A stretch of DNA of 64,000 bases. It comes from an uncultured Candidatus Saccharibacteria bacterium. GTDB taxonomy: Bacteria > Patescibacteriota > Minisyncoccia > UBA6257. The notes beneath the pieces were generated by a model. The model had not been told where the DNA came from, made no database searches, and worked only from the letters and a program-made list of their open reading frames with translations. Positions within the stretch are counted from its first letter, which is position 1, and the number at the start of each line of letters is the position of its first letter. The stretch covers positions 254,930-318,929 of the forward strand of contig CAZUBI010000001.1 in the NCBI GenBank assembly GCA_964618625.1. Reading direction: 5' to 3'. Positions 1-64,000 of this stretch are shown one piece after another. Both the position numbers and the translations under genes were made by a program.

Positions 1-160
1 TTTTACTGTTGAGAAAAAGCCCCACCGCTTTTCCTACACTATATTTTATTACATTTTAAATGCTTGTCAACCCACATGCGCAAAAATTATTTGCCTTGTG
101 GATAACTTGTTTCTTTAATTATACCAAAAAAAGTTTTGTCAAGCAATAATAAAGGGTAAT

Positions 161-1324
161 TTAATGCACCAAAAATGTTTGGCAAAGGGCTCCGATAACA
201 AGAGCTGTTATAAAAACTACAATTAAAACTTTATTTAAAGGAACTTGATAAGGCGGCTCTATTTCCCTTTGTTGTTTTGCTTTTTTTAAAACTAAAATAA
301 GCATTATCCCCTCAAGACCGCCTAACATTCCTCCAATAAAAGAAATGAGTTTTACTAAATTTTCTAAATGGAGGCAGTAAAGCAGTAATGGGCCAACAAC
401 TACCAAAAAATAACTTATAAAACGAGACCATTTAAAATCATAAATAAAACTATTCTTAATATAAGAAGCAAAAATTAAATAAGAGGTTGAAACCGCTAAA
501 AAACCAAGTATTGATCCTAATAAAACAATATTATTTCCTAAAATACCTTTTAACCCTTGAATAGCTTCTATTGAAGTTAAGGACCCACTCGCTCCTGATA
601 CTGTTAAAATAAAAATCAAATAACAAAAAGCAGGAATAAGCGTGCCGATAATAATAACCTTTTTTAATTTTTCCTTATTTTCTCCTTTTATTTTTAAAAC
701 TTTTGCCGCCTCAGGAATAGCCACCATTCCATTAAGAGCAAAAAAGACAACACCATAAGGAATTAACCAACCCCATTTATTAGTAAAATCAAAAAAATTT
801 AGATTTTCCGTTTTAAAATGAGGTAAAGCAAAAATGGCAATGATGAAAAATAAAAAAAGTAGGGCAAAAGATAAATAAAAATTAATTTTGGATAATCTTT
901 TACTTTTGCTTAAAATCGCCGAGCTTAACAAGAGCCAAAGAAAAACAACTAAAAATCCCTGCGGAAAAGAAAAATTAATCCAAATAGAACTTAAAATTAC
1001 CCGTAAAAATTGGGAGCCTAAAAGCAGATAAATAAGAAGGGAAAATGAAAAAGTAAAAAAAGTTATTAAAAGAATAAATCTTTTGGCTGAAGAATTTAAA
1101 TAATGCCCGACATATCCGGGCAAACGAAAATCTTGTTTTGTTCTTAAAACTATCTCCCCAAAGGCAAGATGAAGATAAGTAATAATAAAGCTAACAATAA
1201 TTAACCAGATTAATGTTGTGGCTAATCCAGAATGAACAGCCACATAAGGAAGCGTAAAAACACCAGCTCCAATAATTGTTCCAATTAAAACAGCAATAGC
1301 TTCAGGCACGACTAATTTTTTCAT
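161..1324 (-). CDS. integral membrane amino-acid permease-like transporter
   Basis: 387 aa, ~11 predicted TM helices; N-terminal IGAGVFTLPY motif as in Trp/Tyr-permease / amino-acid permease families. Confidence 0.5.
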   Translation of the reverse strand: MKKLVVPEAIAVLIGTIIGAGVFTLPYVAVHSGLATTLIWLIIVSFIITYLHLAFGEIVLRTKQDFRLPGYVGHYLNSSAKRFILLITFFTFSFSLLIYLLLGSQFLRVILSSIWINFSFPQGFLVVFLWLLLSSAILSKSKRLSKINFYLSFALLFLFFIIAIFALPHFKTENLNFFDFTNKWGWLIPYGVVFFALNGMVAIPEAAKVLKIKGENKEKLKKVIIIGTLIPAFCYLIFILTVSGASGSLTSIEAIQGLKGILGNNIVLLGSILGFLAVSTSYLIFASYIKNSFIYDFKWSRFISYFLVVVGPLLLYCLHLENLVKLISFIGGMLGGLEGIMLILVLKKAKQQREIEPPYQVPLNKVLIVVFITALVIGALCQTFLVH

Positions 1325-1325
1325 A

Positions 1326-1577
1326 CTAAACTACTAAATAAACCTCATCGCCTTCCCTCACTTTTTCATCAACTTTTACTCCAATTGCATCTCCTTTTTT
1401 CGCTTTTTCCACATTCTCATGCTCAATCTGAATTGAAGAAATATCTTGTTCAAAATCAGTGCCATGCCCTTTAATATGAACTCTATCTCCTACTTTGAGT
1501 GCGCGAGAAAGTTCAACAATGGCAACACTAATTTTTCCAAAATAATGAGTGATTTTTCCGATAAGTTTTTCCTCCAT
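1326..1577 (-). CDS. small beta-barrel protein (EF-Tu domain-2-like), hypothetical
   Basis: 83 aa, Gly/Val-rich beta pattern (GDRVHIKG...GDAIGVKV...GDEVYLVV). Confidence 0.3.
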   Translation of the reverse strand: MEEKLIGKITHYFGKISVAIVELSRALKVGDRVHIKGHGTDFEQDISSIQIEHENVEKAKKGDAIGVKVDEKVREGDEVYLVV

Positions 1578-1605
1578 AATAATTAAATAATTAATTTTTC
1601 GACCT

Positions 1606-4557
1606 TTATCCTTTTATGACTGCCAAAGGTTTTAATTGGACTATTTTTTTAGCTAACCCGGCTTGATGAACTACTTCTACTACTTCATCAACATCTTTAT
1701 AGGCCAAAGGGGCTTCTTCAGCCAAATCAGAAAGAGATCCTGACTTAACTATTATACCTTTTTTAGCAAGTTGTTGTAAAACTTCTCTACTGCTTGTTTC
1801 TCTTTTTGCTTCATGACGGGACATTGTCCTTCCAGCACCATGACAAACAGTATAAAAAGCTTCTTTTGATTTTTCAGTACCCATTAAAATATAGGAGGCT
1901 GTTCCCATTGTGCCGGGAATTAACACTGGCTGATCGGGAAAAGCCCTTGTTGCCCCTTTACGATGAACGATTAATTTTATCATCTCTCCATCTACTTCAT
2001 GCTCCTCTATTTTTGCAATATTATGAGCCACATCATAAACCAAGTCCATTGATTCTTCTTTTAGTCCTAGAACTTTTTTCCAAGCATTTCTGATCAAATA
2101 AGTAATCATTTGGCGATTGGACCAGGCAAAGTTTGCTGCTGCTCCCATTGCCAAAAAATATTCTTTTCCCTCAGGAGTAGAAAAAGGAATTGCCGCTAAT
2201 TCTCTGTCGGGGAGAGAAATATTATATTTATTCATTGATTGCATAAAAAGACGGATATAATCTGTTGCCACTTGATGACCTAAACCGCGAGAACCAGTGT
2301 GAATAAGAACTACTACTTGTCCTTTTCTAAGACCCAATTCCTCAGCTAATTTTTCTTCATATACCTCGGTTACTTCCTGAACTTCCACGAAATGATTTCC
2401 GGATCCGAGAGTCCCTACTTGATCCCGTCCTCTTTTTTTGGCTAAATCAGATACAAAACAAGGATCTGCTTTTAAACATCCCCCTGACTCACAATGTTCG
2501 ATATCCTTTTCTGTAGCGTATTCTTTTTCTTTTAAATACTCGATCCCTTTTCCTAAAATTCTGTCCATTTCAGCAATATTAAATTTAAACTTTCCCCCTT
2601 TCCCAAGACCAGAAGGAACAGCATGAAAGATTTCTTCTATTAATTTTTCCAGATAGGGCCTGATTTCTTTTTCAGTATGTTTTGATTTTAATAATCTAAC
2701 TCCACAGTTAGAAACTACAAAATTGTCAGCAATAAAGTTATGGTCAGGGTGATTTACAGTAAAATCATAAACAAAATTTTGATAAGGAATTTTTTCAATC
2801 TTTTCAATTATACCCCAAACTAATCCTTTATCGCCATAAGCATATTTTTCTTTATATTCGTTAAATGATAGAAAATTAAAAGCTACTCGGGGAATTCCTC
2901 GTTTTCTTATAATTCCGTGACTATTTTCTTTAAAGAGAGAATGATAGAGAAATTGAAAACTAATATATTCTGAGACATATTTCTTAATTATTTGAGGAGC
3001 CAATTTTTTAAAATCCCCTCTCTTTCGGTACAACTTTCTTATCTCTCGTCTTGCCCTATCTCTCATTTCTACTATTTTTAATTTTTTCTTTAAATAATTA
3101 GCAGCCAAACAGGCTTTTTTATGTTTGCTTTGATTATATTCATAATTTATAACGCTAAAAAATTTAATGAGGTTTTTACTCTCACCCTTTATTTGTAACC
3201 TTAATCCTACGGTCTTTCCATATTTTCCTTTATATTGATACCCTGGTACTTCTTTAATAGAATAAGTCTGAACGCCAAATTCCTTTAATAGTTTCCCTAT
3301 ATCTTTTAAAAATAATTTGGCATTATTTTTAAATTTTTCAGCTTTTTGCATATTTAACTGAAGAGCGCAAAAGTTATATTTATTAAGAGTTGATGGTGAA
3401 GAAAGCTCCGCTCCAAAAAACGAAGCTAAGAATAATCTTTTTTGCCAAAGAGGACAATTGAATATCCAATTAGGAATTCTATATTTTTGATGGGTTTTCA
3501 AACTATAAGGTGTTCCTAAGGCCACTAATAAAATAGCAAAGGCAGAAGAGCCTATTTTAATACTGTACTCTGTTCTTGAAAATTTATAATTTCTATAAAA
3601 AGTAGTTATGGAGTGGTTTCTTTGCCTTGAATATATTTTTGGTGGCTTAAATCCAATTTTAAAAATATCTTTTTGAATTTCTTTCAAATCTTCCGGGTTA
3701 CCATAGAATTGAACCACTCCTTTTTTATTATTTACAAAACTGATTACCCCATCGCCAAAAATATAACCCATTAGTTTTAAGATAGAAGGAAGAGAAGAAG
3801 AATTATAAGTTAAAGGTAATAAATGACGAGATCTTATTTGATTTAGAATTTGAGATGAAGCATTTCCTTTGTTAGTTTTATTAAATTTCTTTAAATATTC
3901 TTTAAATCGCTTCTCGGCTAAAATAATTTTAGAAGAAGGATGCTGATAGTGAATTCCTTTAAATGGATAAGTTAAAACAAAATCATCTTTATTTAAAAAT
4001 CTTGTTTCTTTCATTCCGTTTTCTGTTTGTATGGGATGTTCTCCAGTAGCTTTAATTTTCTCTCCAGAATCTGTAATTATCCGATAAATAGTAGGGTTAT
4101 TATATCTTTGAAAAAAATGTATTAATGGAGAATCAATAACTGCTTTTTTTCTCAAATCTATAGTCTTTACTTCTTCACTTCCCCAAGACGACTCCATTTC
4201 TTTAATAGAGAGGTAGGCTCCATTTTTAAGTAAAATTTTACTCTCTGGAGAGAGGCAATTGATATCATATCCCACTGAACCAGGAGAAATTATGCCATCA
4301 GGTAGTTTTGTGGCAAAAACTCCGCCAATTGGTGCGCCATAGCCTTCATGAATATCTGGCATAGCTAAAGAATATTTTACAATTCCAGGAAGAGTAGTTA
4401 GATTAACTAATTGACTCAAACTTTTGTCTTTCATTACCTCATCTAACATTTTTTCAGTAATATAAATCCTCGCTGGAACCAGCATATCCCTCCTAAAAGA
4501 TTTTGGGATTTCCCAAAGATAATTATTTAATTTTATTAAATCAGATTTATTAAACAT
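1606..4557 (-). CDS. rtcB: RNA-splicing ligase RtcB, interrupted by an intein
   Basis: N-extein MFNKSD...GYDIN and C-extein CGVRLLKS...GSGNHFVE...HGAGR together give ~466 aa of RtcB; a 517-aa insert sits between them. Confidence 0.9.
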   Translation of the reverse strand: MFNKSDLIKLNNYLWEIPKSFRRDMLVPARIYITEKMLDEVMKDKSLSQLVNLTTLPGIVKYSLAMPDIHEGYGAPIGGVFATKLPDGIISPGSVGYDINCLSPESKILLKNGAYLSIKEMESSWGSEEVKTIDLRKKAVIDSPLIHFFQRYNNPTIYRIITDSGEKIKATGEHPIQTENGMKETRFLNKDDFVLTYPFKGIHYQHPSSKIILAEKRFKEYLKKFNKTNKGNASSQILNQIRSRHLLPLTYNSSSLPSILKLMGYIFGDGVISFVNNKKGVVQFYGNPEDLKEIQKDIFKIGFKPPKIYSRQRNHSITTFYRNYKFSRTEYSIKIGSSAFAILLVALGTPYSLKTHQKYRIPNWIFNCPLWQKRLFLASFFGAELSSPSTLNKYNFCALQLNMQKAEKFKNNAKLFLKDIGKLLKEFGVQTYSIKEVPGYQYKGKYGKTVGLRLQIKGESKNLIKFFSVINYEYNQSKHKKACLAANYLKKKLKIVEMRDRARREIRKLYRKRGDFKKLAPQIIKKYVSEYISFQFLYHSLFKENSHGIIRKRGIPRVAFNFLSFNEYKEKYAYGDKGLVWGIIEKIEKIPYQNFVYDFTVNHPDHNFIADNFVVSNCGVRLLKSKHTEKEIRPYLEKLIEEIFHAVPSGLGKGGKFKFNIAEMDRILGKGIEYLKEKEYATEKDIEHCESGGCLKADPCFVSDLAKKRGRDQVGTLGSGNHFVEVQEVTEVYEEKLAEELGLRKGQVVVLIHTGSRGLGHQVATDYIRLFMQSMNKYNISLPDRELAAIPFSTPEGKEYFLAMGAAANFAWSNRQMITYLIRNAWKKVLGLKEESMDLVYDVAHNIAKIEEHEVDGEMIKLIVHRKGATRAFPDQPVLIPGTMGTASYILMGTEKSKEAFYTVCHGAGRTMSRHEAKRETSSREVLQQLAKKGIIVKSGSLSDLAEEAPLAYKDVDEVVEVVHQAGLAKKIVQLKPLAVIKG
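2707..4257 (-). mobile_element. intein with LAGLIDADG homing-endonuclease domain inside rtcB
   Basis: Starts with Cys (CLSPESKILLKNG, block A) and has a TGEHP block B. Two LAGLIDADG-like motifs (LMGYIFGDGVISF, LASFFGAELS). C-terminal blocks VYDFTVNHPDHNFIADNFVVSN are followed by Cys+1 (TGT at 2704..2706, read directly from sequence). Confidence 0.8.
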
Positions 4558-4562
4558 AAAAT

Positions 4563-4976
4563 TTAGATGTCAAAAAGAATTATTGCCTTCCAATCACCAT
4601 TTTTGTCTTGATTGATATTTAATTGATGATAAGTTGCGGCTTTTATTTCTTTAGAAAATTCTTTCACATTTCTGCCTTCTATTATTCCTTTTATAGAATT
4701 ATCTGTTAATTTTTCTATTTTTACCTTGTCAAAAATGCAATTATAAATATCTGATTTTGCTAAAACTTCATTTAAAAAATCCACCAAGAGCGCGTTGATA
4801 TCCAAAGAATGAATTTCTATTTGTTCTTTCTTCAAAACACTCTTTTGAAAAACATTTGGCTCAATAATATAAGTCATTCCTTCCAAAGCCCCTCTAAAAA
4901 TATCTTCTTTGCAAGAGGCTGTTATTTCTAATCTAATATCTGCTGGATGAGATAAAACCTTGTATTTATAACTCAT
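4563..4976 (-). CDS. archease (RtcB activator)
   Basis: 137 aa; HPADIRLEITASCKEDIFRGALEGM N-terminal motif; lies immediately downstream of rtcB. Confidence 0.7.
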   Translation of the reverse strand: MSYKYKVLSHPADIRLEITASCKEDIFRGALEGMTYIIEPNVFQKSVLKKEQIEIHSLDINALLVDFLNEVLAKSDIYNCIFDKVKIEKLTDNSIKGIIEGRNVKEFSKEIKAATYHQLNINQDKNGDWKAIILFDI

Positions 4977-5018
4977 TATAATAATATTTTACTAGAAAGT
5001 ATTGAACAAAACAATCTA

Positions 5019-5051
5019 TCAAAAAACGGCTAAGATATTATCTTGACCGTC
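5019..5051 (-). terminator. hairpin + U-run terminator downstream of rpsT
   Basis: acggctaagat/atcttgaccgt stem followed by a T-run on the minus strand. Confidence 0.45.
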
Positions 5052-5075
5052 TATTTATAATTCATTAAATAAGAA

Positions 5076-5336
5076 TTATTTCTTTACCACCTTTTTTGCT
5101 AATCTAGATTTATCTCTCGCTGCTTTATTTTTCTTTATCAAATTCACTTTTGCGGCTTTATCTAAAAGTTTATATGCTTTTGGGAGCATTTTTTTAGCTT
5201 CTTCGATTTTGCCATTCTCAATAAGTTTTAAAAAATCTTTCTTTGTTTTTTTTAAAACAATCTTTTTCTGTAAATTAGCTTTTCTTTTTTTAGAGCTCTC
5301 TTTAAGAGCTCTTTTTGCTGAACTTGTAATAGGCAT
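5076..5336 (-). CDS. rpsT: 30S ribosomal protein S20
   Basis: 86 aa basic protein; SAKRALKESSKKRKANLQKK typical S20. Confidence 0.9.
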   Translation of the reverse strand: MPITSSAKRALKESSKKRKANLQKKIVLKKTKKDFLKLIENGKIEEAKKMLPKAYKLLDKAAKVNLIKKNKAARDKSRLAKKVVKK

Positions 5337-5365
5337 AAAAGAATAAATCTTTATTGTGATTTAAT

Positions 5366-6313
5366 TTAACATCTTTGCTTGGAAAAATCAACCAAAAACA
5401 TCTCTAAAGCAACTTGCCCATCAATATTTCCTCTCTTTATTTTTCTGTCATAATAAAGAAGGCGTTGAAATATGGACTTAAGCGTTTCCAAGGGAATAAT
5501 TTTTGCCAAAGGATGTAATTTTTGAAAAACATAAGGGTGCATTGAAGGCGGTTTTGCTTGTAGACTTTTTATTATCAAAAGATTGCGAAATTGAAAAATA
5601 ATCATTTTTAAAATATATAAAGGATGTATTCCCTGATTCATTAATGTCTCTAAAAACCAAAAGGCTTTTTTCATATTACCTTCAACCAAATTATCCAAAA
5701 AAGAAAAAATATTACTGTTTAAAGGTAAAAATAAATTTTCTTCTATTAACTCTTTGCTGATCAAGCCCTTTTTTATCAAAGCTAATTTTTCTAAAGAGTA
5801 GTAAATTGAACCTGTGTCAGAAGGAAAACTTACTAATATTAACTGGCGACCTTCAGAAGTTAATTTTAAACCCATTTTTTGCTCTTCTTCTATTATCCAA
5901 CTCTCTAATCCTTTTTTCTTTAATAATGAAAATTCTTTTACTCCTTTAGCTTTTTGTTCCAACCATTTCCGTAAGGAACTACTACGAACAGTATTATCCT
6001 CATAAAATATAACCATTATATCTTTAGCTTCGTCTATTTTTCTGTTCTTTAAAACAGCTAACAATTCTTTTCGAAATTCAATATTGGTATTTTTAAACAA
6101 ATTCTTTATTGCCACTAATTTACTGCCAGAAAATAAAGTATTGCTTTTTAATATGTCCTCTAATGCGGAAATATCAAATGAAGCAGAAAGTTTGTCTGAA
6201 AAATCACACGAAAAAAACGGGGTGTTTTTATTTTTATCATAATAAAAATCCCTTACTTCAAAAAAATATTTATGCGAACGAAAATTATCTTCCCCAAAAA
6301 TAAAATACAACAT
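5366..6313 (-). CDS. holA: DNA polymerase III delta subunit
   Basis: 315 aa; N-terminal LYFIFGEDNF and C-terminal YDRKIKRG...ALEMFL pattern; located next to rpsT. Confidence 0.6.
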   Translation of the reverse strand: MLYFIFGEDNFRSHKYFFEVRDFYYDKNKNTPFFSCDFSDKLSASFDISALEDILKSNTLFSGSKLVAIKNLFKNTNIEFRKELLAVLKNRKIDEAKDIMVIFYEDNTVRSSSLRKWLEQKAKGVKEFSLLKKKGLESWIIEEEQKMGLKLTSEGRQLILVSFPSDTGSIYYSLEKLALIKKGLISKELIEENLFLPLNSNIFSFLDNLVEGNMKKAFWFLETLMNQGIHPLYILKMIIFQFRNLLIIKSLQAKPPSMHPYVFQKLHPLAKIIPLETLKSIFQRLLYYDRKIKRGNIDGQVALEMFLVDFSKQRC

Positions 6314-6315
6314 AA

Positions 6316-7632
6316 TTATTGAGATGGTATGTAGTCAGGGTCTATTGGCAAGGAAAAGGTAAAAATAGATCCTCTGCCTATTGCAGATTTGGCCCAAATT
6401 TTTCCTCCATGCCTATCAATCATATTCTTGGCTAAATACAAACCTAATCCGATTCCACCTGTTTGTCCTTTTAATGCCGCTTTGGATCTGAAAAACTTAG
6501 TGAATAATCTTGATAAATCTTCTCTGGAAATCCCAGTGCCTGTATCCTCAACTGAAATAAGTATAAACGGCTTTCCTTCAAAAGGATCTATTCTTATTCT
6601 AACATCCCCATTTTTTACATTATACTTAATCGCATTATCAACCAAGATTTCCAAAACCAATTTAATTCGCAATGGATCCATTACAAATGGCTTGAGTGAA
6701 AATTCTGGCCTGTGAAAAACTAACTTAACATCATCCATCTTTGCCACTGGTTCAAATTTGATTAAAACATTCTCTATAATTTTTTCTATGTCTGCCATAG
6801 AAAATTGAAAACCAAACCGTCCTTCTTCAATCTGCGCAACATTCAAAAGATCTTCCACGGTTTTTAAACTTTCTTTCATAGCCTTTCTTCCATCATCTAT
6901 AAGTTTTTCCTGCTCTAATGTTAAAGAACCCATTTCCTTTTTGGCAAGAATTTCTAATATCCATGATAAGCCAGAGAGAGGAGTTCGCAGTTGGTGAGCC
7001 ACTATCGTGATAAAATCGGATTGGGTTTTTTTTAATACTTCTTCTTTGGTTAAATCATGAATAATTCTCAAAAAACCATAGGTTTCCCCTTTTTCATCCA
7101 TAACTTTTGTCGTTATTATTTCCAAAATAAGTTCTTTTGGCTGATAAAATTTTACTTTTATTTTTCCTGGATAAGTATCTGTAGATTTTTCCAAAACAAC
7201 TGGAGCCAAGCTTGGAAAAATTAATTTAGACAAAAGCCCATAACGGGCGTCATTACTTAATTCAGGTGTAATATTTTTTCCCAGAAGCTCCTTTTTTGAT
7301 ATACCAAGAAATTCCTCCATAGCTTTATTAACTAAAATAATCTCAAAATTCTCAGTATAAGAAATAGCAGGATCATTAATACTGCCTATCATTGCGTTTA
7401 TCTGATTTCTTTCTAAATCCAAACGGCTAGCTGTATCAACCGCACCTAAAAGAATAACTGTTATTATTAAATAAAAAATTACTAGGGCAATATTAATAAG
7501 CCAATTTAAAGGCCAAATAATCCAAAGCACATTGAAAACAATCTGCGCTATAATCAAACCGCCCAAAAACCAGAAGGGCAATAATTGCGGCGAAGAAGAA
7601 TGTTTTTTTAGGTTTTGAAAAAAGTTAAACAT
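6316..7632 (-). CDS. sensor histidine kinase (2 TM, PAS-like, HisKA + HATPase_c)
   Basis: H-box HQLRTPLSGLSWILEIL; N/G boxes DTGTGISREDLSRLF...GGIGLGLYLAKNMI. Confidence 0.85.
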   Translation of the reverse strand: MFNFFQNLKKHSSSPQLLPFWFLGGLIIAQIVFNVLWIIWPLNWLINIALVIFYLIITVILLGAVDTASRLDLERNQINAMIGSINDPAISYTENFEIILVNKAMEEFLGISKKELLGKNITPELSNDARYGLLSKLIFPSLAPVVLEKSTDTYPGKIKVKFYQPKELILEIITTKVMDEKGETYGFLRIIHDLTKEEVLKKTQSDFITIVAHQLRTPLSGLSWILEILAKKEMGSLTLEQEKLIDDGRKAMKESLKTVEDLLNVAQIEEGRFGFQFSMADIEKIIENVLIKFEPVAKMDDVKLVFHRPEFSLKPFVMDPLRIKLVLEILVDNAIKYNVKNGDVRIRIDPFEGKPFILISVEDTGTGISREDLSRLFTKFFRSKAALKGQTGGIGLGLYLAKNMIDRHGGKIWAKSAIGRGSIFTFSLPIDPDYIPSQ

Positions 7633-7642
7633 ATATACAAAA

Positions 7643-10234
7643 TTATTTCATTTCCCCCCATTTATCTCCAATTCTTATATCTGCTTTTAAAGGCACTTTT
7701 AATTTAACCGCGTTTTCCATTATATTTTTAAAAAGTGGAGCTACTTCCTTTATTATCTCAGATTTTGCCTCCAGTATCAATTCATCATGAATCTGAATTA
7801 AAGTTTTTATATCATCTTCTATATGCTTGTTCTTAATAAGTTCTTGAATCTTTATCATTGCTATTTTAATAATATCTGCAGCTAATCCCTGAATAGGCAT
7901 ATTAAGGGCAATCCTTTCTTGTCCACGAGCTATGCGCCCAAAACCGCCTAACAATGGAAGAAACCTTTTTCTGCCGAAAATCGTCTCTGCATAACCCAAT
8001 TTTTTGGCATTTTCTAAAGAAAAATCAAGATAATTTTTAAGGCCTGAAAAATTAGAAAAATATTTTTCCCTAAAGCTCTTGGCTTCATCCAAAGAAATAC
8101 CTGCTTCCTGAGCAAATGTTTTATTGCCCATTCCGTAAATAATCCCAAAATTCAAAATCTTTGCCTTTTGTCTCATAGAAGGAGTAACTTGTTCATCAGA
8201 AATATTATGAATATAAGCAGCTGTGATTTTATGAATATCTTTACCTTGATTAAACGCCTCAATCATTCTAATATCCCCAGAAAGATGGGCTGCCAATCTT
8301 AATTCTATTTGGGAATAGTCTAATGAAACTAAAGAAAAGAATTCTTCAGAAATAAAAGCTTTCCTAATTTGTGTCCCCCAATCGCCTTTTTGGGGAATGT
8401 TTTGTAAATTAGGTTTTTCTGATGATAAGCGCCCTGTAGCTGTTCCTGTTTGTTTCCAAATTGTATGAATCCTGTTTGTTTTTGGATTAATAAACGAGGG
8501 AAGCGTATCAAGAAAAGAATTTTTTAATTTTTTTATTCCACGATATTTAATAATTAAAGGAATAATTCGATGGCTGCTTCTAATCTTTAATAACTCATTG
8601 GCATTAGTAGAAATTTTCTTGGTAGTGGTCTTTTTTAAATCTGATGAGGAAATTTTTAAGTCTTCAAATAAAATCTCGGACAACTGCTTTGGAGAACTGA
8701 TATTAAATTCTTTACCGGATAATTTATAGATTTTTTTTTCTAAAGTATTTATTTCTTTTTCCGCCTGTTTGGTTAATTTTTCCAACCAATTTTTATCTAT
8801 TAAAATACCATGTTTTTCCATTGAAGAAATCACGGAAATCAGAGGTTTTTCTTCTGTCTCCCAAACATTTTCTAATCCCAATGCTGTTATTTTATTTTTA
8901 ATAATTTCCCATAATGGAATCAACTTAGACAGAGAGCCTGCAAAAGAATCATCAATTTCCTGCCCGAGAAAAAATTTCGCAATAGAAGAAAATTCATAAT
9001 TTTTTCTTTCTGAATCTAATAGCCATACTAATATTTTTATATCTTCAAATAAACAACCAGAAAACTCTTCAATTTCCTCTAAAATAATCTTGGCATCATA
9101 ACTTATTAAATTCTTTTGAGACCAGTCTAATTGTTCCTTAAAAAAATCAACAAATTGGTGATTTGGAATATAGAACAAAGTATTATCTATAAAACTAAAT
9201 CCAATCCCATTAATTTCTCTCTGCCCAAATTTTTCACCTTTAAAATCTAAAAGTAATCCGATTGTTTGTTCCTGATTAATTTTTTGTTTCAATTTTTTTA
9301 TGTCTAAAGAGGTATTAATCATATTCAAAGAAATCTTTTCTGCAGGAGAAATATTTTCTTCAATATCAAATATCTTTGAAATTAAACTTCTAAAACCCAA
9401 TTCGCTTAACAAAGAAACTAATTTATCTTTTGGAGGAGGATTAAGTTTGGCTTTCTCTAGATCAAATTTTATTTTTATGTCCTTCTGAATTGTTACCAAA
9501 TGACGGCTAAAATAAGCCTGATCTTCATAATTCTTTAATTTTTCCAAAATCCTCGGGGAAACTTTAATTTTTTCTCCATCTTTTATCTTTTTATAAAGAT
9601 TATCCAATGTCCCAAATTCTTTTATTAATGTAGTTGCTGTTTTCTCGCCTATTGAAGGCACTCCTGGAACATTGTCTGAAGGATCGCCTCTTAACGCCTT
9701 CCAATCTATTAATTGTTCCGGTTTTAACTCAAATCTCTCAAAAACTTTTTCTTTATCATAAGTTACTTGATCTTGAATGCCGCGACGGAGCGTATAAACA
9801 AACACTTTGTCACTAATCAATTGCAGTGTATCCAAATCTCCTGTAACAATAAAAGATTGAACGTTTTTATTCTTCAATTTCTCAGTTATAGTTCCAATAA
9901 TATCATCTGCTTCATAACCTTCTTCCTCCAAAATCGGAATATTAAACGCTTGTAAAAGATTTTTTACTATTTGAATCTGTTCATAAAAATTATCCGGCAT
10001 TTTTACCCTCTGAGCTTTATATTCTTTATATTCTTTATGGCGGAAAGTCGGAGCTGCCATATCAAAAGTCGCCACAATATAATCTGGCTTTAAATCATTA
10101 ATCATCTTCAAAAAGAACAGCATAAATCCATAAACGCCATTAACTAAAACACCCTTTGGTGAAGTTAAGGGCGGAAGAGCGTGATAAGAACGATGTATTA
10201 AAGCATAAGAATCAATAACAACTAACTTTTTCAT
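7643..10234 (-). CDS. polA: DNA polymerase I
   Basis: 863 aa; 5'-3' exonuclease N-terminus; polymerase motifs QIELRLAAHLSGD, NFGIIYGM, QIHDELILE. Confidence 0.92.
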   Translation of the reverse strand: MKKLVVIDSYALIHRSYHALPPLTSPKGVLVNGVYGFMLFFLKMINDLKPDYIVATFDMAAPTFRHKEYKEYKAQRVKMPDNFYEQIQIVKNLLQAFNIPILEEEGYEADDIIGTITEKLKNKNVQSFIVTGDLDTLQLISDKVFVYTLRRGIQDQVTYDKEKVFERFELKPEQLIDWKALRGDPSDNVPGVPSIGEKTATTLIKEFGTLDNLYKKIKDGEKIKVSPRILEKLKNYEDQAYFSRHLVTIQKDIKIKFDLEKAKLNPPPKDKLVSLLSELGFRSLISKIFDIEENISPAEKISLNMINTSLDIKKLKQKINQEQTIGLLLDFKGEKFGQREINGIGFSFIDNTLFYIPNHQFVDFFKEQLDWSQKNLISYDAKIILEEIEEFSGCLFEDIKILVWLLDSERKNYEFSSIAKFFLGQEIDDSFAGSLSKLIPLWEIIKNKITALGLENVWETEEKPLISVISSMEKHGILIDKNWLEKLTKQAEKEINTLEKKIYKLSGKEFNISSPKQLSEILFEDLKISSSDLKKTTTKKISTNANELLKIRSSHRIIPLIIKYRGIKKLKNSFLDTLPSFINPKTNRIHTIWKQTGTATGRLSSEKPNLQNIPQKGDWGTQIRKAFISEEFFSLVSLDYSQIELRLAAHLSGDIRMIEAFNQGKDIHKITAAYIHNISDEQVTPSMRQKAKILNFGIIYGMGNKTFAQEAGISLDEAKSFREKYFSNFSGLKNYLDFSLENAKKLGYAETIFGRKRFLPLLGGFGRIARGQERIALNMPIQGLAADIIKIAMIKIQELIKNKHIEDDIKTLIQIHDELILEAKSEIIKEVAPLFKNIMENAVKLKVPLKADIRIGDKWGEMK

Positions 10235-10686
10235 AAATGAAATTCTAATATTCTTGTATTTTCTCCAGTTATTTTAAATTTTATTTTCAAATGACCTTTG
10301 GGAAGAATTTTTTTAATCTTATCTCCCCATTCAATAAAAATTAAATTCTGCGGATTTTTAATAATTCCTGAAAAATCCAATTCTTTAATTTCTTTGGGTT
10401 TTTTAACCCGATAACAATCTAAATGCCATAATGTTTTAAAAAAACGAGTTTTGCAAGGAAAACTTTTCATAATCAGAAAAGTAGGGCTAAAAAGTTTTTC
10501 CTTAAGCTTTAAACCCCTTGCTATTCCTTTAAGAAACTCGGTTTTACCTCCGCCTAAAGGGCCTTCTAAAGAGATAATTAAACCATTTTGTTTTGGGTTA
10601 TATCTCATTAAAACAGCCTGCATAAAAAAAGAGGCAATTTTTTGCGTTTCTTTTGGGCTTTCGCTAATAACTTTTATCTTCATCAT
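10231..10686 (-). CDS. tsaE: tRNA t6A biosynthesis ATPase TsaE
   Basis: 151 aa; P-loop LEGPLGGGKTEF. Confidence 0.8.
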   Translation of the reverse strand: MMKIKVISESPKETQKIASFFMQAVLMRYNPKQNGLIISLEGPLGGGKTEFLKGIARGLKLKEKLFSPTFLIMKSFPCKTRFFKTLWHLDCYRVKKPKEIKELDFSGIIKNPQNLIFIEWGDKIKKILPKGHLKIKFKITGENTRILEFHL

Positions 10687-10737
10687 TTGCTTATTCTTAT
10701 TATAACAACCTCTCGCTATCGCTCAAGAACGTTGAAA

Positions 10738-10776
10738 TGAAAATATATTTATTTAAATCAAATAAATATATTTTCA
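10738..10776. promoter_or_regulatory. perfect 17-bp-arm palindrome in the divergent tsaE / secretion-ATPase promoter region
   Basis: TGAAAATATATTTATTT-AAATC-AAATAAATATATTTTCA read directly from sequence. Confidence 0.5.
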
Positions 10777-10793
10777 TTATAGCATATACTTTA

Positions 10794-10802
10794 TGGTATA
10801 AT
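10794..10802 (+). promoter_or_regulatory. extended -10 (TGgTATAAT) ~27 nt upstream of the ATPase start codon
   Basis: sequence match to sigma70 extended -10 consensus. Confidence 0.45.
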
Positions 10803-10828
10803 AAATTATTATTAATAATGTAATCTCT

Positions 10829-13723
10829 ATGAAAGACTTCGCCAAAAAAAGGGAGGAAAAAATTAAAGCTCTTTGGCAAGAATCAAAAGAAAGAGAAGCG
10901 CAAAGGCTGGCTGAAAAACACAATTTTCTTTATGTTGACTTAAGAAAAGCGCCAATTGAAACAAGCGCTCTTTCTATAATCCCAGAAGAAGAAGCAAGAA
11001 AAACTAATATTATTGCTTTCCAAAAAATAGGAAATCAAATTAAATTAGCTGTTTTAGACCCATTTAACGCTGAAACAATAAGAACAATTGAAAAAATCAA
11101 AAAAGAAAGATATAAAGTTGCCGTTTTTGTTGTTACTGAGGAAAGCCTTAATTGGGCATGGAAAAATTATGCTTTTGTCCATGAGCACCAAAAAGAATTA
11201 TCAAATTTTATAGAAATAACTGACACTAAGTCAATTGAATTTTCCGATCTTCATCAAGAACTTTTACCCCTTCCCATAGAAGAAGTCACTTCATTAGTCT
11301 CGCTTATTTTAAAATCAGCTGTTGAAATAGACGCCTCTGACATTCATATTGAACCGCAGGAAGATTACGCTCTTGTTCGTTTTCGTGTGGACGGTGTCTT
11401 ATATGATGTTTCTGAAATAGAAAAAAAGAAACACCGCGGCATTAATCAAAGATTAAAGCTTCTGTCTGGTTTAAAATTAAATATTGAAAATATTTCCCAA
11501 AATGGCAGATTTACTATCCAAAATAATAAAAGTTTTATTGATGTCCGCGCTTCCAGCTTACCAGGTCCTCATGGAGAATTTTTAGTATTCAGGCTCTTAA
11601 ACCCCAAACGAGCCGCTTTTGGTTTAAAAGATTTAGGTATTGACCAAAAAAGTATAGATGTTTTTAATCATTCTTTATCAGCACCAAATGGAATGATTTT
11701 AATCACAGGACCTACAGGTTCAGGAAAAACAACTACTTTATACGCTTTTTTAAAAAAGAAGATTTCCCCAGGAATAAAAATTATCACAATTGAAGACCCA
11801 ATTGAATATCGGCTTGTTGGTGTAAACCAAACTCAGACATCAAAAAAATATGGTTTTGCTAATGGATTAAAATCCATTCTCCGACAAGATCCTGATGTCC
11901 TTATGATTGGCGAAATGAGAGATGAGGAAACAGTAAAAACCGCTATACAGGCTTCTTTAACCGGACATTTGGTCTTTTCTACACTCCATACAAATGAAGC
12001 CAGCGGCACTATTGCCAGACTGGTTGAATTAGGCGCTGACGTCCAAATGCTTCCAAATGCGCTTAAATTAGTTGTGGCGCAAAGATTAATTCGACGCCTT
12101 TGTCCTGATTGTAAAGAAAAATACCAACCAACTCCTGAAATGAAAGAAAGATTAATTGAGGCTTTTAGCATTCTCTCTCCAAAAAGTGGAGTAAAAATAC
12201 CGAAAAATATTCCATGTCTTTATAAATCAAAAGGCTGCGCAAAATGCCATTGGCTGGGATATAAAAGCCAGATTGGAATTTTTGAATACTTTAATATAAG
12301 TCCAAAAATTATTAAAACAATCAAATCCGACGCTGACCAAAATGAAATAAGATCGAAAGCCATTGATGAAGGAATGGTGCCTCTTTTTCATGACGGTCTA
12401 TTGAAAACTATTGAAGGCATTACTTCTTTGGAAGAAGTTATGAGAGTGGCAGGTGATATTTCCTATATCCAGGAATTATATAAAGAATTATTTTCTCAGG
12501 TTTTGACTCGAGGCGTAAAAGTAAGCAGCAAAGAAGAAAAGAAAATAGAAGAATTGCTTCAAAAGAATAAATCAATTTCCCCATTACTAAAAGATAAATC
12601 TTCTGAAAGGCAAATTGCCATTATTTTAGCTACTGCATTAAAATCACGAGCCACAGATGTTCACTTTGAACCAGAAGAAAAAACCAGTGAAATTAGGGAA
12701 AGAATTGACGGAGTGCTCCATAAATTAGTTTCTTTTGATATCAACGAGCATCCTAAATTAATTAATGAATTAAAAGCCCTCAGCGGTTTAAAAACAGAGG
12801 AAACGCAAACAATTCAAGAAGGAAGATTCCGGCTTATTCTTCCTGATGAATCTTTTGACCTCAGGCTTTCAATAATTCCAGGCGGATATGGGGAAAGCGC
12901 CTCCTTAAGAATCTTGGGCGGAGAAGAATCTTTATTAAATTTAGAAAGCTTGGGATTTTTAAAAGAACAGGAAGAAGAAATAGAAAAAGTATTAGAAAAA
13001 AAAGTCGGATTAATTTTAGCTGCCGGGCCTACTTCTTCGGGAAAAACCACAACTCTATTTACAATACTTAAAAAACTTGCCAAGCCAGATGTAAAAGTGA
13101 TTACTGTTGAAGACCCTATTGAATATCGTTTACCTGGAATTATGCAAACTCAAGTTAATGAGGAAAAAGGATATACTTTTTCCAAAGTCCTTCGAAGTTT
13201 GCTTCGCCAAAACCCTAACATTTTCCTAATTGGAGAAATTAGGGACAAAGAAACAGCTAAATTAGTCTGGCAGGCGTCTACAACAGGGCATTTAGTTCTG
13301 TCCACTATTCATACAAATGACGCTTTAGGCGTTTTATCTCGTCTACAGAGTTTAGAAATACCTTCAAAAGAATTGGTGCCTGCTATTAACACTATTGTTG
13401 CGCAACGATTAGTCCGTTGCCTTTGCCCTCATTGTAAAAAAGAAATAAAAATTCCATCAGAAATGTCCAAATTTATCAAACCATCCTTAAAATATTTCCC
13501 AAAATACAAAAAACCGATAAAAATTTACCAAGCTCAAAGTTGCGCCAAATGTAGTTTTACTGGATATAAAGGCCAATCAGGAATATTTGAAATACTTATA
13601 CCGCCTTCAAAAACAAAAGATCTTACAAAAGTAAAATTTTCAAAATTAATTAACAGCGCTGTTATTAAAGTTTTACAGGGAATTACCTCATGGGAGGAAA
13701 TAAAAAGAGTGCTTGGAGTATAA
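10829..13723 (+). CDS. type II/IV secretion (GspE/PilB-family) ATPase with two tandem ATPase cores
   Basis: 964 aa; T2SSE_N-like N-terminus. Two full cores, each with Walker A (GPTGSGKTTTLYAFL / GPTSSGKTTTLFTIL), Asp box, His box (FSTLHTNEA / LSTIHTNDA) and tetracysteine motif (CPDC..CAKC / CPHC..CAKC). Confidence 0.85.
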   Translation: MKDFAKKREEKIKALWQESKEREAQRLAEKHNFLYVDLRKAPIETSALSIIPEEEARKTNIIAFQKIGNQIKLAVLDPFNAETIRTIEKIKKERYKVAVFVVTEESLNWAWKNYAFVHEHQKELSNFIEITDTKSIEFSDLHQELLPLPIEEVTSLVSLILKSAVEIDASDIHIEPQEDYALVRFRVDGVLYDVSEIEKKKHRGINQRLKLLSGLKLNIENISQNGRFTIQNNKSFIDVRASSLPGPHGEFLVFRLLNPKRAAFGLKDLGIDQKSIDVFNHSLSAPNGMILITGPTGSGKTTTLYAFLKKKISPGIKIITIEDPIEYRLVGVNQTQTSKKYGFANGLKSILRQDPDVLMIGEMRDEETVKTAIQASLTGHLVFSTLHTNEASGTIARLVELGADVQMLPNALKLVVAQRLIRRLCPDCKEKYQPTPEMKERLIEAFSILSPKSGVKIPKNIPCLYKSKGCAKCHWLGYKSQIGIFEYFNISPKIIKTIKSDADQNEIRSKAIDEGMVPLFHDGLLKTIEGITSLEEVMRVAGDISYIQELYKELFSQVLTRGVKVSSKEEKKIEELLQKNKSISPLLKDKSSERQIAIILATALKSRATDVHFEPEEKTSEIRERIDGVLHKLVSFDINEHPKLINELKALSGLKTEETQTIQEGRFRLILPDESFDLRLSIIPGGYGESASLRILGGEESLLNLESLGFLKEQEEEIEKVLEKKVGLILAAGPTSSGKTTTLFTILKKLAKPDVKVITVEDPIEYRLPGIMQTQVNEEKGYTFSKVLRSLLRQNPNIFLIGEIRDKETAKLVWQASTTGHLVLSTIHTNDALGVLSRLQSLEIPSKELVPAINTIVAQRLVRCLCPHCKKEIKIPSEMSKFIKPSLKYFPKYKKPIKIYQAQSCAKCSFTGYKGQSGIFEILIPPSKTKDLTKVKFSKLINSAVIKVLQGITSWEEIKRVLGV

Positions 13724-13728
13724 AAAAA

Positions 13729-13877
13729 GGCCCATTAATCTGCAGGCAAATATCCTTCGAAACGAAGACTAAAGATCAACCCGAGGTATACCTCAGACAT
13801 ATAAATATATCCAAGATACCCATCTGCAGAGAACCCCTGACAAGCGTTTGCTTGCTTGCCTACAGATTAATAGACCC
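13729..13877 (-). ncRNA. candidate structured ncRNA (class unknown) in a convergent intergenic region
   Basis: 18-bp terminal helix ggcccattaatctgcagg / cctacagattaatagaccc. Its 3 non-WC positions are G-U only on the minus strand. Internal hairpins cttcgAAAcgaag, gaggTATAcctc, caagcGTTTgcttg. GC-richer than flanks. Confidence 0.4.
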
Positions 13878-13924
13878 TTTATTTTCAATTTGCAATACTA
13901 TTATACTATAGTCCATTAGCTTTG

Positions 13925-16063
13925 TCAACCCCTCACCTGCTTATCCACTTCTAAACTAATTTTCGTGGTATTAATAATTTCCTCCAATGGCATTGGGCTC
14001 CTTCTTTGATGCAAGCAAGAAGCTAAACTTTTTAACTCTTCAAAAAGCCCTTTATTTTGTTGACGCATTTTCATATCAGCTTTCACTCCATATGTTCTTA
14101 ACTTTTTATAATCATCCAGAATAAATACTCTGCCCTCAGAATATAACTCCATATATTCTTTACCAGCTCCGCTATCTCCCTGTGTTGTATAAACTAAATT
14201 AGCTAAAGAGCCGTCTTTAAATTTAATAGTGGAAACAAAATTATCAGTAGTAAGATAAAATGTGTCTTTTGGGGTTATTGCGCAAGCATCAATTTTTTCA
14301 ATTCCAGATTCAGCTAAATAGCAAAAAACATTAAACATATGGCAAGCATTGCCTAAAACTCTTCCTCCGCCTTCGCTGGTATTCACCCAATGGCTTGGCG
14401 CGAGATAAGAATCATTAACTCTATAATTAATTATTATCGGGCTGCGGCGATCCCTAATAGTTTCTTTTATTTTTTGAATGAACGGAGAAAAACGTCGATT
14501 AAATCCAACCGCGACAATTGGGGAATAATCAAAATTTTGTGTTTTTAATATATCCAAAATCTCTTTTAATTCTTCTTTGGTCAAGCATAATGGTTTTTCT
14601 ACAAAAATATTCTTTCCCGCTTTAAGAGTATCAATCACCATTTGAGCATGAAGATTATGCCTTGTACTAATGATAATAAGATTTATTTTGGGATCATTGA
14701 GTAATATTTTATAATCGGTTGTAGCAATACTCGCGTTATAGCGGCTGGCAAAATACTTGGCTTTTACCTGATCATGGGTACAAATTCCGCGAATTCTGTA
14801 AAATTCTCTTAATTTCATTAAATTAGGCAAATGCACGGTCTGGGCAAAACTTCCCACTCCAATAATTCCTAATTCAATTTTTCCTTCAATTTTTTGTGGA
14901 GTGGATAATTCAACAAACTGTTGCGAATCTTTTTCTTTTAAAATAGAGCCTGGATAAGAAAGCAAAACTGCTAATGGTTTTTTTTTGGAATTTAATAATT
15001 TATATGCCAAATCTGCCTGTTTTAAAGAATATTTTCCTTCAATCAAAGAACTAAAATCAATTTTTTTGTTTTTTAATAATTGCAGATAAGCCTGCATATT
15101 GCGATTTTCTGTCCATCTAACATAAGCATAAGGATAATCAATTCCTTTGTTTTCATAATCAGAATCTCCTCTGCCAGGGCCATAAGAAGTAGATATGCGC
15201 AATTCAATTTCCTTTTGATACCAAGGCAACCTATTAATTTTCAAACCAATATCCCCTACGACAACGACTTTCCCCTTTTTTCTTGTTGTTAATAACGCCT
15301 GATTAATAATTTCATCGTCTGAGGGATTAGCAGCAGTAATAATAGTCGCGTCTGCTCCTTGTGAATTAGTTAAATAATTAATTTTATTTAAAAGATTTTT
15401 AGTAGTAGGAGAAAAAATATTTGTTAATCCATTTTCTTTGGCTTTTTTTATTCTTTCTTTGGAAAGCTCAATACCAATCACCTTTATCCCGCTTGCCAAA
15501 AGAATCTGCGCAGTTAATTGGCCTATTAATCCTAACCCAACAACTACAGCACTTTCTCCTACGCGCAAATCAGCCTGCCTGACTCCTTGAAGAGCAATTG
15601 CGCCAACTGTGGCAGAACAAGCATCTTCAAAAGAAACTCCATTAGGAACTTTTACTGTTAAATTCCTTGGAACAGCTATAAATTCAGCATGGGAGGCAAT
15701 ATTTGCTCCTGCGCAAGCAACAATATCCCCTCTTTTAATATCAATTATATCCTTTCCGACTTTCATAACACGGCCGCAACAACTATATCCAGGAGTTACT
15801 CCCGCTTGAAGCATACCAGTTACTATTTTATAAGCATTGGAAAACCCCTGCTCTTTCACAAGCTTAATGCCTTTAGCTAATTTAGTTGGATGTTTTAAAA
15901 CCTTTAAAGGCAAAGGTTGCCCAGAAAAATTTAAACTTGATAATTCTGTGCCCGAAGAAATTAAAGAAAATAGATTTTCCACTAAAATCTGGCCTGCTCC
16001 GCAAGCCGGCGTTGGAACCTCTTCTACAACAACTTTTCCTTGTTTAAAAACTAATTGTTTCAT
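13925..16063 (-). CDS. bi-domain oxidoreductase (zinc-ADH/MDR N-terminal + Gfo/Idh/MocA C-terminal)
   Basis: 712 aa. N-terminal GroES-like/MDR with Rossmann GLGLIGQ. C-terminal second Rossmann GIIGVGSFAQTVHLPNL with Gfo/Idh/MocA-like fold. Confidence 0.7.
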   Translation of the reverse strand: MKQLVFKQGKVVVEEVPTPACGAGQILVENLFSLISSGTELSSLNFSGQPLPLKVLKHPTKLAKGIKLVKEQGFSNAYKIVTGMLQAGVTPGYSCCGRVMKVGKDIIDIKRGDIVACAGANIASHAEFIAVPRNLTVKVPNGVSFEDACSATVGAIALQGVRQADLRVGESAVVVGLGLIGQLTAQILLASGIKVIGIELSKERIKKAKENGLTNIFSPTTKNLLNKINYLTNSQGADATIITAANPSDDEIINQALLTTRKKGKVVVVGDIGLKINRLPWYQKEIELRISTSYGPGRGDSDYENKGIDYPYAYVRWTENRNMQAYLQLLKNKKIDFSSLIEGKYSLKQADLAYKLLNSKKKPLAVLLSYPGSILKEKDSQQFVELSTPQKIEGKIELGIIGVGSFAQTVHLPNLMKLREFYRIRGICTHDQVKAKYFASRYNASIATTDYKILLNDPKINLIIISTRHNLHAQMVIDTLKAGKNIFVEKPLCLTKEELKEILDILKTQNFDYSPIVAVGFNRRFSPFIQKIKETIRDRRSPIIINYRVNDSYLAPSHWVNTSEGGGRVLGNACHMFNVFCYLAESGIEKIDACAITPKDTFYLTTDNFVSTIKFKDGSLANLVYTTQGDSGAGKEYMELYSEGRVFILDDYKKLRTYGVKADMKMRQQNKGLFEELKSLASCLHQRRSPMPLEEIINTTKISLEVDKQVRG

Positions 16064-16066
16064 AAT

Positions 16067-18367
16067 CTAATCGGGAATTTGATCCCATTGTTCATCCTCA
16101 ACTAATTTAATAAAAGCTTCTACTGTTTCTTTCGCTCCTGGCTTTAGTTCTAAAACTTTGTTGGCATATTCAATAGCTTTTTCTTTATTCTGTATTTTAG
16201 CATAAGCAGCAGCTAAGCCAGTATATAAAGAAACGTCTTTGGGATCTATTTGAATTGCTTGTAAATAAAGTTTTGTTATAGCTTTATAATCTTTTTCTTT
16301 TATTAAAAGACTTATTACACCTAAAATCTGATTTTTAGCTTTAAAAGAAAAATTAAGCTCAGCTGCTTTTATTAAATTTTCATCGCGTTTTTCAAAATCG
16401 CTTAATTCATTATAAGCTAAACCTAAAATATAATAAGAAGTTGAGAGTTTAGGATTAATTTCAATAACTTTTTCTGCCTCTGTTATGGCTCTTTCTGTTT
16501 CTTTATTGAGTAGAAAGAATTTAGCAGCGAATAAGTAAGACTGCGGAAAATGCGGAAAACGAGAGAGTATTTCTTCGGTTGATTTTTCAGCCTGCTCAAG
16601 TCCATTTTCACCCCATTGTAAAAAGATAGTCTCTAAATCTGCAGCAGCCATAGCTAAATTAAACCGCCACGGCCTTTCTTGAACTGCTTCCCTAGCTTGT
16701 ATAACTAATATGCCAATCATCTTTTTTCTATATTCTTCATTAATATTTGAACTGTAAAGTGAATACATTTTTTTAATGCCTATAATTATATCGCCTTTCA
16801 AAAAAGCAGGTTTATTAATTACACCTCTTAATTCCTCATATGCTTTTTCATTTTCTCCTTGTTTAACAAAATAACCTACATTAAAAATTCCTTTGCTTAC
16901 TAAATAAGGTCTTATAACCCATTGTGTCGTGCTAAAAATAACTAAACAAACAACGGCAATAACTAATAACCCTTTCCCCATTCTTAAAGAATAGTTTTTG
17001 GAAGAACCTTTTTCTTTTGTCACTGGGGGTCCCGATTTATCGGGACGTAGTAATCCTATTTCTGAAAGCGATGAGATAAAAGCCAATAACAAAAAGAACA
17101 TTAAATAACTTTCGTGAAAATCAAAAATAAAAACATTCTGGATAAAATACCCTATCAAACCACCCGCTAAAGCCAATGACGGTAAAAACCATTCTTTCTT
17201 TTTTCTTAAACGATTCAAAAAATATAAAACTATCCCAAAAACAGAAAGGTAAGACAAAAACCCAAAAATGCCAGTAGTGGCTAAAACCTCCATTGGTTTG
17301 TTATGGGCTCTGTCAAAATAAAAATCCCCTGGCAAATATTTTAATACTTCTGGATTAAAATTTTTTACATAAGCAGCTTCATAATTTTCTGGGCCCCAGC
17401 CAAAGAATGGTTTTTGTAAAAAACTTTTCCAGGCTGTCCCAGCAGAAAAAAGACGAGAGAGAGCTGTTGGATCTGTTAGGGAAATAGAAGAAAACCTACC
17501 TAGAATTTTATTATTTTTTACAAAATCAGTATTTTTTGCGCCAAAAGTAAAAACAGATAAAACTAATATGCTAATTAAAAAAACAATGGCTATTTTCTTC
17601 AAAGAACTAGGAAGGTTGGACTCCTTTTGAATATCTGACTTTAAGAAAATAATGCCCAAAGCAATTAATATAATGCTTACTAAGTAACCCATCATTGAAC
17701 CTCTTGTCAAAGTAGCAAAAATGAGAAAACTTTGCCCGAGAAAAACAAGCAGCCACCAATTAAATAATCTTTTATCAAATATATATTGACGAGAATAAAA
17801 ATATAGAGCTAAAAAGGCGTTAAAAAGCAAATACACAGCGAAAAAAGAAGGGTTACCAGTATAGCCAGCCAAGCGACCACCAGTTAACTGGGCGGTAATT
17901 TTTCCTATACCAGAATAAGCTAAAATAGCCACTATTGAATAAAGAATACCTATTCCTACCTGGATTTTGAGAATTTTCTCTATTTCTAAATATTTAAAAG
18001 TCGTGGCAATAATTAAAAAGAAAAGCATAAAGTGCCAAATTCCAAATACTCCTTCCATTCTTTCATTTCCTGAGAATAAACTATAATAAAAATCTATTCC
18101 AAAAAGAGCGGAAATAAATATTATAATACCAAAAATAAGAACGGCTTTAGTTAATGGAGTTAATGAAATTGATGAAGTCGGACTTCCAAGGGAAGTTCGA
18201 CTTTTAACTAGCCAAAATACCCAAACCACTAACATTAAACCTACTATTATTCGAAAAGCTATGGCTTTGGCAGTAATAAAAGGAAAATAAGTGCTAGTAT
18301 CAACCAAAAAAGGCGTAAATAAAGCCGCAATTGTAAGATAAAATAGCGTTGTTTTTAATTTATTCAT
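16067..18367 (-). CDS. O-antigen ligase / Wzy_C-family polytopic membrane protein with C-terminal TPR domain (possible O-oligosaccharyltransferase)
   Basis: 766 aa; ~12 TM helices plus a large periplasmic loop; C-terminal TPR repeats (LGLAYNEL..., AAAYAKIQNKEKAIEYANKVLEL). Confidence 0.6.
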   Translation of the reverse strand: MNKLKTTLFYLTIAALFTPFLVDTSTYFPFITAKAIAFRIIVGLMLVVWVFWLVKSRTSLGSPTSSISLTPLTKAVLIFGIIIFISALFGIDFYYSLFSGNERMEGVFGIWHFMLFFLIIATTFKYLEIEKILKIQVGIGILYSIVAILAYSGIGKITAQLTGGRLAGYTGNPSFFAVYLLFNAFLALYFYSRQYIFDKRLFNWWLLVFLGQSFLIFATLTRGSMMGYLVSIILIALGIIFLKSDIQKESNLPSSLKKIAIVFLISILVLSVFTFGAKNTDFVKNNKILGRFSSISLTDPTALSRLFSAGTAWKSFLQKPFFGWGPENYEAAYVKNFNPEVLKYLPGDFYFDRAHNKPMEVLATTGIFGFLSYLSVFGIVLYFLNRLRKKKEWFLPSLALAGGLIGYFIQNVFIFDFHESYLMFFLLLAFISSLSEIGLLRPDKSGPPVTKEKGSSKNYSLRMGKGLLVIAVVCLVIFSTTQWVIRPYLVSKGIFNVGYFVKQGENEKAYEELRGVINKPAFLKGDIIIGIKKMYSLYSSNINEEYRKKMIGILVIQAREAVQERPWRFNLAMAAADLETIFLQWGENGLEQAEKSTEEILSRFPHFPQSYLFAAKFFLLNKETERAITEAEKVIEINPKLSTSYYILGLAYNELSDFEKRDENLIKAAELNFSFKAKNQILGVISLLIKEKDYKAITKLYLQAIQIDPKDVSLYTGLAAAYAKIQNKEKAIEYANKVLELKPGAKETVEAFIKLVEDEQWDQIPD

Positions 18368-20025
18368 AATTTAGAATTTGCTGCCGCTCTTGTCAATGGT
18401 CCAAAATAACCAGTAGTAATAATGTTTTGTAATGCCTGATAGCGCTTAACTGCTGCCTGAGTCAAAGGTCCAAAATAACCTGTTATTAATCCTTCTGGAT
18501 AAATCTCAGGCCCTAAAGCTTTTAAATATTGCTGCAAACAACTCACTTGATTACTATTCATTCCATAATAAAGGTCTCCGTAAAAAGATGAGCATACTGA
18601 AGAATTCTGACCTGCTGATAAAGCAAGTAATTGCGCCTGAAGCTTAACTATCTCCTGTTGAAGCATAAGAATTTTGGCTTGCAATGCTTTTATTACTTCT
18701 GCTTCAGCTTGATCTGAATCTTCTGACACAGTCACATCCCATGAAAAATAATAGCGTTTATCAGAAAAAGTTGACGTAAGAAAAGGAATTGTAATTAAAG
18801 CAATGTTTTTATCTCCAAAATCTGAAACAAAAATTTCATCCATATTACTTGCCTCAAAATCAAAAAAACCAACTTTATTTTGCCCATTATCTTGAATAAT
18901 AATATATGGAACACGAGAAATTTGAGTATTCTCTGGTATTTCCCATTCCATTTTTATAATATCCTTTCCACCAATAATCTTCTGCCACTTTGCGCTCCAA
19001 GAATTTAAAGAATCTGTTACTGACAAAGAAGCTCTTCCTGTTGTTGGTAAATAATAAGTATAAGGAAAAATCGTAAGATTTTTCAAATAAGGATTTTTAT
19101 AACAATATTTTTGACTTTTGGAACAATCATTAATCACATTAGTAATCAACCAATCCATAAAAATATCTGAAAAATCTTCAGAAAATCCATTCTTCTTTAA
19201 AGCATAATTAATAGCAGCTATACCTGATTCAGAAGAATGCAAAGAATCAACTAAAATATCAATGCCATAATGATCGACTAAATAATGAGTTAATAAATTT
19301 ACTTTGGCATAATCGTAATTAGTATTATCCCAATCTAATAAAGAAATCTTTGTACTATTTGAAAATTGTCGAATTCTTCTCTGTAAATTACTATCATCCC
19401 AATCTTTTCCATAATCCAATAAAGTTTCAGTATATTCAGCTCTGCCTTCATTAAGCCAGACTTCTTCATCAGGATTTTGTTTAAGAGTTATCAAATGCAT
19501 AAATTCGTGAGCCAAATGATACCTTAAGCTGTCAGAAGATAATAATAGAATATTATCAGCGTTTAAATATATTATTTGTCCTTCATTAGAACGAGAATAA
19601 AGTTGAGATGAATAGTTGTCTGCTGTTTGTATATATCCGCCAACGTCTTTTTTCATCTTATGTAATACGACGATCGTTCTTGAGTCGTTATCTATACCAG
19701 GATTGTCTTCAAAGCCAAAAGTTTGAGTTAAAATTGGATAGATTTTATATTCAAACCTATTGGCTAAGCTATAAATCTTATTATTAATATCTCTTTTATT
19801 TCCAGATGAAAGTTCATTAAACCATTCTTGATCTGCGTAAAAATATAATCTATTTGTGATTTTTATAAGCTCAGTATCTATTTTCCAACGAGCCAATGGA
19901 TCATAATCATATTGAATATTAAAAGAACGCTCTTGCCCCATAGAAATCGCCTGAGCAAAAACTGGAATAAAAAGTATTATCCCTAAAAGAAAACAAAGAA
20001 TAAATTTTCGCTGATAAGAAAACAT
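18364..20025 (-). CDS. secreted gluzincin metallopeptidase with coiled-coil and C-terminal PG_binding_1 domain
   Basis: signal peptide; HEFMHLI...NEGRAEY (HExxH + NEG third ligand); C-terminal YFGPLTQAAVKRYQ peptidoglycan-binding repeats. Confidence 0.65.
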   Translation of the reverse strand: MFSYQRKFILCFLLGIILFIPVFAQAISMGQERSFNIQYDYDPLARWKIDTELIKITNRLYFYADQEWFNELSSGNKRDINNKIYSLANRFEYKIYPILTQTFGFEDNPGIDNDSRTIVVLHKMKKDVGGYIQTADNYSSQLYSRSNEGQIIYLNADNILLLSSDSLRYHLAHEFMHLITLKQNPDEEVWLNEGRAEYTETLLDYGKDWDDSNLQRRIRQFSNSTKISLLDWDNTNYDYAKVNLLTHYLVDHYGIDILVDSLHSSESGIAAINYALKKNGFSEDFSDIFMDWLITNVINDCSKSQKYCYKNPYLKNLTIFPYTYYLPTTGRASLSVTDSLNSWSAKWQKIIGGKDIIKMEWEIPENTQISRVPYIIIQDNGQNKVGFFDFEASNMDEIFVSDFGDKNIALITIPFLTSTFSDKRYYFSWDVTVSEDSDQAEAEVIKALQAKILMLQQEIVKLQAQLLALSAGQNSSVCSSFYGDLYYGMNSNQVSCLQQYLKALGPEIYPEGLITGYFGPLTQAAVKRYQALQNIITTGYFGPLTRAAANSKL

Positions 20026-20072
20026 TGATTATATATTAACAAAAAAAAAGCAAAAAACAAATAACAAGAAAA

Positions 20073-20100
20073 CAAAAACCGCCTTGAAAGGCGGTTTTTG
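20073..20100. terminator. bidirectional rho-independent terminator
   Basis: aaaaACCGCCTTgaaAAGGCGGTttttt. Confidence 0.7.
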
Positions 20101-20118
20101 CAACCTGCAAGGAATGGT

Positions 20119-22131
20119 TTACATAGCATTCAACAACAGTGACGATGTCTTAAAGTCACCTAAGTCAAACGTATAGAAGTTAGTGTTTGTACCAGTGCTA
20201 ATTGTACCCCAATTAATTGATTCCAAAGCTACATAGTGAGATCCAGTAGTACTAGCAGTTAGGACAACTTGAAGAGTAAATTGTCTTGTATCATTCTCTT
20301 CAACTTGGAACACTACACCAGAACTATCATCACTATCACTTGATGAAGACTCAAGAAGTTGAGAAGCAACTGTAGAAGTACCTGCAGATGACGTAATGTC
20401 AAAAACAACACCCTGTCCAGCAGCGTCAGAACCATTATCATCTTCAGTAGTATCTTCAATATACATATCATCACCAAATGCTAATACATTAAAGACAATA
20501 GTGTAAGTTCCCTGATCGTTTTCACTCGCTGCGTCAGCAGAAAAACTCTTTATCCTTTCGACACTAACCAAACTCACTGAAATACCATCATCATAGACAA
20601 CGTGCGCTTCACCAACAGCAGTACCAGACATATCTCCAGTACCCAAATCTTCACCGGTTTCATCTTCTGCGTCAATGGCAGCGCGTTCAGTACTAGAAAT
20701 TTGAGCAAGAAAAGTATCTCCTGCGTCAAGAACGTCTGCTATTGAATTAAAGTCTGCCTTAACAAGGCATGTGTATGTCTCGCCTGCCTCAAGAACAAGG
20801 TCAAGATTATCAAATATAACTGTCTCTGTACTGCTAGTTACGCCTACTGTTGTATTTTCTGATCCTACTTTTTCTCCATCCACATAGAGATAAAGCGCAG
20901 AAACGAGATCATCTGGACCATTTCCAGTGCTTTCAACTGAAACAACATTCACAGGAATATCATCAATAGTAATGTCTGAGCTACCTTCTACCTCCATTGT
21001 GAATGAAAGAATTGATACGTTATCTGTATCATCTGTTGCATGAACATCAATTACATGCGCTTCATTAATACTTTCATCATCAAGAGCAATCTTAAGCTCT
21101 ATATTAGCTGATGTAGCATATGTATCAAACGAAAAAGTTGTAGCACCAACTCCTGGATCCTCGGAAATAGTTGCTCCTTGAGCATCTAGATACCGAATAG
21201 ATGAATAGTCAACAGTCCAAGTATCACCAGCATCAGCAGAATCAAGATTGTTAATGCCAGAAATCTTTACATAAAGAATACCTGTAGCTTCTGCAAGAAT
21301 AATGTTATTACCACTAAGTGTAACTGTCCTGATCCAGGTGTTGTCATCATCAAAAGTATCGGCATCTACGCGAGCAACTTCATTACTACCAAGCCATACT
21401 GAGACTTCGTCTGCAAATTTGTCAAACTCTCTACCAGCTGTAGCTGTGCCTTGAGCAAAAGTAAGCTGGATAGCTGTGATTCTAAGATCTGAGCCCTCAT
21501 CAGCTTCTATTTCAAGACCAGCAACTACAACATCATTCTCAGCTTCACCGACTTCCTCATTAGAAAGTCCGCTGGAAAGTTCATAGGCTACAACTGATCC
21601 TGCTCCACCCGTAAGAGCTGCTACAGTAGTTGTAGTAGTTGTATCTACGGGAGCAACTGTAGTAGTTGTTGTAGGAACTACTGGAGTACAATACAAAGCA
21701 TTGAATTTAGCTCTGGTTGTAGAACCAGCATAACCAGTCCCTTTAGTGAATCCCCAAGAAGCTAAAACCTCAGAAGCATATTTCTCCTGAAACTTAATTA
21801 CTGCGGCTTTGGTCAATGCACCGAAATAAGAAGTTTCATATCCAGAAGCACCAGCCCCAGAAATAGCCACTTGAGTGGCTGAATCTTGGTTTAATCCTTG
21901 CTGGAGTATCTTTACTTCAGCGCTTGTCATTCCTGAGGAAAGATCGCCAGTAAGACAAAGCCCTGTAGTAGTAGTTGTCTGCCCAGATATTTGTGCTTGT
22001 AGCGAAGTAATCTGAGCTAACAAAGCTGTAATCTGAACTTGAAGATCTGCAATTGTATCTGCGCCTGCTGAGCCAACCATAGAAACGGCAAAAGCTACAG
22101 CAATAACAGAAGCAATAATTTTATTTTTCAT
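20119..22131 (-). CDS. large secreted Thr-rich surface protein with N-terminal coiled-coil + PG_binding_1 module
   Basis: 670 aa; signal peptide; LQAQ coiled-coil; YFGALTKAAVIKFQ; poly-Thr linkers (TTTTTVAPVDTTTTTTV); acidic beta-rich C-terminal region. Confidence 0.6.
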   Translation of the reverse strand: MKNKIIASVIAVAFAVSMVGSAGADTIADLQVQITALLAQITSLQAQISGQTTTTTGLCLTGDLSSGMTSAEVKILQQGLNQDSATQVAISGAGASGYETSYFGALTKAAVIKFQEKYASEVLASWGFTKGTGYAGSTTRAKFNALYCTPVVPTTTTTVAPVDTTTTTTVAALTGGAGSVVAYELSSGLSNEEVGEAENDVVVAGLEIEADEGSDLRITAIQLTFAQGTATAGREFDKFADEVSVWLGSNEVARVDADTFDDDNTWIRTVTLSGNNIILAEATGILYVKISGINNLDSADAGDTWTVDYSSIRYLDAQGATISEDPGVGATTFSFDTYATSANIELKIALDDESINEAHVIDVHATDDTDNVSILSFTMEVEGSSDITIDDIPVNVVSVESTGNGPDDLVSALYLYVDGEKVGSENTTVGVTSSTETVIFDNLDLVLEAGETYTCLVKADFNSIADVLDAGDTFLAQISSTERAAIDAEDETGEDLGTGDMSGTAVGEAHVVYDDGISVSLVSVERIKSFSADAASENDQGTYTIVFNVLAFGDDMYIEDTTEDDNGSDAAGQGVVFDITSSAGTSTVASQLLESSSSDSDDSSGVVFQVEENDTRQFTLQVVLTASTTGSHYVALESINWGTISTGTNTNFYTFDLGDFKTSSLLLNAM

Positions 22132-22171
22132 TTTATTTAATCGAATTTTTGTTTAATTTTTATGTTATTAA

Positions 22172-22264
22172 CGACCTGCCTTGAAACTAATGAAGAGCGC
22201 TCTTTATGCACCCATCAGTTTCTCTTATGGGCAATAACTTTGCCTACCAAAGTTTTGGCAGGCG
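22172..22264 (-). promoter_or_regulatory. structured 5' leader with mutually exclusive helices upstream of the large surface-protein gene
   Basis: outer stem cctgccttgaaact/agttttggcagg overlaps inner hairpin aacttt-ggtaggc-aaagtt. Confidence 0.3.
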
Positions 22265-22297
22265 AATCCAAATTCTCTAAGAAGATTTAGTTTCGAC

Positions 22298-23188
22298 CTA
22301 ATTTTCCTCCAAAGAGTGGATTGACAATAATTTGTTAATACTTTCAATCTTATCTATCGCTGTCAAGCAATCTCCAGCTTTAAAAGCATTACTTGCTTCT
22401 AATAATAAATTCTTACATTTTATAATGTCACCTGGGGACCATCGATATAATTCATTCTGATTAGCAGTAAAATATTTCCCTAAATCTTCTAATTTATTTT
22501 GTAAATAACCAGGGCATTGATTAATTTCTTCAGTGGTTTCTATAATAAGAGCAAGAACCTGTGATTGGGAATTTTCTACACTTTTATTCAATTCTTCTCT
22601 TTCTTTTTCTTCTAAAGAAATCTTATCTGCAAGATTTTGTAAAGGCTTACTTCTTTCTTGAATGTCTTTTGAAATATTTAAAGCAACTTGTTTGTTATTT
22701 ATATTTTTAATTTCCTGAGAAACAATTTCTAAATCTTTTCCAATGTTTTTTGCAATAACACTTATCTCTTTCTCATAATTTTCAACTTTACTTAAATCTC
22801 CCATTCTTGCTTTTACAACTTCCAAACGAACAACAGGTTTTGTATTTTCAGAAGCAAGATAAATCTTAGCATTCTGGGTTAAAGTTTTTATTGGATATAA
22901 AATATTACCCGGTAAAGTTGTCTGGGCAAAAGCGAATGAAAAAACAAAGAAGAAAGCTAACAAGGAAGGAACTAATGTTTTCTGATATTTGGAAATAAAA
23001 GAAAAAACCGCCAGTTTAACTTTTGGTTTATTATATAAACCACTTTGCGGTTTGGTCTGTAAAATATTGGCTTTAAGCCAATTAGCCCAATCCTGATTGG
23101 ACTTTATTTGTTTTAAATCTTGTAATTTTTGAATAAGCTCTTTTTCTTGCATAATTTCTTCTACTACACAAGACGTAAAAAACAACAA
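22298..23188 (-). CDS. membrane-anchored protein downstream of the ECF sigma factor (putative anti-sigma factor)
   Basis: 296 aa, single TM (LLAFFFVFSFAFA); assigned by position after the sigma gene. Confidence 0.3.
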   Translation of the reverse strand: MLFFTSCVVEEIMQEKELIQKLQDLKQIKSNQDWANWLKANILQTKPQSGLYNKPKVKLAVFSFISKYQKTLVPSLLAFFFVFSFAFAQTTLPGNILYPIKTLTQNAKIYLASENTKPVVRLEVVKARMGDLSKVENYEKEISVIAKNIGKDLEIVSQEIKNINNKQVALNISKDIQERSKPLQNLADKISLEEKEREELNKSVENSQSQVLALIIETTEEINQCPGYLQNKLEDLGKYFTANQNELYRWSPGDIIKCKNLLLEASNAFKAGDCLTAIDKIESINKLLSIHSLEEN

Positions 23189-23192
23189 TTTG

Positions 23193-23696
23193 TTACACTT
23201 CTAATTGTTCTTTTAATGCCTGTAATGCCCTATGGATTATTACTCTTACATTTCCTTCTCTTTTCCCGAGTATTTGCGCAATCTCTTTGCTGGATAAATC
23301 ATCCACATAATGCCAAATAATGACATCAGCATAAACAGGTTTTATATTATGAAAAACTTTTTTAATTCTCTTCATTTCCAAAGTTAATTCTATCTTTTCA
23401 ATAAAAGTTGGTTGAGCAACTTGAAAATCAGCTATTTCCCCAACTTTATCCAAAGAAAGAGGTTTTTTGCTTTTTGCGCGATAAAAATCAATAATTTGAT
23501 TTCTTGCTATGCGATAAAGAAAAGCAGTTGGATTAGAAATCTCAGAACCTTGTCTTCTCCATAACTTTAAAAAAGCCAAAGAAGTTAAGTCTTGGGCTGT
23601 TTCTGTAGTGTCTACACGAAGATAGACAAAACGGAAAACTTTATCTATATTTTTGTCGTAAAACTCTGAAAATTCCTGTTTATCCATAATGAACAA
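23193..23696 (-). CDS. RNA polymerase sigma-70 factor, ECF subfamily
   Basis: 167 aa; region 2 (FLYRIARNQIIDFYR) and region 4 HTH (LSSKEIAQILGKREGNVRVIIHRA). Confidence 0.85.
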   Translation of the reverse strand: MFIMDKQEFSEFYDKNIDKVFRFVYLRVDTTETAQDLTSLAFLKLWRRQGSEISNPTAFLYRIARNQIIDFYRAKSKKPLSLDKVGEIADFQVAQPTFIEKIELTLEMKRIKKVFHNIKPVYADVIIWHYVDDLSSKEIAQILGKREGNVRVIIHRALQALKEQLEV

Positions 23697-23703
23697 CGAT
23701 TAT

Positions 23704-24648
23704 TTAAAAACTTGAAATTACTTTGGCTAATTTCTTAGAATCATGACGAAGCAATGGCCCTTGCCTTAATAGACGAGTGAAAATTACTTTTGGTTTTTTC
23801 CAGGAACTTAGCAATTTCCTATCGTATTTAACCAATTCAGCTTTTTCTTTATTATATTTGCCTAAATAATAATTTCTGGGTTTTTCAATATTAACAAGAA
23901 AATAGTCAATCACTCCTTTTCCAAGATATTTCTCTAATGTAGCAAAAAAATCCTCTTCTGTAAACTTATTTGTCTCTCCATATTTTGTCATTATATTACA
24001 AACATAAATTTTCTTTGCTCGCGATTTCTTTACTGCTTCTTTGATTCCTTTAACTAAAAAATTGGGAATAATGCTGGTATATAGATCGCCAGGCCCAGTA
24101 ATAATAATATCCGCATCCTTAATAGCTTTAATAGCTTCTTTATTGGCTTTAGGCTCTGGATTCAAAAAAACTTCTTCTATAAATAAATTCCCATCATGTT
24201 TGGGAGCGTCAATATTTGACTCTCCTACTACAAGAAAATCGTTTTCTAAACGGGCAAAAAGTCGCGTATAATCCAAAGTTACGGGAATAACTTTTCCTTT
24301 AATTCCTAAAATCTTTGACGCCTCTTTAACAGCTTGATTAAAATCACCTGTTATTCTTTCTAAAGCAGTGAGAAAAAGATTACCAAAACTATGGCCTTTT
24401 AACCCTGTTCCGTTTTCAAAACGATAATTGAACAAATTAGCTAAAACCGGACTATCAGATGAAAGAGCTACTAATACTCTTCTGATATCTCCCGGGGGTA
24501 AAATGCCAAATTCCTCCCGCAAAACCCCTGAAGAACCGCCATCATCAGCTGTTGTGACAATCGCAGATAAGTGAAAAGGGTAATTTTTTAAACCAGTTAA
24601 AACAGTAAATACACCAGTTCCCCCACCAATAACTACAATCTTTTTCAT
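23704..24648 (-). CDS. YvcK/CofD-family (UPF0052) gluconeogenesis-factor-like protein
   Basis: VVIGGGTGVFTVLTGLK...TTADDGGSSGVLR...PPGDIRRVLVAL. Confidence 0.75.
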   Translation of the reverse strand: MKKIVVIGGGTGVFTVLTGLKNYPFHLSAIVTTADDGGSSGVLREEFGILPPGDIRRVLVALSSDSPVLANLFNYRFENGTGLKGHSFGNLFLTALERITGDFNQAVKEASKILGIKGKVIPVTLDYTRLFARLENDFLVVGESNIDAPKHDGNLFIEEVFLNPEPKANKEAIKAIKDADIIITGPGDLYTSIIPNFLVKGIKEAVKKSRAKKIYVCNIMTKYGETNKFTEEDFFATLEKYLGKGVIDYFLVNIEKPRNYYLGKYNKEKAELVKYDRKLLSSWKKPKVIFTRLLRQGPLLRHDSKKLAKVISSF

Positions 24649-27083
24649 ACCACAAAATTGATGAGTTTGTCTTTAATGAAAACAACCTTCTTTATCTTTT
24701 TCTTACCTAAATGTTTTTTTACTAATGAAGAACTTTTTGCTAATTTTTCAGCTTCTACTTTATTAATGCCTTTTTTTGTCTTTATTTTGGCTCTTATTTT
24801 ACCATTTATTTGAGCTATTAACACAAAATTTATTTCTTCTGTTAAATGGGATTTAAAAGTAGGCCATTTTTCCTGGCAAACAGATTTTCGATGTTTTAGA
24901 TATACACTCCACAATTCCTCAGATAGATGAGGGGCAAATGGAGACAAAAGCAAAACCAAACTTTCCAAATGTTTCTTATCCACTTTTTCCAGAGGAACCT
25001 CATATAATTGATTAACATATTCCATTAAAGAACTAATGGTTGTATTAAAATGAAGTTTTTCTAAATCTTCTGTTACTTTTTTAATGGTTTTATGCCTGGT
25101 CTTTTCCAAATTTTTCAAATTCTCTTTTAGTTTTCTTTTTGCCTCTGTAGTCAAAATTAATTTTTCCTCTTTTTTCTTCTTTTTAGATTTTTTACAAGCT
25201 ATTGGATTTTTTTCAGTCACCAAATACCAAGCCCGATTAAGAAAACGATATATCCCGATAACTCCCTGACTACCCCATGGTTTTGAAAAAGATAAAGGCC
25301 CCATAAACATTTCATACATTCTCAAGCTATCAGTTCCATATTTTTTAATAATATCATCAGGGCTTATTACATTACCCCTTGATTTAGACATCTTTTCTCC
25401 ATCTTCGCCTAAAATAATGCCTTGATTAATCAAACAAGAAAATGGCTCTGAGGTAGAAACTATTCCAATATCATAAAGAAATTTATGCCAGAAACGGGCA
25501 TATAAAAGATGCAAGACCGCATGCTCCACTCCTCCAATATAAATATCAACTGGCATCCAGCATTTTTCTTTTTTAATATCAACTAATTTTTTCTTATTCT
25601 TTGGATCCAGATAACGCAAAAAATACCATGAAGAGCCTGCCCATTGCGGCATTGTATTTACTTCTCTTTTAGCAGGACCTTTACATTTTGGACACTTTAC
25701 GTTTACCCAAGAGGAAATATCTGCTAATGGCGATTTACTCTTTCCACTTGGTTGATATTTTCTAATTTCAGGTAGTTTTAACGGCAATTCACTCTCCTTT
25801 AGGGGCACGTTACCGCATCTAGGACATTTAATTATAGGAATAGGTTCTCCCCAATATCTCTGGCGGGAAAAAATCCAATCTCTTAATTTATAACGGACAT
25901 TTTTTTTACCCCCAATATAAAGAGCAATTTTTTCTTGAGCTATTTTTGAAGAAGTACCATTAAACGGCCCTGAATTCATTAATATTCCATCTGATGAAAT
26001 AACTTCTTTTACTGGCAAACGAAACTGCTCGGCAAATTGAAGATCCCGTTCATCATGCGCAGGCACACCCATTATCGCTCCTGTTCCATAACTCATTAAA
26101 ACATAATCAGACACCCAAATCGGCACTCTTTCCCTGTTAGCAGGATTTATAGCATACGTTCCAATAAATACTCCGCTTTTTTCTTTAATTTGAGCTTGCC
26201 TTTCAAAATCTGATTTTTGTGAAGCTTGCTCAATATACTTTTTTACTTCGGAGCTGGAACTTTCTGAAGTAATTTTTTTTATTAAAGGATGCTCTGGCGC
26301 TAATACTAAATAAGTAGCTCCAAAAATTGTATCGGTTCTGGTTGTAAAAACTTTAATATATTCTTCATGCCCAACAACTTTAAATTCTACATCAATGCCT
26401 TCGGAACGGCCAATCCAATTTCTTTGCATTGTTTTTACACGTTCAGGCCAATTCAATAGATCCAAATCCTTTAATAATTTATCTGCGTAAGCTGTTATTT
26501 TCAAAACCCATTGTTTTAATTCTTTTCTTATTACTAAAGTGCCGCAACGATCACATTTACCTCCAACAACTTCTTCATCAGCTAAAACAGTTTTACAAGA
26601 AGGACACCAGTTAACAGAAATTTCATCTTCATATGCTAAGCCATGCTTATAAAGCTGCAAAAATATCCACTGAGTCCATTTATAATAATTAGGATCAGTT
26701 GTATTAACTTCTCTCTGCCAATCATAACTAAATCCCATTGCCTGAAGCTGCTTGCGAAAATGTTTAATATTTTTCGCCACTACTTCTTTGGGGTTTTTCT
26801 TGGTTTTTATGGCATAATTTTCTGCTGGTAATCCAAAAGCATCCCATCCCATTGGATGTAAAACATCGTAACCTTTCATCCGATAATAACGCGACAAAAT
26901 ATCAGAAGCTGTATATCCTTCTATGTGTCCGACATGAAGTCCTTCTCCTGAAGGATAAGGAAACATATCTAAGATATAGATATGTTTCTTTTTAGGCTTA
27001 TCAGCAGTATGCCAAACTTTATAATTGTTTTTAGCCCAAATATTTTGCCATTTGGGTTCAATTTTATTAGGTTGGTAGGACAT
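24645..27083 (-). CDS. leuS: leucyl-tRNA synthetase
   Basis: 812 aa; HVGHIEGY (HIGH) and KMSKSRGN motifs; class Ia Leu editing-domain architecture. Confidence 0.92.
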   Translation of the reverse strand: MSYQPNKIEPKWQNIWAKNNYKVWHTADKPKKKHIYILDMFPYPSGEGLHVGHIEGYTASDILSRYYRMKGYDVLHPMGWDAFGLPAENYAIKTKKNPKEVVAKNIKHFRKQLQAMGFSYDWQREVNTTDPNYYKWTQWIFLQLYKHGLAYEDEISVNWCPSCKTVLADEEVVGGKCDRCGTLVIRKELKQWVLKITAYADKLLKDLDLLNWPERVKTMQRNWIGRSEGIDVEFKVVGHEEYIKVFTTRTDTIFGATYLVLAPEHPLIKKITSESSSSEVKKYIEQASQKSDFERQAQIKEKSGVFIGTYAINPANRERVPIWVSDYVLMSYGTGAIMGVPAHDERDLQFAEQFRLPVKEVISSDGILMNSGPFNGTSSKIAQEKIALYIGGKKNVRYKLRDWIFSRQRYWGEPIPIIKCPRCGNVPLKESELPLKLPEIRKYQPSGKSKSPLADISSWVNVKCPKCKGPAKREVNTMPQWAGSSWYFLRYLDPKNKKKLVDIKKEKCWMPVDIYIGGVEHAVLHLLYARFWHKFLYDIGIVSTSEPFSCLINQGIILGEDGEKMSKSRGNVISPDDIIKKYGTDSLRMYEMFMGPLSFSKPWGSQGVIGIYRFLNRAWYLVTEKNPIACKKSKKKKKEEKLILTTEAKRKLKENLKNLEKTRHKTIKKVTEDLEKLHFNTTISSLMEYVNQLYEVPLEKVDKKHLESLVLLLSPFAPHLSEELWSVYLKHRKSVCQEKWPTFKSHLTEEINFVLIAQINGKIRAKIKTKKGINKVEAEKLAKSSSLVKKHLGKKKIKKVVFIKDKLINFVV

Positions 27084-27089
27084 AAAAAA

Positions 27090-28073
27090 TTAATTGGTAG
27101 TTGTGGTAACTCCTGGCGGTGGTGTTTTTGGTAAACGCCCTTTAGGAATTTTTGGGGTTGGTATTGGCAATGCTTTCATAATATTTTCTATAGTGCTGGT
27201 GGCAAAACCTTGTTTTTCTAAAACCTGAACGCTTTGCTGTACCCTATTTTTCAATTTTTCTTTCAACTGCTCTGCTTTAGCCTGAACATGGTCTGAGTAA
27301 TCCCCTAAATTCGTTTGCTGAAGTTGTTCTTGTATACTATTCATTATTCGCAATTGTCGAAATTCTCCAGCTGGCGCAGATTTTAAAGGCTGTAGTTCCT
27401 GTAATTTATTTTCCAAACGATTCATAAACTCTTCCTGATTTTCAAATTTTAAACGAAGAAGGGGTAAGGTTTGATTAATGTTTTGACGAATTCTTTCAAC
27501 TTGAACAACAACTTCTGGGACTTTTTCTAAAATCCTATCTAAAACTTCTGAGTGACGAATCTCAGCTTCTGTGACTTTATCAAGAAGTTTGTCTATATTC
27601 GGATTTTCCGAAGTTTCTTTTAAGCTCTCCATCCTATCTCTTAATCTACTCATTGCGTTTGTATAATTATCAAACGCTTTTTCTAAAACTTCCTGCTTTG
27701 GAGCTTTTTGAGCTATTGCTTCTGCCTCAGCTAATTTTTCTGAAAGTATCTGCAATTGTACTTCACTCTTTTTTATTGGATCTCTAGTCCACCCTACTTT
27801 TAAACCTCTCCACCATTCTTTCAAAAAATAAAAAGGACTAGTAGGAAGTAACCCTACTCTTTTTAATCCTAAGGCTTTTGGAACAGAAAGTTCTTCTTCC
27901 TCTGGTAAAGTTGTTGTAGTTGTATCAACAATCGTAGTGGTCGTAGCATCTCCAACCGTAGTTGTTGTAGCATCAATAACAGTAGTTGTGGTTGTTTCTT
28001 CAGCAAATATTAAATTTACAGAAACTCCGCTAATTAAACCACAAAGAAATAAACCTAAAATTATTTTTTTCAT
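27090..28073 (-). CDS. secreted Thr-rich protein with DUF5667-like domain
   Basis: signal peptide; TTTT repeats; PTSPFYFLKEW motif also present in the 43966..45858 protein. Confidence 0.45.
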   Translation of the reverse strand: MKKIILGLFLCGLISGVSVNLIFAEETTTTTVIDATTTTVGDATTTTIVDTTTTTLPEEEELSVPKALGLKRVGLLPTSPFYFLKEWWRGLKVGWTRDPIKKSEVQLQILSEKLAEAEAIAQKAPKQEVLEKAFDNYTNAMSRLRDRMESLKETSENPNIDKLLDKVTEAEIRHSEVLDRILEKVPEVVVQVERIRQNINQTLPLLRLKFENQEEFMNRLENKLQELQPLKSAPAGEFRQLRIMNSIQEQLQQTNLGDYSDHVQAKAEQLKEKLKNRVQQSVQVLEKQGFATSTIENIMKALPIPTPKIPKGRLPKTPPPGVTTTTN

Positions 28074-28096
28074 ATTTTTATTTTAATTTTTTAATG

Positions 28097-29887
28097 TCAG
28101 GATGATAAAATAGAATTGTCGTCTTTATGAATTATATCACAAAATTTAGTAATTGTCATGCTTCCAATATCACCTTTTTTTCTTTTTCTTACAGCAATAT
28201 TTTTCTTTTTCTCTTCTTTATCTCCTACCACTAAAATATAAGGAATTTTTTGAATTTCTGCTTCTCTTATCCTCTTTGATAATGTTTCGCTACCAGCTGA
28301 AAGTTCAACTCTTAATTCTTTTTCTTGAAGCAATTGAATAACTTTATTGGCATAATCAATATTTTCTTCTTTCACTGGAACAACTACTACTTGAACTGGA
28401 GCTAACCATAAAGGAAATGCTCCAGCATAATTTTCAATGAGTATGCCCATAAATCTTTCAATGCTGCCTAAGATAGTTCTGTGCAACATAACCGGTCTCT
28501 TTTTGTTCCCATTTTTATCAATGTAAAAAAGATCAAATTTTTCCGGCATAATAAAATCCAACTGAATCGTGCCGCATTGCCAGCTTCTACCCAAACAATC
28601 TTTTAAATGAAAATCAATTTTTGGCCCATAGAAAGCTCCATCTCCCTCCTTTAAAATATAATCCATCTTTTTTTCTTCTAAGGCCCCCTTTAGTCCATTT
28701 GTGGCATTTTCCCATATTTCATCAGAACCCATTGCGTTTTCCGGCTTAGTGCTGAGTTCTACATGATAAGAAAATCCAAACCTTTTATATATGCGGCCAG
28801 TTAAATCTATAACCTTTTTTATTTCATCCTTAATCTGCGCTGGAGTCATATATATATGAGCGTCATCCTGAGTAAAGCACCTTACTCTAAACAGACCTGC
28901 CAAAACCCCAGATAACTCATGCCTATGAACTAATCCCAATTCCGCCACTTTTAATGGCAAATCTCTATAGCTATGCAAAGAATTTTGATAAATTAAAATT
29001 CCTCCTGGGCAATTCATTGGTTTGATAGCATAATCTTCTTCATCAATCTTTGTGAAATACATATTTTCTTTGTAATGATCCCAATGGCCCGACTTCACCC
29101 ATAATGTTTTATTCAAAAGTATTGGAGTTTTAACTTCAGTATAACCACTTTCCCGATGCTCTTTTTTCCAATAATCTTCTAAAATATTTCGTAGAATCAT
29201 TCCTTTGTTATGAAAAAAAGGAAAACCAACTCCTTCATCGTGAAAACTAAATAAGTCCAATTCTTTGCCTAATTTTCGATGGTCTCTTTTTTCCGCCTCT
29301 TCTAATAGATATAGGTATTCTTTTAATTCTTTTTCTTTTGAAAAAGCAATTCCAACAATCCTTTGCAACATTGGATTCGTCTCCTTGCCGCGCCAATAAG
29401 CACCGGAAACTTTACTAAGCTTGAAACTTAAAGGAAGATCTTTACTATTTTTTACATGAGGCCCACGGCATAAATCTACAAATTCACCTAGTTGATAAAT
29501 TGATACTGTTTTTGGAGCTTTAATTTTTTCTTTTTTATCTTTAATACTTAATATTTTATTTTGTTCTGTGGTTCCATATTTTTCTAAATCCTTCAAAAGC
29601 TCAATTTTGTAAGATTGCTTTAATTTTTTAAAAATATCTTTTGCTTCTTTCAAAGAAATATCTTCCTTTTTAAAAGATATTTCTTGTTTAATAATTTTTT
29701 TCATTTCTACTTCAATTTTCGGTAAATCTTCTATAGATAAAGTTTTACCAATATCTATATCATAATAAAAACCGTTTTCTATTGTTGGCCCAATACCAAA
29801 TTTAGCCTTAGAATATAAATTCTTTACAGCTAAAGCTAATACGTGAGCCATAGAATGGCGAATAATTTCTAAAAGATCTTGTTTCAT
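28097..29887 (-). CDS. thrS: threonyl-tRNA synthetase
   Basis: 596 aa; HSMAHVLA (editing domain); class II motifs HRHELSG, FTQDDAH. Confidence 0.9.
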   Translation of the reverse strand: MKQDLLEIIRHSMAHVLALAVKNLYSKAKFGIGPTIENGFYYDIDIGKTLSIEDLPKIEVEMKKIIKQEISFKKEDISLKEAKDIFKKLKQSYKIELLKDLEKYGTTEQNKILSIKDKKEKIKAPKTVSIYQLGEFVDLCRGPHVKNSKDLPLSFKLSKVSGAYWRGKETNPMLQRIVGIAFSKEKELKEYLYLLEEAEKRDHRKLGKELDLFSFHDEGVGFPFFHNKGMILRNILEDYWKKEHRESGYTEVKTPILLNKTLWVKSGHWDHYKENMYFTKIDEEDYAIKPMNCPGGILIYQNSLHSYRDLPLKVAELGLVHRHELSGVLAGLFRVRCFTQDDAHIYMTPAQIKDEIKKVIDLTGRIYKRFGFSYHVELSTKPENAMGSDEIWENATNGLKGALEEKKMDYILKEGDGAFYGPKIDFHLKDCLGRSWQCGTIQLDFIMPEKFDLFYIDKNGNKKRPVMLHRTILGSIERFMGILIENYAGAFPLWLAPVQVVVVPVKEENIDYANKVIQLLQEKELRVELSAGSETLSKRIREAEIQKIPYILVVGDKEEKKKNIAVRKRKKGDIGSMTITKFCDIIHKDDNSILSS

Positions 29888-29947
29888 AATACTGCCTATT
29901 TAAAGGTTGTTAATTATTATATGTTTTATATTAAAAACTTTCAAGCA

Positions 29948-32900
29948 TCAGCCCTCTATTGGCTCAATTTCTTCCAATCTTTCCCCAATAATCTGATAAC
30001 TGCCATTTCTTTTGTCCATCCTGCCTTCTACTAATAAGACTTTGTCTTCTCCAAGCACGGCTAAATTATTAGCTAATACTGCTGGATATAAAACGACTTC
30101 AATAGAATTATTATAATCAGCCAAGCGTGTAAAAACCATTGGTTTTCCCATTTTTGTTCTTACCTTTTGAATGTGTGAAATAAAACCGCAAACTTTGATT
30201 TTTCTTCCAAGATGACGAGGGTCTAATTGGCTGACTGTAAGAGCTATTTTACCTAAAACATTTTTATAACTATCCAAAGGATGACCAGTGAGATAAATAC
30301 CTAAATATTCTCTTTCCCAGTTTATTCTTTTTGTTTTATCAGGCGGCTTAATTGAATTATTCCTTTTTAAATACTCAAGTATATCATCGGATTTGCTCTC
30401 ATTGAATAAACTCATTTGCTGGTCATTTTTATGATTATGAAATCGATAAACCCAATCTAAGATTTCTTCCAAGTGATCGTTCATTAATTCCCTATCACCA
30501 AAACAATCTAATGCTCCGGCTCTAATAAGGCTTTCCAAACTTTTCTTATTTAGAGCCTGACGCGGCATTCTTTTCAAGAAATCAGTGAGATTTTTAAAAA
30601 TGCCGTTATTTTGCCTTTCTTCTTGAATTATGGTGGCAACTCCTTCTCCTACGTTTTTTATAGCCGCTAAACTGAAAAAAATATTTCCTGTTTTTTTGTC
30701 TGTACCAAATTCTGCAAAAGATTCATTTACAGAAGGAGACATTACTTTAATACCTAATCTTTGGCATTCAGCTATTTCAATGGCAATTCTGTCTAAATTA
30801 CCAAAGTCTGAAGTCAAAAGAGCGGCCATAAAAGCATTTGGATAATGGGATTTAAGCCAAGCTGTTTGATAAGTGATACGCGCGTAAGAAGCACTATGAC
30901 TTTTATTAAAACCATAACGCGCAAAAGGTTCTACCCAAGCCCAAATTTTTTCCGCGATTGGTTTCTTAATATCATTCTTTATCATTCCTTCTATTAATTT
31001 TTCTCTCTGAGCTTGTAATAATGTTTTAATTTTTTTACCAACAGCTTTTCTAAGAACATCAGCTTCAGCCATAGAAAAACCTCCTAAATCATGGGCTATT
31101 TGCATAAGCTGTTCCTGATAGATGCAAATGTTATAGGTTTTTTCTAAAATTGGTTTTAATTTAGGATGAAGATAAATTATTTTTTCTTTACCCCTCTTAC
31201 GGTTAATAAATGATGGAATGAATTCCATTGGTCCGGGGCGATACAAGGAAAGCATAGCTATAATGTCTTCAAATTTTGTCGGTTTTAATTCCTGAAGATA
31301 TCTTCGCATACCCGCCGACTCCACTTGGAACAGTCCAACTGTATTTCCATCAGAAAGCAATTTATAAACTTTTTTATCTTCATATCCCACTTTATCTAAA
31401 TCTATTTCATCACCATAAACCTTTTTAATAATTCTTAAAGCGTTTTTTATAATGGTTAAATTGGCTAATCCTAAAATATCAACTTTAAGCAATCCTATTT
31501 TCTCCAAAGCATACATATCATACTGGGTTATTACTTCTTGATCATTCCTGCTTGAATGTTGTAAAGGGCTATAATTAACTAAAGGTTCGCGAGAAATAAC
31601 CACTCCAGCGGCATGAGTGGAGGCATGGCGAGCCACGCCTTCCAATTGCTGAGCCATATCAACAATATCCTGAGCGTCGGTATTGGTTTCATATAATTGC
31701 CTAAGCTCTGGAACTACACTTAATGCTTTTTTGATTGTTATATTTGGTGGAAGAAGTTTGGAAATTTGATCTCCTAAAGCGTATGGATGGCCTAAAGCCC
31801 TAGTAACGTCGCGAACAGCTAAACGGGATTTCATTATTCCAAAAGTAATAATCTGAGCCACATGATCCTGACCATATTTTTCAGTAATATAATTGATTAA
31901 ATCCGCTCTTCTATTATCGGCAATATCCAAATCTATATCTGGCGGTTGAATTCTTTCTGGGTTTAAAAAACGCTCAAAATAAAGCCCATGCTCTAATGGA
32001 TCAACAGATGTGATATCCAAAACATATGCAATTAAACTTCCAGCTGCAGACCCTCTTGTATTAGTTAATATTCCTTCTTCTTTGGTAAAACGAATAAAAT
32101 CTTCAATAATCAAAAAATAATCGGCAAAACCGGTTTTCCTGATAACATCTAATTCATAATCAAATCTCTCTTTTGCTTCTTTATTTTTTAGAGAATAAAT
32201 CTTTTTAAAATTTTCTAAGGATAACTTTTTCAAATATTGGAAAGAATCTTCTCCTTTGGGTGTAGTAAAATGTGGCAAGATTACTTCTCCAATATCCAAT
32301 TCCAAATTGCACTGTTCAACTATTTTCTTAATGTTTTCGAATAATTCAGGATGGTCAGAAAAATCTTTTGCAATTTCTTCTGGCGATTTAAAATACAATT
32401 CCATTTCTTTCATACTCAAACGATCTTCATTCTCAATATCAGTTCCCGTTTGAATTGCCAAAAGAACATCTTGAGCTTCTTTATCTTCTTTTTTAACATA
32501 ATGAATATCAGTTGTTATAATTGCCGGAATATTTAATTCTTTGGAAATTTTCAACAACCCATCATTTATTTTCTTCTGATCTGGCAATTCTGGATGATGT
32601 TGTAATTCTAAATAAAAATTATCTTTTCCAAAAATTTTCTGATATTCTTTAGCTAATTCTAATGCTTTTTTAAAATCTTCCACCAAAAGCGCTGAAGGAA
32701 TTTCGCCTTTCGCGCATGCCGAAAGCACAATCAATCCGTCACTATGCTTCTTTAAAACTTCCTTGTCTATACGAGGTTTATAATAAAAACCTTCCAGTTC
32801 CCCGATAGTAACCAGTTTTAATAAATTACGATAACCTGTTTTATTTTTCGCCAAAAGTACAAGGTGATATAATTTAGCATCAACTTTTGGCGTTTTATCA

Positions 32901-33124
32901 GTAAGAGAACGCGAAGCCAAATAAACTTCACAACCAATTATCGGTTTAATCCCCATCTTTTTGGCAAGAGAATAAAATTCTATTGCCCCATACATTACCC
33001 CGTGGTCAGTCAAAGCCAACGCATCCAAGCCCATTTCCTTTGCTTGCTTTAAAAGCTGCTCTGGACGGGGCAAGCCATCTAATAAAGAATAGTGGCTATG
33101 GACATGAAGATGGGTAAAATACAT
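29948..33124 (-). CDS. dnaE: DNA polymerase III alpha subunit
   Basis: 1058 aa; PHP domain HLHVHSHYSLLDG; polymerase core and OB-fold. Confidence 0.92.
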   Translation of the reverse strand: MYFTHLHVHSHYSLLDGLPRPEQLLKQAKEMGLDALALTDHGVMYGAIEFYSLAKKMGIKPIIGCEVYLASRSLTDKTPKVDAKLYHLVLLAKNKTGYRNLLKLVTIGELEGFYYKPRIDKEVLKKHSDGLIVLSACAKGEIPSALLVEDFKKALELAKEYQKIFGKDNFYLELQHHPELPDQKKINDGLLKISKELNIPAIITTDIHYVKKEDKEAQDVLLAIQTGTDIENEDRLSMKEMELYFKSPEEIAKDFSDHPELFENIKKIVEQCNLELDIGEVILPHFTTPKGEDSFQYLKKLSLENFKKIYSLKNKEAKERFDYELDVIRKTGFADYFLIIEDFIRFTKEEGILTNTRGSAAGSLIAYVLDITSVDPLEHGLYFERFLNPERIQPPDIDLDIADNRRADLINYITEKYGQDHVAQIITFGIMKSRLAVRDVTRALGHPYALGDQISKLLPPNITIKKALSVVPELRQLYETNTDAQDIVDMAQQLEGVARHASTHAAGVVISREPLVNYSPLQHSSRNDQEVITQYDMYALEKIGLLKVDILGLANLTIIKNALRIIKKVYGDEIDLDKVGYEDKKVYKLLSDGNTVGLFQVESAGMRRYLQELKPTKFEDIIAMLSLYRPGPMEFIPSFINRKRGKEKIIYLHPKLKPILEKTYNICIYQEQLMQIAHDLGGFSMAEADVLRKAVGKKIKTLLQAQREKLIEGMIKNDIKKPIAEKIWAWVEPFARYGFNKSHSASYARITYQTAWLKSHYPNAFMAALLTSDFGNLDRIAIEIAECQRLGIKVMSPSVNESFAEFGTDKKTGNIFFSLAAIKNVGEGVATIIQEERQNNGIFKNLTDFLKRMPRQALNKKSLESLIRAGALDCFGDRELMNDHLEEILDWVYRFHNHKNDQQMSLFNESKSDDILEYLKRNNSIKPPDKTKRINWEREYLGIYLTGHPLDSYKNVLGKIALTVSQLDPRHLGRKIKVCGFISHIQKVRTKMGKPMVFTRLADYNNSIEVVLYPAVLANNLAVLGEDKVLLVEGRMDKRNGSYQIIGERLEEIEPIEG

Positions 33125-33187
33125 AATATATAAGTCAAGCAGTTAAAACTAAAAGTATTTTATCATAAGAAATAGAAAAGGCAAAAC

Positions 33188-33834
<647 letters not shown>

Positions 33835-33838
<4 letters not shown>

Positions 33839-34704
33839 ATAAATTATTAGTAATTCTAGGACATACTGCTTCTGGTAAATCTGATTTAGCTATTAAGATG
33901 GCTAAACTTTTTAATGGGGAAATTATTTCAGCAGACTCACGCCAGATATATAAAGAAATGAATATTGGAACAGCAAAACCAATAAAAGATAATCTGCATC
34001 ATTTATTAGATTTAATTAATCCTGACAAACATTTTTCTGCGGCTCAGTATAAAGAATTAGCGTATAAAACTATAGAAGATATACAAAATAGAAACAAATT
34101 ACCAATTCTTTGCGGCGGTACTGGTCTTTATATTTCGTCAGTTATTGAAAACTGGCAATTTCCAAAAATTCCCCCTCAAGAAAAATTAAGAAAAGAATTG
34201 GAAAAAAAGTCCACAGAACAACTTTTTGAAATTTACCGAAAAATAGACCCTAATGGGGCAAAATTTATTGATAACAAGAATAAAAGAAGATTAATCCGCG
34301 CAATTGAGGTCTGTAAAGCCAATAACAAACCTTTTTGGCAACAAAGGAAAAAAGCTAAATCTGTTTTTGATACTTTATTAATCGGTATAAGATTGCCAAA
34401 AGAAGAATTGAAGAAAAAAATCACAAAAAGAATCAAGAAAATGATGAAAATGGGATTGGAAACAGAAGTAAAAATATTAGTCAAAAAATACAGTTGGATT
34501 TCTTCGCTTCAAACTATTGGATATCAAGAATGGAAATTATATTTTGATAACAAAATTAATAAAAAAGAAGTCCAAGATTTAATTGAACTTCATACTATTC
34601 AGTATGGTAAACGACAAATGACGTGGTTTAAAAAAATGAAAAATGTAAACTGGATTGAAAAACCTGAAAAAGCAATAGAAATATTAAAGTTGTTTCTTGA
34701 ATAA
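33835..34704 (+). CDS. miaA: tRNA dimethylallyltransferase
   Basis: P-loop GHTASGKS; ADSRQIYKEMNIGTAKP. Confidence 0.88.
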
Positions 34705-36162
34705 TTTTTCCAATGATTTTGGATCAGCTGCTCCACGTGTTTTTGCCATTGCCTGACCAACTAAAAATTGAAGCGCGTTTTCCTTTCCTTTTTTATAATC
34801 CTCAATTGTTTTGGGATTATTTTTTATTATTTCCAAAATAATCGGTTCTAATTTACTTACGTCACTAATTTTCTCTAATCCTTTTGATTTTATTATTTCT
34901 TCTGGTTTACCCCCTTTTTCTACCATCTCTGCCAAAATATCTTTACCAGCCCGGGAAGATATTTTATCTTCAAATAAAAGAACCATTAATTGAGAAAAAC
35001 TTTTGGAAGTTATTTTAAGTTTTTCCCATGCAATCAATTTTGATTCCATTAATCCTTTCAAATCACTGGTTAAATAATTATAAGCTAAATTAATTGCTTT
35101 TTCTTTATTTTCCAATCCAATACCATCAAATTCTCCAACTACTTGTTCAAAAAAATTCATTAATTCTTCATCTTGAATCAATAAATTAATATTTTCTAAG
35201 AAAGTGTATGATTTTGTAATTCTTTCTTTTCTTTCCCATGGCAATTCAGGCATTTGTTTTTTTATTTCTTCTAAATTAAATAATCCGTCTGATTCATCTT
35301 TTGAATAAATGCGCAATCGTGGTAAATCAGGTTCTGGAAAATAACGATAATCTTGAGCTTCTTCTTTCAAGCGTTGAGAATAAGTAATTTCTTTTTCTGC
35401 ATTCCATCCACGAGTTTCTTGAATTACTTTTTCTCCCTTTTCTAAAATTTCCTTTTGCCTTTGAATTTCAAAATCAATTGATTTTTCCACTGCCCGAAAA
35501 GAATTTAGATTTTTAATTTCCACTTTTGTCCCTAATTTCTCATCCTTAGACAATGATATATTCACTTCACAACGCATCTGGCCTCTTTCCATATCTGCTT
35601 CTGAAACGCCTAATGTTCTCAAAAGCAATTGAAGCCCCTGAGCAAATAACCTTGCTTCTTTTGCACTATGTATAACTGGTTCTGTCACTAACTCCATTAA
35701 CGGAACACCTGCCCTATTAAAGTCAATCAAAGTTGACTTTCCATCTGCAGAATGAATTAACTTACCAGTATCTTCTTCCAAATGAACACGGGTAATTTCA
35801 ATTTTCTTTTTAGATTCTTCTAAATCATTACTTAGAAATAAAGATAATTCTCCTCCTTTACATAGAGGCATATCATATTGGGATATCTGATAGCCTTTTG
35901 GTAAATCAGGATAAAAATAATTCTTTCTATCAAATTTAGAATACTCGGGAATTTCTGAATTTAAAGCCAAGCCAACCGTTATAACCTGCCCCAACGCTTT
36001 TTTATTTATAATAGGAAGCGTCCCTGGATGCGCAGTACATGTTGGACAAATATTTCTATTAGCAATCTTTTCTTCTGGATTATTTAAACAATCACAAAAC
36101 ATTTTTGTTTTGGTTTTTAATTCTGCATGCACTTCCAGTCCCAAAGTTGGTTTAAATTCCAT
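34684..36162 (-). CDS. gatB: Asp/Glu-tRNA amidotransferase subunit B
   Basis: MEFKPTLGLEVHAEL...MFCDC. Confidence 0.9.
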   Translation of the reverse strand: MEFKPTLGLEVHAELKTKTKMFCDCLNNPEEKIANRNICPTCTAHPGTLPIINKKALGQVITVGLALNSEIPEYSKFDRKNYFYPDLPKGYQISQYDMPLCKGGELSLFLSNDLEESKKKIEITRVHLEEDTGKLIHSADGKSTLIDFNRAGVPLMELVTEPVIHSAKEARLFAQGLQLLLRTLGVSEADMERGQMRCEVNISLSKDEKLGTKVEIKNLNSFRAVEKSIDFEIQRQKEILEKGEKVIQETRGWNAEKEITYSQRLKEEAQDYRYFPEPDLPRLRIYSKDESDGLFNLEEIKKQMPELPWERKERITKSYTFLENINLLIQDEELMNFFEQVVGEFDGIGLENKEKAINLAYNYLTSDLKGLMESKLIAWEKLKITSKSFSQLMVLLFEDKISSRAGKDILAEMVEKGGKPEEIIKSKGLEKISDVSKLEPIILEIIKNNPKTIEDYKKGKENALQFLVGQAMAKTRGAADPKSLEKLFKKQL

Positions 36163-36206
36163 ATCATTAAATAATCTTTTAAGTATTATAACTAATATTT
36201 GCTATC

Positions 36207-36235
36207 ATTGCCACTGTTGACAGAATAAAGATAAA
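36207..36235 (+). promoter_or_regulatory. sigma70-like promoter for tmk (TTGACA-17-TATATT)
   Basis: consensus -35 and -10 with 17-bp spacer ~75 nt upstream of the tmk ATG. Confidence 0.5.
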
Positions 36236-36308
36236 AATGTATATTAAAGATAATCAAACTAACGCGTGTAACTTGAAAAAATAAAAAAAAGAAAGGATGT
36301 GAAAAGAA

Positions 36309-36947
36309 ATGAGAACTGGTATTTTTATTGCTTTTGAAGGAGGAGAAAATTGCGGGAAAAGCACAGTAAGTAAATTCCTTGTGGAAAAGCTCAACGAGAT
36401 GAACTTTCCTACTATATGGACCAGAGAGCCAGGCGGAACAAAATGCCCTGTGTCAGAGAAGATTAGAGAAATCATTATAGATCCAAAAAATAAGATCTGT
36501 GATAAAACCGAAGCATTACTTTTTGCTGCTTCTCGAGCACAGCATATCAAGAAGCTTATTCTACCTTGTTTAAAAGAAGGTACTAATATAGTGAGTGACC
36601 GGTTCGTGCTTTCATCGTATATATATCAAGGAATTGGAAGAAAGCTTGGTATATCTATAGTCAAAATTATTAACGACATCGCTTGCAAAGGATTAGAACC
36701 AGACATAACCTTCTTATTAGATTTAGATGTAAAAAAAGGAGAAGAAAGGACTCCTAAAAAGAAAAAGGACAGAATAGAAAAGGAGAAACCTTCTTTCCAC
36801 CGACTGATTAGACGAGGATATCTCAAACTTACAAAGAAAGATCCAAACATAATAATCGTAAACGCTGAACTGCCTGTAGAAAAAGTATGCCAAAAAGTCC
36901 TAAGACAGACTCTGAAAATAATAAAAATGAAAGGAAGGAAAGTATAA
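36309..36947 (+). CDS. tmk: thymidylate kinase
   Basis: FIAFEGGENCGKST P-loop; DRF-like LID region. Confidence 0.88.
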   Translation: MRTGIFIAFEGGENCGKSTVSKFLVEKLNEMNFPTIWTREPGGTKCPVSEKIREIIIDPKNKICDKTEALLFAASRAQHIKKLILPCLKEGTNIVSDRFVLSSYIYQGIGRKLGISIVKIINDIACKGLEPDITFLLDLDVKKGEERTPKKKKDRIEKEKPSFHRLIRRGYLKLTKKDPNIIIVNAELPVEKVCQKVLRQTLKIIKMKGRKV

Positions 36948-37636
36948 TGAGTAATAAATGGGAGAAAGAACTGATGCGGAGGTTAAAAACGCTTTATTTT
37001 ATGGCAAAACAAGATGGCAGGATGTTTCCAGAACATAATCTAAACCATGCCCAAAGAGTCAAAAATTTGTGTTTTTTCATAAACGAAAAAGATTCTTTGA
37101 ATTTAGACAAAGAAATCCTAACAGCTTCAGCCCTTTTGCATGATATTGGCTATATCTCAGATGATAGCCCAAAACATGTCAAAAGTAGCATTCAAATTGC
37201 TCAAGGATTATTGCCTAAAATACAATTTCCAAAAAATAAAATCGCTTCTGTAATAGTGTGCATAAAGAATCATGACACTGTCCCGGGAAGATTAGGATGG
37301 AAACAAAGGGTGCCAATGGAATGTAGAATTCTTAGAGACTCAGATGCCATTGAATCTCTAGGGTGTCTTGGTATTATTCGTTATGCATCATGGGGTGGCA
37401 GGCATCAAATGCCAATCTATAACCAAAAATCACAAGAATTGGTTGATGATAAAAACAGCGTTTTCCCTAACATTGATTTAATGAAAAACATCAAAATCCG
37501 AACCGCAGAACTAATAGCTAGATGTTGTACGAAGACAGGAATGGAAATAATGCAAAAAAGATTAGAAATAATGCAAAAGTTTATTTTTGAGATTGAAAAA
37601 GAAATTAACTTTGCAAAAAATTTAGGAGGTGAATAA
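36947..37636 (+). CDS. HD-domain phosphohydrolase
   Basis: H...HD motif (LLHDIGY); probable start at ATG overlapping the tmk stop (TAATG); the listed ORF begins 60 nt earlier. Confidence 0.6.
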   Translation: MSNKWEKELMRRLKTLYFMAKQDGRMFPEHNLNHAQRVKNLCFFINEKDSLNLDKEILTASALLHDIGYISDDSPKHVKSSIQIAQGLLPKIQFPKNKIASVIVCIKNHDTVPGRLGWKQRVPMECRILRDSDAIESLGCLGIIRYASWGGRHQMPIYNQKSQELVDDKNSVFPNIDLMKNIKIRTAELIARCCTKTGMEIMQKRLEIMQKFIFEIEKEINFAKNLGGE

Positions 37637-37638
37637 GA

Positions 37639-38295
37639 ATGAATTTTATTGAAGTTATCAAACCGCAATTTTTTATTGAAACGCCTATTGACGGTGGAGA
37701 AATCCTAGAAAGAATTGAACGTTTTGGTAGAATATCTCATAAAAGCGAAGATAAAATAGAAGCTGGAACTGCTGAAATTTTCATAAAAAAGCTTTTGGAA
37801 ATGGGGCATGAAAGTGTATTAGAGCATGTAAGTATCTCCGCTAGATTTATCTGTGATAGGGGTGTTTCTCATGAATTAGTCAGACATCGAATTGCTGCTT
37901 ATACGCAGGAGTCAACACGTTATTACAATTATTCAGGGGCTATCAAATTTATAAAACCTTTGTTTTATAAAGAAGGGACTAAAAATTATCAAATCTGGTA
38001 TCAATCTTGTTTAGCATCAGCTGACACCTATAGAATATTAATAATACAAGGAAGTAAACCAGAAGAGGCAAGAAGTGTACTACCCAATTCTCTAAAAACA
38101 GAAATTGTTAGCACTTTCAATTTAAGACAGTGGAGACATGTTTTAAAAATGCGCTGTAATATCAACGCCCATCCACAGATAAGAGAGATAATGATTCCTA
38201 CTCTCAAAAGATTTCAAAAAGAAATTCCTATTATTTTCGATGACTTAATTATTGAGAAAAATCAAAGTCTCTCATTCCCTTTCTATACTACTTAA
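37639..38295 (+). CDS. thyX: flavin-dependent thymidylate synthase
   Basis: ThyX signature RHRIAAYTQESTRY (RHR...S.RY); 218 aa; RBS GGAGGTG upstream. Confidence 0.75.
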   Translation: MNFIEVIKPQFFIETPIDGGEILERIERFGRISHKSEDKIEAGTAEIFIKKLLEMGHESVLEHVSISARFICDRGVSHELVRHRIAAYTQESTRYYNYSGAIKFIKPLFYKEGTKNYQIWYQSCLASADTYRILIIQGSKPEEARSVLPNSLKTEIVSTFNLRQWRHVLKMRCNINAHPQIREIMIPTLKRFQKEIPIIFDDLIIEKNQSLSFPFYTT

Positions 38296-38317
38296 TTTAA
38301 ATCAACGAATTTAAATT

Positions 38318-38352
38318 AAAACCGCCCTGTGGAAAATTCCCGGGGCGTTTTT
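38318..38352. terminator. bidirectional terminator between thyX and rplK
   Basis: cgccc-tgt-ggaaAAttcc-c-gggcg followed by TTTTT. Confidence 0.6.
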
Positions 38353-38382
38353 ATGTACCTATTATATATCTCTGTTATATAT

Positions 38383-38808
38383 TTATTTTTCTATTTCTAT
38401 ACCCATACTTCTCGCTGTTCCTTCCACCATTTTCATAGCCGCTTCTATGTCTGTTGTATTCAAATCAGGCATTTTCCTTTTAGCAATTTCTTCTACCTGC
38501 TTTTTTGTAATCTTTCCAACTTTATCCTTTAAAGGATTACCAGCTCCTTTTTGTATCCCTGCTGCTTTGCGTAATAAATCAGAGACTGGCGGTTGTTTAA
38601 ATTTTAAATCAAAACTTCTGTCTTGATAAACTGTAATTTCTACAGGAATGATATCTCCAGCTTGATCTTTTGTCTTTTCATTGAATCGCGTGCAAAATTC
38701 CTGAATATTTAAACCGTGCTGACCTAAAGCAGGACCAACAGGTGGAGCAGGGTTAGCCTGTCCAGCAGGAATCTGTAAAATTAAAGTTGTTTTTATTACT
38801 TTTCCCAT
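38383..38808 (-). CDS. rplK: 50S ribosomal protein L11
   Basis: [22 protein letters not shown]. Confidence 0.93.
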
Positions 38809-38819
38809 ATTTAAATATT

Positions 38820-39365
38820 TTAATCTTTTTTAACTTGAAGAAAGTCTAAATCTACCGGAGTATCTCTTCCAAATAGAGACACTAATACTTTAACTCTTCC
38901 CCTTTCGTGGTCTATTTCATCCACTTTCCCTTGTTTGTCTTTAAAAGGTCCGTCAATAATAGTAACTAAATCTCCTTCTGTAAAATCTATTTTGTATTTT
39001 GGCTCTTCCTCCCCCGTTTTTTTTAAAATATTCTTTATCTCGTCGTCTTGGACAGGACGAGGAGTTGTCCCTGCTCCAATAAAACCTGTCACCATTGGGG
39101 TATTTCTTACAACATACCACGAATCATCAGTAACAATCATTTCAACAAAAACATAGCCTGGATATATTTTTTCTTCAACAACAGCGCGCTTACTATGCTT
39201 TATTTTTATTTTTTTCTCTTTAGGCACTAAAACATTAAAAATCTTATCCTGCATCTGTAAAGACTCAACTCTTTGTTTTAAACTCCGAGCTACCGCGTCT
39301 TCATATCCAGAATAAGTATGAATTACATACCAGTTTCTTCCTAAATTTATCTGCTGTTTTGGCAT
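38820..39365 (-). CDS. nusG: transcription termination/antitermination factor NusG
   Basis: NGN domain [11 protein letters not shown] plus C-terminal [21 protein letters not shown]. Confidence 0.9.
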
Positions 39366-39398
39366 AAATCAATTAACAATAAAGAATTAATACAAATA

Positions 39399-39629
39399 TC
39401 ATTTAATAAGAGTGCTCATGGCACGCATGAATCCAAAATCAATAAGCCCAAGAATAATAGCAACAGTGAAAGAAAGCCCAAGAACACCCAAAGTATAACG
39501 TATTGTTTCTTTACGCGTAGGCCAATTTACTTTCTTTAATTCTTGAATAGCTCCTTTAAAATACCTTTTTATATTTTTCATTTTTTTCTTTTTAAAAATG
39601 CCCCAAAGGGCACTTTTATAGTCTATCAC
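39399..39629 (-). CDS. secE: preprotein translocase subunit SecE
   Basis: 76 aa; VNWPTRKET + single TM. Confidence 0.85.
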   Translation of the reverse strand: MIDYKSALWGIFKKKKMKNIKRYFKGAIQELKKVNWPTRKETIRYTLGVLGLSFTVAIILGLIDFGFMRAMSTLIK

Positions 39630-40180
39630 AAACCAAGTTTTTTATCAATCTTTTGCATCCCCTGTAAAACCAACCCTACGAACTCTTTTAAAGGAAGCTC
39701 TAATAAAGATTCACATTGTTTAATAATTTCCCGGTTAGCCCCTTTAGCAAACCCCCTTTCTTTAAAACGATTTAAAATATTATCAATTGTCACATCTTTT
39801 ATTTGCTTGGAAGGTAATACTAAAACAGACGCGACAATTAAACCAGTTAAAGGATCCACACAAAATAAAGCTTTTGCCATTTTGGTTTCAGGAGCAATAC
39901 CATGAATTTCATTATGAGTTTTTACCGCTTCTACAATTTCTTGATCTACACCCTGTTTCTGTAAAAACTCTGCTCCTATTAAAGAATGTTTTTCTGGCTT
40001 GTCTTTTGTATCCTCATAATCTATATCATGAAGTAGTCCAGTTATTTCCCATTTTTCTTCATCTTCTTTAAAATATCTTGCTAATTCTTTCATGGCAGCT
40101 CCACAAGCTAAACAATGCTTAATCAAATTAGGCGTTTTAACTTTATCAGTTAACATTAACAAAGCTTCATTTTCATTCAT
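39626..40180 (-). CDS. HD/HDIG-domain hydrolase
   Basis: H..LLHDIDYE motif; 184 aa. Confidence 0.6.
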   Translation of the reverse strand: MNENEALLMLTDKVKTPNLIKHCLACGAAMKELARYFKEDEEKWEITGLLHDIDYEDTKDKPEKHSLIGAEFLQKQGVDQEIVEAVKTHNEIHGIAPETKMAKALFCVDPLTGLIVASVLVLPSKQIKDVTIDNILNRFKERGFAKGANREIIKQCESLLELPLKEFVGLVLQGMQKIDKKLGL

Positions 40181-40282
40181 AATAGATACTCGTCTTATAA
40201 AAATTAATTCTAAGAATTATTATAAGATAGAAAAAAATAATGTCAATATCGCTTGACAAGATAGGGATTTAGTGTAGAATAA

Positions 40283-40383
40283 TATGCAATGAAGCTGAAT
40301 CTTATGAAACTTACTAAATTACTCAATGGGAAGGCTATAACCTGTTCATAAAAATTTTGCAGCGATTCAGCTTCATTGCCATA
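40283..40383. repeat. long inverted repeat (17-21 bp arms, ~62-nt spacer), MITE-like or RNA element
   Basis: tgcaatgaagctgaatc ... gattcagcttcattgcc (rc match) read from sequence. Confidence 0.5.
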
Positions 40384-40463
40384 CATCTTCGTATTGAACC
40401 TTGAAAAAAATTTAAAAAGAGGAGGAAAAATAAAAGAAATAAAATGAAAGGATAAAGAATTAA

Positions 40464-40613
40464 TGAGAAAGCATATTTTTATAGAAATACTAGAAAACGG
40501 CACTAAAAAGGATTGTAAAAATTCAAGAATGAGATCAAAGATTATTTCTAGATTTAAGAAAATAAAAATTGAAAAAGAAAAAGAATTAAAAAAAGAAAAG
40601 GAGAAAAGATGAA
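40464..40613 (+). CDS. possible 49-aa Lys/Glu-rich small ORF translationally coupled (ATGA overlap) to the next ORF
   Basis: RBS aagaggagg upstream; MRKHIFIEILENG...KEKEKR; low complexity, speculative. Confidence 0.2.
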
Positions 40614-40974
40614 ACTGATAGAAAAGTGTAATCATACTACAAATGGAGGTTCTTGCAACACAAAGAAGAATCAAGAGACAGGGTTGTATGAACCATGTGT
40701 GTTTTCAGAATGGACAGCATGGAAAAAACAATGTAAAGGTAAAGGCAAAAAAGAAACAATAAGATTTCTTCAGGATACTATTGTGTCTCTGGATTTAAAA
40801 ATGTGTCAGTGCAGAAAAAGAATAGAAAAAACATGGTGTAATCATAAGAAAACGGAAATGGAAATAAAAAATATTAAAAAACAGGTTCAAAAAGAAATAG
40901 ATAAAATTAATTCTAAAATTGAATCAATCTTAAGATCAAGTCGCTATAGCAAGAATCATCTAATCAAACTATAA
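40609..40974 (+). CDS. hypothetical Cys-rich small protein
   Basis: 121 aa; six Cys; followed by a clean terminator. Confidence 0.4.
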   Translation: MKLIEKCNHTTNGGSCNTKKNQETGLYEPCVFSEWTAWKKQCKGKGKKETIRFLQDTIVSLDLKMCQCRKRIEKTWCNHKKTEMEIKNIKKQVQKEIDKINSKIESILRSSRYSKNHLIKL

Positions 40975-41027
40975 TCTAATCATTATCTTCTCCTAATAAC
41001 TCATAATTATAAAGCTAGCTAGCAAAT

Positions 41028-41052
41028 AGGGAACCATCTGGGGTTCCCTTTT
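41028..41052 (+). terminator. rho-independent terminator
   Basis: GGGAACC-atctgg-GGTTCCC + TTTT. Confidence 0.65.
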
Positions 41053-41058
41053 AATTTA

Positions 41059-41136
41059 TTTGATTTCTAAAAGCTCAACTTCGAATATAAGAGTTGCATT
41101 TGGAGGAATTGCGCCAGGTTTTCCATTTTCGTTTTT
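41059..41136 (-). pseudogene. 26-codon C-terminal remnant of an FKBP-type peptidyl-prolyl isomerase
   Basis: minus-strand translation KNENGKPGAIPPNATLIFEVELLEIK* matches the FKBP C-terminus (GxIPPNATLVFDVELL); in-frame TAG immediately upstream, no start codon. Confidence 0.6.
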
Positions 41137-41170
41137 CTATTCTATCATAACTTAATCTATTTTTCAAAAT

Positions 41171-41218
41171 AAGAACCTTCGCTTCGCTCAGAATCTTGTT
41201 TCTCGCTTCGCTCGAAAT
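41171..41218. repeat. ~50-bp conserved intergenic element, copy A (tandem ~22-bp half-sites)
   Basis: aagaaccttcgcttcgctcagaatcttgtttctcgcttcgctcgaaat; related copies at 54935..54987 and 60758..60809 (rc). Confidence 0.6.
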
Positions 41219-41219
41219 A

Positions 41220-42197
41220 TTAAGAAGTTTTTTTGTATTTCTGTTTAATTACATCCCGTAATATTTTTTCAACGCGTTTTATGCTTTCATCATCAAGTAT
41301 AGAAATTGAAATTGCTTTCTTACCTATTTTTTTTATATCACTAAGTTTTTTCTTTATCTCGTTTTTATCGAATAAATCGGACTTACTCAAAAAAACATAT
41401 TCAACCTTATCTAAAAGTTTTTTGCTGTAAGCTCCTAATTCATTCCTAATAATTTTGTAATCTTTTATTGGGTCAGGTGATTCTGCGGAAATAAAATGAA
41501 AAAGTGTTTTTGTCCTGTCAATATGGCGTAAAAATTTAATACCAAGACCTTTATTATCAGAAGCCCCTTCAATAAGTCCGGGAACGTCAGCCAATATCAA
41601 TTCATAATAAGCGCCCAAATTTGGATTGAGTGTTGTAAATGGATAATTAGCCACCTTGCTTTTAGCGTTTGTTAACTCATTCAACAAACTGGATTTACCT
41701 ACATTCGGCAAACCAACAAATCCAACATCAGCAATCAGCTTAAGCTCAAGCCTTAATTCATATTCTTCGCCAGGCAAACCTTCTTGAAATTGGGTTGGGC
41801 TTGTATTGGTAGACGATCTAAATTTAAAATTACCCTTGCCACCCCTGCCGCCTTTAGCTATAAGCAGCCGTTGTCCAATAGAAATAATCTCCGAATCTTC
41901 GCCAGCAGATAAATTATGAACTAAAGTGCCAATCGGTACTTTTAAAATAATATCTTTACCGTTTTCCCCATCATGAAGCTGAGGTTTTCCATTTTCACCA
42001 TCTTCTGCTACCAATTCTTTTTTACCGCGAAACTGGGAAAGAGCGCCAATATCAGATACACCCTCCAAATAAACGCTGCCTCCTTTACCGCCATTGCCGC
42101 CAGTCGGTCCAAGACTCATCAACACTTTACTAAATGCCACTGCACCGCGGCCGCCATGACCAGCTTTCACTTTAATTTTTATATCATCAATTAACAT
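41220..42197 (-). CDS. obg: GTPase Obg
   Basis: Obg-fold glycine-rich N-terminus (KAGHGGRGAVAF...GGNGGKGG) plus G-domain GLPNVGKSS. Confidence 0.9.
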   Translation of the reverse strand: MLIDDIKIKVKAGHGGRGAVAFSKVLMSLGPTGGNGGKGGSVYLEGVSDIGALSQFRGKKELVAEDGENGKPQLHDGENGKDIILKVPIGTLVHNLSAGEDSEIISIGQRLLIAKGGRGGKGNFKFRSSTNTSPTQFQEGLPGEEYELRLELKLIADVGFVGLPNVGKSSLLNELTNAKSKVANYPFTTLNPNLGAYYELILADVPGLIEGASDNKGLGIKFLRHIDRTKTLFHFISAESPDPIKDYKIIRNELGAYSKKLLDKVEYVFLSKSDLFDKNEIKKKLSDIKKIGKKAISISILDDESIKRVEKILRDVIKQKYKKTS

Positions 42198-42323
42198 TTA
42201 ACTAATTTCTTTAGCTTCCATTCTACCCCTTCAGCAAGCTCAGGACAAACAAAAAATCTAAATCTTACCCATTTTTGCGCAAAGGGCTAAAGAGTATCAA
42301 ATCTCCCTAAAAAATTAAAGTAA

Positions 42324-43412
42324 TTATAATCTTTGAGTATCCTCCGTTGTTTCCTTTCTTTTCTTCTTTTTCAAAAGAAAATAGGCAACTATTCCAAGTA
42401 TTACAATTAAAGCAATTATACCCAGAATCAATGCCCAATTTGAACCTTCTCTTTCAACTCCATCCCCAGGTACTGTTCCATCTACGCCGTAATAAGGTAA
42501 ACCTTCTTCATCGTATTCTTCCTCCTCTACTACTCCTTCTGTTGTAATATTCAAAGTATAAGCAACAAGTTCCTTGCTGCAATACCTGTCACAGATAACA
42601 CCAATGAATACATTCTCACTCTTTGTTATTGGTACAGAATTTGTAACAATTGCACCAGGATTTGACGCGTATTCTTCTTTTAATACACTCCTATTGCTAT
42701 CATATACGGTTATGTTTATGCTTGCCTCGCTTGACGGAGTTACTTTAGCAGCCAAGGTTTGTCCTTTCTTAACAGCTACTTTGTAGAAATCCTTGGCATC
42801 TGTACCTTCTTTTCCAGAAAGATAAGATTTATATTCTCCTGATCCAACACTCATTGCTTTTTCAACTGTATCCCCGGCATCTGTCTGGCTTCCAGCATCA
42901 TAACGATCTATCAAGGATATATCTAGCGAATGTGAAGCTATCGTCCAAAGATCAGATCCTGTCTTTATGTAATATTTGTAGGAGGCTTTATCTGCATTTG
43001 GCAACCAAGAACTGCTAATTGACTCGGGTGTCTTATGAACAACTGCGTCATCTTCAACTACTGCTATTCTATCTTCATTATATAAAACCAGAATAGCAAT
43101 TGCTTCTTTAGATGCAGCAGTAAATGTACCCTTAATGTTGACTTCCTGTCCAGGTTTTACATTCTCAAGATAAAAGTATTCTGTTTCTTTATTCTCAAAA
43201 CTTCCCCCTCCCTGGTAACTTCCTGGTTCCAGTTTAACTGCTGTTTCAAAACCATCTCCGCCTTTTGGTAAAGCCTCTTGAGCATTAACAATTCCTATTA
43301 CTCCAATTAAAAGAATCCCAAAAAAGACAGCTATTGTTAAATTTTTAGCATTAATGGTTCGGCTTTGCTCACCATTAATCCTGAGCTTACTGAACGGATT
43401 AAATTTTGCCAT
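42324..43412 (-). CDS. hypothetical cell-surface protein with N-terminal signal/anchor and C-terminal TM anchor
   Basis: 362 aa; beta-rich; C-terminal ALILGIIALIVILGIVAYFLLKKKKRK. Confidence 0.45.
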   Translation of the reverse strand: MAKFNPFSKLRINGEQSRTINAKNLTIAVFFGILLIGVIGIVNAQEALPKGGDGFETAVKLEPGSYQGGGSFENKETEYFYLENVKPGQEVNIKGTFTAASKEAIAILVLYNEDRIAVVEDDAVVHKTPESISSSWLPNADKASYKYYIKTGSDLWTIASHSLDISLIDRYDAGSQTDAGDTVEKAMSVGSGEYKSYLSGKEGTDAKDFYKVAVKKGQTLAAKVTPSSEASINITVYDSNRSVLKEEYASNPGAIVTNSVPITKSENVFIGVICDRYCSKELVAYTLNITTEGVVEEEEYDEEGLPYYGVDGTVPGDGVEREGSNWALILGIIALIVILGIVAYFLLKKKKRKETTEDTQRL

Positions 43413-43431
43413 ATATTTTAAATTTTATTAA

Positions 43432-43465
43432 TATTTAATTAGCACTTACATTTAATTAGCACTTA
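43432..43465. repeat. perfect tandem duplication of a 17-bp unit in the promoter region of 42324..43412
   Basis: atttaattagcacttac x2. Confidence 0.7.
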
Positions 43466-43517
43466 CGACCTCTTTGATTATACCATCTTTAAAAATCTAG
43501 GGCTATTCTTTCCATTC

Positions 43518-43853
43518 CTAAGGTAGAAATCGAACATCATTACATTTGCGATTTATACATTTAATCTTTTCTACAATGGGTGCTTCCATACATTCGTATT
43601 CACAATAAAAGCAGTTTTCTAAAAACTGCTTTTCGCTTTTTCTTAATTCAACCAAATCTGCGTCTTTATGAACTAAATGATAGCAACCAAAAGGACACAA
43701 GTCTCCGCCTTCTACTATGCAATCAGAATCTACATCACAATAATTTGTCTGTTCTAAAAAAGCAAATATTTCCTCTTCTAACTTATTGCAATCAATTTCA
43801 GGGACAAAAATATTTTTCCAGATAAAAAATCCTCCCACGCCCAAACCAACCAA
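43518..43853 (-). CDS. hypothetical membrane-anchored Cys-rich small protein
   Basis: 111 aa; 12 Cys in the ectodomain. Confidence 0.4.
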   Translation of the reverse strand: MVGLGVGGFFIWKNIFVPEIDCNKLEEEIFAFLEQTNYCDVDSDCIVEGGDLCPFGCYHLVHKDADLVELRKSEKQFLENCFYCEYECMEAPIVEKIKCINRKCNDVRFLP

Positions 43854-43965
43854 AACTATTAAAATAATTATTGGTAATATTACCTTTTTTATAATCCAAG
43901 TTTCTTACTAATTTTTTATTAAATTTTGTATGCCGATCTTTTGTTTTTTAGATATAATCATCTTT

Positions 43966-45858
43966 TTAATCCTGGAATTCGGGTAGCTTTATCTCAACTT
44001 TGGCCTCTTTTCTTAAGTTTTTAAGTAAATTAGATCTCATAGTCCATGTCTTCTGTTCAGTAAGGGTCTTTTTGATTTCTTCTCTTGCCAGTTCAAGGTT
44101 GGGTTCCTGAGCCGGCTTTTTCTCTTCAACTTTAATAATGTGATAACCATAAGGTGTTTTTACTACTTCACTAATCTCTCCCGCCTCAAGAGCAAAAACG
44201 GCTTTTTCAAAATTAGGTGTCATCTTGCCTCGAGAAAAAAAGCCAAGGTCTCCGGCCTTATCTTTTGTACCAGGATCTATTGATTCCCTCCTAGCCAGCT
44301 CCGTAAAATCTGTTCCGTCTTTCAACTGGCTTAAAACCGCTTTAGCTTCTTCTTCTGTTCTGACCAAAATATGAGATGCCCTCACCTCTTCCAGCTTGGC
44401 AAAATTAGTCTTGTATCTTTCAAAATAATCCTTGATTTCTTGTTCAGTAACAGTTACTTTACTGGCAACAATTTTTTCCGTTAAAATTTGCAGTTCAACT
44501 TGCCGCCTTAACTCCTCAGTAGTCATACCCACTTCAGAAAGCTTTTCCGCAGTAACTTTAAGTTCATCTATTTTTTTATCAATTTCTTCCGACCTCACTA
44601 CTATATTTTGTTCTTTTGCTTTTTGCTCAATGATAATTTCGATAATCATAAATTCAAGGACGCCTTCACCAACAAGAGGTATAAATCTCTGAACAAATTC
44701 ATCCTCTGTCTCCTCAGCTTTCTGCCATGTGGCGACTTGCCTCATTTGGGATTCATTACTTTGGATATAAATCCAAAGTCTCTGAATAAATTCATCCTTA
44801 GTGATTTCTACACCATTGACTATTGCTGCCACATCTTCCTTGCCTTCCGTAGCCTTGGCAGAGGAGGATTTTTCTTCCTCAATTTTAGAAACTTCCTCCC
44901 CGGCTTCTTTTAATTCTATAAATTTGAAGCTTTTGTAAAATAATTCAAATTTATCGTCTTTGATAGCTCCATTGCCAATGCGAAATACCCTTCCATTATG
45001 TTCTACTATTATTGATTCAGAGTACCAATCAGGGTATTGCGACGGAGTAACAATAATTTTGAGCGCTTGAATATTATTCAACCTAATACTTTCTCTTTCT
45101 TCAAAACGACCCGTTTCATAAAATTGCCTACCAATTTCACTAATGACTTCGTCTTTTGACTTTTGAGAACTATCATAAAACCAAAGTCCCCACAAGATAT
45201 CTTCTCTTATTTCTTGTGGCGCTACACCTATTCCATTTTCAAAATCCACCCTTCTCCAATCACTCGGATATTTAATAGTGTATCCCACTTTAGAATCAAT
45301 AAATATTTGCCAATCAATTGTTTTTATTGTTTGCTGTAATTCTTCCTTTTTTGCTCCAGTTACTGCTTGGACAGCTTCTTCTGAACCCTTTCTTGAAACC
45401 TCCATTGCCTTTTTGATAGCTGGCTTGGCCTCCTCAGGAACTTTTTCAAATACTTCTGCCAATATTTCTTGATGCTTTAAAGTTTTTTCAGTAATTAAAA
45501 TTGCTAATTCCTCAATGTCCTTTCCTTTGTTTTGAGCGTCTTGAGTTTTTATGTTAGCTAACCCTAAAAATTCTTGATATTTCTTATTGGCTTTCTCCAA
45601 AGCCTTGATTTGATTCTTTTCTGCCATTGCCATTACCTCGGCTAATTTCTCTTCAGCATATTTTAATGCTTTCTCAGCTTTCTTTTCAACTCGAAAAGTA
45701 AAAAACATTCCTATTCTTTCACCCAAAGTATCAAGAAAATAAAATGGGCTGTCAGGAGTAAGACCTGGATCTGGTAATTCTATCCCCTGAGCCAAAACCT
45801 CTGCTCCAAAAGAAAGAATTAAAAATAGTAATGTTGTTAATAAAATTATTTTTCTCAT
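43966..45858 (-). CDS. parvulin-type peptidyl-prolyl isomerase (PrsA/SurA-like) with N-terminal DUF5667-like domain
   Basis: C-terminal rotamase HILV...GDLGFFSRGKM...GYHIIKV; N-terminal PDSPFYFLD motif shared with 27090..28073. Confidence 0.7.
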   Translation of the reverse strand: MRKIILLTTLLFLILSFGAEVLAQGIELPDPGLTPDSPFYFLDTLGERIGMFFTFRVEKKAEKALKYAEEKLAEVMAMAEKNQIKALEKANKKYQEFLGLANIKTQDAQNKGKDIEELAILITEKTLKHQEILAEVFEKVPEEAKPAIKKAMEVSRKGSEEAVQAVTGAKKEELQQTIKTIDWQIFIDSKVGYTIKYPSDWRRVDFENGIGVAPQEIREDILWGLWFYDSSQKSKDEVISEIGRQFYETGRFEERESIRLNNIQALKIIVTPSQYPDWYSESIIVEHNGRVFRIGNGAIKDDKFELFYKSFKFIELKEAGEEVSKIEEEKSSSAKATEGKEDVAAIVNGVEITKDEFIQRLWIYIQSNESQMRQVATWQKAEETEDEFVQRFIPLVGEGVLEFMIIEIIIEQKAKEQNIVVRSEEIDKKIDELKVTAEKLSEVGMTTEELRRQVELQILTEKIVASKVTVTEQEIKDYFERYKTNFAKLEEVRASHILVRTEEEAKAVLSQLKDGTDFTELARRESIDPGTKDKAGDLGFFSRGKMTPNFEKAVFALEAGEISEVVKTPYGYHIIKVEEKKPAQEPNLELAREEIKKTLTEQKTWTMRSNLLKNLRKEAKVEIKLPEFQD

Positions 45859-45897
45859 AATTTGTTACTTCTGTTACGTTTTTATATTATTAACTCC

Positions 45898-46248
45898 CTA
45901 TCCTAAGCGCCTTCTTTTTAGATGAACAACCAGACAAGAAATAAAATACAAAACTACGGCGTCAAAGAGTCCAATAAAAATAAGTCCGAGCAGATTTGGT
46001 CCCCCAATATCAAAAAACATTGCAGGATTAGTTGTGGTCAACCCTAATGCTCTGATAATTAGAAGAGGAGGAAAGAATAAGACAACTACAATGATAAACA
46101 CAAAAATATTGACAATGGGTATATTATGCAAAGCTAGTGACAATAGAAGAAAAGGAGAAATCAAAAGAAAAATTATGGATGCTGTTAATTTTCCCAAAGT
46201 AGGTTTTAAAAACTCTAATATATTCATTTGTTTTTTAAGTAAGTTCAT
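45898..46248 (-). CDS. hypothetical small membrane protein
   Basis: 116 aa, 3-4 TM helices. Confidence 0.35.
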   Translation of the reverse strand: MNLLKKQMNILEFLKPTLGKLTASIIFLLISPFLLLSLALHNIPIVNIFVFIIVVVLFFPPLLIIRALGLTTTNPAMFFDIGGPNLLGLIFIGLFDAVVLYFISCLVVHLKRRRLG

Positions 46249-46379
46249 TTTTAAAATCTAATTCATCGATTTGTATTAAATTAACTAAAGCTTCAAATTC
46301 TTTTTGATCCACGCCTTTCATTTTTTTAAAATTTTAACAACCCCCTTATTAGCATCAACCTCAACTAAATCGCCATCTT

Positions 46380-47003
46380 TTAACCAAATTTTCTTTTTGG
46401 TTTTAATAATTTATTTATTTTCTCTACAAGTTGTTCTTTTTCCTGATTATTATAATATCCTTCTATTTTACCAATAAGTTTTCCGCCTTTAAAAAACAAT
46501 AAAGCAGGAAGCTTTTTTATTTTATATTTCTTCAACAAAGAATCATCTTTTACTTCTGTTTTTTTATATTTTATATCCTCATCCTGAAATAATTCTTTTA
46601 TTGGAATTGAACGAAGTAAACATTCTATTGAGTTATTTTTAAATAATTCTGCTACAGCCAATTTGGTTGATTTTAAAATCTGAATATCAAATTTGTCTTG
46701 AGAAATTAAAAAACCTGGATGAATCGGCTGAGCTCCATATCTATCAACAAATAGATCTGAAATTTTCCTTGAATCTTCTTTAATCTCTTTTTTTATTTTT
46801 CTATACTCCTTTTCGGTTTTAGCAACTCTTATCGCACCGATCGGACAAGCTTCCTCACACTTACCACAGTTGATACATTTAGAATTATCAACTGCTATTG
46901 TTTTATTTTTATCATCCCAATAAAAGGCGCCAACAGGACATACTTCTATTCCGCCACAATCTTCTGTGTTGTCACAAATCTTAAAATTTATTAAAACTGC
47001 CAT
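46380..47003 (-). CDS. 4Fe-4S dicluster ferredoxin domain fused to a thioredoxin-like fold
   Basis: CxxCxxCxxxCP (CINCGKCEEACP) plus a second Cys cluster; C-terminal Trx-like beta-alpha pattern without CxxC. Confidence 0.5.
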   Translation of the reverse strand: MAVLINFKICDNTEDCGGIEVCPVGAFYWDDKNKTIAVDNSKCINCGKCEEACPIGAIRVAKTEKEYRKIKKEIKEDSRKISDLFVDRYGAQPIHPGFLISQDKFDIQILKSTKLAVAELFKNNSIECLLRSIPIKELFQDEDIKYKKTEVKDDSLLKKYKIKKLPALLFFKGGKLIGKIEGYYNNQEKEQLVEKINKLLKPKRKFG

Positions 47004-47033
47004 ATTTTTTATTATATTAATTATTCTTCTCCC

Positions 47034-47066
47034 ATTCTACCAAAAAATCGCCTCTTTGGCGATTTT
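47034..47066. repeat. repeated terminator-like hairpin, copy 1 (AAAAAATCGCCTCTTTGGCGATTTT)
   Basis: 7-bp stem AATCGCC/GGCGATT, loop TCTTT, flanked by an A-run and a T-run. Confidence 0.8.
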
Positions 47067-47100
47067 AATGTGTTTCGACTGGGTTTAAACCATAATTAAT

Positions 47101-47937
47101 TTACGATGAATTAAGGACTTCTGATATTTTCAATTTCCCAAATTCATTGAATATGGTTTTAATACCAACCTCATTTTTCCACCATCCATTTTGTGCAAAA
47201 TTGCCAGTTGGTGTTACGGCTGAATTTACTCTGTACAACTTTGTATCTTGTGGAATATATTTCATCATATGTGCCCATGATCGCCTCATAGCAAACCATA
47301 CGGTTACGAGAATTATAGAATTATATGGTAATCCCAATTGATCCATCATATTCAATCCACCGCGCACATTATCTGGAACACTAATTGCAGTATCATGAAT
47401 AACTATACTTTCAGATGGAACATCATGTTCTATAGCCCATTCTTTAAATATTAATGCTTCTGACTTTTCTCGTTTTTCATAAATAGGCATACCACCAGAA
47501 ATGAAAATCTTAGGGGCCAACCCTTGTTTATATAAATCAACCGCAACTTCAATTCGTGATAAACTTTTACTTCCAAAGACAAAAATGACATCAGAAAGCT
47601 GAGGTGTATCCTCTTCACCAAAATATTTTGTTATGTCTTGCATTAAATTATCTAATTCCCTGTCTCCATCTTGAACCATACGTAATGTCCTAGAAACAAT
47701 TTGTGATTGTGCCTTCGCGCCAAGCACGACTAATTCCTGCCATGTGAGATTTTGATAAAAAATGTCAACAGGTAATCCAATTAATTCAAGCCAGCGAATA
47801 AATAATTCAAATCTAGCAAAGTGTTTATTTTCTTTCCCTATCGCGACTGGACGTTTCGCCTCTCGCTTAAGAATTGTTTCCAACTCTTTTACTGCGGGTA
47901 ATTCTGCTGAGTTTTTCCGATTTGAAATAATATTCAT
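47101..47937 (-). CDS. DUF218 (YdcF/ElyC-like) domain protein
   Basis: VIFVFGSKSLSRIEVAVDLYKQGLAPKIFISGG. Confidence 0.55.
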   Translation of the reverse strand: MNIISNRKNSAELPAVKELETILKREAKRPVAIGKENKHFARFELFIRWLELIGLPVDIFYQNLTWQELVVLGAKAQSQIVSRTLRMVQDGDRELDNLMQDITKYFGEEDTPQLSDVIFVFGSKSLSRIEVAVDLYKQGLAPKIFISGGMPIYEKREKSEALIFKEWAIEHDVPSESIVIHDTAISVPDNVRGGLNMMDQLGLPYNSIILVTVWFAMRRSWAHMMKYIPQDTKLYRVNSAVTPTGNFAQNGWWKNEVGIKTIFNEFGKLKISEVLNSS

Positions 47938-47945
47938 ATTTTAAT

Positions 47946-47978
47946 TCTACCAAAAAATCGCCTCTTTGGCGACTTTAT
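47946..47978. repeat. repeated hairpin, copy 2
   Basis: ctaccaaaaaatcgcctctttggcgacttt. Confidence 0.8.
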
Positions 47979-48892
47979 TATAATAACTTTTCTTGAGAAT
48001 ATCTTTTAAAGGCGTAAGTATAAATTAAATAAAACGCAGCATAACCTCGGTATTCTCCAAATGATTTGAATAATTTTCTCACCTTTTGCTCTGAAACTCT
48101 TTCCTTTTCGTTCAAATAAGCAGTCACGCTTATTCTTAGCCCCATATCATTAGCTGGAAGAACGTCATATCTGCCCATGCCCCGACACATCATATATTCA
48201 ACTGTCCAAGGACCAACACCTCTGATTTGAGTCAAAACATCCAAAATCCTTTCTTTATCCCATTTTTTCATTTTTTCTAGATTTATTTCTTGTTCGGCAA
48301 CTTTTTTTGATACATCAACTATATATTCAGATTTTTTAAGGCTAAGTCCAAGTTTTTTGATTTCTTCAGGTTTAACCTTAGCTAAAGATTCAGGGGAAGG
48401 AAAAGTATAGTATGTTTTACTGTTTATCTTTATTGACTTCCCATATTTTTCTACTAATCTTTTTCGTAAAGCGACAGCCACAGATAAGGCAATCTGTTGT
48501 TCGGTTATGGCAATTATTAAAGCCTCAAATACTGTCGGGGTTTTTGGGGGTCTTAAACCATAGAGATTTTTAATTATTTGAGCAAATTTTTTGTCTTTTA
48601 AACCAATTTTATAAAATCCCCTTATATCATCATCTATTCCAAGCATCCATTTTATCTTTTCTTCAATTAATGACTTCCCAGCTTTATCTGGCAAAATCTC
48701 TATTGAAAGTTTTGGTTTTTCTACTAAGCCTACTGACCTGACTTTTATAAGCTGAGTTTTGTCTTTGATTTTGAGAGCTCGCTCGTATACTCCATTACTA
48801 TAGTAATCAACACACTGAACAGGAAATCTTGAATAGAGACTCCCAACTAAATCAAAATTAAAGGGCGGTTTGGGTGTTATAAAGAATTTCAT
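47978..48892 (-). CDS. HhH-GPD DNA glycosylase (AlkA-like, DNA-3-methyladenine glycosylase II family)
   Basis: HhH-GPD motif LTQIRGVGPWTVEYMMCRGMGRYDVLPANDMGL. Confidence 0.75.
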   Translation of the reverse strand: MKFFITPKPPFNFDLVGSLYSRFPVQCVDYYSNGVYERALKIKDKTQLIKVRSVGLVEKPKLSIEILPDKAGKSLIEEKIKWMLGIDDDIRGFYKIGLKDKKFAQIIKNLYGLRPPKTPTVFEALIIAITEQQIALSVAVALRKRLVEKYGKSIKINSKTYYTFPSPESLAKVKPEEIKKLGLSLKKSEYIVDVSKKVAEQEINLEKMKKWDKERILDVLTQIRGVGPWTVEYMMCRGMGRYDVLPANDMGLRISVTAYLNEKERVSEQKVRKLFKSFGEYRGYAAFYLIYTYAFKRYSQEKLL

Positions 48893-48934
48893 TATTCTAA
48901 TTTTACCATACTATATTAAAAATTCTCAGCTTAA

Positions 48935-49045
48935 ACAAAAAACCGCCTCTTTGGCGATTTTAATGTATCTCGGTCTCCCGATAAAAAAGTTCGACGGCTA
49001 TCCCTAGGGCTATGGAACGATGTTGGAACCTATTTGGCAAAACTA
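48935..49045. repeat. repeated hairpin copy 3 with ~85-nt conserved extension
   Basis: aaccgcctctttggcgatttTAATGTATCTCGGTCTCCCGATAAAAAAGTTCGACGGCTATCCCTAGGGCTATGGAACGATGTTGGAACCTATTTG. Confidence 0.75.
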
Positions 49046-49615
49046 CAATAATCTTTTTTCTTTAAAGTTCTCTATATCTTCTGGCCGAAGAAGCACTGAT
49101 AAATCTGCATATTTTTGCATACCAAGTGAAGGAGCGTGTGAAAACCCAACATATTCTAGTTTCTTTTCTTTATGTTTAATATAGCAAACAGCTGGAATTA
49201 AGTCTGTATCAGAACTAACCAAAATAGCAGTATCATATAAATTATCTATTGCCCCTACGATTAAATCAACGGCTATTTTAACATCCGTGCCTTTTTCTCT
49301 TATTTTCCCTTCATCATACATAATTTTGCCACGTTTTATACTAAATCCTTCTTTTTCGATTCCTGATAAAAATTTCTGTTGACCTCGTACAATTTGTTTA
49401 CTCTTTTCAGTACCATTAAAATTTCTGGCAATTCCAACATAATATCTTTTTGATATACATTGACGTTCCCCAACGAGAAATTCTACAAACTTACTATAAT
49501 CGAACTTTAATCCTTCTGGGAAGCTAATCTCTTCATGTTTAAGATATTTGTAGAAATTATTCCCATCAATATAAACGACAACTTTCTCTTTTCTCTTAAA
49601 AGGTATGGTAGCCAT
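49043..49615 (-). CDS. NYN-domain (LabA-like) predicted RNase
   Basis: VVYIDGNNF...DVKIAVD...LVSSDTDLIPAV. Confidence 0.65.
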   Translation of the reverse strand: MATIPFKRKEKVVVYIDGNNFYKYLKHEEISFPEGLKFDYSKFVEFLVGERQCISKRYYVGIARNFNGTEKSKQIVRGQQKFLSGIEKEGFSIKRGKIMYDEGKIREKGTDVKIAVDLIVGAIDNLYDTAILVSSDTDLIPAVCYIKHKEKKLEYVGFSHAPSLGMQKYADLSVLLRPEDIENFKEKRLL

Positions 49616-49736
49616 ATACTTTAATTATACCATAAAAAAAAACTACCCTTGCCCAAAGGCAGGAGTAGTGCTTATAGTACTTTCATTATAGTCCTATTAA
49701 TTATTTTGTCAAGAGGATAATTGTGTATAAATTTTA

Positions 49737-49835
49737 TCAAAAAATCGCCTCTTTGGCGATTCCATGTATCTCGGTCTCTCGATAAAAGAACTAGACGGCT
49801 GTCTCTATGGAACAATGTTGGAGCCTATTTGACTC
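49737..49835. repeat. repeated hairpin copy 4 with conserved extension
   Basis: aatcgcctctttggcgattCCATGTATCTCGGTCTCTCGATAAAAGAACTAGACGGCTGTCTCTATGGAACAATGTTGGAGCCTATTTG. Confidence 0.75.
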
Positions 49836-50346
49836 TGTTATTTTCAACAAACTTTAAATAAATCTCCCTTAATAATCTCGCATCATCTAAGGCGTTATGC
49901 TCTTGGTACTTCGAAAAATCAACCCCCAATCTTTTACAAAATTTATTCTTATTTTCATTAAATTCCTCGGGATTAACTCCTGCAGCAAAAAGCATAGAAG
50001 CAAAATCAATAGGTATCCAATGAAAAGGATCTTTTTCTTCCTCAAGCAGTTTATAAAGATAAATCGCATCAAACTGACCAACATAAGCCAACATATATGG
50101 CTTTGAATCACCAATAAATTCCTTAATCTTCTGGACAGCAATTTTTCTACTTATTTTAAGTTCTGTAAGACTAGGGCTAATATTTTTCTTTACCCACTCG
50201 TCAATTTCACCATCATACTCTAACTCCATATACAATTCCTCGCCATTCGATCTAACTAAACCGATTGAGAGTATTTCTCCTTTGTATGGATTTAAACTTG
50301 AAAACTCTGTATCAAGAAAAATAATATTATTAGAAAATGGTTTCAT
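49825..50346 (-). CDS. DEDDh 3'-5' exonuclease (DnaQ-like fold)
   Basis: Exo I FLDTEFS; Exo III HNALDDARLL. Confidence 0.7.
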   Translation of the reverse strand: MKPFSNNIIFLDTEFSSLNPYKGEILSIGLVRSNGEELYMELEYDGEIDEWVKKNISPSLTELKISRKIAVQKIKEFIGDSKPYMLAYVGQFDAIYLYKLLEEEKDPFHWIPIDFASMLFAAGVNPEEFNENKNKFCKRLGVDFSKYQEHNALDDARLLREIYLKFVENNRVK

Positions 50347-50357
50347 ATATACCTCAT

Positions 50358-50388
50358 TTTACCAAAAAATCGCCTCTTTGGCGATTTT
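50358..50388. repeat. repeated hairpin, copy 5
   Basis: ttaccaaaaaatcgcctctttggcgatttt. Confidence 0.8.
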
Positions 50389-50425
50389 CCTTAGAACAGA
50401 AAGAGTTTTGTGATATGATATATCC

Positions 50426-50935
50426 ATGAAAGAAATTGAGCTTAAATTTAAAATAAAAAACTACAATAACACTAGATTAAAGATTGAAAGTACGGGTGCT
50501 GAATACAAAGGCAAATATAGACAGTTAGACCTTTGGCTTGATACTAAGAACAAAAGGCTTAAGCGTGAAAAAGAGGGATTAAGAATTAGGCAGCAGAATA
50601 ACAAGTCTGTGCTAACCTTTAAAAAAACTGAGCAATCTGATGGTAAATTTCGTGAAGCCGAGGAATTAGAAACAGAAATAAGCGACCCTAAAACCGCTCT
50701 TGAAATATTTAAAAGATTGGGGTTTGAAACGCGTGTAGAGATTAGAAAAGAAAGAGAAGTTTGGAAACTTGGCAAGGTAGAAATAAGTCTAGATGGAGTT
50801 AAAGACCTAGGTACATTTTTAGAACTGGAGGGTTCAAAGGAAAATATAGAAAAAGTTATTACAAAACTTGGGTTTAAAAGTCTATCGCGAATCATCAAAC
50901 ATTACGGAGAACTTCAGGAAGAAAAAAGAGGTTAG
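50426..50935 (+). CDS. CYTH-domain protein (triphosphate tunnel metalloenzyme / class IV adenylate-cyclase-like)
   Basis: N-terminal EIELKFKI (ExExK signature); 169 aa. Confidence 0.7.
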   Translation: MKEIELKFKIKNYNNTRLKIESTGAEYKGKYRQLDLWLDTKNKRLKREKEGLRIRQQNNKSVLTFKKTEQSDGKFREAEELETEISDPKTALEIFKRLGFETRVEIRKEREVWKLGKVEISLDGVKDLGTFLELEGSKENIEKVITKLGFKSLSRIIKHYGELQEEKRG

Positions 50936-50962
50936 GATTGAACTCTAGTTTCTCTTAAGCTA

Positions 50963-50993
50963 TTCACCAAAAAATCGCCTCTTTGACGATTCT
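50963..50993. repeat. repeated hairpin, copy 6 (degenerate)
   Basis: tcaccaaaaaatcgcctctttgacgattct. Confidence 0.7.
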
Positions 50994-50999
50994 AATTTG

Positions 51000-51071
51000 C
51001 TGCGGGACTTGGACTCGAACCAAGATCTTCTCCTCCAAGGGGAGACGTGACTACCATTGCACCATCCCGCA
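51000..51071 (-). tRNA. tRNA, probably Gln(TTG); unusual C at position 33
   Basis: hand-folded cloverleaf: acceptor TGCGGGA/TCCCGCA, T-arm CTTGG-TTCGAGT-CCAAG, anticodon arm TCTCC-CCTTGGA-GGAGA. Confidence 0.5.
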
Positions 51072-51800
51072 ATTTTTATAAATACCTTCAATCCATCCTT
51101 GAATCTTTCGATTCAAATTTATGCTTTTCTTCACAGAAATCCTAATTAATCCAAAATAATCTTTGCCAACATTTTTCCGATGAGTATTAATTTTGTTCTT
51201 TTTCCAAATTATTTTTTGAAAATCTTTTATAGGAAAACCTGTAGCTCTAGACCAATATTGTTGTACTTTTTTCAATTTATGCCGAGCCGTTACATGAAGA
51301 TAAATACGAACATTAATTTCTGATTTCGGTATTTTACAAATTTCATAAAGCCATTCTAAAAATATCTTTATTAAATATGGATCTGAATTTCCTAATTGAA
51401 CTAAACTTCCATTCAATTTTTCTTTACTGCCTTCCCCCCAATACAAAGCTGTACCAATCATCCATAAATCTCTTTCGCTAATATTCTTTATTTCATTTAT
51501 CGCTTCTTTTTTTATTTTCTTTGTAATAATCCTTTTTTGGTTTTTTCTTGCAAGGGCTCCGCGAAGCGCAGCTGATAATTTCTTTTTTGTTAATCTCTGT
51601 TTTTGTCTTTTACTTAACCCAACGCTTCTCAACCATAAAGACAATGTTGATTTGGCAACAGGAACTTTTTCTAATATTTCGGAATAAGAAAAGCCTCTCT
51701 TACGAAGCTTAATAGCTAATTCCTTTTCTTTATATTTTAATATCATCTGAACCACTATTAGTATTACTCTAATTATACTATCATGGTTCGATATTGTCAA
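51051..51800 (-). CDS. HTH + LAGLIDADG-like motif protein (putative free-standing homing-endonuclease-like), paralog of 57974..58603
   Basis: N-terminal HTH (ELAIKLRKRGFSYSEILEKV); ALYWGEGSK resembles LAGLIDADG (..GfiDGEGs); 3' end overlaps the tRNA 5' end by ~20 nt. Confidence 0.45.
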   Translation of the reverse strand: MTISNHDSIIRVILIVVQMILKYKEKELAIKLRKRGFSYSEILEKVPVAKSTLSLWLRSVGLSKRQKQRLTKKKLSAALRGALARKNQKRIITKKIKKEAINEIKNISERDLWMIGTALYWGEGSKEKLNGSLVQLGNSDPYLIKIFLEWLYEICKIPKSEINVRIYLHVTARHKLKKVQQYWSRATGFPIKDFQKIIWKKNKINTHRKNVGKDYFGLIRISVKKSINLNRKIQGWIEGIYKNCGMVQW

Positions 51801-51829
51801 AATACTTTATAAAGTTGGGAAGTTAAAAG

Positions 51830-52738
51830 TTAAACTTTAAGATATTTATTCATTGCCCAGAAGCTGGATACTATTCCTAAGAATATACCAAATAGTGTTT
51901 GATATAGAAGAATATACCAAAAATGCGACCAAAAATACAGACTCATGCTTATTTCAGCAATAAAAGATTCTACTCTAGGGCTACCCCACATAACAAGAGG
52001 GATTAAGATTAAAATCGCAACAAAAGAAGCGATTATGCCCTGAAGCGCTCCTTCTAAAAGAAATGGACCGCGAATAAACCAATTAGAAGCTCCAACTAAT
52101 TTCATTATTTCAATCTCGCCTTTTAGAGAATAAATTGCCATGCGAATCGTGTTAAAACTAATAAGAAGACTCAAAAACGCTGCAATAAGGATAACTAAAA
52201 TAGAGCCTAATTTTATTCCCACTGATAAAGCGTTAATCCTTTCAATCACTCTCTGGTTTTCCATTAAATCTACTGTAATTAATTTCTCTTTAAAAACTGA
52301 ATTATTAATGTCATCAATAATTTCTGTATAATATTTTGTGTCTTTAGCTTTGATATTTAGAGAAGCGGCTAAAGGATTTTCCCCTAATTCTTCCAATGCT
52401 CTTTTTATAGTCGGATTTCTGCTACTTTTTTCTTCAAAAATTTTCAATGCTTCATCTTGGGATATATATTCAATTTTAGCAATTTTTTCACTGCCTATAA
52501 GATCATCGCGAATTCTTAAAATATCTTCTTCTGGAACATCTCTTTTAAAATAAATGCTAATATCCATCTTTTCTTTCAAAATATTAATAAGATTATTGCT
52601 AGCATCATTAAATATTAAAATTGAACTTAAAATAATCAAACTGATAGTCAGCATTACTATGCAAGTAAAAGAAAGCCAATTGTTTCTAACTAACCCTTGC
52701 CAAGCTGTGCGAAAAACTCTTTTTATTAGAATAAACAT
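51830..52738 (-). CDS. ftsX: cell-division permease FtsX
   Basis: 302 aa; 4 TM with large periplasmic loop; follows ftsE. Confidence 0.8.
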   Translation of the reverse strand: MFILIKRVFRTAWQGLVRNNWLSFTCIVMLTISLIILSSILIFNDASNNLINILKEKMDISIYFKRDVPEEDILRIRDDLIGSEKIAKIEYISQDEALKIFEEKSSRNPTIKRALEELGENPLAASLNIKAKDTKYYTEIIDDINNSVFKEKLITVDLMENQRVIERINALSVGIKLGSILVILIAAFLSLLISFNTIRMAIYSLKGEIEIMKLVGASNWFIRGPFLLEGALQGIIASFVAILILIPLVMWGSPRVESFIAEISMSLYFWSHFWYILLYQTLFGIFLGIVSSFWAMNKYLKV

Positions 52739-52781
52739 GTGATTAAATTGTTAAATTGTCTCGTTGTTAAATTGTTTTTAA

Positions 52782-53465
52782 TTATATAAGATATTTTCCT
52801 TCCTCTTCATCACGAATAATTTTTCCTTTATCCAAGCTGATAACCCTTTTCTCTAAAGTATTTATTACCTCTTTATCATGAGTGGCTAAAATTATAGATG
52901 TGCCGAGTTCATTAATCTTCATTAAAAGTTTTATAATCTCCCATGTATTAATCGGATCTAAATCCCCTGTAGGCTCATCCGCTAATATTAACTCTGGTCT
53001 TTGAGCCAAAACGCGGCATATAACCACCCTTTGTTTTTCTCCAGCAGAAAGTTGATGTGAAAAATTATTCGCTTTTTCCTCTAGACCTACTAGTTTTAAT
53101 AATTCAGGAGCGTCTTTTTTTATTGCTTGCTCAGAATAACCAGCCACTTCCATGGCAAAAGTCACATTTTCATAAGCTGTTCTATTAGCTAATAATCTGA
53201 AGTCCTGAAATACCATCCCAATCTTCCGTCTAAGAAAAGTTACTTCTCTGGGTTTAAATTTATTAATATCCTTATCGTCAAAAAAAATTCTCCCTTTGGT
53301 TGGAAGCTCTTCTTTTATCAACATTTTTAAAATTGTCGTTTTTCCTACTCCTGATCTTCCTACTAAAGAAACAAATTCTCCTGATTTTACTTCAAAAGTA
53401 ATATTATCCAAAATTAAAGAACCGTTATAAGCCTTTGAAACATTTTTAAAATAAACTAATGGCAT
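52782..53465 (-). CDS. ftsE: cell-division ATP-binding protein FtsE
   Basis: Walker A GRSGVGKTT, ABC signature LSAGEKQR, Walker B ILADEPTG. Confidence 0.88.
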   Translation of the reverse strand: MPLVYFKNVSKAYNGSLILDNITFEVKSGEFVSLVGRSGVGKTTILKMLIKEELPTKGRIFFDDKDINKFKPREVTFLRRKIGMVFQDFRLLANRTAYENVTFAMEVAGYSEQAIKKDAPELLKLVGLEEKANNFSHQLSAGEKQRVVICRVLAQRPELILADEPTGDLDPINTWEIIKLLMKINELGTSIILATHDKEVINTLEKRVISLDKGKIIRDEEEGKYLI

Positions 53466-53467
53466 AA

Positions 53468-54220
53468 CTAAAAATTTAAAATTTTATCTAAATTTCCATC
53501 TAGCACCTCATTAACATTACCTATTTTTTTACCAGTGAGATGATTCTTTACTAATTTATAAGGATGAAGGACATAAGAACGAATCTGATTACCCCATTCA
53601 ATTTTTATTTTTTCGCCCTTTAATTCTTTCAAAGTTTTTACTTTCTGTTTCTCAGCTAATTGATGAAGTTTAGCCCTTAAAACAGTCAAAGCTTTTTCTT
53701 TGTTCTTAAACTGCGATCTTCCTTCCTGGCAACCAACAACTATCCCAGTAGGCTTATGGCGTACCCTTACAGCTGTTTCCACCTTTTGAACATTTTGCCC
53801 GCCTGGACCTGAAGAACGAAAAGTCTCAATTTCTAAATCGCTTTCTTCTAATGGAAGTTCTTTCGCCTCAATAATCGGCAAAACCTCCACTAAAGCAAAA
53901 GAGGTGTGGCGAAGTTTAGCAGAAGAAAAAGGAGAAATTCTTACCAAACGATGTACACCATTCTCATTTTTTAAAATTCTATAAACATCATCTCCGCCTA
54001 TCTCTGCAATAGCGTTTTTAATGCCGCCATATTCATTTTCTCTCTTGTCTAATAATGAAAATCTCCAATTTTTCCTTTCTGAATATTTCTGATACATCTT
54101 TAAAAGCATCAAAGTCCAATCTTCGGCATCTTGACCGCCAGCACCGGCATACACAGAAAGTGTTATATTATTTCCTCTAGGCATCCTGAGAATTTTACCA
54201 AATTTAGGCCTGAAAAACAA
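53468..54220 (-). CDS. prfB: peptide chain release factor 2 homologue lacking N-terminal domain 1
   Basis: SPF tripeptide (RISPFSS), GGQ (SSGPGGQNVQKVETAVR); TTG start; in-frame stop 10 codons upstream; only 24 nt from pcm. Confidence 0.7.
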   Translation of the reverse strand: MFFRPKFGKILRMPRGNNITLSVYAGAGGQDAEDWTLMLLKMYQKYSERKNWRFSLLDKRENEYGGIKNAIAEIGGDDVYRILKNENGVHRLVRISPFSSAKLRHTSFALVEVLPIIEAKELPLEESDLEIETFRSSGPGGQNVQKVETAVRVRHKPTGIVVGCQEGRSQFKNKEKALTVLRAKLHQLAEKQKVKTLKELKGEKIKIEWGNQIRSYVLHPYKLVKNHLTGKKIGNVNEVLDGNLDKILNF

Positions 54221-54243
54221 CTTATAAAAATAAATTTTATTCT

Positions 54244-54882
54244 TTATTCTTTATCAGTAATTAAAGGAACAAAGGTAAATCCTTGAAAACGCTTAATATC
54301 AAATTCATTTTCCGCTTTTTTTATCCAAAGTTGTACTTCTCCATTAAGAGGAGTAACTATTCTTCCGCCTGTTTTTAATTGTTTCAGCCAATCTTTAGGA
54401 ACTTCACTTACTGCAGCTGAACAAAGAATCTTATCAAACAGAACTTCCTTTTCATAACCTTTAGAGCCGTCAGCGCAAATAAATTCTACGATGCCTTTTT
54501 TTATAAAATTGTATTTTGCTACGTTTCTTTCTCCAAATTCTTTTAATTCAGGAATTCTTTCTATAGCAATTACTTTTCCTTCGGGTTTTTGACTTACAAT
54601 ATAACCCAAAAGAGCACTTGTCCATCCAGAACCAGCGCCAATATCCAAAATCTTTTCTCCTGCTTGCGGCTGAAGAAGCTCTAATATAAATGCCACTGTA
54701 AGGGGCTGGGAAATAGTCTGTCCAAAACCAATCGGTAATGGAATATTTGAATAAGTATCATCTTTATACTTAGAAACTACAAAATTCTTTCTATCAATAG
54801 CAAAAAATGCCTCTATAATATGAGGGGATTTTAAATAACCTGAATCAATAATTTCCTGAACAAGATCTTCTTTTGATAACAT
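54244..54882 (-). CDS. pcm: protein-L-isoaspartate O-methyltransferase
   Basis: GQTISQPLTVAFILELL; SAM motif ILDIGAGSGW. Confidence 0.85.
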   Translation of the reverse strand: MLSKEDLVQEIIDSGYLKSPHIIEAFFAIDRKNFVVSKYKDDTYSNIPLPIGFGQTISQPLTVAFILELLQPQAGEKILDIGAGSGWTSALLGYIVSQKPEGKVIAIERIPELKEFGERNVAKYNFIKKGIVEFICADGSKGYEKEVLFDKILCSAAVSEVPKDWLKQLKTGGRIVTPLNGEVQLWIKKAENEFDIKRFQGFTFVPLITDKE

Positions 54883-54934
54883 TATTAATAGTTCTAACCA
54901 ATTATATCATAAAAAATTCTTTAAAATCAGAAAT

Positions 54935-54987
54935 AAGAACCTGTTCGCTTTGCTCCAGAACCTTGTTTCCTCACTCCGTTCAGAAAT
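54935..54987. repeat. ~50-bp conserved intergenic element, copy B
   Basis: aagaacctgttcgctttgctccagaaccttgtttcctcactccgttcagaaat; ~50 nt upstream of the pcm start. Confidence 0.6.
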
Positions 54988-55057
54988 AAAAGAAGTCCTT
55001 GTTGTTAAATCAAAAGGGCTTTTCTAAATAATATATTGGTCAAAAGAATAAGGTAAT

Positions 55058-55879
55058 CTATTCACCAATTCTGTAGTCTATGTCTTTTGGAGGAACAACC
55101 CGTCCGCCTTCAATATCTCGCTTGAGATAAAAACGGGGTTTGCCTATGACATCAAAAATTGTTTCATAAGGCTCAAAAGAAATCGCTTCTTCTCCAAAGT
55201 TTAAATTATTTAAATCTCGCACCATTAATACAAGCGTAGCAACAGCTGAAATTAAAGTAACTGATAAAAGAAGGGATGGTAATACAGGAACTCTAACCAA
55301 AAATATACAAAATATAAGTGTTGCTGCTAAAGATAAAATAACTAACCACTCCATCTTACCTAACTTATCCTTACCATCCATATATAACTTTTCTCTTGCT
55401 GTCGTTATCTGATTCAAAAGAGGTAACAAATTAGCGTAAGTTTCATCCTCTTTAACCGTTTCTAATTCTTTCACCTCTGCAAGTGATTCTATGATAGCAT
55501 TAAAATAAGGATCGAGTTTACCATAATCATCCCATTCTACTTCAAAAAACTTGCAAACATATTTATCAATAAGCTCTTGCTCTTTTTTCACCCATTCTCT
55601 CTGTTTGGGAAAACCATCCAGAATCTTTACAAATAAATAGTAAGTTTGTAATCCACTTACTTCTATTGCTACATTTGCTCTTATTCTTTGAAATCGCGAA
55701 TAGAGATCTGTAATAAAAAAACCTACAAGGATACCAAAAAGAAGGCCTGTCATTCCTAAAATGGAATTAATTGTCTCGTTAACTTCTCCGCTTGTTGGGA
55801 GGAAAAAAACAAATAAGAAGGATAGCGCTATTACTATAACTATTAGATATTTGGTTTTAATTTTTCTAAGAAAACCCAT
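55058..55879 (-). CDS. hypothetical membrane protein
   Basis: 273 aa, 4 TM helices. Confidence 0.4.
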   Translation of the reverse strand: MGFLRKIKTKYLIVIVIALSFLFVFFLPTSGEVNETINSILGMTGLLFGILVGFFITDLYSRFQRIRANVAIEVSGLQTYYLFVKILDGFPKQREWVKKEQELIDKYVCKFFEVEWDDYGKLDPYFNAIIESLAEVKELETVKEDETYANLLPLLNQITTAREKLYMDGKDKLGKMEWLVILSLAATLIFCIFLVRVPVLPSLLLSVTLISAVATLVLMVRDLNNLNFGEEAISFEPYETIFDVIGKPRFYLKRDIEGGRVVPPKDIDYRIGE

Positions 55880-55911
55880 AAAAAAATATATAAATTATTT
55901 TAATTATTAAT

Positions 55912-56307
55912 CTACATTGGAAGTAATCCTGTGCATCTCCAGTTTATCTCTGCCATTTTTGTTTCTACATTAATTACACAAGCAGGATTACAACCTTCTT
56001 TTTCTATATCTAAATCTATCCACCAAGTCCCAGTAACTTCATTGCATATATAAGTATCTTTCAGCTTATCACCGCATTGGCCCTGAATAGCAATTTCTTT
56101 AGCTTCTGACAAACTAAGTTTTATATCAGTGCCTTTTTTCTGGCAAAATTCCTCAGAAGAAATTGTAGTTGTCGTAGTTAATCCAATTGTCGTTGTTGTA
56201 GCAGAAGGAAGATTTATTGTTATAATCCCTTGATTTATTAAATATCCTCCAACAAACAACAATCCTAGTATTATAAAGAAAATTGAAGCTGATCCTTTTT
56301 TATTCAT
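55912..56307 (-). CDS. hypothetical secreted Thr-rich / Cys-rich small protein
   Basis: signal peptide, TTTTIGLTTTTT linker, 6 Cys. Confidence 0.4.
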   Translation of the reverse strand: MNKKGSASIFFIILGLLFVGGYLINQGIITINLPSATTTTIGLTTTTTISSEEFCQKKGTDIKLSLSEAKEIAIQGQCGDKLKDTYICNEVTGTWWIDLDIEKEGCNPACVINVETKMAEINWRCTGLLPM

Positions 56308-56393
56308 GTTTTTATTTTATATATTTGTTCTTATTTTACTATATTCTTAGTTAAAGCGAAAGTAAGAATTAATGAATAATGTCAGAATCTGTT

Positions 56394-57077
56394 TTAAACA
56401 TTAACTAACCTTTTGTTCTGCCAATATTCATAAAATGGTCCAATGATAAAACCAAACAAGAAATAGAAAATTAAATCTTCTAAAGGAATCCCGATGATAA
56501 TAATTCCACTTAAATATTGGGACATCCATGTTTTATGTATAAAACCGGGAAAAAGCCAAATAAAGGCATAATAAGATGGTAGCGATACAATAGCCATTAA
56601 AATCCCGCTGGCTAAAGCATTCAAAAACAGATCTCTTCTAGTATACAATATATAGATAGCTGCTGTTATCATTGCTATTGTACTAGCCCAAAATGAAGTA
56701 ATATTTAATCCCCAAAATAAAAAAGCAATTATAAAAAATAAAATCAAACAAATATTAAAGGCTCCGGTATCATTAGTCTTTTTAATGCGTTTTGATAATC
56801 TTTTTTTATATATAGCTCCATATAAAACCGCAGCTATACCACCATTACTAAATCCCAGTAGAAAATCCTCTATTCCTACTCTTGTATTAGTAATAGTTTC
56901 TGGCCTCCACCAATCAATTGTCCACCAAAGATAAGCAGTAATTACACTACCTATACCTACTAAAAAACTCATGAAGATCATTTCTTTTCTATAATCCTTA
57001 CGAAAGAAAAATAAAATCGCCCAAGGAATCAAAAAAACAATCGTTCCAACTAAATATGCATATTTAAAATTCAACAT
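56394..57077 (-). CDS. hypothetical polytopic membrane protein
   Basis: 227 aa, ~7 TM helices. Confidence 0.4.
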   Translation of the reverse strand: MLNFKYAYLVGTIVFLIPWAILFFFRKDYRKEMIFMSFLVGIGSVITAYLWWTIDWWRPETITNTRVGIEDFLLGFSNGGIAAVLYGAIYKKRLSKRIKKTNDTGAFNICLILFFIIAFLFWGLNITSFWASTIAMITAAIYILYTRRDLFLNALASGILMAIVSLPSYYAFIWLFPGFIHKTWMSQYLSGIIIIGIPLEDLIFYFLFGFIIGPFYEYWQNKRLVNV

Positions 57078-57174
57078 AATTTTCTGTAATTATAACCTAT
57101 TTGACTTCTTTAATTCAATAGAACCGTCTCTTCCAATTTTATAAAAATTGCGAAGCTTCATGATCAGAAAATTT

Positions 57175-57203
57175 AAAAAGGAGTAGACTACTACTCCCTT
57201 TTC
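57175..57203 (-). terminator. terminator downstream of the tRNA-rpmG transcription unit
   Basis: GGAGTAG-acta-CTACTCC flanked by A/T runs. Confidence 0.55.
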
Positions 57204-57401
57204 CTTTCTCTATTAATTAGGTCTCTATTAATCTGAAGCAATGTTTCCCTGATAAATTTTGTTTTTATATATAGAAAATAAAAATGTATTTTCAAGGTTC
57301 AAGCTAAACTAAGAATACTCTATTTTAGAGTATTCATATTATATAATATCTATATGGAAAAGTCAATGGTTGAGACAAGTCCACTGAAACTTTAGTGAAA
57401 G

Positions 57402-57474
57402 CAGGGGCGGCAGGGCTTGAACCTGCGACCTGCGGTTTTGGAGACCGCCGCTCTCCCAACTGAGCTACGCCCCT
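57402..57474 (-). tRNA. tRNA-Trp (CCA)
   Basis: hand-folded: AGGGGCG acceptor, GCTC/GAGC D-stem, anticodon loop CTCCAAA, T-arm GCAGG-TTCAAGC-CCTGC. Confidence 0.85.
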
Positions 57475-57631
57475 ATTTCTTCATTTCCTTATGACTAGTG
57501 TGTTTTCTGCACCAAGAACAATATTTTTTTAATTCTAATTTACGCTCAACAGTTTTTTTGTTTCTGCGCGTATAATAATTGATATGTTTGCACTCTGTAC
57601 ACTGTAATCTTACTATAAATTCTTTTTTCAT
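57473..57631 (-). CDS. rpmG: 50S ribosomal protein L33 (absent from the ORF track, under 60 aa)
   Basis: translation MKKEFIVRLQCTECKHINYYTRRNKKTVERKLELKKYCSWCRKHTSHKEMKK* verified codon by codon; stop TAG overlaps the tRNA-Trp 5' end by 2 nt. Confidence 0.9.
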   Translation of the reverse strand: MKKEFIVRLQCTECKHINYYTRRNKKTVERKLELKKYCSWCRKHTSHKEMKK

Positions 57632-57683
57632 AGCTAGTATTTATCTGTTGTTAATTGATATTTGTTAGTTGTTAGTTGATCTG

Positions 57684-57755
57684 AGCCGATGGAGGGAATT
57701 GAACCCACGACCCCTTTCTTACCAAGAAAGTGCTCTACCACTGAGCTACATCGGC
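57684..57755 (-). tRNA. tRNA-Thr (GGT)
   Basis: GCCGATG acceptor, anticodon arm CTTTC-TTGGTAA-GAAAG. Confidence 0.8.
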
Positions 57756-57763
57756 TGGACTTG

Positions 57764-57846
57764 TGGGTGCGGTAGGACTCGAACCTACGTAGACCTAAGG
57801 TCGCGAGATTTACAGTCTCGTGCAATTGCCGCTATGCGACGCACCC
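57764..57846 (-). tRNA. tRNA-Tyr (GTA), long variable arm
   Basis: GGGTGCG acceptor, anticodon arm CGAGA-CTGTAAA-TCTCG, variable hairpin GACC-TTA-GGTC. Confidence 0.8.
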
Positions 57847-57910
57847 GTAAATTCTATCTCAGTCATTCATTTTGCCACCTAGGCAAATATTTATCAAGTT
57901 TTCAATACAG

Positions 57911-57983
57911 AGCCACCCATCGGACTCGAACCGACAACCTACGCATTACAAATGCGTTGCTCTACCAATTGAGCTAGAGTGGC
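57911..57983 (-). tRNA. tRNA-Thr (TGT)
   Basis: GCCACTC acceptor, anticodon arm ACGCA-TTTGTAA-TGCGT, T-loop TTCGAGT. Confidence 0.85.
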
Positions 57984-58603
57984 AAAGACTGATTATTGGA
58001 ATATTTTTCTATCCAATCTAAGATCTGATCAAATAATCTTTTATCAGCATATCTTATAGAAACTGTTCCGTATTTTGATTTTTTCTTATAGCTTCCTGCT
58101 TTGCCTTGATGAATATAAGAAGAATAAAATTGTTTTAAAGAAATATTGGTAATTTCTGACCATTGTTTTTTAATCTTAGTTTCATCTTGATCCTCGTATA
58201 AATGAAGCGATATTCTTAATCGATTTTCTTGAATACCACAAATATTTCGGAGAAATTTTAAAAAAACTTTAATCATCTCTGGATTACTATTAACGAAATC
58301 CACATAATTGCCACTTCTTTTTGTTCCCTCAGCCCAATAAAGCATAATTCCTGCTATCAATAGAAGCTCATCATCTTTACTTAATTTCTTTTTTATCTTA
58401 AATGGAAGTTTATAAAATTTATGAAAATAAATTAAGTTTGCTGCATTACTTCGATTTCTTCTTGGAATATCATTTTTTTCTAACCAATAACGAACTTTGT
58501 TATTAGAGATTTTAAGATCTTGCGCTATTTGAAACATTGATCTTTCTTTAATCTTGTACAAAAAGCAAATATCTTCAACTAATTTTTGATGTCTATCTAC
58601 CAT
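57974..58603 (-). CDS. HTH + LAGLIDADG-like motif protein, paralog of 51051..51800
   Basis: HTH (MFQIAQDLKISNNKVRYWLEKN); LIAGIMLYWAEGTK motif; stop overlaps the 5' end of tRNA-Thr(TGT) by ~10 nt. Confidence 0.45.
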   Translation of the reverse strand: MVDRHQKLVEDICFLYKIKERSMFQIAQDLKISNNKVRYWLEKNDIPRRNRSNAANLIYFHKFYKLPFKIKKKLSKDDELLLIAGIMLYWAEGTKRSGNYVDFVNSNPEMIKVFLKFLRNICGIQENRLRISLHLYEDQDETKIKKQWSEITNISLKQFYSSYIHQGKAGSYKKKSKYGTVSIRYADKRLFDQILDWIEKYSNNQSLPL

Positions 58604-58623
58604 AAGCCATAAAAGACGATTAA

Positions 58624-59265
58624 TTATTCCCCACCTTTCTTTTCGTACAATTCTATTAATAAACCCTGAACTACGTTATCTTCTTTATCTATTCTATAAG
58701 CCTGAAGTAAAGTCCAACGAGCAGAAGAAAAATCTTCCTGCCAGAGATAAATACGAGCTAGATTTTTAAAAATCGTAATATCGTCTGGATCATTTTCAAT
58801 CTTTTTCAATAACTTTTTTTCTTCATCCTTTGTATTTAAAATATGCGAGGCATCTGTATTATCTTCTATTAACTTTCCTTCGCCAAAAGCTTTAATAATA
58901 CCATTCTCTTTATCTTTTATATCATCATTGTTTTTCCTTTTTCTAATGCTTGATAAATTTTTAAAAATTGTTCTATCAATTCTTAAAATTATTATTCGTG
59001 AACGAACTAAAGATTTTTCTATAAAAAGAAAAAACTGGTTACAGGCTTTTTGATAATTCTCTTTATTAAAAATCCTGCGAAACCTTTCTAAAAATCTTTG
59101 TTTTCCTTTTATTATTTCTCCCTCTTCTGGTTCTTCTGTAATCTTTTCACTTTCTTCGCTTTTTTCGCCTTTAAATATAAAAATCAAACCAACTATGCCT
59201 AGAATAATCAAAAGGGGCGGAAGAATATTAAACATATTAAATTTTGAAACGAATAAAACGACCAA
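58624..59265 (-). CDS. hypothetical membrane-anchored protein with TPR-like C-terminus
   Basis: N-terminal TM; C-terminal LARIYLWQEDFSSARWTLLQAY. Confidence 0.35.
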   Translation of the reverse strand: MVVLFVSKFNMFNILPPLLIILGIVGLIFIFKGEKSEESEKITEEPEEGEIIKGKQRFLERFRRIFNKENYQKACNQFFLFIEKSLVRSRIIILRIDRTIFKNLSSIRKRKNNDDIKDKENGIIKAFGEGKLIEDNTDASHILNTKDEEKKLLKKIENDPDDITIFKNLARIYLWQEDFSSARWTLLQAYRIDKEDNVVQGLLIELYEKKGGE

Positions 59266-59821
59266 CTTCTATATTCTCGCCAAATTTGGCAACAGCTTCC
59301 TGAATTAATTGATCAATGTTTTTAGTTTCGTCTTTAATAAAAATCTGTTTATTTAAGCAAACTTGTTGAAATTCCTTTTCAAACTTGCCATCAATTATCT
59401 TTTTTATGATTTCTGGCGGTTTATTGCTTTTTTTAAATTCTTCCATATATTCTTTCTTCTTTTCTTCAATTATTTCTTCGGGAATTTCTTTGGAAGAAAC
59501 GTATTGTGGATTTAAAGCTGCTATGTGCATTGCTAAATCATAAGCCAGTTTTTTAAAATCAGGATTATTAGCCACAAAACTAGTTTCGCAACGCAATTCT
59601 ACTAAAACGCCTAATTGATTATTTGAATGGATGTATACTTCTATCATCCCGGATTTTGTGTCATTATCCTGCTTTTTCTCAGCTCGCAATTGCCCTTTTT
59701 TCTTTAATATTGCATTTGCTTTAGAAATATCCCCCTTTGCTTCTTCCAGGGCTTTTTTACACTCCATTACAGGGGCAAAAGTTTGTTTTCTTAATTTTTG
59801 AACATCATCAATTGGTACCAT
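59237..59821 (-). CDS. tsf: elongation factor Ts (short form)
   Basis: UBA-like N-terminus KLRKQTFAPVMECKKALEEA. Confidence 0.85.
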   Translation of the reverse strand: MVPIDDVQKLRKQTFAPVMECKKALEEAKGDISKANAILKKKGQLRAEKKQDNDTKSGMIEVYIHSNNQLGVLVELRCETSFVANNPDFKKLAYDLAMHIAALNPQYVSSKEIPEEIIEEKKKEYMEEFKKSNKPPEIIKKIIDGKFEKEFQQVCLNKQIFIKDETKNIDQLIQEAVAKFGENIEVGRFIRFKI

Positions 59822-59844
59822 TGTTATCTATTAATTGTTAGTTA

Positions 59845-60606
59845 TTATTTGTCTTCCTTTGCCTGTTTTATGGCTTGATCCACTTTATCTAAAATATAAT
59901 CAATGGAGGACTTTGCGCTATCATTAGCAGGAATCGGATAATTTATAGAGGTTGGATCATCATCAGTATCTAATACTGCCACAATTGGAATTTTTATTAT
60001 GCGCGCCTCTTTTGCCGCAGTATCATGAATTTTAGGATCTATAATAAATAAAGCATCAGGCAACTTAGACGTATCTTTTAAACCGACAAATTGCTCTTCC
60101 AATTTAGCCATCTCCTCCTCTAGTTTCCTTCTCTCGTGTTTGGTATATTTTTGCCATTCACCAGATTTCTTTTTTTCTTCCAATTCTTTCAAATATTTAA
60201 TCCTCTCATTTAATGTTTTAAAATTTGTTAAAGTTCCGCCTAACCAACGATTAGTAACATAGGGAAAATTATATTTTTTTGCTAATTTTTCAATCCCGTT
60301 TTTTGCTCCTGGTATAGCTCCGACAAAAAGAATTGTACTACCTTTTTTAATTATTTCCTTCATAAAATCCAAAGCCACTTCTAATGCTTTTGCTGTTTCG
60401 CCTAAATCAATGAAAGATACCTCTGTACTGGATTTAAGAGTAAAATATGCGGCTTGAGGATGATTGCGGGTCTTCTTATGACCATAATGCACTCCCGCTT
60501 TTTCCATTTCAACTTCTTCAACTGATTGTTGTTTTTCTTCTACCATATTGTTGTGTTTTTCTAATCTACCACAAAAGATGGTAGGAATCAAGAAGTTTAA
60601 AAACAC
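59845..60606 (-). CDS. rpsB: 30S ribosomal protein S2
   Basis: AGVHYGHKKTRNHP...; 253 aa. Confidence 0.9.
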   Translation of the reverse strand: MFLNFLIPTIFCGRLEKHNNMVEEKQQSVEEVEMEKAGVHYGHKKTRNHPQAAYFTLKSSTEVSFIDLGETAKALEVALDFMKEIIKKGSTILFVGAIPGAKNGIEKLAKKYNFPYVTNRWLGGTLTNFKTLNERIKYLKELEEKKKSGEWQKYTKHERRKLEEEMAKLEEQFVGLKDTSKLPDALFIIDPKIHDTAAKEARIIKIPIVAVLDTDDDPTSINYPIPANDSAKSSIDYILDKVDQAIKQAKEDK

Positions 60607-60630
60607 TACGACTGAAAAGCCGTAGTGTTA
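60602..60630 (-). promoter_or_regulatory. hairpin in the rpsB 5' leader
   Basis: CACTACG-actgaaaagc-CGTAGTG immediately upstream of the rpsB start. Confidence 0.3.
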
Positions 60631-60757
60631 CAGTGGGACTTGTCCTCAAATACGAGAACATTTATTATATTATCACATTATATAAACTAAAGTCAACCCT
60701 TCCCCTATATTTTTATTGCTTTTTTAAGCTTTTTTTGCTACAATTTCTTTATTCCTT

Positions 60758-60809
60758 AATTTGAGCGAAGCGAAAATCAAGGTTCTGTGAACAAAGTAAA
60801 CAGGTTCTT
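60758..60809. repeat. ~50-bp conserved intergenic element, copy C (reverse orientation), in the rpmE 5' UTR
   Basis: aatttgagcgaagcgaaaatcaaggttctgtgaacaaagtaaacaggttctt; ends 13 nt before the rpmE ATG. Confidence 0.6.
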
Positions 60810-60822
60810 ATGATACAAACTT

Positions 60823-61113
60823 ATGAAAAAAGACATCCATCCAAAATACAATACTAAAGCAACTGTAAGTTGCGCTTGCGGGGCTAAATTTGATGTTGGC
60901 TCTACTATTGATAAAATGGAAATTGAAATTTGCTCACGCTGCCATCCTTTTTATACCGGGCAAAAAAAATTGATAGATACTGCTGGTCGTGTCCAAAAAT
61001 TTAAAAATCGACTTGAAAAAACAAAGAGTATCAAAAGTAAAAAACCTATCTTGAGTAAAATTGAGAAAAGAAAGAAAAAAAACAAACAAAAAGGCAAAAA
61101 ACTCGCTAAATAG
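60823..61113 (+). CDS. rpmE: 50S ribosomal protein L31 (Cys-containing, with Lys-rich C-terminal tail)
   Basis: MKKDIHPKY...CACGAKF...CSRCHPFYTG. Confidence 0.88.
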   Translation: MKKDIHPKYNTKATVSCACGAKFDVGSTIDKMEIEICSRCHPFYTGQKKLIDTAGRVQKFKNRLEKTKSIKSKKPILSKIEKRKKKNKQKGKKLAK

Positions 61114-61128
61114 CGGAAAAAGAAATAA

Positions 61129-62175
61129 ATGAAATTAGAAAAATTAGAAAAAGAAAAAGAAAATCTTTTTAAGAAACTCGGTAGCCCTGAGTTTCTTTCA
61201 AATAAAAAGAATTTTGAAGAAGCTTCCCGTAAATTGAAAAAAATTGAAGGCGAGATAAATTTTCTTAAAACACTCGCAAAAACAGAGAAAAAGATAAAAG
61301 AAGCTAAAGAAATTTTAGCTGAGGCGACTGATGATGAACTTTTGTCTTTGGCAGAAGAAGATTTAAAAAAGAATAAACAATTAAAAGAAAAGATTTTAGC
61401 AGAAAAGGCAAAAAAATTGGAAGAAAACAATAATGCATCTGTGATTAAAGGCATTGTGGTGGAGATTAGGGCTGGAACTGGAGGCGAAGAAGCGGCATTA
61501 TTCGCTCATAACTTATTCAGAATGTATAATCGATATGCTGAAAACAAAGGATGGCCAATTAAAATTATTAATATGAATAAAACGGCATTAGATGGCTTAA
61601 AAGAAGGAGTAATGGAAATAAATAATAAAGAATCTTTTGAAAACCTAAAATACGAAGCTGGTGTGCATCGAGTTCAAAGAATACCATTTACTGAAAAATC
61701 TGGACGTATTCACACTTCTACAGCAACAGTAGCCATTCTTCCTCAAGTAAAAAATATAAAGATAGAAATCAAGACAGAGGATTTAGAAGAAACATTTTTT
61801 CGTTCTTCGGGTCCAGGCGGACAAAACGTCCAAAAAGTAGAAACAGCAGTGCGTATTATACACAAACCTACAGGCATAGTAGTTACCTGCCAAAGCGAAA
61901 GACAGCAAAAACAAAACAGGGAAAAAGCTTTGGAATTCCTAAAAAATAAAGTTTTTAATAAAAAGCAAAAGGAGGCGATAGGAAAAACAGAAAAAGAAAG
62001 ACGCGACCAAATAGGTCGCGCCGAGAGATCAGAAAAAATTCGTACTTATAATTTTCCACAGGATCGTATCACTGACCATCGTATTAAAAAATCCTGGCAT
62101 AATATTGAACAAGTCCTCAATGGAAATTTAGATGAAATAATTAGAGATATTAAAAAGGAATATCATCAGGAATAA
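61129..62175 (+). CDS. prfA: peptide chain release factor 1
   Basis: GGQ (SSGPGGQNVQKVETAVR); tripeptide region RIPFTEKSGRIHTS (PFT instead of PA/VT). Confidence 0.88.
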   Translation: MKLEKLEKEKENLFKKLGSPEFLSNKKNFEEASRKLKKIEGEINFLKTLAKTEKKIKEAKEILAEATDDELLSLAEEDLKKNKQLKEKILAEKAKKLEENNNASVIKGIVVEIRAGTGGEEAALFAHNLFRMYNRYAENKGWPIKIINMNKTALDGLKEGVMEINNKESFENLKYEAGVHRVQRIPFTEKSGRIHTSTATVAILPQVKNIKIEIKTEDLEETFFRSSGPGGQNVQKVETAVRIIHKPTGIVVTCQSERQQKQNREKALEFLKNKVFNKKQKEAIGKTEKERRDQIGRAERSEKIRTYNFPQDRITDHRIKKSWHNIEQVLNGNLDEIIRDIKKEYHQE

Positions 62176-62596
62176 TTTCCCCTGATTCTTCTTCCAAAAC
62201 AGGAAGATCTTCCTTATTTGAATCCGCTTTTTCTGGCGGCATTTTTAATTCTTCTCCTTCTTCTTGCATTCTTCGGGGACCAAAACTAATATTTTCAGAA
62301 ATAATTTCAATTCTGGTTCTTTTTTGTTCATTCGCATCAACCCAACTTCTGGATCTAATTCTTCCTTCCACAAAAACCAAACGACCTTTAGCAAGATACT
62401 GATTGCATGACTCAGCCATTTTTCCCCAAACTACTACATTATGAAATTCCACTTCTTGTTGTTTTTCCCCATTTGCATTTACCCACGCTCTATTAGTAGC
62501 TACCCCGAAATTAGCTACTGATTTACCAGAAGGCGTATTATGGAGCGTAACATCTCTAGTAAGATTACCAATAATAAACACTTTATTTAAATTCAT
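62150..62596 (-). CDS. ssb: single-stranded DNA-binding protein
   Basis: OB fold; acidic C-terminal tail DDIPF. Confidence 0.88.
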   Translation of the reverse strand: MNLNKVFIIGNLTRDVTLHNTPSGKSVANFGVATNRAWVNANGEKQQEVEFHNVVVWGKMAESCNQYLAKGRLVFVEGRIRSRSWVDANEQKRTRIEIISENISFGPRRMQEEGEELKMPPEKADSNKEDLPVLEEESGEIIPDDIPF

Positions 62597-62654
62597 AATT
62601 TTATTTCCGCCAGGTGGCGGATTATCTAATGTTTTCGACCCTGCCCCTCTGTTT

Positions 62655-63143
62655 TTATTCTTCTTTAAGGATTTCGCTAAGTTTTTTATCTAATTCCTCA
62701 AGACTAATTACTTTTTCCTCTTCTTTGCCCTCTATAGCTTTTTTATCCACCGAAGCTTTAGCGAAGGTAGAAACAGAAGAAGGATCCTTTTGTTTCCTAA
62801 AAACAGGCTTCCTGAAGGTGGAGCGCGGAACTTTTCGTTTTTCTTCCGGTTTTATATTCAAAACCATAAAGCGAATAAAGTCATCATTTAGCCTGAGTTC
62901 TTCTTCTAAGCGCGCCAAAGAATCTTTAGATAATTTAAATTGAATATAGCCAAAATAAGCATTCCTTTCTTTCTTTACAGGATAAGCCAACTGTTTTAAT
63001 TGAGGCGATTGACTAAAAATTGTCAAGGCGCCTGATTTTTCTAATTGCTTCAATAAATTATCAAATTTTTGCTCAATTGCTTTCTCCTCTAATCGAGACG
63101 AAAACCAAAAAGATAATTCATAATTATTATTTTTCTGTTCCAT
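62655..63143 (-). CDS. rpsF: 30S ribosomal protein S6 (with C-terminal extension)
   Basis: YELSFWFSSRLEE...GYIQF. Confidence 0.8.
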   Translation of the reverse strand: MEQKNNNYELSFWFSSRLEEKAIEQKFDNLLKQLEKSGALTIFSQSPQLKQLAYPVKKERNAYFGYIQFKLSKDSLARLEEELRLNDDFIRFMVLNIKPEEKRKVPRSTFRKPVFRKQKDPSSVSTFAKASVDKKAIEGKEEEKVISLEELDKKLSEILKEE

Positions 63144-63147
63144 AAAT

Positions 63148-64000
63148 CTATTTTTTTGTAATTTGCTTCAAAAGTTCTTTTCCGATTTTAGAATTTTCTT
63201 TTAAAAACGTCCGCGCTGTTTCAAATCCTGCCCCCAATTTTATCTCACCAAAACTGTAAGTTATTCCTCTTTTCGTAATAATGCCTTCTTTAACCCCCAT
63301 ATTTAATAAATCGCCGTAATAAGAAATGCCTTCGTTATAAAGAATATCAAATTCTGTTTCCCTGAAAGGCGGAGCAACTTTATTCTTTACTACCTTTGCT
63401 TTTATGCGCGATCCTATTATTTCATCTCCTTTTTTAATTTGAGCCCTCCTTTTTAATTCAATCCTCACTGAAGAATAAAATTTTAAAGCTTTTCCTCCTG
63501 GGGTAGTAACAGGATTACCAAACATCATCATTCCTATTTGCATTCTTGTTTGATTAGTAAAAATAATTGCTGTGTTGCTTTTATGCGCTATCGCGGCTAA
63601 TTTCCTTAAAGCTCTACTCATTAATCGAGCCTGCAATCCAATTTGTTGATCGCCCATTTCTCCTTCTATTTCAGCTTTTGGGGTTAATGCTGCCACTGAA
63701 TCAACAATGATTAAATCTATTGCTCCTGAACGAACCAAAACTTCTACTATATCCAATGCCTGTTCTCCATTATCAGGTTGAGATATCAATAATTCTTTTG
63801 TTTTTACTCCAATTTTATTAGCATATTCTGGATCAAGAGCATGCTCTGAATCAACAAAAGCCGCCCTCCCCCCTTTTTTTTGAACTTCAGCCACAATATG
63901 AAGAACTAAAGTAGTTTTTCCAGAAGATTCAGCGCCATAAATCTCAACAATTCTTCCTCGTGGAATGCCGCCCACTCCTAAAGCCAAATCTAATGACGGT
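63148..64000 (-). CDS. recA: recombinase RecA (N-terminus beyond window end)
   Basis: [25 protein letters not shown]; the reading frame stays open to the window edge ([10 protein letters not shown]). Confidence 0.9.

Follow-up and report, generated by a model that had tools for sequence, protein, structure and literature searches.

A roughly 50-bp two-hairpin element beside TAA in a Saccharibacteria genome: very probably a miniature mobile insertion element, with relatives in several classes of Patescibacteria

A sequence of about 50 bp recurs between the genes of the Saccharibacteria window analysed here (the whole stretch of DNA, 64,000 nucleotides in length, with a G+C content of 32.6%), which raises the question of what this sequence is and how it came to lie at these sites. 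The initial annotation, which had noticed three intergenic copies, offered a direct-repeat binding site for a transcription factor, a leader RNA shared by translation-related genes, or a small mobile repeat. The last of these proposals was borne out by clean filled and empty sites, and we consider it very probable that the copies represent a non-autonomous miniature mobile insertion element.

All three copies (A, B and C) were found where they had been described, with a mean column identity of 77% over about 55 nt. Shorter patterns of 23-25 nt, allowing for up to three mismatches, matched at these three sites only (0 expected from 100 shuffles), and neither blastn-short nor an unfiltered full covariance-model scan revealed further copies in the 64 kb. 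A covariance model of the 5' module (R1), built solely from other genomes, recognised the three copies with 49.2-50.4 bits (E about 1e-9). A fourth copy (D), scoring 45 bits against R1, was found on contigs of the same population that run 4 kb beyond the window end, which amounts to four copies of about 47-53 bp each in about 68 kb of the source genome. The gene identities in the neighbourhood agreed with Pfam (obg, PCMT, RF-2-like, L31, RF-1 and S2); the neighbours in the window are obg, a bestrophin-like gene, pcm, an RF-2-like gene, rpsB, rpmE and prfA. The copies comprise the following parts, given in window coordinates together with the adjacent signals:

41170-41172, plus strand: left junction of copy A, TAA, of the same type as in copies B, C and D
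41173-41219, plus strand: body of copy A (GAACC, hairpin 1, AGAATCTTG box, hairpin 2); R1 match 41166-41201, 49.2 bits, E 2.4e-9
41177-41191, plus strand: hairpin 1 region of copy A, degenerate
41190-41198, plus strand: box AGAATCTTG of copy A
41199-41218, plus strand: hairpin 2 of copy A, a TTTC/GAAA stem around TCGCTTCGCTC
41220-41223: 3' junction of copy A, TTAA, whose minus strand includes the stop of the obg ORF (41220-42197, minus strand)
54909-54901, minus strand: predicted extended -10 of the pcm promoter, TGATATAAT
54927-54936, plus strand: left flank of copy B, TCAGAAATAA, which recurs exactly as the 3' end of the element itself (54980-54989)
54937-54989, plus strand: body of copy B, from GAACC to the terminal TAA; R1 match 54930-54968, 49.3 bits
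54941-54958, plus strand: hairpin 1 region of copy B
54957-54965, plus strand: box AGAACCTTG of copy B
54966-54987, plus strand: hairpin 2 of copy B, followed by the terminal TAA
60696-60669, minus strand: rpsB promoter TTGACT-16-GATAAT, with copy C about 60 nt upstream
60716-60721 and 60739-60744: rpmE promoter (TTGCTT, 17 nt, TACAAT), kept in relatives, with copy C downstream
60756-60807, minus strand: body of copy C (GAACC..AGAACCTTG..hairpin 2..TTAA); R1 match 60814-60775, 50.4 bits
60808-60810, minus strand: 5' junction of copy C, TAA, abutting the element's 5' end on this strand
about 64234-64290 (L001 12215-12254), minus strand: copy D, between an HTH gene and recA

Read on the strand that carries ATAAG, a unit has the form TAA^GAACC-HP1-AGAACCTTG(A/T)TT-HP2-(A/T)TAA, in which the caret marks the junction and HP1 and HP2 are the two hairpins. 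The gap between the two AGAACC boxes, which lie about 20-26 bp apart, is a hairpin with a copy-specific stem, the box spacing being 10-16 nt. HP2 starts within the AGAACCTTG(A/T)TT box, right after CTTG, and closes before (A/T)TAA, with a copy-specific stem of up to 11 bp. In the window copies both hairpins contain the core C-TC-GC-TTC-GC-TC-G, and this shared core is what had been taken for tandem half-sites; a repeat tool detected such a repeat in copy A (19 nt, 84%, spacing 24) and in neither B nor C. Likewise, the common 3' end AACAGGTTCTTAT that had been proposed does not extend to copy A, which ends in ..GAAGGTTCTTAT. As for the equal polarity claimed for the copies, A, B and C indeed share one orientation relative to obg, pcm and rpmE (in copy A, the ATAAG-reading strand is antisense to obg), whereas copy D is opposite, as is the family as a whole by 62 to 9. 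The window copies are a weak-stem variant of the family and fold on either strand no better than shuffles (z 0 to 1).

A comparison with relatives showed that copies A-D are lineage-specific insertions. Copy C had no match in 36 related metagenome loci (RpsB 47-91% identical), 27 of which include the spacer upstream of rpsB, and within the rpsB-rpmE spacer the relatives align cleanly around a gap at its site. There, the relatives read ..CTATGATAA^GAAAATTGTAGC.. compared to ..GTATCATAA[GAACC...GCTCAAATTAA]GGAAT.. in the window, the element being enclosed in brackets, and for one of them (L129) the empty form ..GATAA^GAAAATTG stands against the filled form ..CATAA[GAACC...CAAATTAA]GGAAT. The closest relative (L163), with a Pcm protein 98% identical and DNA flanks 97-98% identical, is without copies B, C and D: its alignment ends at 54936, the first junction of B (block 97.4% identical), the BLAST block restarts at 60807, the first base of C, and the empty B site comprises a single TTAGAGATAA. 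Copy B itself matches an element at another locus of L164 with 87.9% identity over 58 nt. For copy D, the empty site GTTATAA^ATAATTTT in L164 compares to the filled site GTTATAA[GAACTT..CGAAATAA]ATAATTTT, the latter also being read as GTTATAA[GAACTT...TTCGAAATAA]ATAATTTT, and in L164 and L166 obg is not followed by copy A.

The spacer between the HTH gene and recA was entered independently, in either orientation, in different lineages. The window species carries copy D in sense orientation, ahead of the recA promoter; in L164 a single antisense copy lies elsewhere in the spacer, inside the recA 5' UTR, and in L166 two antisense copies directly adjoin the recA ATG. The same spacer is empty in L163 and in L167, whose Pcm protein is identical to that of L166.

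Two minor observations concern the site of copy C. The rpmE-rpsB spacer of L127 and L163 (about 4195-4215 in L163) reads CTA TCATAAG TCATAAG GAAATTG at this site, a perfect 7-nt tandem duplication that may have been left by excision or have arisen by simple slippage. Furthermore, three independent assemblies of the same population (L004, L005 and L009) end at one base within copy C, at about 60757 of the window, which suggests a repeat- or polymorphism-induced assembly break.

None of the four copies disrupts a gene or a promoter, which fits the expectation for surviving insertions. Copy A was correctly placed by the initial annotation just past obg, whose stop codon is part of the TTAA junction; on the other side of the copy stands a predicted promoter (TTGAAA-17-TAGAAT with TG). 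Copy B lies between a hairpin 3' of the bestrophin-like gene and the pcm promoter, copy C inside the inferred rpmE 5' UTR, 15 nt ahead of the rpmE ATG at 60823, and copy D upstream of the recA promoter. Most likely, the window copies are neutral passengers in these safe places, i.e. after the obg stop, ahead of the pcm and recA promoters and in the rpmE 5' UTR.

The C-terminal remnant of an FKBP-type isomerase after obg (41033-41100, minus strand, read by eye and ending in ..GKPGAIPPNATLIFEVELLEIK and a stop) had been brought into connection with the element. This connection did not hold, since the element-free relatives L164 and L166 still carry the same remnant after obg in a shorter form; the remnant is thus an old piece of a pseudogene that has nothing to do with the insertion. 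Elsewhere in the window, the RF-2-like ORF (53468-54220, minus strand) has a TTG start and the C-terminal part of the PCRF domain only, which together with a 238-aa call in L001 points to either a short RF-2 or the programmed frameshift usual in this gene. Four tRNA genes (Trp, Thr-GGT, Tyr and Thr-TGT) are clustered at 57401-57983 (minus strand), and in the gene calls of L001 rpmG (L33) adjoins this cluster.

The wider motif search for further copies that the initial annotation had proposed proved productive. With the pattern ATAAGAACY-N10-16-CAGAAYCTTGWTT, derived from the conserved columns and scanned against one genome per GTDB species, at least 115 loci from more than 70 assemblies were found, compared to about four chance matches estimated for a uniform base composition. 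Among the matches listed, nearly all belong to Patescibacteria of several classes, with a few in Clostridia and Desantisbacteria. By record title, these are Saccharibacteria, Paceibacteria/Parcubacteria (Nealson-, Wildermuth-, Portnoy- and Gribaldobacteria, Paceibacterota, Minisyncoccales), Microgenomates (Shapiro-, Levyi-, Curtiss- and Woykebacteria), Desantisbacteria, four Clostridia MAGs and some small-genome MAGs labelled Gammaproteobacteria. Three pattern matches without a hairpin (L029, L092 and L118) are probably due to chance. The listed loci contain 135 plus 23 model matches, and single MAGs hold at least eight exact-pattern copies. Arrays comprise two to four units arranged head to tail, and the flavours of the element are genome-specific, as can be seen for JAPLYW01, a genome in which several loci share identical 5' modules.

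The family is apparently undescribed. No Rfam match on the elements was obtained in the window and 16 further loci at gathering or permissive thresholds (E<=1-5), these scans returning tRNAs, rRNA, introns and T-boxes only, and no published description was found by full-text literature searches, among them searches for the box sequences. A phage origin was rejected, with a single weak match in IMG/VR and the element essentially absent from viral contigs. A likeness of 7-8-mers to the 16S rRNA 3' region and to RNase P CR-V was judged to be chance. TIGR-Tas arrays are long, lie beside a tas gene and have variable non-palindromic spacers between UG/CCA boxes (PMC12045711). TIGR arrays do occur in CPR but differ from the element in architecture and context; an assignment to these or to CRISPR-like guide arrays was rejected, the units being dispersed singly or in groups of 2-4 between housekeeping genes.

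Across the family the boxes are near-invariant, and both hairpin stems vary among the copies yet stay paired. The feet AAC/AAC inside TAAGAACC...AGAACCTTG were present in all 88 aligned cores among the matches listed. The co-variation check that had been suggested gave a positive result: in the 88-sequence alignment, 74 cells of the HP1 stem were changed on both sides compared to 25.5 in shuffles, and 0 of 500 shuffles reached as high a value. The strand opposite ATAAG is the more stable one in 87 of 88 cores (mean -10.8 compared to -6.5 kcal/mol), and this better-folding strand is antisense to most flanking genes. On it, the AAC/AAC loop turns into G.U/U.U/U.G and the TC/CT mismatches into tandem G.A, with a count of 24 A.C against 8 G.U mismatches.

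Between co-directional genes, the ATAAG strand was sense in 62 and antisense in 9 cases among the matches listed (binomial p = 7e-11). In many cases the upstream gene has the TAA of ATAAG as its stop codon, and the next ATG often lies 0-30 nt past HP2, without a Shine-Dalgarno sequence. The flanking genes are diverse housekeeping genes (rpsG-fusA, dnaA-dnaN, dnaK-dnaJ, rplU, aminoacyl-tRNA synthetases and others). The sense bias could originate from a strand preference of insertion, or from selection against a stable hairpin with a U-rich tail in operon mRNAs; since the spacer lengths of sense and antisense copies are alike, they do not discriminate between these two explanations. A promoter subfamily comprises 24 of 129 unique units (about 19%, with 3.9 expected) with an outward sigma-70-type promoter, called where a -10 hexamer matching at 5/6 positions or more stood 16-18 nt after TTG(A/T)TT, and several of these units have an ATG within about 3-11 nt. 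In class-1 units, the type found in the window, no -10 was present at the right distance.

Copies were also observed in less usual surroundings. One locus (L045) contains an in-frame 54-nt copy within a P-type ATPase ORF. In a Saccharibacteria MAG (L106 1-3656) the 23S rRNA gene is interrupted by group I introns with a LAGLIDADG ORF, and an element copy adjoins one of these introns. In two Clostridia MAGs (L112 831-870 and L124 1074-1113) the element separates a T-box leader (Rfam, 128 bits) from the start of the gene that follows it, with the well-folding strand in the mRNA. The genes of two DUF3800 proteins, in a Saccharibacteria MAG (L014 1797-2459) and a Nealsonbacteria MAG (L026 256-909), end exactly in ATAAG; with three DUF3800 genes upstream of elements among the matches listed, this may be a coincidence, or gene and element may travel together.

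The ends of the element were analysed with regard to a possible mode of insertion. TAA is found at both sides of all junctions, which for copies B, C and D represents either a duplication or the target plus the element end, and the left flank upstream of ATAA shows an A-rich preference. Terminal inverted repeats are lacking: GAACC... at one end does not complement ...GAAAT(A/T)A at the other, and inverted-repeat arms were absent from the ends of A and C, with only a weak 75% pair around copy B. A duplication beyond TAA was seen for copy B only, whose flank forms a direct repeat of 10 nt (spacing 53) that includes the junction TAA at 54934-54936; family-wide, a long target duplication is marginal (9-nt flank identity of 3.60 compared to 3.30 +/- 0.15 permuted). 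The CTTG of the box is able to pair with the TAAG of the junction.

Taken as a mobile element, the unit would be moved in trans by an enzyme encoded elsewhere and would insert next to (A)TAA, which would explain why it so often abuts TAA stop codons. Re-insertion at the TAA that ends a resident copy would lead to head-to-tail arrays. Given that terminal inverted repeats are absent, that a hairpin lies near either end, that the target is short and fixed with no long duplication and that CTTG may pair with TAAG, a single-strand movement of the HUH type (IS200/IS605- or RAYT-like) is our preferred guess within the mobile reading, albeit a tentative one. Together with the tandem self-targeting and the strandedness, these features appear closer to IS200/IS605-type miniature elements or REPs than to DDE-type MITEs. 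No transposase or autonomous parent was found within 1.16 Mb of loci (8-20-kb genome pieces). The sole Y1_Tnp gene in these loci (L014 4048-4695, minus strand), found by tblastn with IS608 TnpA and E. coli RAYT query sequences, is flanked by a different repeat, GGGACGTGCAC; as a RAYT or IS200 partner within these loci it was set aside, since it carries its own repeat. A replication-coupled orientation in the strict IS608-like sense found no support in the window: the GC skew is negative throughout the window, yet A and B lie on the plus strand and C and D on the minus strand.

Among known systems, REP, BIME and REPIN sequences (RAYT, Y1 HUH) are likewise short, extragenic, imperfect palindromes with a conserved tag beside the stem, occur in many copies per genome and in clusters, and are non-autonomous, non-coding and tolerated in operon spacers. 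In contrast to these, the element has TAAGAACC and AGAACCTTG as boxes instead of a GTAG or CGTC tag, two different hairpins per unit, head-to-tail arrays in place of inverted doublets, stems that vary within one genome, boxes conserved over classes and not just a genus, and no RAYT associated with it in the 1.16 Mb of loci. With IS200/IS605-derived miniature elements (PATEs) it shares the lack of terminal inverted repeats, a hairpin near each end, a strong strandedness and an insertion site marked by a short fixed sequence, found again at the opposite end, without a long target duplication. The potential pairing of CTTG with the junction TAAG is reminiscent of IS608, in which a guide sequence pairs with the cleavage site. 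It differs from PATEs in its size of only about 50 bp, the lack of a cognate tnpA or tnpB near its copies, its mixed orientation relative to replication in the window and a stabler strand that is antisense to most genes.

The presence/absence polymorphism and the short junction repeat (TAA) also resemble the MITEs of the Correia/NEMIS, RUP and Rickettsia palindromic element type. Rickettsia palindromic elements insert in frame into ORFs, and some Correia members bring promoters, as observed here. Compared to these families, however, the element is much shorter, with an asymmetric two-hairpin layout; of the features of DDE-type MITEs it shows the filled/empty polymorphism and the junction TAA but no terminal inverted repeat. 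IS91/ISCR elements have neither terminal inverted repeats nor duplications and carry GAAC/CAAG-type tetranucleotides at their ends. The element begins with GAAC and its central box contains GAAC-CTTG, a comparison that may serve as a lead; the empty sites, however, contain no GAAC, and therefore GAAC belongs to the element.

The observations can also be read at the level of RNA or of ordinary gene control. As an RNA module that acts in cis within operon mRNAs (for instance in processing or stabilisation, in translational coupling or insulation, or as an antisense terminator), with a conserved CPR protein to recognise it and with insertional spread as a secondary matter, the element would account for the sense bias of 62 to 9, for the spacers between a TAA stop and an ATG that it often fills without a Shine-Dalgarno sequence (e.g. 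dnaK-dnaJ and rpsG-fusA), for covarying hairpins with invariant unpaired boxes and for the conservation across CPR classes. The same spacers, however, are empty in close relatives, a single spacer contains both orientations, copies lie within an ORF and beside an rRNA intron, and Rfam gave no match in the window and 16 loci. Moreover, 87 of 88 cores fold less stably on the mRNA-sense strand, and the window copies fold like shuffles. We therefore consider this explanation unlikely. The earlier proposal of a shared leader RNA for translation genes is not supported, given the diverse flanks, the empty orthologous spacers, the two orientations and the copies in the ORF and at the rRNA intron; a riboswitch, a ribozyme and a ribosomal-protein leader were rejected with regard to unrelated neighbours and empty orthologous sites.

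An operator or UP-like DNA site, at which a transcription factor would bind the two AGAACC direct repeats and co-regulate translation-related genes, would fit the two boxes about 20-26 bp apart and the position of A and B just upstream of predicted promoters (TTGAAA-17-TAGAAT with TG, and TGATATAAT before pcm). The direct-repeat transcription-factor site proposed at the outset did not stand up, given a spacing that varies from 10 to 16 nt, a spacer that is a covarying palindrome, and promoter regions of close relatives that are without the element. In addition, the position relative to promoters is inconsistent, with C in a 5' UTR, D upstream of the -35 and many copies internal to operons; the orthologous promoters of relatives work without it, and the neighbouring genes have no common function. 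This reading is largely refuted, and we give it almost no weight. Ordinary intrinsic terminators with a chance likeness to each other would agree with A and B standing directly after stop codons and before promoters, with a hairpin plus CUUAUUUU when read in the mRNA direction of both obg and the bestrophin-like gene, the minus-strand version being a continuous helix followed by a U-rich stretch. A terminator scan called none of the copies, however, their folding energies equal those of shuffles, copy C and the L164 and L166 copies lie in 5' UTRs, most family members stand in the non-terminator orientation inside operons, and terminators do not keep invariant boxes of 9-12 nt across phyla, all of which makes this explanation highly improbable.

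The mobile insertion element, which we prefer, also has observations against it. The copies within the source genome differ by 20-25%, and their sites are empty in a relative that is 97-98% identical; despite these empty sites the copies are hence not fresh copies of one another. The conservation of the boxes across CPR classes is far deeper than usual for REP or MITE families. The failure to find a transposase or autonomous parent in the 1.16 Mb of loci, the mixed orientations of A-D under a uniform GC skew and a stabler strand that is antisense to most flanking genes likewise speak against it. The 62:9 sense bias and the frequent stop-to-start fit could come from an RNA-level role, although we see little prospect of such an added role for the element.

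It is possible, if rather doubtful in its full extent, that the family is an ancient, CPR-wide miniature transposon without terminal inverted repeats, with TAA as its target, two covarying hairpins and invariant AGAACC boxes, served by a conserved trans-acting enzyme (perhaps a domesticated HUH protein), and with one subfamily delivering promoters for short-leader or leaderless mRNAs. In this case the element would, by its movement, shape the operons of reduced genomes, and it might offer a handle for genetic tools in Patescibacteria. The genomes of Patescibacteria are tiny and streamlined, yet a passenger of roughly 50 bp persists in many classes with its boxes barely changed, which would imply a conserved partner enzyme and a long-lived relationship between element and host; such a depth of conservation is rare among REP or MITE families. 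The mobilising enzyme, once known, could serve as a transposition tool for organisms without genetics. Since the elements lie at stop codons, in spacers and in 5' UTRs and partly carry promoters, they can confound motif-based predictions of regulons and non-coding RNAs, as happened in the initial annotation. They also break metagenome assemblies, and their filled and empty sites are fine-scale strain markers.

Two further repeat arrangements were noticed. The Y1_Tnp protein of L014 comprises 215 aa and is IS200-like/RAYT-like, with the palindromic repeat TAGGGACGTGCAC..GTGCACGTCCCTA on both sides of its gene, and represents a separate REP-RAYT-like system in this Saccharibacteria MAG. In L043, L093, L105 and L028 (Curtissbacteria and others), full elements are flanked by tandem mini-units of 21-22 nt, AATAAGCAAAGCTTTTCTGCG, which resemble units without hairpin 1 (TAAG-loop-CTT plus a mini hairpin 2).

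Follow-up and report, generated by a model that had tools for sequence, protein, structure and literature searches.

The Correia elements of Neisseria have reported promoter and terminator activity for neighbouring genes. Integrons combine intI, attI and attC, the last of which spans 57–141 nt with R and L boxes and extrahelical bases, and they have a shared promoter, Pc. For Prochlorococcus, an additive model of tRNA-seeded islands has been described, with scattered partial tRNAs and tycheposons (Hackl et al., bioRxiv 10.1101/2020.12.28.424599). We analysed a 64-kb stretch of DNA (the window, 64,000 nt in full) from a CPR/Parcubacteria-type host with a tiny genome, and one locus in it is a gene-swapping hot spot. 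With a probability of roughly 65%, we read its hairpin-punctuated array as the proximal part of a flexible island seeded by tRNA-Gln and composed of self-contained units with a trailer-derived boundary module.

The hairpin module and the units of the array

The window contains six near-identical hairpins, all within 47042–50993. AAAAAATCGCCTCTTTGGCGATTTT matches with at most two mismatches at 47042, 47952, 48937, 49739, 50364 and 50969 (plus-strand coordinates), all six matches share a single orientation, and 100 shuffles yielded none. The rest of the 64 kb holds no further copy of AAAAAATCGCCTCTTTGGCGATTTT, even when three to four mismatches are allowed, which bears out the six copies of the preliminary description. 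Pfam likewise confirms its six gene identities (Fer4+Thioredoxin, DUF218, HhH-GPD/AlkA_N, NYN, RNase_T and CYTH). Every array gene except the CYTH gene lies on the minus strand, and the array therefore begins at tRNA-Gln in the direction of transcription; the earlier view that it ends at the tRNA is reversed. In this direction, the features are as follows.

51051..51800, minus: HTH and weakly LAGLIDADG-like gene inserted between FtsX and tRNA-Gln, with 21 nt shared with the tRNA gene; sporadic in relatives
50999..51071, minus: tRNA-Gln (ARAGORN; Rfam tRNA 53.7 bits)
50969..50993, minus: hp6, the tRNA-Gln trailer hairpin AGAATCGTCAAAGAGGCGATTTTTT, 5 nt past the tRNA, with a G.U pair on the minus strand
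50426..50935, plus: CYTH-domain gene (Pfam CYTH 1e-29), the sole inverted unit
50356..50388, minus: hp5 module; hairpin, T6 and TGGTAAAAT, with the exonuclease ATG 17 nt on
49825..50346, minus: DEDDh (RNase_T family) exonuclease gene (Pfam RNase_T 9e-9)
49731..49831, minus: hp4 module; decayed tRNA-3'-like segment, last 3 nt of tRNA-Gln with the L-type trailer CAGCCGTCTAGTTCTTTTATCGAGAGACCGAGATACAT, hairpin, T6 and TGATAAAAT
49640..49712, minus: small independent unit, a candidate small RNA, with a TTGACA-16-TATAAT promoter
49043..49615, minus: NYN-domain gene (Pfam NYN 5e-20)
48900..49036, minus: hp3 module; tRNA-3'-like segment, L-type trailer, hairpin (3' arm GGCGG, U.G pair) and T6
47978..48892, minus: AlkA-like HhH-GPD DNA glycosylase gene (Pfam HhH-GPD 1e-15, AlkA_N 4e-4)
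47944..47976, minus: hp2 module; hairpin 1 nt past the AlkA stop codon, T6, and TGGTAGAAT 6 nt ahead of the DUF218 ATG
47101..47937, minus: DUF218 gene (Pfam DUF218 7e-16)
47034..47095, minus: hp1 module; trailer-end remnant CGAAACACATTAAAA, hairpin, T6 and TGGTAGAAT
46380..47003, minus: ferredoxin (4Fe-4S)-thioredoxin (Fd-Trx) fusion gene (Pfam Fer4 4e-10, Thioredoxin 8e-5)
42198..46379, minus: distal variable region; 116-aa membrane protein, PpiC-type foldase, 111-aa and 362-aa proteins
41220-42197: obg, the usual distal neighbour among relatives

Each hairpin folds into a 9-bp stem with a 5-nt loop (dG approximately -11 to -13 kcal/mol; z -2.9 to -4.1). Read on the minus strand, each copy gives AAAATCGCCAAAGAGGCGA-T6-G-nTAnAAT with an ATG shortly downstream, and on the gene strand, the module is AAAA-TCGCC-AAAGA-GGCGA-UUUUUU, with the T-run leading directly into G-n-TAGAAT. 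The stem–loop and T6 have the anatomy of an intrinsic terminator in the minus direction, as proposed earlier, and the hairpin is likely to be such a terminator placed immediately before an extended -10 promoter. Four of the six copies are directly followed by a -10-like box preceded by TG (TGGTAGAAT twice, TGATAAAAT and TGGTAAAAT); the preliminary description counted two such boxes and missed that the module runs on into a conserved extended -10 box. TCGCCA of the 5' arm lies at the -35 position, 17 bp upstream of the -10 box. We infer both activities of the module, termination and promotion, from this anatomy of the sequence.

The next ATG lies 38, 14, 44, 123 and 17 nt past the hairpins. Four of these gaps agree with the 9–45 nt given before, but the NYN gene, at 123 nt, does not; very short or absent leaders are supported. 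Some copies and units have additional signals. Copy hp5 is located between divergent genes and has a promoter-like TCGCCA-17-TAAAAT with TG, and hp6 separates tRNA-Gln from the CYTH gene, which is convergent with it and has its own TGnTATGAT box 6 nt ahead of its ATG. In the hp3 module, TGGTAAAAT, which ends 7 nt ahead of the AlkA ATG, is likely a promoter, and at hp1, a second TATAAT is found 7 nt ahead of the Fd-Trx ATG. The candidate small RNA unit has a predicted transcript of ~45–50 nt whose 3' end is the hairpin CTACTCCTGCCTTTGGGCAAGGGTAG followed by T9 (hairpin dG -21.9, z -3.4), and TGGTATAAT follows the unit 8 nt ahead of the NYN ATG. This unit is kept in a different neighbourhood in relative L072 and partly in L059.

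Variation among relatives and origin of the repeat

We compared 38 related loci found through FtsX, many of which come from related populations and hence are not independent. The PCMT-PrfB-FtsE-FtsX-tRNA-Gln-hairpin flank is constant over all 38, and between the tRNA-Gln hairpin and obg, the number of genes ranges from 0 to more than 10. The 131 ORFs of this variable region fall into 69 families, and the first position after the tRNA-Gln hairpin is taken by at least 20 different genes. Since different genes occupy the same spot in relatives, the locus is not an ordinary operon but a gene-swapping hot spot, and the cassette-like character assigned to the array is supported by the strong differences in content between the hairpins of related genomes. 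The shuffled genes include housekeeping genes (obg and that of a PpiC-type foldase), indicating that the cargo is wider than nucleic-acid accessory genes, a point missed in the preliminary description.

The hairpins are restricted to the variable region, with 67 in its 103 kb compared to none in 173 kb upstream and one in 65 kb from obg onward. The refutation named in the preliminary description, a hairpin serving as generic terminator throughout the genome and cassettes that do not vary, is thus contradicted on both counts. Gene junctions that bear a hairpin are conserved in 0 of 16 cases, and hairpin-free junctions in 19 of 59 (Fisher p = 0.008). Some neighbouring units of relatives have no detectable hairpin in between. 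The stretch after tRNA-Trp is also variable without such repeats, showing that variability is possible without hairpins.

Five of the six window genes (CYTH, DUF218, AlkA, exonuclease and Fd-Trx) are each found again in a relative with different surroundings, and a fragmented relative of the NYN gene adjoins a hairpin in L059. A hairpin or its -10 box is found at most junctions of the recurring genes. A hairpin-CYTH(reversed)-hairpin unit with 83% identity has a different neighbourhood in L106, and AlkA orthologs (89–91%) with other neighbours occur in L017 and L065, where the stretch from hairpin to AlkA is kept and the upstream gene differs. In L017, DUF218 and its hairpin are followed by obg rather than Fd-Trx. 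The exonuclease (76% ortholog in L090) and Fd-Trx (93% ortholog in L079, where core proteins average 82.5%) are both situated directly past the tRNA-Gln hairpin, with the hairpin ahead of the gene. For CYTH, DUF218 and AlkA, similarity ends at the hairpin, its -10 box or the stop codon. The junction points vary between the -10 box, a position just upstream of the hairpin and one right past the stop codon; the lack of a single fixed junction nucleotide is more in keeping with untidy recombination than with a clean site-specific reaction.

The boundary module clearly derives from the tRNA-Gln trailer, which the preliminary description had missed. Ahead of internal hairpins there is often a copy of the tRNA-Gln end (0–27 nt) together with an S-type or L-type trailer. 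Both types are mixed in the window, with S on its own tRNA-Gln and L on hp3 and hp4, and the latter two also have an additional repeat of ~85 nt in common on their upstream side. At hp4, the match to the relatives' tRNA-Gln end and trailer is 13/13, compared to 0/2000 shuffles. These partial tRNA and trailer copies show common descent of the hairpin copies. The arrangement of tRNA-Gln, trailer and hairpin seen at hp6 is also present in L005, L063, L065, L075, L090 and others.

The exact 22-mer is found at 58 loci in ~45 MAGs, essentially all labelled Patescibacteria/Parcubacteria, with an estimated chance expectation of ~0.3, and modules of 30–38 nt are identical across distant Parcubacteria lineages. 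Among 151 unique family members, TGnTAnnnT directly follows the T-run in 125 and is replaced by a TTGCCC-type promoter in 11. A co-directional ORF starts within 200 nt downstream of 75% of the hairpins (median 24 nt past T6G), and 80% have a co-directional ORF or tRNA end within 200 nt upstream; of the 25 tRNAs among these upstream features, 24 are tRNA-Gln. Stem variants give 656 Watson-Crick pairs, 71 G.U pairs and 18 mismatches on the sense strand, but 656, 13 and 76, respectively, on the antisense strand, demonstrating that only the gene strand keeps its stem pairing. Compensatory changes occur in two variants (TCGTC/GACGA and TCGCT/AGCGA).

Formation of the array

Because the T-run leads into an extended -10 box and the 5' arm occupies the -35 position, one module of ~38 nt would end the upstream transcript and start the next, and any gene flanked by two modules would form its own transcription unit, self-contained and nearly leaderless. 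We infer that the module is also a recombination site. New units would be added or exchanged beside the tRNA through recombination in or adjoining the module, each event adding a module copy, frequently together with part of the tRNA 3' end and trailer, and units would be shuffled and lost over time. The agent may be an integrase that acts in trans or has since disappeared, as for other tRNA-seeded islands; alternatively, it may be RecA/microhomology recombination between module copies.

It is unlikely that the array is integron-like, with the hairpin (as a single-stranded DNA fold or part of a tRNA-end att site) serving a dedicated recombinase whose gene would lie at another place in the genome or on a transient element, and with promoter-bearing single-gene cassettes excised and inserted beside tRNA-Gln. 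Units with the same hairpin on both sides do recur (e.g., the CYTH unit of L106), internal copies carry partial tRNA-Gln ends, S-type and L-type trailers occur within one array, the loop is inverted in one copy (TCGCCTATTTGGCGA in L097), and identical modules in distant lineages would be expected if incoming elements overwrite the tRNA-proximal copy. Nevertheless, scans of ~50 window ORFs and of 51 representative proteins encoded by cassettes in the relatives' variable regions (~100 kb, 38 loci) gave no integrase, transposase or other recombinase, and no recombinase is a recurrent family in 104 hairpin-proximal proteins of distant MAGs. Hairpin matches are also absent from viral contigs, the junction positions vary, the hairpin has no attC features, and its variation keeps RNA pairing on the gene strand (G.U pairs) rather than a symmetric DNA site. 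Less probable still is a selfish palindrome of REP/MITE type, inserted between pre-existing genes by RAYT, an IS200/IS605-type enzyme or slippage, with gene variability as an unrelated property of a tRNA-adjacent hot spot. REPs are palindromes of 20–40 bp with proposed terminator roles (PMC3733652), and the copies here are likewise short, palindromic and extragenic, sit 1 nt past stop codons (hp2 and L065) and have loop and flank variants common to one genome (L050, L048, L013). However, they are kept to the island instead of being dispersed, are always co-oriented with genes and joined to a -10 box and start codon, and are accompanied by tRNA trailer copies; in most, the stem is not directly adjoined by a GTAG or CGTC head, and neither RAYT nor Y1 transposase was found in the window.

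We consider it very improbable that the hairpin is a generic, well-conserved genome terminator that happens to follow six successive monocistronic genes and is irrelevant to gene mobility. The design of hairpin, T-run, G and TAnAnT does occur with other stems elsewhere (e.g., window 4977-5075), and the loop variants of relatives show ordinary drift. On the other hand, the window's other terminators have different stems, the hairpin is absent from the other ~55 kb of the window and is found once in 238 kb of the relatives' conserved flanks, and both the partial tRNA and trailer copies, with the descent they show, and the strong variation in content and order argue against it. Least credible of all is an assembly artefact, in which chimeric joins at short repeats would make the shuffling or the window order unreal. 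In the source population, Logan (k=31) contigs end precisely at hp5 and at hp3, so that the repeat does disturb assembly graphs, but the module (~40–100 nt) is shorter than the reads and the final k of MEGAHIT/SPAdes assemblies, arrangements are repeated in independent samples (L068 = L069, L070 = L071, L082 = L083; L004 in seven samples), and flank synteny is perfectly consistent.

Relation to known systems

The preliminary description likened the array to an integron or to REP-punctuated cassettes; neither membership is supported. As in integron arrays, the units are one-directional, mostly single genes bounded by a short palindromic repeat, with strongly variable content in close relatives and one fixed, anchored end. 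Here, however, neither the window ORFs scanned nor the variable regions of the 38 related loci gave an intI, attI is lacking, a tRNA gene serves as the anchor, the perfect hairpin of ~25 nt has none of the attC features, each unit has a promoter-like box and terminator in place of a shared Pc, and housekeeping genes (obg and the PpiC-type foldase) participate. REP and BIME elements are also short extragenic palindromes and potential terminators whose members are alike within one genome; unlike these and Correia elements, the repeat described here is not genome-wide, has no terminal inverted repeats, target duplications or detected RAYT, is strictly gene-tied in orientation and has a clear origin in a tRNA trailer.

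The 5-bp GC-rich stem extended by A-U pairs, the 5-nt loop and the U6 tract resemble canonical intrinsic terminators, and TGnTAnAAT has the spacing and sequence of extended -10 (TGn) promoters. In contrast to separate terminators and promoters, the two signals are fused, with the terminator T-tract forming the region just upstream of TG. All 38 nt are copied as one unit and hardly differ in sequence between order-level lineages, a degree of conservation that single terminators normally do not show.

With the Prochlorococcus islands, the locus has in common a streamlined genome, a position directly downstream of one specific tRNA gene, greatest heterogeneity close to the tRNA, scattered partial tRNA 3' ends, small niche or accessory cargo and, in most islands at any one time, no integrase. 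It differs in its CPR host, in units that are mostly single genes of 0.5–1 kb, in non-uniform junctions without an integrase-bearing element at the site in ~45 loci, and in a repeat that reaches past the tRNA fragment into a conserved terminator hairpin and an extended -10 promoter.

Hairpin repeat and its terminator-promoter anatomy

We searched the window with AAAAAATCGCCTCTTTGGCGATTTT, allowing up to three mismatches, and found exactly six sites (hp1 to hp6, numbered by forward-strand coordinate). The copies carry zero to two mismatches each, share one orientation and all lie inside 4 kb; none occurs in the remaining ~55 kb, and a looser scan of the whole 64 kb (a 22-mer with four substitutions allowed) detected no copy beyond the six. 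No such hairpin appeared in 100 dinucleotide shuffles. These results bear out the preliminary description of six near-identical hairpins between genes. The six gene families named there (Fd-Trx, DUF218, AlkA, NYN, exonuclease and CYTH) were all confirmed by Pfam.

Features of the array and its surroundings
40675-41219: stretch of 545 nt without an ORF of at least 60 aa, directly after obg
47042: hairpin hp1
47952: hairpin hp2
48937: hairpin hp3
49640-49712 (-): candidate small RNA unit
49739: hairpin hp4
50364: hairpin hp5
50969: hairpin hp6, the tRNA-Gln trailer hairpin
50999-51071: tRNA-Gln, found by both ARAGORN and Rfam
51051-51800 (-): HTH protein with a weakly LAGLIDADG-like C-terminal domain, between FtsX and tRNA-Gln
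54883-57400 (-): second flexible region, tRNA-Trp to PCMT

All array genes are on the minus strand with the sole exception of CYTH. Read as it is transcribed, the locus comprises, in turn, FtsX, the HTH/LAGLIDADG-like gene, tRNA-Gln with hp6, CYTH (inverted), hp5, exonuclease, hp4, the small unit, NYN, hp3, AlkA, hp2, DUF218, hp1, Fd-Trx, a 116-aa gene, PpiC, genes of 111 and 362 aa, and obg.

The minus-strand alignment of the copies yields the conserved core AAAATCGCCAAAGAGGCGATTTTTTGGTAGAAT. The repeat is ~25 nt long, with a perfect stem of 7-9 bp and a 5-nt loop, and is predicted to fold into a 9-bp stem, the 5-nt loop and then U6, with a dG of -11 to -13 kcal/mol and z of -2.9 to -4.1. A GC-rich stem-loop with a U-tract follows a co-directional gene, and hairpin plus U6 has the standard shape of a predicted intrinsic terminator. 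Each unit of the array has its own terminator-like hairpin; the other terminator-like hairpins of the window have different stems, and genes elsewhere in it mostly form tight operons without such spacers. Searching hairpin and flanks against Rfam at gathering and permissive thresholds returned tRNA-Gln only, the small RNA matches being at chance level (E ≥0.1).

Directly 3' of the T-run, four of the six copies carry G-n-TA(G/A)AAT, an extended -10 promoter sequence, and a consensus promoter scan places TCGCCA in the -35 position with a 17-bp spacer. The distance from T-run to start codon is 14-44 nt, NYN being the exception at 123 nt. A -10-like box ends 6-9 nt 5' of the ATG in all six genes and is of the TGn type in four (DUF218, AlkA, NYN and CYTH); this spacing implies leaderless or near-leaderless mRNAs. 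A hairpin-adjacent TGn box lies 6-30 nt 5' of the DUF218, exonuclease and Fd-Trx genes. Together, hairpin, T6 and the G-n-TAnAAT box make up a module of ~38 nt on the gene strand, which would end the upstream transcript and promote the next one.

The unit at 49640-49712 comprises a perfect TTGACA-16-TATAAT promoter and a predicted transcript of ~45-50 nt, and ends in a strong terminator, CTACTCCTGCCTTTGGGCAAGGGTAG plus T9 (dG -21.9, z -3.4). It recurs before a different gene in one related locus (L072), and a partial copy is present in another (L059). We regard the unit as a candidate small RNA gene, one that behaves as a separate cassette.

Variable region downstream of tRNA-Gln

We compared the window with 7 of the genome loci and with 38 metagenome loci found via FtsX (64-96% identity), all from this chromosomal neighbourhood (handles beginning with L denote individual loci). 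The loci are partly non-independent, and the comparison uses metagenome contigs. The upstream order is invariant: tRNA-Thr/Tyr/Thr/Trp ... PCMT-PrfB-FtsE-FtsX-tRNA-Gln-hairpin. The usual distal flank consists of obg, a gene of ~150-170 aa and HD-secE-nusG-L11. Between these flanks, the content ranges from nothing at all in L082 and L083, where obg follows tRNA-Gln and its hairpin as an empty site, through a single gene (L005) and two or three hairpin-separated genes (L019, L061, L069, L070 and L078) to at least 10 genes (L065, L067 and L072). In the 38 loci, 131 variable-region ORFs cluster into 69 families, mostly singletons, and no fewer than 20 different genes come first after the tRNA-Gln hairpin. 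The cargo pool includes RNase_T exonucleases, Xth-type nucleases, NUDIX, methyltransferases, cation efflux, CNNM, GH130, radical SAM, peptidase S9, a sigma factor with an ABC/MacB pair, a tRNA-editing domain and NYN. Cassette content does therefore vary between related genomes. No ortholog of CYTH, NYN or DUF218 (at least 60% identity) occurs in any of the 38 FtsX-found islands, and the cassette composition of the window is unusual among the sampled relatives.

The hairpins are confined to this region almost entirely. Across the partly non-independent loci, we counted 67 in 103 kb of variable stretch, whereas the 173 kb upstream have none and the 65 kb beginning with obg have 1. None of the 16 junctions with a hairpin was conserved, compared with 19 of 59 without one (p = 0.008); the same test on 70-aa ORFs was uninformative, since spurious ORFs rendered nearly every junction 'variable'. 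HSP-endpoint breakpoint analysis gave a 3-6-fold enrichment near hairpins but was noisy because divergent genes fragment HSPs, and we used the density counts and the junction test in its place. The repeat interrupts contigs of Logan (k=31), although identical arrangements recur in independent assemblies.

Individual cassettes were also found in other neighbourhoods. In L017, DUF218 and hp1 are followed by obg, and the TAGAAT box is the exact point at which the similarity switches. Together with its hairpin and 5' region, AlkA lies after obg in L065 and after an obg 3' fragment in L017, and a NUDIX-like gene, not DUF218, comes next there. Directly behind the tRNA-Gln hairpin, L090 has the exonuclease and L079 has Fd-Trx. 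The latter is 93% identical to the window protein, against a core-protein mean of 82.5%, and is the one suggestive case when cassette-versus-core identity is used as a test for horizontal transfer. L106 has the inverted CYTH gene, complete with the hairpin on either side (83% identity), in between two unrelated genes, and a fragmented NYN relative adjoins a hairpin in L059. The housekeeping genes obg and PpiC also change position among relatives. The junctions themselves vary, falling at the -10 box, a few bases 5' of the stem or directly after a stop codon. Differing content and order, with hairpins at the junctions, support the cassette-like reading of the preliminary description.

In a more distant CPR genome (L104, 2369-8606), a CYTH homolog of 60% identity is part of a block inserted between ftsW and murG of the cell-division cluster. 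The block carries small nucleotide and DNA-repair genes (Xth, methyltransferase, dCMP deaminase, 3-methyladenine glycosylase and NUDIX), and a partial hairpin-like sequence, GGCGGTTTTTTGGTAGAAT, lies at 3122-3148.

The stretch from tRNA-Trp to PCMT also differs in gene content, in L065, L066, L073, L074, L079 and L082. Neither TCGCC hairpins nor tRNA-Trp trailer repeats analogous to those of tRNA-Gln were found in this second flexible region. At the position of the ORF-free 545 nt after obg, relatives have a membrane protein of ~150-170 aa, and ~100 nt (41027-41130) are still similar; this stretch is probably a decayed gene. Further features of the window are given below. The second repeat motif, GAGCGAAGCGA, has similar flanks (..GGTTCTTATTT..) and occurs at 4 sites in the window against 0.36 expected. 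The split Pfam match of the ATPase may reflect another intein or an insertion.

Further features of the window
1606-4557 (-): RtcB RNA ligase, 983 aa, intein-interrupted (Intein_splicing match)
4563-4976 (-): archease gene adjoining RtcB
10829-13723 (+): T2SSE/PilB-type ATPase, 964 aa, Pfam match in two stretches
41179-41213, 54945-54955 (-), 60763-60773 (+): GAGCGAAGCGA sites, in three long intergenic regions

Hairpin family in other genomes and its relation to tRNA-Gln

An exact scan with TCGYCAAAGAGGCGRTTTTTTG over 185,579 species-representative genomes returned 58 loci in ~45 MAGs, compared with ~0.3 matches expected by chance in 1.2e12 positions by our calculation. Almost all of these MAGs are labelled as Patescibacteria, Parcubacteria, Paceibacteria, Nealson-, Wildermuth-, Uhr-, Moranii- or Torokbacteria, or as unclassified 'bacterium'. 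The exceptions are three short contigs from bins labelled Methanosarcinales or Armatimonadota, which we infer to be mis-binned. In one MAG, whose contigs measure 225 and 314 kb, there are just 2 exact copies.

Although absent from the search query, TGnTAnnnT follows straight after the T-run in 125 of the 151 unique family members, and a TTGCCC-type promoter replaces it in 11 more. A co-directional ORF starts within 200 nt of the hairpin in 75% of members (median 24 nt from T6G), and a co-directional ORF or tRNA ends within 200 nt upstream in 80% of 154 family members. Where the upstream feature is a tRNA, it is tRNA-Gln in 24 of 25 cases. Among proteins of 240-460 aa near the hairpin in distant Parcubacteria loci (L005-L062), the commonest Pfam family is the PD-(D/E)XK nuclease PDDEXK_1 (6 of 104).

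The stem is conserved and the loop varies (AAAGA, AAAAA, AAGAA and others). Read on the sense strand, the stems contain 71 G.U pairs and 18 mismatches, as against 13 G.U pairs and 76 mismatches on the opposite strand, with two compensatory double changes. Since pairing is kept on the gene strand only, selection seems to act on the hairpin as RNA, in the sense transcript, and a symmetric DNA site does not fit. A palindromic operator for a dimeric repressor was rejected on similar grounds, as one third of the copies break DNA symmetry (GGCGG) with RNA pairing kept. We also rejected a DNA-uptake sequence, in which inverted repeats serve as terminators near genome-maintenance genes, because the copies are few and all island-confined. 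In L097 (~770-800), one hairpin has an inverted loop (TCGCCTATTTGGCGA) with stem, T-run and -10 box unaltered.

Genuine tRNA-Gln genes of the clade reach their hairpin through either a short (S-type) trailer, ...CCCGCAG-C-AAATTAGAA-hairpin, or a long (L-type) one, ...CCCGCAG-CCGTCTAG-T7-ATCGAGAGACCGAGAYACAT-YAAAA-hairpin. Internal hairpins often have a copy of the trailer upstream, together with 0-27 nt of the tRNA 3' end; L029 and L077 keep 24-27 nt, including the T-loop GGTTCGAATCC. S-type elements include ~17 nt of T-stem and acceptor, and elements of the form AAATAGGTTCCAACATCGTTCCATAGCCCCAGCAAATTAGAA match the T-stem and acceptor end of tRNA-Gln (0 of 2000 shuffles). Within the window, CAG and the long trailer precede hp4 (13/13 identity); the long trailer also precedes hp3, where the tRNA-like part is more decayed. 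Just the trailer end is left at hp1, and hp2 and hp5 lack a trailer copy. The partial tRNA copies are significant against shuffles, except for the tRNA-like part of hp3, which is not significant on its own. Since the tRNA-Gln of the window has a short trailer and those of hp3 and hp4 are long, the latter two modules come from a different tRNA-Gln context. Partial tRNA and trailer copies of this kind are a signature of repeated insertion at a tRNA 3' end.

Proposed recombination at the module and comparison with known systems

The array would have been created by recombination within or beside the module. A 160-nt duplicate of the obg 3' end abuts a hairpin in L017 (2867-3027); this duplicate and the inverted loop of L097 are probable footprints of such events. 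Pfam searches revealed no integrase, transposase or RAYT in the ~50 window ORFs scanned, in the relatives' cassette proteins or in proteins near hairpins in distant MAGs, and no Phage_integrase or any other recombinase in the variable regions of the 38 related loci. No integrase-bearing element targeting tRNA-Gln was present at the site in ~45 loci, a survey that transient elements could escape, and two search patterns found no viral contig with the hairpin motif and hence no evidence for a phage vector. For the untidy junctions, homologous or microhomology recombination between copies of the module is at least as good an explanation as a clean site-specific reaction, and so is decay following integrase-mediated events.

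The HTH/LAGLIDADG-like gene next to tRNA-Gln has the look of a homing-type gene directed at sites beside tRNAs, and it could promote local recombination. It is sporadic in relatives (L068, L069, L079, L091, L096 and L100), its presence between FtsX and tRNA-Gln differs among close relatives, and paralogs in L073 and L094 are inserted within the tRNA-Thr/Tyr/Trp cluster. The protein belongs to a family of >1800 unannotated proteins and has weak fold similarity to LAGLIDADG endonucleases, with no significant Foldseek match. Most variable loci are without a gene of this type.

A more far-reaching reading, which is tentative and to which we give a probability of roughly one in five, is that the ~38-nt module of tRNA-Gln trailer hairpin, T-run and extended -10 box is a Parcubacteria-specific adapter for cassette exchange. 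It would give termination and promotion to any gene behind it and would also be a recombination site, either as an att/attC-like target of a trans-acting recombinase or as a short anchor for recombining DNA taken up from relatives. Such a universal adapter would explain both the non-coding sequence identical across order-level lineages and the trade in accessory genes among integrase-poor, ultra-small genomes.

CPR/Patescibacteria have very small genomes with few recognisable mobile elements, and their gain and loss of accessory genes is poorly understood. A motif of 22-38 nt beside tRNA-Gln is a concrete and easily searchable marker of a flexible gene pool in many Parcubacteria MAGs, one that covers DNA-repair and RNA-processing enzymes, NUDIX hydrolases, methyltransferases and transporters. 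The design is compact, as one element appears to end and to start transcription, so that each acquired gene would be expressed singly. If the module is also a recombination site, the system would be integron-like but have no integrase linked to it; even otherwise, the module is useful for strain-level pangenomes, for CPR promoter and terminator annotation and for spotting assembly breaks.

Integrons are defined by an adjacent intI (a tyrosine recombinase) and by mostly promoterless cassettes under a common Pc promoter; their attC sites, 57-141 nt in length, are imperfect palindromes that have R''/L'' and L'/R' boxes as well as extrahelical bases. The array resembles them in being anchored and one-directional, with mostly single-gene units that are bounded by a palindrome and variable in content. 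In contrast to integrons, neither the window ORFs scanned nor the 38 loci contain intI or another recombinase, the repeat is a perfect hairpin of ~25 nt that keeps RNA-type G.U pairing on the gene strand, and each unit has a promoter-like box and a terminator-like hairpin. The integron label is thus not sustained on any of these three defining points.

Likeness to REP or Correia-type repeats lies in the short extragenic palindrome, which falls in the 20-40 bp size range of REP elements, and in its putative role as terminator and promoter. Unlike REP/BIME elements, which are dispersed and of high copy number, the hairpin is island-confined in the window and nearly so in the related loci, and its orientation is tied to genes; the REP label is therefore not supported either. 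REP elements also go with a RAYT (Y1 transposase), and their palindrome bears a GTAG/CGTC head. Where GTAG occurs in the window copies, it belongs to the -10 box, 7 nt away from the stem, and CGTC lies just upstream of the hairpin in a few distant copies. Among the window ORFs, no Y1_Tnp-type match was detected.

The locus fits best as a tRNA-seeded additive island, given a variable region directly downstream of tRNA-Gln, conserved flanks, an empty site and partial copies of the tRNA 3' end inside. In the additive islands of Prochlorococcus, partial tRNAs are likewise scattered, and most islands are without an integrase at a given time (bioRxiv 10.1101/2020.12.28.424599). In the searchable literature, we found no description of a duplicated tRNA-trailer terminator-promoter module, and nothing relevant on CPR terminator/promoter repeats or CPR integrons. 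What sets this locus apart from known additive islands is its duplicated boundary, a complete predicted terminator-promoter module that is conserved nearly base for base across distant Parcubacteria.

Follow-up and report, generated by a model that had tools for sequence, protein, structure and literature searches.

A putative mosaic gene-boundary repeat of three modules flanking an NYN gene in a Candidate Phyla Radiation genome

The window analysed here is the whole stretch of 64,000 nucleotides (64 kb), and the part of it that concerns us contains an NYN gene, a DEDDh exonuclease gene and a tRNA-Gln gene together with a series of short repeated elements (Table 1). The initial annotation of this DNA had proposed that, beyond a hairpin common to several places in the locus, copies 3 and 4 of the repeat share a further ~85 nt in the 3' regions of the NYN and DEDDh genes, even though the two proteins are unrelated. 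The proteins do belong to different families (PF01936 NYN versus PF00929 RNase_T), and PADLOC returned domain-level matches only for both. The distance from the tRNA-Gln is ~1.2 kb for copy 4 and ~2 kb for copy 3. Between the two repeats there is NYN with its promoter and leader and nothing else; the leader of the NYN gene carries a conserved hairpin, and NYN and its neighbours each have their own promoter-like sites.

Table 1. Positions in the window of the genes, hairpin copies and repeat blocks discussed in the text
Feature	Position	Strand	Remarks
H copy 1	47046..47063	-	~15 nt Block A remnant on the 5' side (47064-47085)
H copy 2	47956..47973	-	followed by TGGTAGAAT; ATG 6 nt further on (leaderless DUF218 gene)
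H copy 3	48933..48962	-	terminator-like: stem 48939-48961 plus T-run; without adjacent -10 box
Block A, copy 3	48963..48995	-	GTCGAACTTTTTTA, core TCGGGAGACCGAG (48969-48981), then ATACAT
Block B tail, copy 3	48996..49014	-	CATAGCCCTAGGGATAGCC; 6 nt longer than in copy 4
Block B core, copy 3	49015..49036	-	CAAATAGGTTCCAACATCGTTC; 6 nt past NYN stop; E=1.7e-4
NYN (LabA/DUF88) gene	49043..49615	-	bracketed by copies 3 and 4; PF01936
H copy 4	49731..49763	-	stem-loop ATCGCC-AAAGA-GGCGAT at 49744-49760; T-run plus TG-extended -10 box (GATAAAAT)
Block A, copy 4	49764..49796	-	GTCTAGTTCTTTTA, core TCGAGAGACCGAG (49770-49782), then ATACAT
Block B tail, copy 4	49797..49809	-	CATAGAGACAGCC; conserved SAGC motif, 19 nt past GGYTC
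Block B core, copy 4	49810..49831	-	CAAATAGGCTCCAACATTGTTC; overlaps DEDDh stop TAG 49825-49827; nhmmer E=0.0023 (family profile)
DEDDh (RNase_T family) exonuclease gene	49825..50346	-	copy 4 at 3' end; PF00929
H copy 5	50368..50385	-	between divergent CYTH and DEDDh genes; predicted to supply DEDDh -35/-10
H copy 6	50973..50990	-	directly 3' of tRNA-Gln, linker CAAATTAGA
tRNA-Gln (UUG)	50999..51071	-	heads H-rich gene cluster; same orientation as repeats
Third, degenerate Block B	56373..56395	-	AAAACAGATTCTGACATTATTCA; E=0.039; 1 nt past stop of 227-aa gene

Between 48963-49042 and 49764-49840, 74 nt could be aligned, with 81% identity and a single 6-nt indel in the middle of the shared stretch (blastn E=1e-10). 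Two block pairs lie in it: ATGTATCTCGGTCTCYCGATAAAA occurs exactly twice in the window (48963-48986 and 49764-49787), as does CTATGGAACRATGTTGGARCCTATTTG (49010-49036 and 49805-49831), and a de novo repeat search of the window returned the same two pairs. There were no further matches to either in the window even with 3 mismatches permitted, none in 100 dinucleotide shuffles, and nhmmer found no third copy of the whole stretch elsewhere in the 64 kb. The sharing is therefore real, but its length is 74 nt in copy 4 and 80 nt in copy 3 as opposed to the ~85 nt first given. The stretch had also been said to end within ~10 nt of each stop codon; this is right for NYN, whose stop (49043-49045) is 6 nt upstream of the block on the minus strand, but the DEDDh stop (49825-49827) is inside the block, within AAATAG. 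Likewise, the degenerate version reported for copy 1 is present for only ~15 nt beside the hairpin (CGAAACACATTAAA versus CGAGATACATTAAA).

Given the minus-strand orientation of the local genes, copies 3 and 4 form a pair of direct repeats with NYN between them. They flank this single gene to the left and to the right, and it is misleading to speak of an element shared by two nuclease genes. Each copy is ~100 nt long and is a mosaic of three modules, which we call Block B, Block A and hairpin H, and each of the three recurs on its own in other Parcubacteria metagenome loci (numbered L004 and so on below). No description of these motifs was found in the literature, and none of them gave an Rfam match, at gathering or at E<=10, in the window, L004 or six loci.

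Module H consists of ATCGCC-N5-GGCGAT followed by a T-run (consensus ATCGCC-AANNN-GGCGRT), and its six copies in the window are confined to 47046-50990. In an alignment of 25 copies from 13 sources (12 loci and the window) 98.7% of the cells were paired; in copy 3 the 3' arm is GGCGGT, giving a U·G pair. Because the one-sided stem changes all produced G·U on the gene strand (17/17), H is predicted to act as an RNA terminator, and a consensus scan for intrinsic terminators (a GC-rich hairpin and U-run on the transcribed strand) matches it. The promoter consensus scan matches H as well, through a TG-extended -10 box, with a -35-like TCGCCA at a fixed spacing of 17 nt before it, and in 8 of the 13 measurable cases an ATG lies 6-9 nt past the -10 box. 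The combination of a terminator signature with a fixed -35/-10 arrangement before the ATG suggests that H is plausibly both terminator and promoter for leaderless genes, in that it would end one transcription unit and start the next. A comparison of the window with L024 points to a possible 6-nt direct repeat (ATACAY) around an H insertion.

In Block A a U-run precedes TCGRGAGACCGAG. Exact matches to its core occur twice in L026 and also in L004, where the core stands after tRNA-Ser and also after a tRNA-like fragment, and the trailer motif is found 3' of real tRNA genes too. When a genome-contig collection that excludes the window's own genome was scanned for Block A, there were 4 matches, which is about the chance estimate for a random pattern of 19 specified bases; the sole informative one among them is the Patescibacteria locus L004.

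Block B (~35 nt; consensus AAAYAGGTTCYAACRTCRTYCA-N7-SAGCY) starts at or just past the stop codon of the upstream gene, and there are three copies in the 64 kb; a further candidate at 16019 was rejected as it is inside an alcohol-dehydrogenase-like coding sequence. The search of relatives for the element on other genes was productive, with 41 nhmmer matches in 245 kb of Parcubacteria NYN loci (35 at E<0.05), so the initial concern that there might be no further copies anywhere falls away, and the element in the 3' flanks of genes is genuine and conserved. A regex scan allowing <=3 mismatches gave 26 unique copies, all on the same strand as the genes that flank them and none (0/26) inside a same-strand ORF; 14 of the 23 having a same-strand upstream ORF were <=30 nt from its stop. 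The genes that precede B are unrelated to one another (e.g. NUDIX, DUF3795, CHAT and cupin), B also flanks a 339-aa gene without a Pfam match, and the module combinations vary by locus (B-A-H, B-A, B-H, tRNA-H and tRNA-A).

Block B was found on both sides of NYN in the window, L007, L016, L024 and L026, and this bracketing recurs in other lineages whose upstream gene is not the DEDDh exonuclease; a synteny search showed no DEDDh, AlkA or CYTH gene adjoining NYN in relatives. Exact-protein look-ups recovered the same strain only, and those contigs break at the repeats; the strain is also present at 100% identity in SRR8482192 and related runs. The resemblance of copies 3 and 4 is unconnected with both enzymes being nucleases; the copies are alike because both descend from one module family and flank the same gene. 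We propose that they would be paralogous copies of a mosaic gene-boundary repeat with three independently conserved modules. By a rough count of NYN-adjacent against other intergenic regions, B is ~10-fold enriched beside NYN. A general gene-boundary signal would have no need of this enrichment, which counts against the proposal, as does the low copy number of B.

Viral contigs gave 19 matches to Block B and none to H. Most of the 19 were in one common flanking context, which we take to be a coding motif of a DNA cytosine methyltransferase, and for this reason these matches are attributed to chance. The copies that look genuine are those in the IMG/VR contig L051, in which a perfect B stands where AT-rich sequence changes to 52% GC, and perhaps L062.

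The initial annotation had suggested a 3'-UTR element (a stability or processing signal, or an sRNA) or a recombination site analogous to attC. No structural conservation of the extension was detected: folding five B-A(-H) copies to a consensus gave -0.58 kcal/mol with 3 pairs and no covariation, single-copy folds had z-scores of -0.6 to -2.2, no better than shuffles, and differed among copies, and the two candidate helices of Block B were 76.6% and 60% paired, the same as in shuffled controls. Any putative partner of B and A would be expected to recognise them via sequence and not via a conserved fold. A downstream terminator is present, but an upstream promoter belonging to the element is absent: the nearest minus-strand promoter-like site upstream of copy 3 is >190 nt off and falls within the coding sequence of NYN, and upstream of copy 4 the DEDDh gene contains no such site. 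Since neither copy has a promoter-like site in the 190 nt before it, we regard a discrete sRNA gene as unlikely. From the position of the blocks we would expect B and A to be transcribed as a 3' UTR that runs from the stop codon to the terminator.

A rival reading is that B-A works as a functional 3'-UTR RNA element i.e. a stability or processing signal, or a binding site for a protein or nuclease, possibly NYN itself, or maybe a mimic of a tRNA end that recruits tRNA-processing enzymes. We consider this unlikely. It would account for the location of B just past stop codons and before terminators, always in the sense orientation, for its enrichment around an RNase gene that itself bears a conserved leader hairpin, and for the T-loop-like GGUUCYA motif. 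In L013 and L019 B sits within the loop of a terminator hairpin, and in three copies a ~30-nt hairpin is inserted at one fixed position in the middle of the block with both halves still conserved, as happens in structured RNAs. Against an RNA element of this kind speak the lack of conserved secondary structure, covariation and an Rfam match, the varying distances to stop codon and terminator, and the missing 5' strand, because of which B cannot form an acceptor stem.

The same hairpin insertions would split the site if B were an operator, that is, a DNA-binding site of a transcription factor acting on the downstream promoter. This explanation, which we regard as very improbable, draws on the direct repeats GTTC-N7-GTYC in Block B, which are 11 bp apart and could be half-sites one helical turn from each other, and on L006, L007 and L043, where a consensus -35 box follows B at a distance of 18-20 nt. 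The three cases of 18-nt promoter spacing are orthologous and so not independent, and over all copies it is the upstream stop codon that is close, the distance to the next promoter ranging from ~20 to >600 nt.

There is no credible ORF in B or A, and the variable positions show no period-3 spacing. Read-through of the NYN stop codon into Block B was rejected on the grounds that homologues end with NYN (190-aa proteins, 100% coverage), a minus-strand frame QIGSNIVP-stop was rejected for its lack of a start codon in copy 4, and a DGR TR/VR pair was rejected on account of differences that are not adenine-specific and of the absence of a reverse transcriptase. We give next to no probability to an integron-type attC site, a MITE or a small plus-strand protein gene (MYLGLSIKELDGCLYGTMLEPI). 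The fixed orientation at gene 3' ends, the resemblance of TTCTAAC to RYYYAAC and a 22-codon ORF in copy 4 are what such readings have in their favour, yet all three readings failed the tests applied. The ORF MYLGLSIKELDGCLYGTMLEPI has an in-frame TAG in copy 3 and no ATG in L004, and in L026 its start codon, downstream frame and stop are all unconserved; terminal inverted repeats are absent. As for attC, the 150 nt downstream of Block B contained no inverted partner (R''/R') in any of the 26 copies (the best candidates had 4/12 mismatches, at inconsistent positions), nor was there a folded palindrome, and a scan of 50 of the 55 window ORFs of >=110 aa revealed no IntI or other integrase, transposase or serine recombinase.

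The layout of Block B is that of a tRNA 3' end: GG-TTCYA with 5 extra nt, then 15 nt more ending in A-G and often followed by CCA. The block does not fold like a tRNA, the tRNA covariance model (RF00005) gave no match to it, and its T-stem-like helix is 60% paired, as in shuffles. In L029 and L030 a real tRNA stands where the upstream Block B would be, and Block B of L029 could be aligned to the 3' end of its tRNA-Trp with one 5-nt gap, at a score reached by 0/2000 shuffles. The corresponding comparisons of tRNA-Gln with Block B of window copy 3, L017 and L024 lacked significance, the score being reached by 17-23% of shuffles, and sharing in these cases is limited to what follows: the linker and terminator 3' of the window tRNA-Gln also follow Block B in L017 and L024, the L017 linker being identical to CAAATTAGA and that of L024 differing by one base (CAAATTGGA).

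Comparison of closely related strains brought out a further property of Block B. L017 and L018 share 99.5% identity across 4778 nt, up to a point inside Block B where their homology stops; L043 has a third continuation from the same base of the block, and the L017 and L018 arrangements were each recovered from independent samples. H is also a junction, between L012 and L017. That near-identical strains switch neighbours within the B core suggests that the dispersed copies act as recombination junctions at which whole transcription units would be shuffled, although these breakpoints could in principle reflect just the edge of a conserved island instead of a crossover. The cassette-site idea of the initial annotation thus survives in so far as Block B is where close strains change their downstream neighbours, but without the features of attC.

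This result can be read more strongly: Block B could be an att-like site derived from a tRNA 3' end, on which a recombinase encoded elsewhere would act to move transcription-unit cassettes, above all promoter-leader-NYN, and copies 3 and 4 would then be attL and attR of an NYN cassette downstream of tRNA-Gln. We treat this as possible but doubtful. It fits with direct repeats around NYN in several lineages with unrelated neighbours, with the real tRNA as left repeat in L029 and L030 and a right repeat in L029 that is a significant copy of its 3' end, with three right-hand partners joined at one base of B in near-identical strains, and with the weak dyad symmetry of the block (GGTTC ... GAGCC). 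The GC switch at the perfect B of L051 and, in L004, an IS30 transposase fragment and tRNA-like fragments beside Block A point the same way. On the other hand, neither the scanned window ORFs nor the surroundings of B in L004, L014, L017 and L051 contain a recombinase or transposase, the flanked genes are ordinary core-type ones (e.g. GreA and MurD), the ~30-nt hairpin in the middle of three B copies ill fits a compact recombinase site, and homologous recombination among dispersed copies would lead to identical junctions.

Our verdict is that B, A and H form a new mosaic gene-boundary repeat family. The complete reading, in which B-A would lie in the 3' UTR, H would serve as terminator and promoter, and B would be a junction for exchange between transcription units, has in our estimate a probability of about one half. 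A speculative extension, which we judge rather unlikely, is that Block B is the sequence-defined, tRNA-3'-end-derived site of an unrecognised gene-shuffling system of Parcubacteria, in which units composed of tail, promoter, gene and core would be exchanged between positions and strains; the outcome would, by analogy, resemble that of integron cassettes while the mechanism was distinct, and the NYN cassette might be either the commonest passenger or part of the machinery.

The genomes of the Candidate Phyla Radiation (CPR) are tiny and come from uncultured organisms, and their non-coding sequence is almost unstudied. The very short CPR intergenic regions seen here are built from a few reusable modules that coincide with breakpoints of gene order between strains. 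If this were to hold genome-wide, the modules would provide a handle on the limits of transcription units in CPR bacteria, an explanation for local synteny loss, and signatures by which the ends and starts of genes could be annotated in thousands of MAGs. Should Block B prove to be a true recombination site, it would represent a new mechanism of cassette exchange.

Among known repeats, BIME/REP of Enterobacteria and BOX (boxA-B-C) of Streptococcus pneumoniae are extragenic, lie mostly at gene 3' ends, and are co-oriented and transcribed with the genes; they consist of a few conserved motifs in varying combinations and are substrates for rearrangement. The window repeats are likewise dispersed, extragenic, conserved motifs in variable combinations. 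Unlike REP they have no long imperfect palindrome with a GTAG head, only the 6-bp stem of H being palindromic, and no RAYT transposase was found among the window ORFs scanned. They also differ from BIME and BOX in their very low copy number (3 B and 6 H in 64 kb), in having one module like a tRNA 3' end and another that would serve both as a terminator and as the promoter of leaderless genes, and in their host, a Parcubacteria (CPR) genome. In contrast to a MITE, the repeat is a composite without terminal inverted repeats.

With integron attC sites Block B has in common its place at the gene 3' end, its fixed orientation and its role as the junction at which neighbours are exchanged. However, attC is defined by structure (the R''-L''/L'-R' palindrome with extrahelical bases) whereas Block B lacks such a palindrome and is defined by its sequence; no IntI was found among the window ORFs scanned, and the genes here have promoters of their own. 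The attL/attR sites of elements integrated in tRNA genes are similar in that the insert is flanked by direct repeats with a layout like the part of a tRNA from the T-loop to the 3' end, in that the left repeat is a genuine tRNA in L029 and L030, and in that the window tRNA-Gln has the same orientation as the repeats. They differ in that the window insert consists of one conserved gene, which has a promoter of its own, with no integrase in or near it, and in that Block B has 5 extra nt in the T-loop region and a sequence that is conserved from lineage to lineage whatever the neighbouring tRNA. Finally, H is like Rho-independent terminators in its GC-rich 6-bp stem, 5-nt loop, U-run and G·U-restricted variation, but differs from them in that conservation across genera extends to the sequence of the stem, likely because the 5' arm doubles as the -35-like hexamer.

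The source genome belongs to the Parcubacteria/Patescibacteria (homologues of the NYN nuclease bear the names Parcubacteria, Paceibacterota and Staskawiczbacteria), and the window is AT-rich (GC 32.6%), with nearly all of the genes around the repeats on the minus strand. An 18-nt hairpin, AATCGCC-TCTTT-GGCGAT, occurs six times in the window, always within 47046-50990. Beyond it, copies 3 and 4 share an extension whose quoted blocks occur nowhere else in the window and not at all in shuffled sequences, and an nhmmer search over the 64 kb added nothing. The extension is therefore real and non-random, although its length had been overestimated: 74 nt can be aligned, at 81% identity and with one 6-nt indel, rather than the ~85 nt of the initial annotation. 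The coding-strand order at both copies is stop codon, Block B (a ~35-nt module resembling a tRNA 3' end), Block A (a trailer module) and hairpin H with its T-run. Copy 3, downstream of NYN, begins 6 nt past the NYN stop, and copy 4, downstream of the DEDDh exonuclease gene, includes the TAG stop of that gene within the block. Given this order, the copies are ~100-nt direct repeats around NYN and its promoter and leader. In our reading, both belong to a family of mosaic repeats that mark gene boundaries in Parcubacteria.

Coordinates of the repeats, their neighbours and other features in the window and in the related loci
Feature	Location	Strand
tRNA-Gln	window 51071-50999	-
CYTH	window 50426-50935	+
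DEDDh exonuclease	window 50346-49825	-
NYN	window 49615-49043	-
HhH-GPD glycosylase	window 48892-47978	-
DUF218	window 47937-47101	-
Ferredoxin-thioredoxin	window 47003-46380	-
Shared extension, copy 3	window 48963-49042	
Shared extension, copy 4	window 49764-49840	
Third Block B, degenerate	window 56373-56395	
Hairpin-carrying Block B	L006 61-125; L017 4826-4880, 7025-7090	
Block B 5' half and tandem repeats	L030 940-1030	
Region with perfect Block B	L051 14690-14819	
ORF without Pfam match	L004 3690-4298	
Fused terminator-promoter module	window 47034-47063, 47944-47973, 50356-50385; L010, L011, L016, L017, L024, L026, L031	
NYN leader, conserved	window 49634-49712	-
TTGACY-17-TATAAT module	window ~57300-57380	-
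TTGACY-17-TATAAT module	L017 3841-3913, 6236-6308; L043, L007, L006	
RtcB RNA ligase	window 1606-4976	-
T2SSE-type ATPase	window 10829-13723	+

We aligned 25 distinct copies of H from the window and 12 related loci (the L-numbered loci here come from related Parcubacteria and metagenome contigs). All keep the stem ATCGCC/GGCGRT and the loop AANNN. Of the stem cells, 98.7% are paired, and each of the 17 deviations gives a G·U pair on the gene strand but would give an A·C mismatch on the other. Such a pattern indicates selection for a hairpin at the RNA level, here a predicted intrinsic terminator. Directly 3' of the stem lie a T-run and G(G/A)TA(G/A)AAT, and TCGCCA (the 5' arm of H plus the first loop base) forms a -35-like hexamer 17 nt upstream. 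This double duty as terminator and promoter would explain why the stem is conserved in sequence beyond pairing. The resulting module, ATCGCC-AANNN-GGCGRT-T5-G(G/A)TA(G/A)AAT, spans ~40 nt, and in 8 of the 13 measurable cases the ATG of a long ORF follows the -10 box by 6-9 nt, which implies leaderless mRNAs and permits intergenic regions as short as ~45 nt. Many genes appear to be leaderless.

Other intergenic modules were seen alongside H. The NYN leader has a consensus promoter, TTGACA-16-TATAAT, then a short RNA predicted from sequence (ACUAUAAGCACUACUCCUGCCUUUGGGCAAGGGUAG plus U9) and a second TGGTATAAT box 8 nt before the NYN ATG. Its hairpin precedes NYN in 25 or more loci, has compensatory changes in 5 of 12 pairs and matched no Rfam family; it may serve this widespread LabA/DUF88 nuclease as an attenuator or as a target of autoregulation. 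A further reusable module, TTGACY-17-TATAAT followed after 5 nt by a short hairpin (TACCCTGTAATAGGGTA or TACTCTAAAATAGAGTA), is 100% identical at its two places in L017 and lies 3' of tRNA-Trp in the window and 3' of Block B in other loci. Elsewhere in the window, the 983-aa RtcB is interrupted by an intein (PF14890) and adjoined by Archease, and the 964-aa T2SSE-type ATPase matches its family in two parts, perhaps owing to an insertion or duplication.

Blocks B and A gave no sign of a conserved structure. The minimum free energy folds of the two window copies were no better than shuffles and not common to the two, and folding five B-A copies together gave an essentially empty consensus. Two helices proposed by eye, GGUUC/GAGCC (at a constant 19-nt interval; 76.6% of cells paired) and the T-stem-like ACAGG/CCAGU (60%), equalled shuffled controls, and no Rfam family matched. 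Candidate ORFs on both strands were broken or unconserved. The proposal of an attC-like cassette site fails along with that of structural conservation: downstream of Block B we found no inverted partner, and a scan of 50 of the 55 window ORFs with 110 aa or more turned up no recombinase, so the defining features of attC are missing.

A metagenome scan with NYN as the protein query recovered 39 loci. Across these and the window, 245 kb in all, a Block B profile found 41 matches. When up to 3 mismatches are allowed, there are 26 unique copies, every one intergenic and oriented like its flanking genes; an ORF on the same strand precedes 23 of them, and in 14 of these cases its stop codon is no more than 30 nt away. 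Block B also lies 3' of NUDIX, DUF3795, CHAT-domain and cupin genes, and it flanks a gene without a Pfam match. The element is not a 3'-UTR signal specific to nuclease genes. NYN has no conserved neighbours in any locus compared and is bracketed by Block B in the window, L007 (NYN 82% identical), L016, L024 and L026. The module combinations differ among loci: upstream and downstream of NYN respectively, they are B-A-H and B-A-H in the window, B-A and B-A-H in L026, and B-A and B-H in L024. In the close relative L006 (NYN 97% identical), Block B is kept 3' of NYN with the remainder replaced, and a second, hairpin-split Block B lies upstream of the NYN promoter. Such a hairpin, ~30 nt long, interrupts three Block B copies at the same position (after TAAC/TAATG), and the halves on either side are still conserved. 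In L030, tandem 25-nt repeats, CCTTCGACTGCGCTCAGGGCAAGCT, extend from the 5' half of Block B (CAAACAGGTTCTAAC) to the contig end. The perfect Block B of the IMG/VR contig L051 lies 96 nt from the contig end, and that side is visibly AT-rich in a locus of 52% GC. This switch may mark an integration junction or result from chimeric assembly; an integrase was sought near it and not found.

Loci L017 and L018 can be aligned over 4778 nt at 99.5% identity, and homology is lost exactly after ...AACCAGGTTCTAACATCATTC, within the Block B 3' of NYN. L017 continues with GreA, L018 with an unknown gene, cupin and MurD, and L043 with a third continuation starting at the same base. L012 has the arrangement of L017, and L013, L014, L015 and L047 have that of L018; independent samples thus yielded each of the two. 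The core common to the junction sequences is 22 nt, shorter than the presumed assembler k-mers, which argues against chimeric joins. The Block B tail (N7 + SAGC) moves with the downstream unit. H is also a junction, since L012 and L017 are 99.8% identical with homology beginning in the H loop. Judged from these alignments, Block B coincides with gene-order breakpoints; homologous recombination among the scattered copies would fit its junctions, and so would a site-specific process. Block B may thus act through a recombinase, through an RNA-binding protein or by homologous recombination alone.

From GG-TTCYA, Block B has 5 extra nt and a 15-nt stretch with A-G at its end, after which CCA or CYN is frequent. 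We infer that this layout corresponds to tRNA positions 52-76, interrupted after position 58 by 5 inserted nt. In L029 and L030 a real tRNA stands where the upstream Block B would be, and the downstream Block B of L029 aligns with the 3' end of that tRNA-Trp with one 5-nt gap, at a score reached by 0 of 2000 shuffles. The similarity of window-type Block B to tRNA-Gln was not significant, and Block B does not fold as a T-arm. The flanks are also shared: linker CAAATTAGA plus H lies 3' of the window tRNA-Gln and 3' of Block B in L017 (the L024 linker is CAAATTGGA), and Block A is found 3' of tRNAs as well as 3' of Block B. Exact matches to the Block A core, TCGAGAGACCGAG, occur twice in L026 and also in L004, where they follow a genuine tRNA-Ser and a tRNA-like fragment within an identical 29-nt trailer. 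These two L004 sites are ~1.7 kb apart and the trailer is CAGACAACATTTTTTATCGAGAGACCGAG. Beside several tRNA-3'-end-like fragments, L004 also has an ORF that we take, by eye, to be the C-terminal part of an IS30-type transposase.

The family would thus combine a predicted terminator/promoter, H, with a B-A part that appears to be a sequence-conserved, fold-less, tRNA-end-like 3'-flank module at gene-order breakpoints. What we take to be its closest described analogues are two kinds of mosaic repeat, BIME/REP and BOX, together with the att repeats that integrative elements derive from tRNAs; it differs from each of them in defining features.

Follow-up and report, generated by a model that had tools for sequence, protein, structure and literature searches.

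Two paralogous genes overlapping tRNA-Gln and tRNA-Thr are probable tRNA-targeted homing-endonuclease-like cassettes

Two paralogous genes, A and B, in the window (the whole 64,000-nt stretch of DNA that was analysed) are best explained as free-standing homing-endonuclease-like genes, each of them linked to a particular tRNA gene. We put the probability of this reading at roughly 0.6; nuclease activity, dimerisation, the cleavage site and homing are inferred only. A homing-type reading was favoured because of i) the LAGLIDADG structural match of the B protein, together with the register of its motif Glu with E117 of I-DmoI; ii) a tRNA link at about 160 loci, along with occupied and empty sites among close relatives; iii) a divergence of gene A that is uncoupled from that of its flanks, the tRNA allele being replaced with the gene. 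An earlier sequence-only reading of this DNA had offered three options: tRNA-associated free-standing homing-endonuclease-like elements, recombinase-like elements, or regulators co-transcribed with tRNAs. The first is favoured by structure, tRNA link, empty sites and tRNA swap, with nuclease activity inferred; for the second no recombinase catalytic domain was found; and the third, taken as a pure regulator, is weakened by presence/absence polymorphism.

Table 1. Positions in the window of genes A and B and of the features next to them
Feature	Position	Strand	Remarks
Gene A CDS	51051..51746	minus	231 aa; N-terminal HTH and LAGLIDADG-like C-terminal domain; tRNA-Gln(UUG)-linked subfamily
Gene B CDS	57974..58603	minus	209 aa; HTH and LAGLIDADG-like domain; tRNA-Thr(UGU)-linked clade
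tRNA-Gln(UUG)	50999..51071	minus	ARAGORN and Rfam; 5' end overlapped by gene A
tRNA-Thr(UGU)	57910..57983	minus	ARAGORN and Rfam; heads conserved Thr-Tyr-Thr-(rpmG)-Trp cluster
tRNA-Tyr(GUA)	57763..57846	minus	cluster downstream of gene B
tRNA-Thr(GGU)	57683..57755	minus	cluster downstream of gene B
rpmG	57473..57631	minus	cluster downstream of gene B
tRNA-Trp(CCA)	57401..57474	minus	cluster downstream of gene B; remainder of cluster spans 57401..57846
Promoter of gene A	51772..51800	minus	TTGACA, 17-nt spacer, TATAAT; 12/12 match
Probable terminator after tRNA-Gln	50968..50990	minus	hairpin and T-run ATCGTC-AAAGA-GGCGAT-TTTTTT, read by eye

Both ORFs and their co-oriented tRNA genes proved real, as did the 5' overlaps that the sequence-only reading had put at ~20 and ~10 nt: they measured 21 nt for gene A and tRNA-Gln (51051..51071) and 10 nt for gene B and tRNA-Thr (57974..57983). 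Neither ORF has a stop codon of its own. The last seven codons of gene A, including the stop, lie within tRNA-Gln, the stop being the TAG of the D-loop GGTAG, and gene B ends at the TAG formed by positions 8-10 of tRNA-Thr (U8-A9-G10). The proposed paralogy, with a common N-terminal HTH and LYW motif, was also borne out: the two proteins were 32% identical over 144 aa (BLASTP, E=1e-15) and the LYW[AG]EG motif was invariant (ALYWGEGSK in A, MLYWAEGTK in B). On the other hand, the extent first given to ORF A (51051..51800) had to be shortened. Its true start is the ATG at 51746, and the resulting 231-aa protein is identical to database protein P0090; the listed TTG start at 51800 is the -35 box of the promoter (51800..51772), hence an artefact. 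A profile search of the six-frame translation found no third family member in the window.

The neighbours of the two genes in the window (ftsE, ftsX and prfB; rpsB, tsf and rpmG) and their best database matches point to a Paceibacteria-type CPR genome. The window also encodes an RF2-like release factor (53468..54220, minus) of only ~250 aa with SPF and GGQ motifs. Its gene lies 23 nt from the preceding pcm (ending at 54244), which leaves no space for the usual N-terminal domain or a frameshifted upstream segment; the factor is likewise short in relatives (236-253 aa).

When tRNA adjacency was surveyed in relatives, a check that the sequence-only reading had proposed, the association was kept across the roughly 160 related A- and B-type loci at which it was tested; an absence of any tRNA association elsewhere, which would have refuted that reading, did not occur (77/77 A-type loci). 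B-type proteins formed 89 database clusters and were placed in 315 species genomes. Among the best 80 loci, which were inspected, nearly all were directly adjoined, on the same strand, by a tRNA belonging to the Thr(tgt)-Tyr(gta)-[Gly]-Thr(ggt)-Trp cluster, and the ORF stop usually lay 10, 21 or 38 nt inside the following tRNA, or up to ~14 nt before it. A neighbour-joining tree of the B-type proteins contained two clades, split by tRNA identity: clade 1 was always beside tRNA-Thr(tgt), with the gene usually upstream and, in seven nested cases, just downstream; clade 2 was beside tRNA-Tyr(gta), with one subclade between tRNA-Tyr and tRNA-Thr(ggt). A-type proteins were far more numerous (2,276 clusters; mean column identity of 71% among 31 aligned), and tRNA-Gln(ttg) followed on the same strand in every one of the 77 A-type metagenomic loci with enough downstream sequence. 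The A-type stop was 15-65 nt inside tRNA-Gln in 57 of these 77 loci, and at 15, 16 or 21 nt in 56 of the 57. With a profile built from both subfamilies, 936 representatives (50%-identity clusters) were retrieved at E<=1e-30 and 4,798 at E<=1e-10. No description of the A/B family was found in the literature searched, including a survey of patescibacterial tRNA introns (PMC13011429).

Overlap with tRNA genes was visible in database proteins as well. The conserved C-terminal NCGVV of A-type proteins is the translated 5' end of tRNA-Gln, and the C-terminal tails of homologs P0005, P0012, P0048, P0052 and P0066 and of most A-type proteins are translated tRNA, for example SSVGRA (D-arm AGCTCAGTTGGTAGAGC) and GTQVAKGDRL (tRNA-Tyr 5' half). 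Such tails in database protein models are a systematic annotation artefact. At one locus (L002, around 3700..3800) an N run bordered by duplicated sequence lies just downstream of the gene, which looks like an assembly problem, and many family members are on contigs of about 1 kb, which would be consistent with assemblies that break where cassettes are variable or repeated.

Comparison of tRNA loci with and without the gene, likewise proposed beforehand as a check, revealed both empty and occupied sites at the same ftsX-tRNA-Gln locus. Gene A was absent from four relatives, in which ftsE-ftsX is followed directly by tRNA-Gln: L167 (FtsX 89%, FtsE 93% and PrfB 87% identical to the window; 4 nt from ftsX stop to tRNA-Gln), L168 (FtsX 76%; 5 nt), L169 (FtsX 73%; 4 nt) and L170 (FtsX 66%; 48 nt). 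Gene A occupied the site after ftsX in the window, in L081/L082 (FtsX 93%) and L159 (84%), as well as in four distant genomes whose FtsX is about 30% identical. Uninvaded sites account more readily than repeated precise deletions for the near-identical 4-5 nt ftsX-tRNA spacers in three of the relatives. Moreover, the divergence of gene A did not follow that of its surroundings: A-protein identity was 88% in the nearest pair and then 49-59% whether FtsX was 84% or 30% identical. The closest A proteins outside the species (70-73% identity) sit after dnaX, not ftsX, and the genomes that carry the closest relatives (L161, L163 and L166) had no neighbour gene in common with the window.

The tRNA itself changed along with the gene. 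When the window is compared with L167, identity is 89% over the final 300 nt of ftsX and only 71% over tRNA-Gln; the terminator after tRNA-Gln was clearly homologous, and it is there that homology to the relatives resumes (the motif AATCGCCAA..AGGCG[AG]TTTTTT is present in L167, L081 and L159). The terminator scan did not call the hairpin at 50968..50990. L159 has a different A lineage (58%) together with a third tRNA-Gln allele, and tRNA-Gln of L081 is a mosaic of the 5' two-thirds of the window's allele and a different T-arm; where the allele is replaced or mosaic, the flanks of A stay 86-90% identical. From these comparisons gene A appears to replace the neighbouring tRNA allele on arrival. 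Over all A loci, A identity and tRNA identity gave a rho of 0.06, so conversion tracts are taken to be variable. Neither an "immune" tRNA-Gln signature common to gene-linked alleles was found (both D-arm types adjoin the gene), nor could the target site be inferred from these alleles, which are diverse.

For gene B, an exact-match look-up of the window's EF-Ts returned same-strain contigs only and thus no B-less relative. The mobility of B rests on clade structure, variable cluster position and presence in two phyla, an empty site being established for A only. By the usual marks of a homing element, the genes are free-standing in that no intron or intein encloses them, and A has its own promoter, at a position conserved in relatives; presence/absence polymorphism with flanking co-conversion was established for A only.

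Several side observations were made at the tRNA-Gln loci. The window's tRNA-Gln had the lowest Rfam score of its five tRNAs (53.7 bits), and its anticodon loop (51031..51037, minus) reads CCUUGGA, with C33 instead of the near-universal U33. C33 occurred in 11 of 81 gene-linked tRNA-Gln alleles, in several A lineages, and in none of the four gene-less alleles; besides the window it was present in L081-L083, L086, L092, L103, L107, L159, L161 and L163. The change may confer resistance to cleavage or be no more than a tolerated oddity. In L170 the 48-nt spacer (4410..4457) begins with a partial copy of the tRNA 5' end (ATTGCGGGATCG), after which comes a GC-rich palindrome (CCTGCCTGCGCAGGCAGG); this may be the scar of an earlier insertion or excision. 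In L168, where gene A is absent, a 512-aa serine recombinase and small HTH genes (4426..6368) lie immediately downstream of the same tRNA-Gln, which suggests a different mobile element integrated there. In the window, a 12-nt inverted repeat (11/12 complementary) between the tRNA-Gln T-arm (51015..51026) and the A promoter spacer (51780..51791) brackets the cassette; it may well be chance, the T-loop GGTTCGA being common.

The structural evidence rested mainly on gene B. Its AlphaFold model had a pLDDT of 92.4 (42-sequence alignment), and that of gene A a pLDDT of 82. In the B model a linker joins a three-helix HTH region to an alpha/beta domain starting with helix 76-92, of which E92 is the last residue; LYW[AG]EG thereby closes the first helix of the domain. 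Compared with the canonical alpha-beta-beta-alpha-beta-beta-alpha core, the modelled B domain has an additional helix and strand. The Glu and Gly of the motif, which are E92 and G93 of B and correspond to E105 and G106 of A, were invariant in both subfamilies (26-42 aligned sequences); in gene B the invariant residues are Y89, E92, G93, N105, W148 and G179. The top structural matches of the B C-terminal domain were LAGLIDADG proteins. Foldseek against the PDB gave OmpA-like folds, at low TM-scores, as the first matches of the B model, with LAGLIDADG entries at ranks 32 and 38; the A model had no LAGLIDADG match. By hhalign, LYWAEGTK was aligned with the second I-DmoI motif, LYVAEGDK, and E92 with E117, which serves as a catalytic metal ligand in I-DmoI; this alignment, made with a single I-DmoI sequence (identical to PDB chain 1b24_A), reached a probability of only 5%.

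Profile libraries were less informative. The Pfam models LAGLIDADG_1, _2 and _3 and WhiA matched neither A nor B at E<=1, nor ten longer relatives at E<=0.01, and NCBIfam likewise gave no match. For A and B, only weak HTH matches were returned by Pfam, NCBIfam, PADLOC and phmmer against PDB sequences, and the family profile retrieved only HTH proteins from the PDB sequences; the B HTH matched PHROG families annotated as HNH endonucleases (E about 4e-5). Of the Pfam check that the sequence-only reading had proposed for both proteins, the HTH part therefore stood, weakly, and the LAGLIDADG part did not. A confident non-nuclease fold, which would have spoken against that reading, did not emerge. 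Thus the LAGLIDADG assignment of the A/B family is probable, not proven, because no curated model matched, the hhalign probability was 5%, Foldseek placed other folds first and the domain has an extra helix and strand; nuclease activity is inferred.

Group I introns were found beside relatives of the Tyr clade. In 25 Tyr-clade loci, almost all of them from Omnitrophota MAGs, a group I intron (Rfam RF00028, 75-107 bits) starts right at the end of the ORF. As read directly in L070, the 5' half of tRNA-Tyr(GUA) overlaps the ORF tail and an intron of ~200 nt without an ORF interrupts the tRNA at position 35/36; patescibacterial L035, L067, L072 and L176 have the same arrangement with a more divergent intron-like sequence. 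P0089, the most distant relative examined, precedes an apparent class-I tRNA 5' half ending in CUGU and then intron-like sequence, the contig ending before the 3' exon. Eight Tyr-clade genes precede an intron-less tRNA-Tyr. There was no group I intron in the window, and no interruption of tRNA-Gln (0/77) or of the Thr(tgt)-clade tRNAs adjoining the gene. Omnitrophota MAGs with the split tRNA (L037-L079 and others, e.g. L070 3567..3838) would appear to lack tRNA-Tyr.

The arrangement of collaborative homing, i.e., a free-standing endonuclease-like gene next to an ORF-less intron, does not apply to the window genes but is present in Tyr-clade relatives, where the gene may supply the endonuclease in trans. 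A 2026 survey of patescibacterial tRNA introns reported 35/36 insertions, including one in tRNA-Tyr, and concluded that these introns have limited mobility, as internal endonuclease genes are missing from most of them; its search was confined to intron interiors and used Pfam (PMC13011429).

Each cassette is made up of a promoter, an ORF that encodes an N-terminal HTH and a single LAGLIDADG-like domain, and the adjoining tRNA gene. By the mechanism inferred here, the protein would dimerise, and the invariant Glu of the LYW[AG]EG helix would cut the cognate tRNA locus in gene-less genomes; break repair from the gene-carrying copy would then install the cassette, and conversion would often run through the adjacent tRNA, with the resident tRNA allele replaced. 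At an empty site tRNA-Gln is presumably transcribed with ftsEX or from within, co-transcription with ftsEX being presumed because the tRNA lies only 4-5 nt after ftsX. Insertion would cut off such upstream transcription, and the cassette promoter would keep the tRNA transcribed by driving both ORF and tRNA. A promoter was shown for A only: its perfect TTGACA-17-TATAAT has a -10 box ending 25 nt before the ATG, and in 73 related loci the best sigma-70-like match was 9-12/12, in most of them ending 23-25 nt before the ATG. Since the ORF stop lies inside the tRNA, an RNase P cut of the co-transcript would leave a non-stop mRNA, which, speculatively, could limit protein dosage.

A far broader proposition may be built on this mechanism, and we hold it to be rather unlikely: that the family is the missing engine which, acting in trans, mobilises stable-RNA genes in CPR and Omnitrophota. 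Every lineage would have a single tRNA gene as its target, possibly cleaved in the anticodon region, which also harbours the ORF-less group I introns, and would thereby drive interspecies replacement of whole tRNAs and introns, with dosage limited by the removal of the stop codon by RNase P.

The only serious rival is a domesticated WhiA-like DNA-binding protein that, through its HTH and LAGLIDADG-derived domain, would attach to the promoter or the tRNA region and regulate transcription of the downstream tRNA or operon without cutting DNA. We give it a small chance: both the presence/absence polymorphism and the invariance of the acidic residue speak against it. The gene is dispensable, as four close relatives are without it at the same site, and a regulator of this kind also has to contend with a divergence of A uncoupled from the flanks and a tRNA replaced along with the gene. 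WhiA has lost the catalytic acidic residue, whereas that of the motif is invariant in both A and B subfamilies; besides, the proteins have one domain rather than two, an N-terminal HTH and no match to the WhiA Pfam model. A vertically inherited gene of unknown function, beside the tRNA merely through genome compactness and overlapping it as a by-product of streamlining or ORF extension, appears highly improbable. CPR genomes are indeed very compact, gene overlaps are common, and an ORF without its own stop simply reads to the first stop inside the tRNA. However, each branch of the protein phylogeny keeps to its own tRNA identity, in hundreds of loci from two phyla, the flank on the other side varies (ftsX or dnaX), and the empty sites have a precise ftsX-tRNA spacing of 4-5 nt.

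LAGLIDADG proteins can serve as group I intron maturases, and the ORF and its tRNA are taken to share a transcript; a protein that binds RNA and, as maturase or processing factor, helps the downstream pre-tRNA to fold or splice is thus conceivable, if very unlikely. As a general explanation it was rejected, as the Gln and Thr(UGU) clades are without introns: the window has no group I intron, and none of the 77 tRNA-Gln nor any Thr(tgt)-clade tRNA is interrupted. Even within the Tyr clade, eight genes precede an intron-less tRNA-Tyr, and related patescibacterial tRNA introns self-splice in vitro (PMC13011429). A mobile element of the integrase or recombinase type at a tRNA site deserves next to no credence and is effectively refuted, given that no library searched yielded a recombinase catalytic domain. 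The element is only about 750 bp and sits at the 5' end of the tRNA, while integrases use the 3' end. Recombinase and transposon readings alike were rejected on the absence of terminal direct repeats or duplicated tRNA segments flanking A or B.

Should the homing-endonuclease-like proteins be active, they would represent a large new branch of LAGLIDADG-like endonucleases, each lineage specific to one conserved tRNA locus. Homing-type gene conversion would then act on chromosomal tRNA genes of ultra-small bacteria and could swap essential tRNA alleles between lineages. Activity would also bear on the conclusion of limited mobility for patescibacterial tRNA introns, as a Pfam-invisible endonuclease-like gene lies just outside many intron-bearing tRNA-Tyr genes. 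Moreover, the ORF/tRNA overlaps and intron-split tRNAs are a source of annotation errors, namely C-terminal tails of translated tRNA and "missing" tRNA-Tyr genes.

Among known systems, LAGLIDADG homing endonucleases (the single-motif homodimer I-CreI; domain 2 of I-DmoI) resemble the family in a helix that ends in an invariant acid followed by Gly (LYWAEG here, LYVAEG in I-DmoI), in providing the best structural matches of B, in a domain of about 130 aa and in the mobile-element behaviour of the gene. The A/B family differs from them in lacking membership of Pfam LAGLIDADG_1, _2 or _3, in its extra core helix and strand, in the fused N-terminal HTH and in being free-standing in a bacterial chromosome rather than in an intron or intein, its activity being inferred. 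WhiA combines two degenerate domains that lack the catalytic acid with a C-terminal HTH, and is vertically conserved; A/B proteins have one domain, an invariant Glu and an N-terminal HTH, and are patchily present. The homing endonucleases already reported from Patescibacteria, LAGLIDADG in rRNA introns and HNH in tRNA-Asn introns, are similar in phylum and as homing elements in stable-RNA genes (PMC13011429, PMC11270868), but those lie inside introns and are Pfam-detectable, whereas the A/B genes are located outside the tRNA, escape Pfam and went unreported in those surveys.

As precedents, SegB and, for the Tyr clade, collaborative homing come nearest. SegB of phage T4 is free-standing, as are other Seg/Mob homing endonucleases, has its own promoter, lies between tRNA genes and shows preferential inheritance with co-conversion of the tRNA region (PMC2988022). 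Unlike A and B, which are LAGLIDADG-like and in a cellular chromosome, SegB belongs to the GIY-YIG type and a phage genome; nor does it have the tie of each lineage to one tRNA identity or an ORF physically overlapping the tRNA 5' end. Collaborative (trans) homing is known for F-CphI with the psbA intron and for mobE with I-TevIII, and was proposed as a precursor of mobile introns (PMC3984707); it differs in that the tRNAs of the window genes have no intron and that the host gene of the Tyr-clade relatives is a tRNA in a bacterial chromosome. Thus the A/B family, with cleavage inferred, is distinct from its precedents in catalytic fold, in its chromosomal bacterial host, in the rule of one lineage per tRNA and in the overlap of ORF and tRNA.
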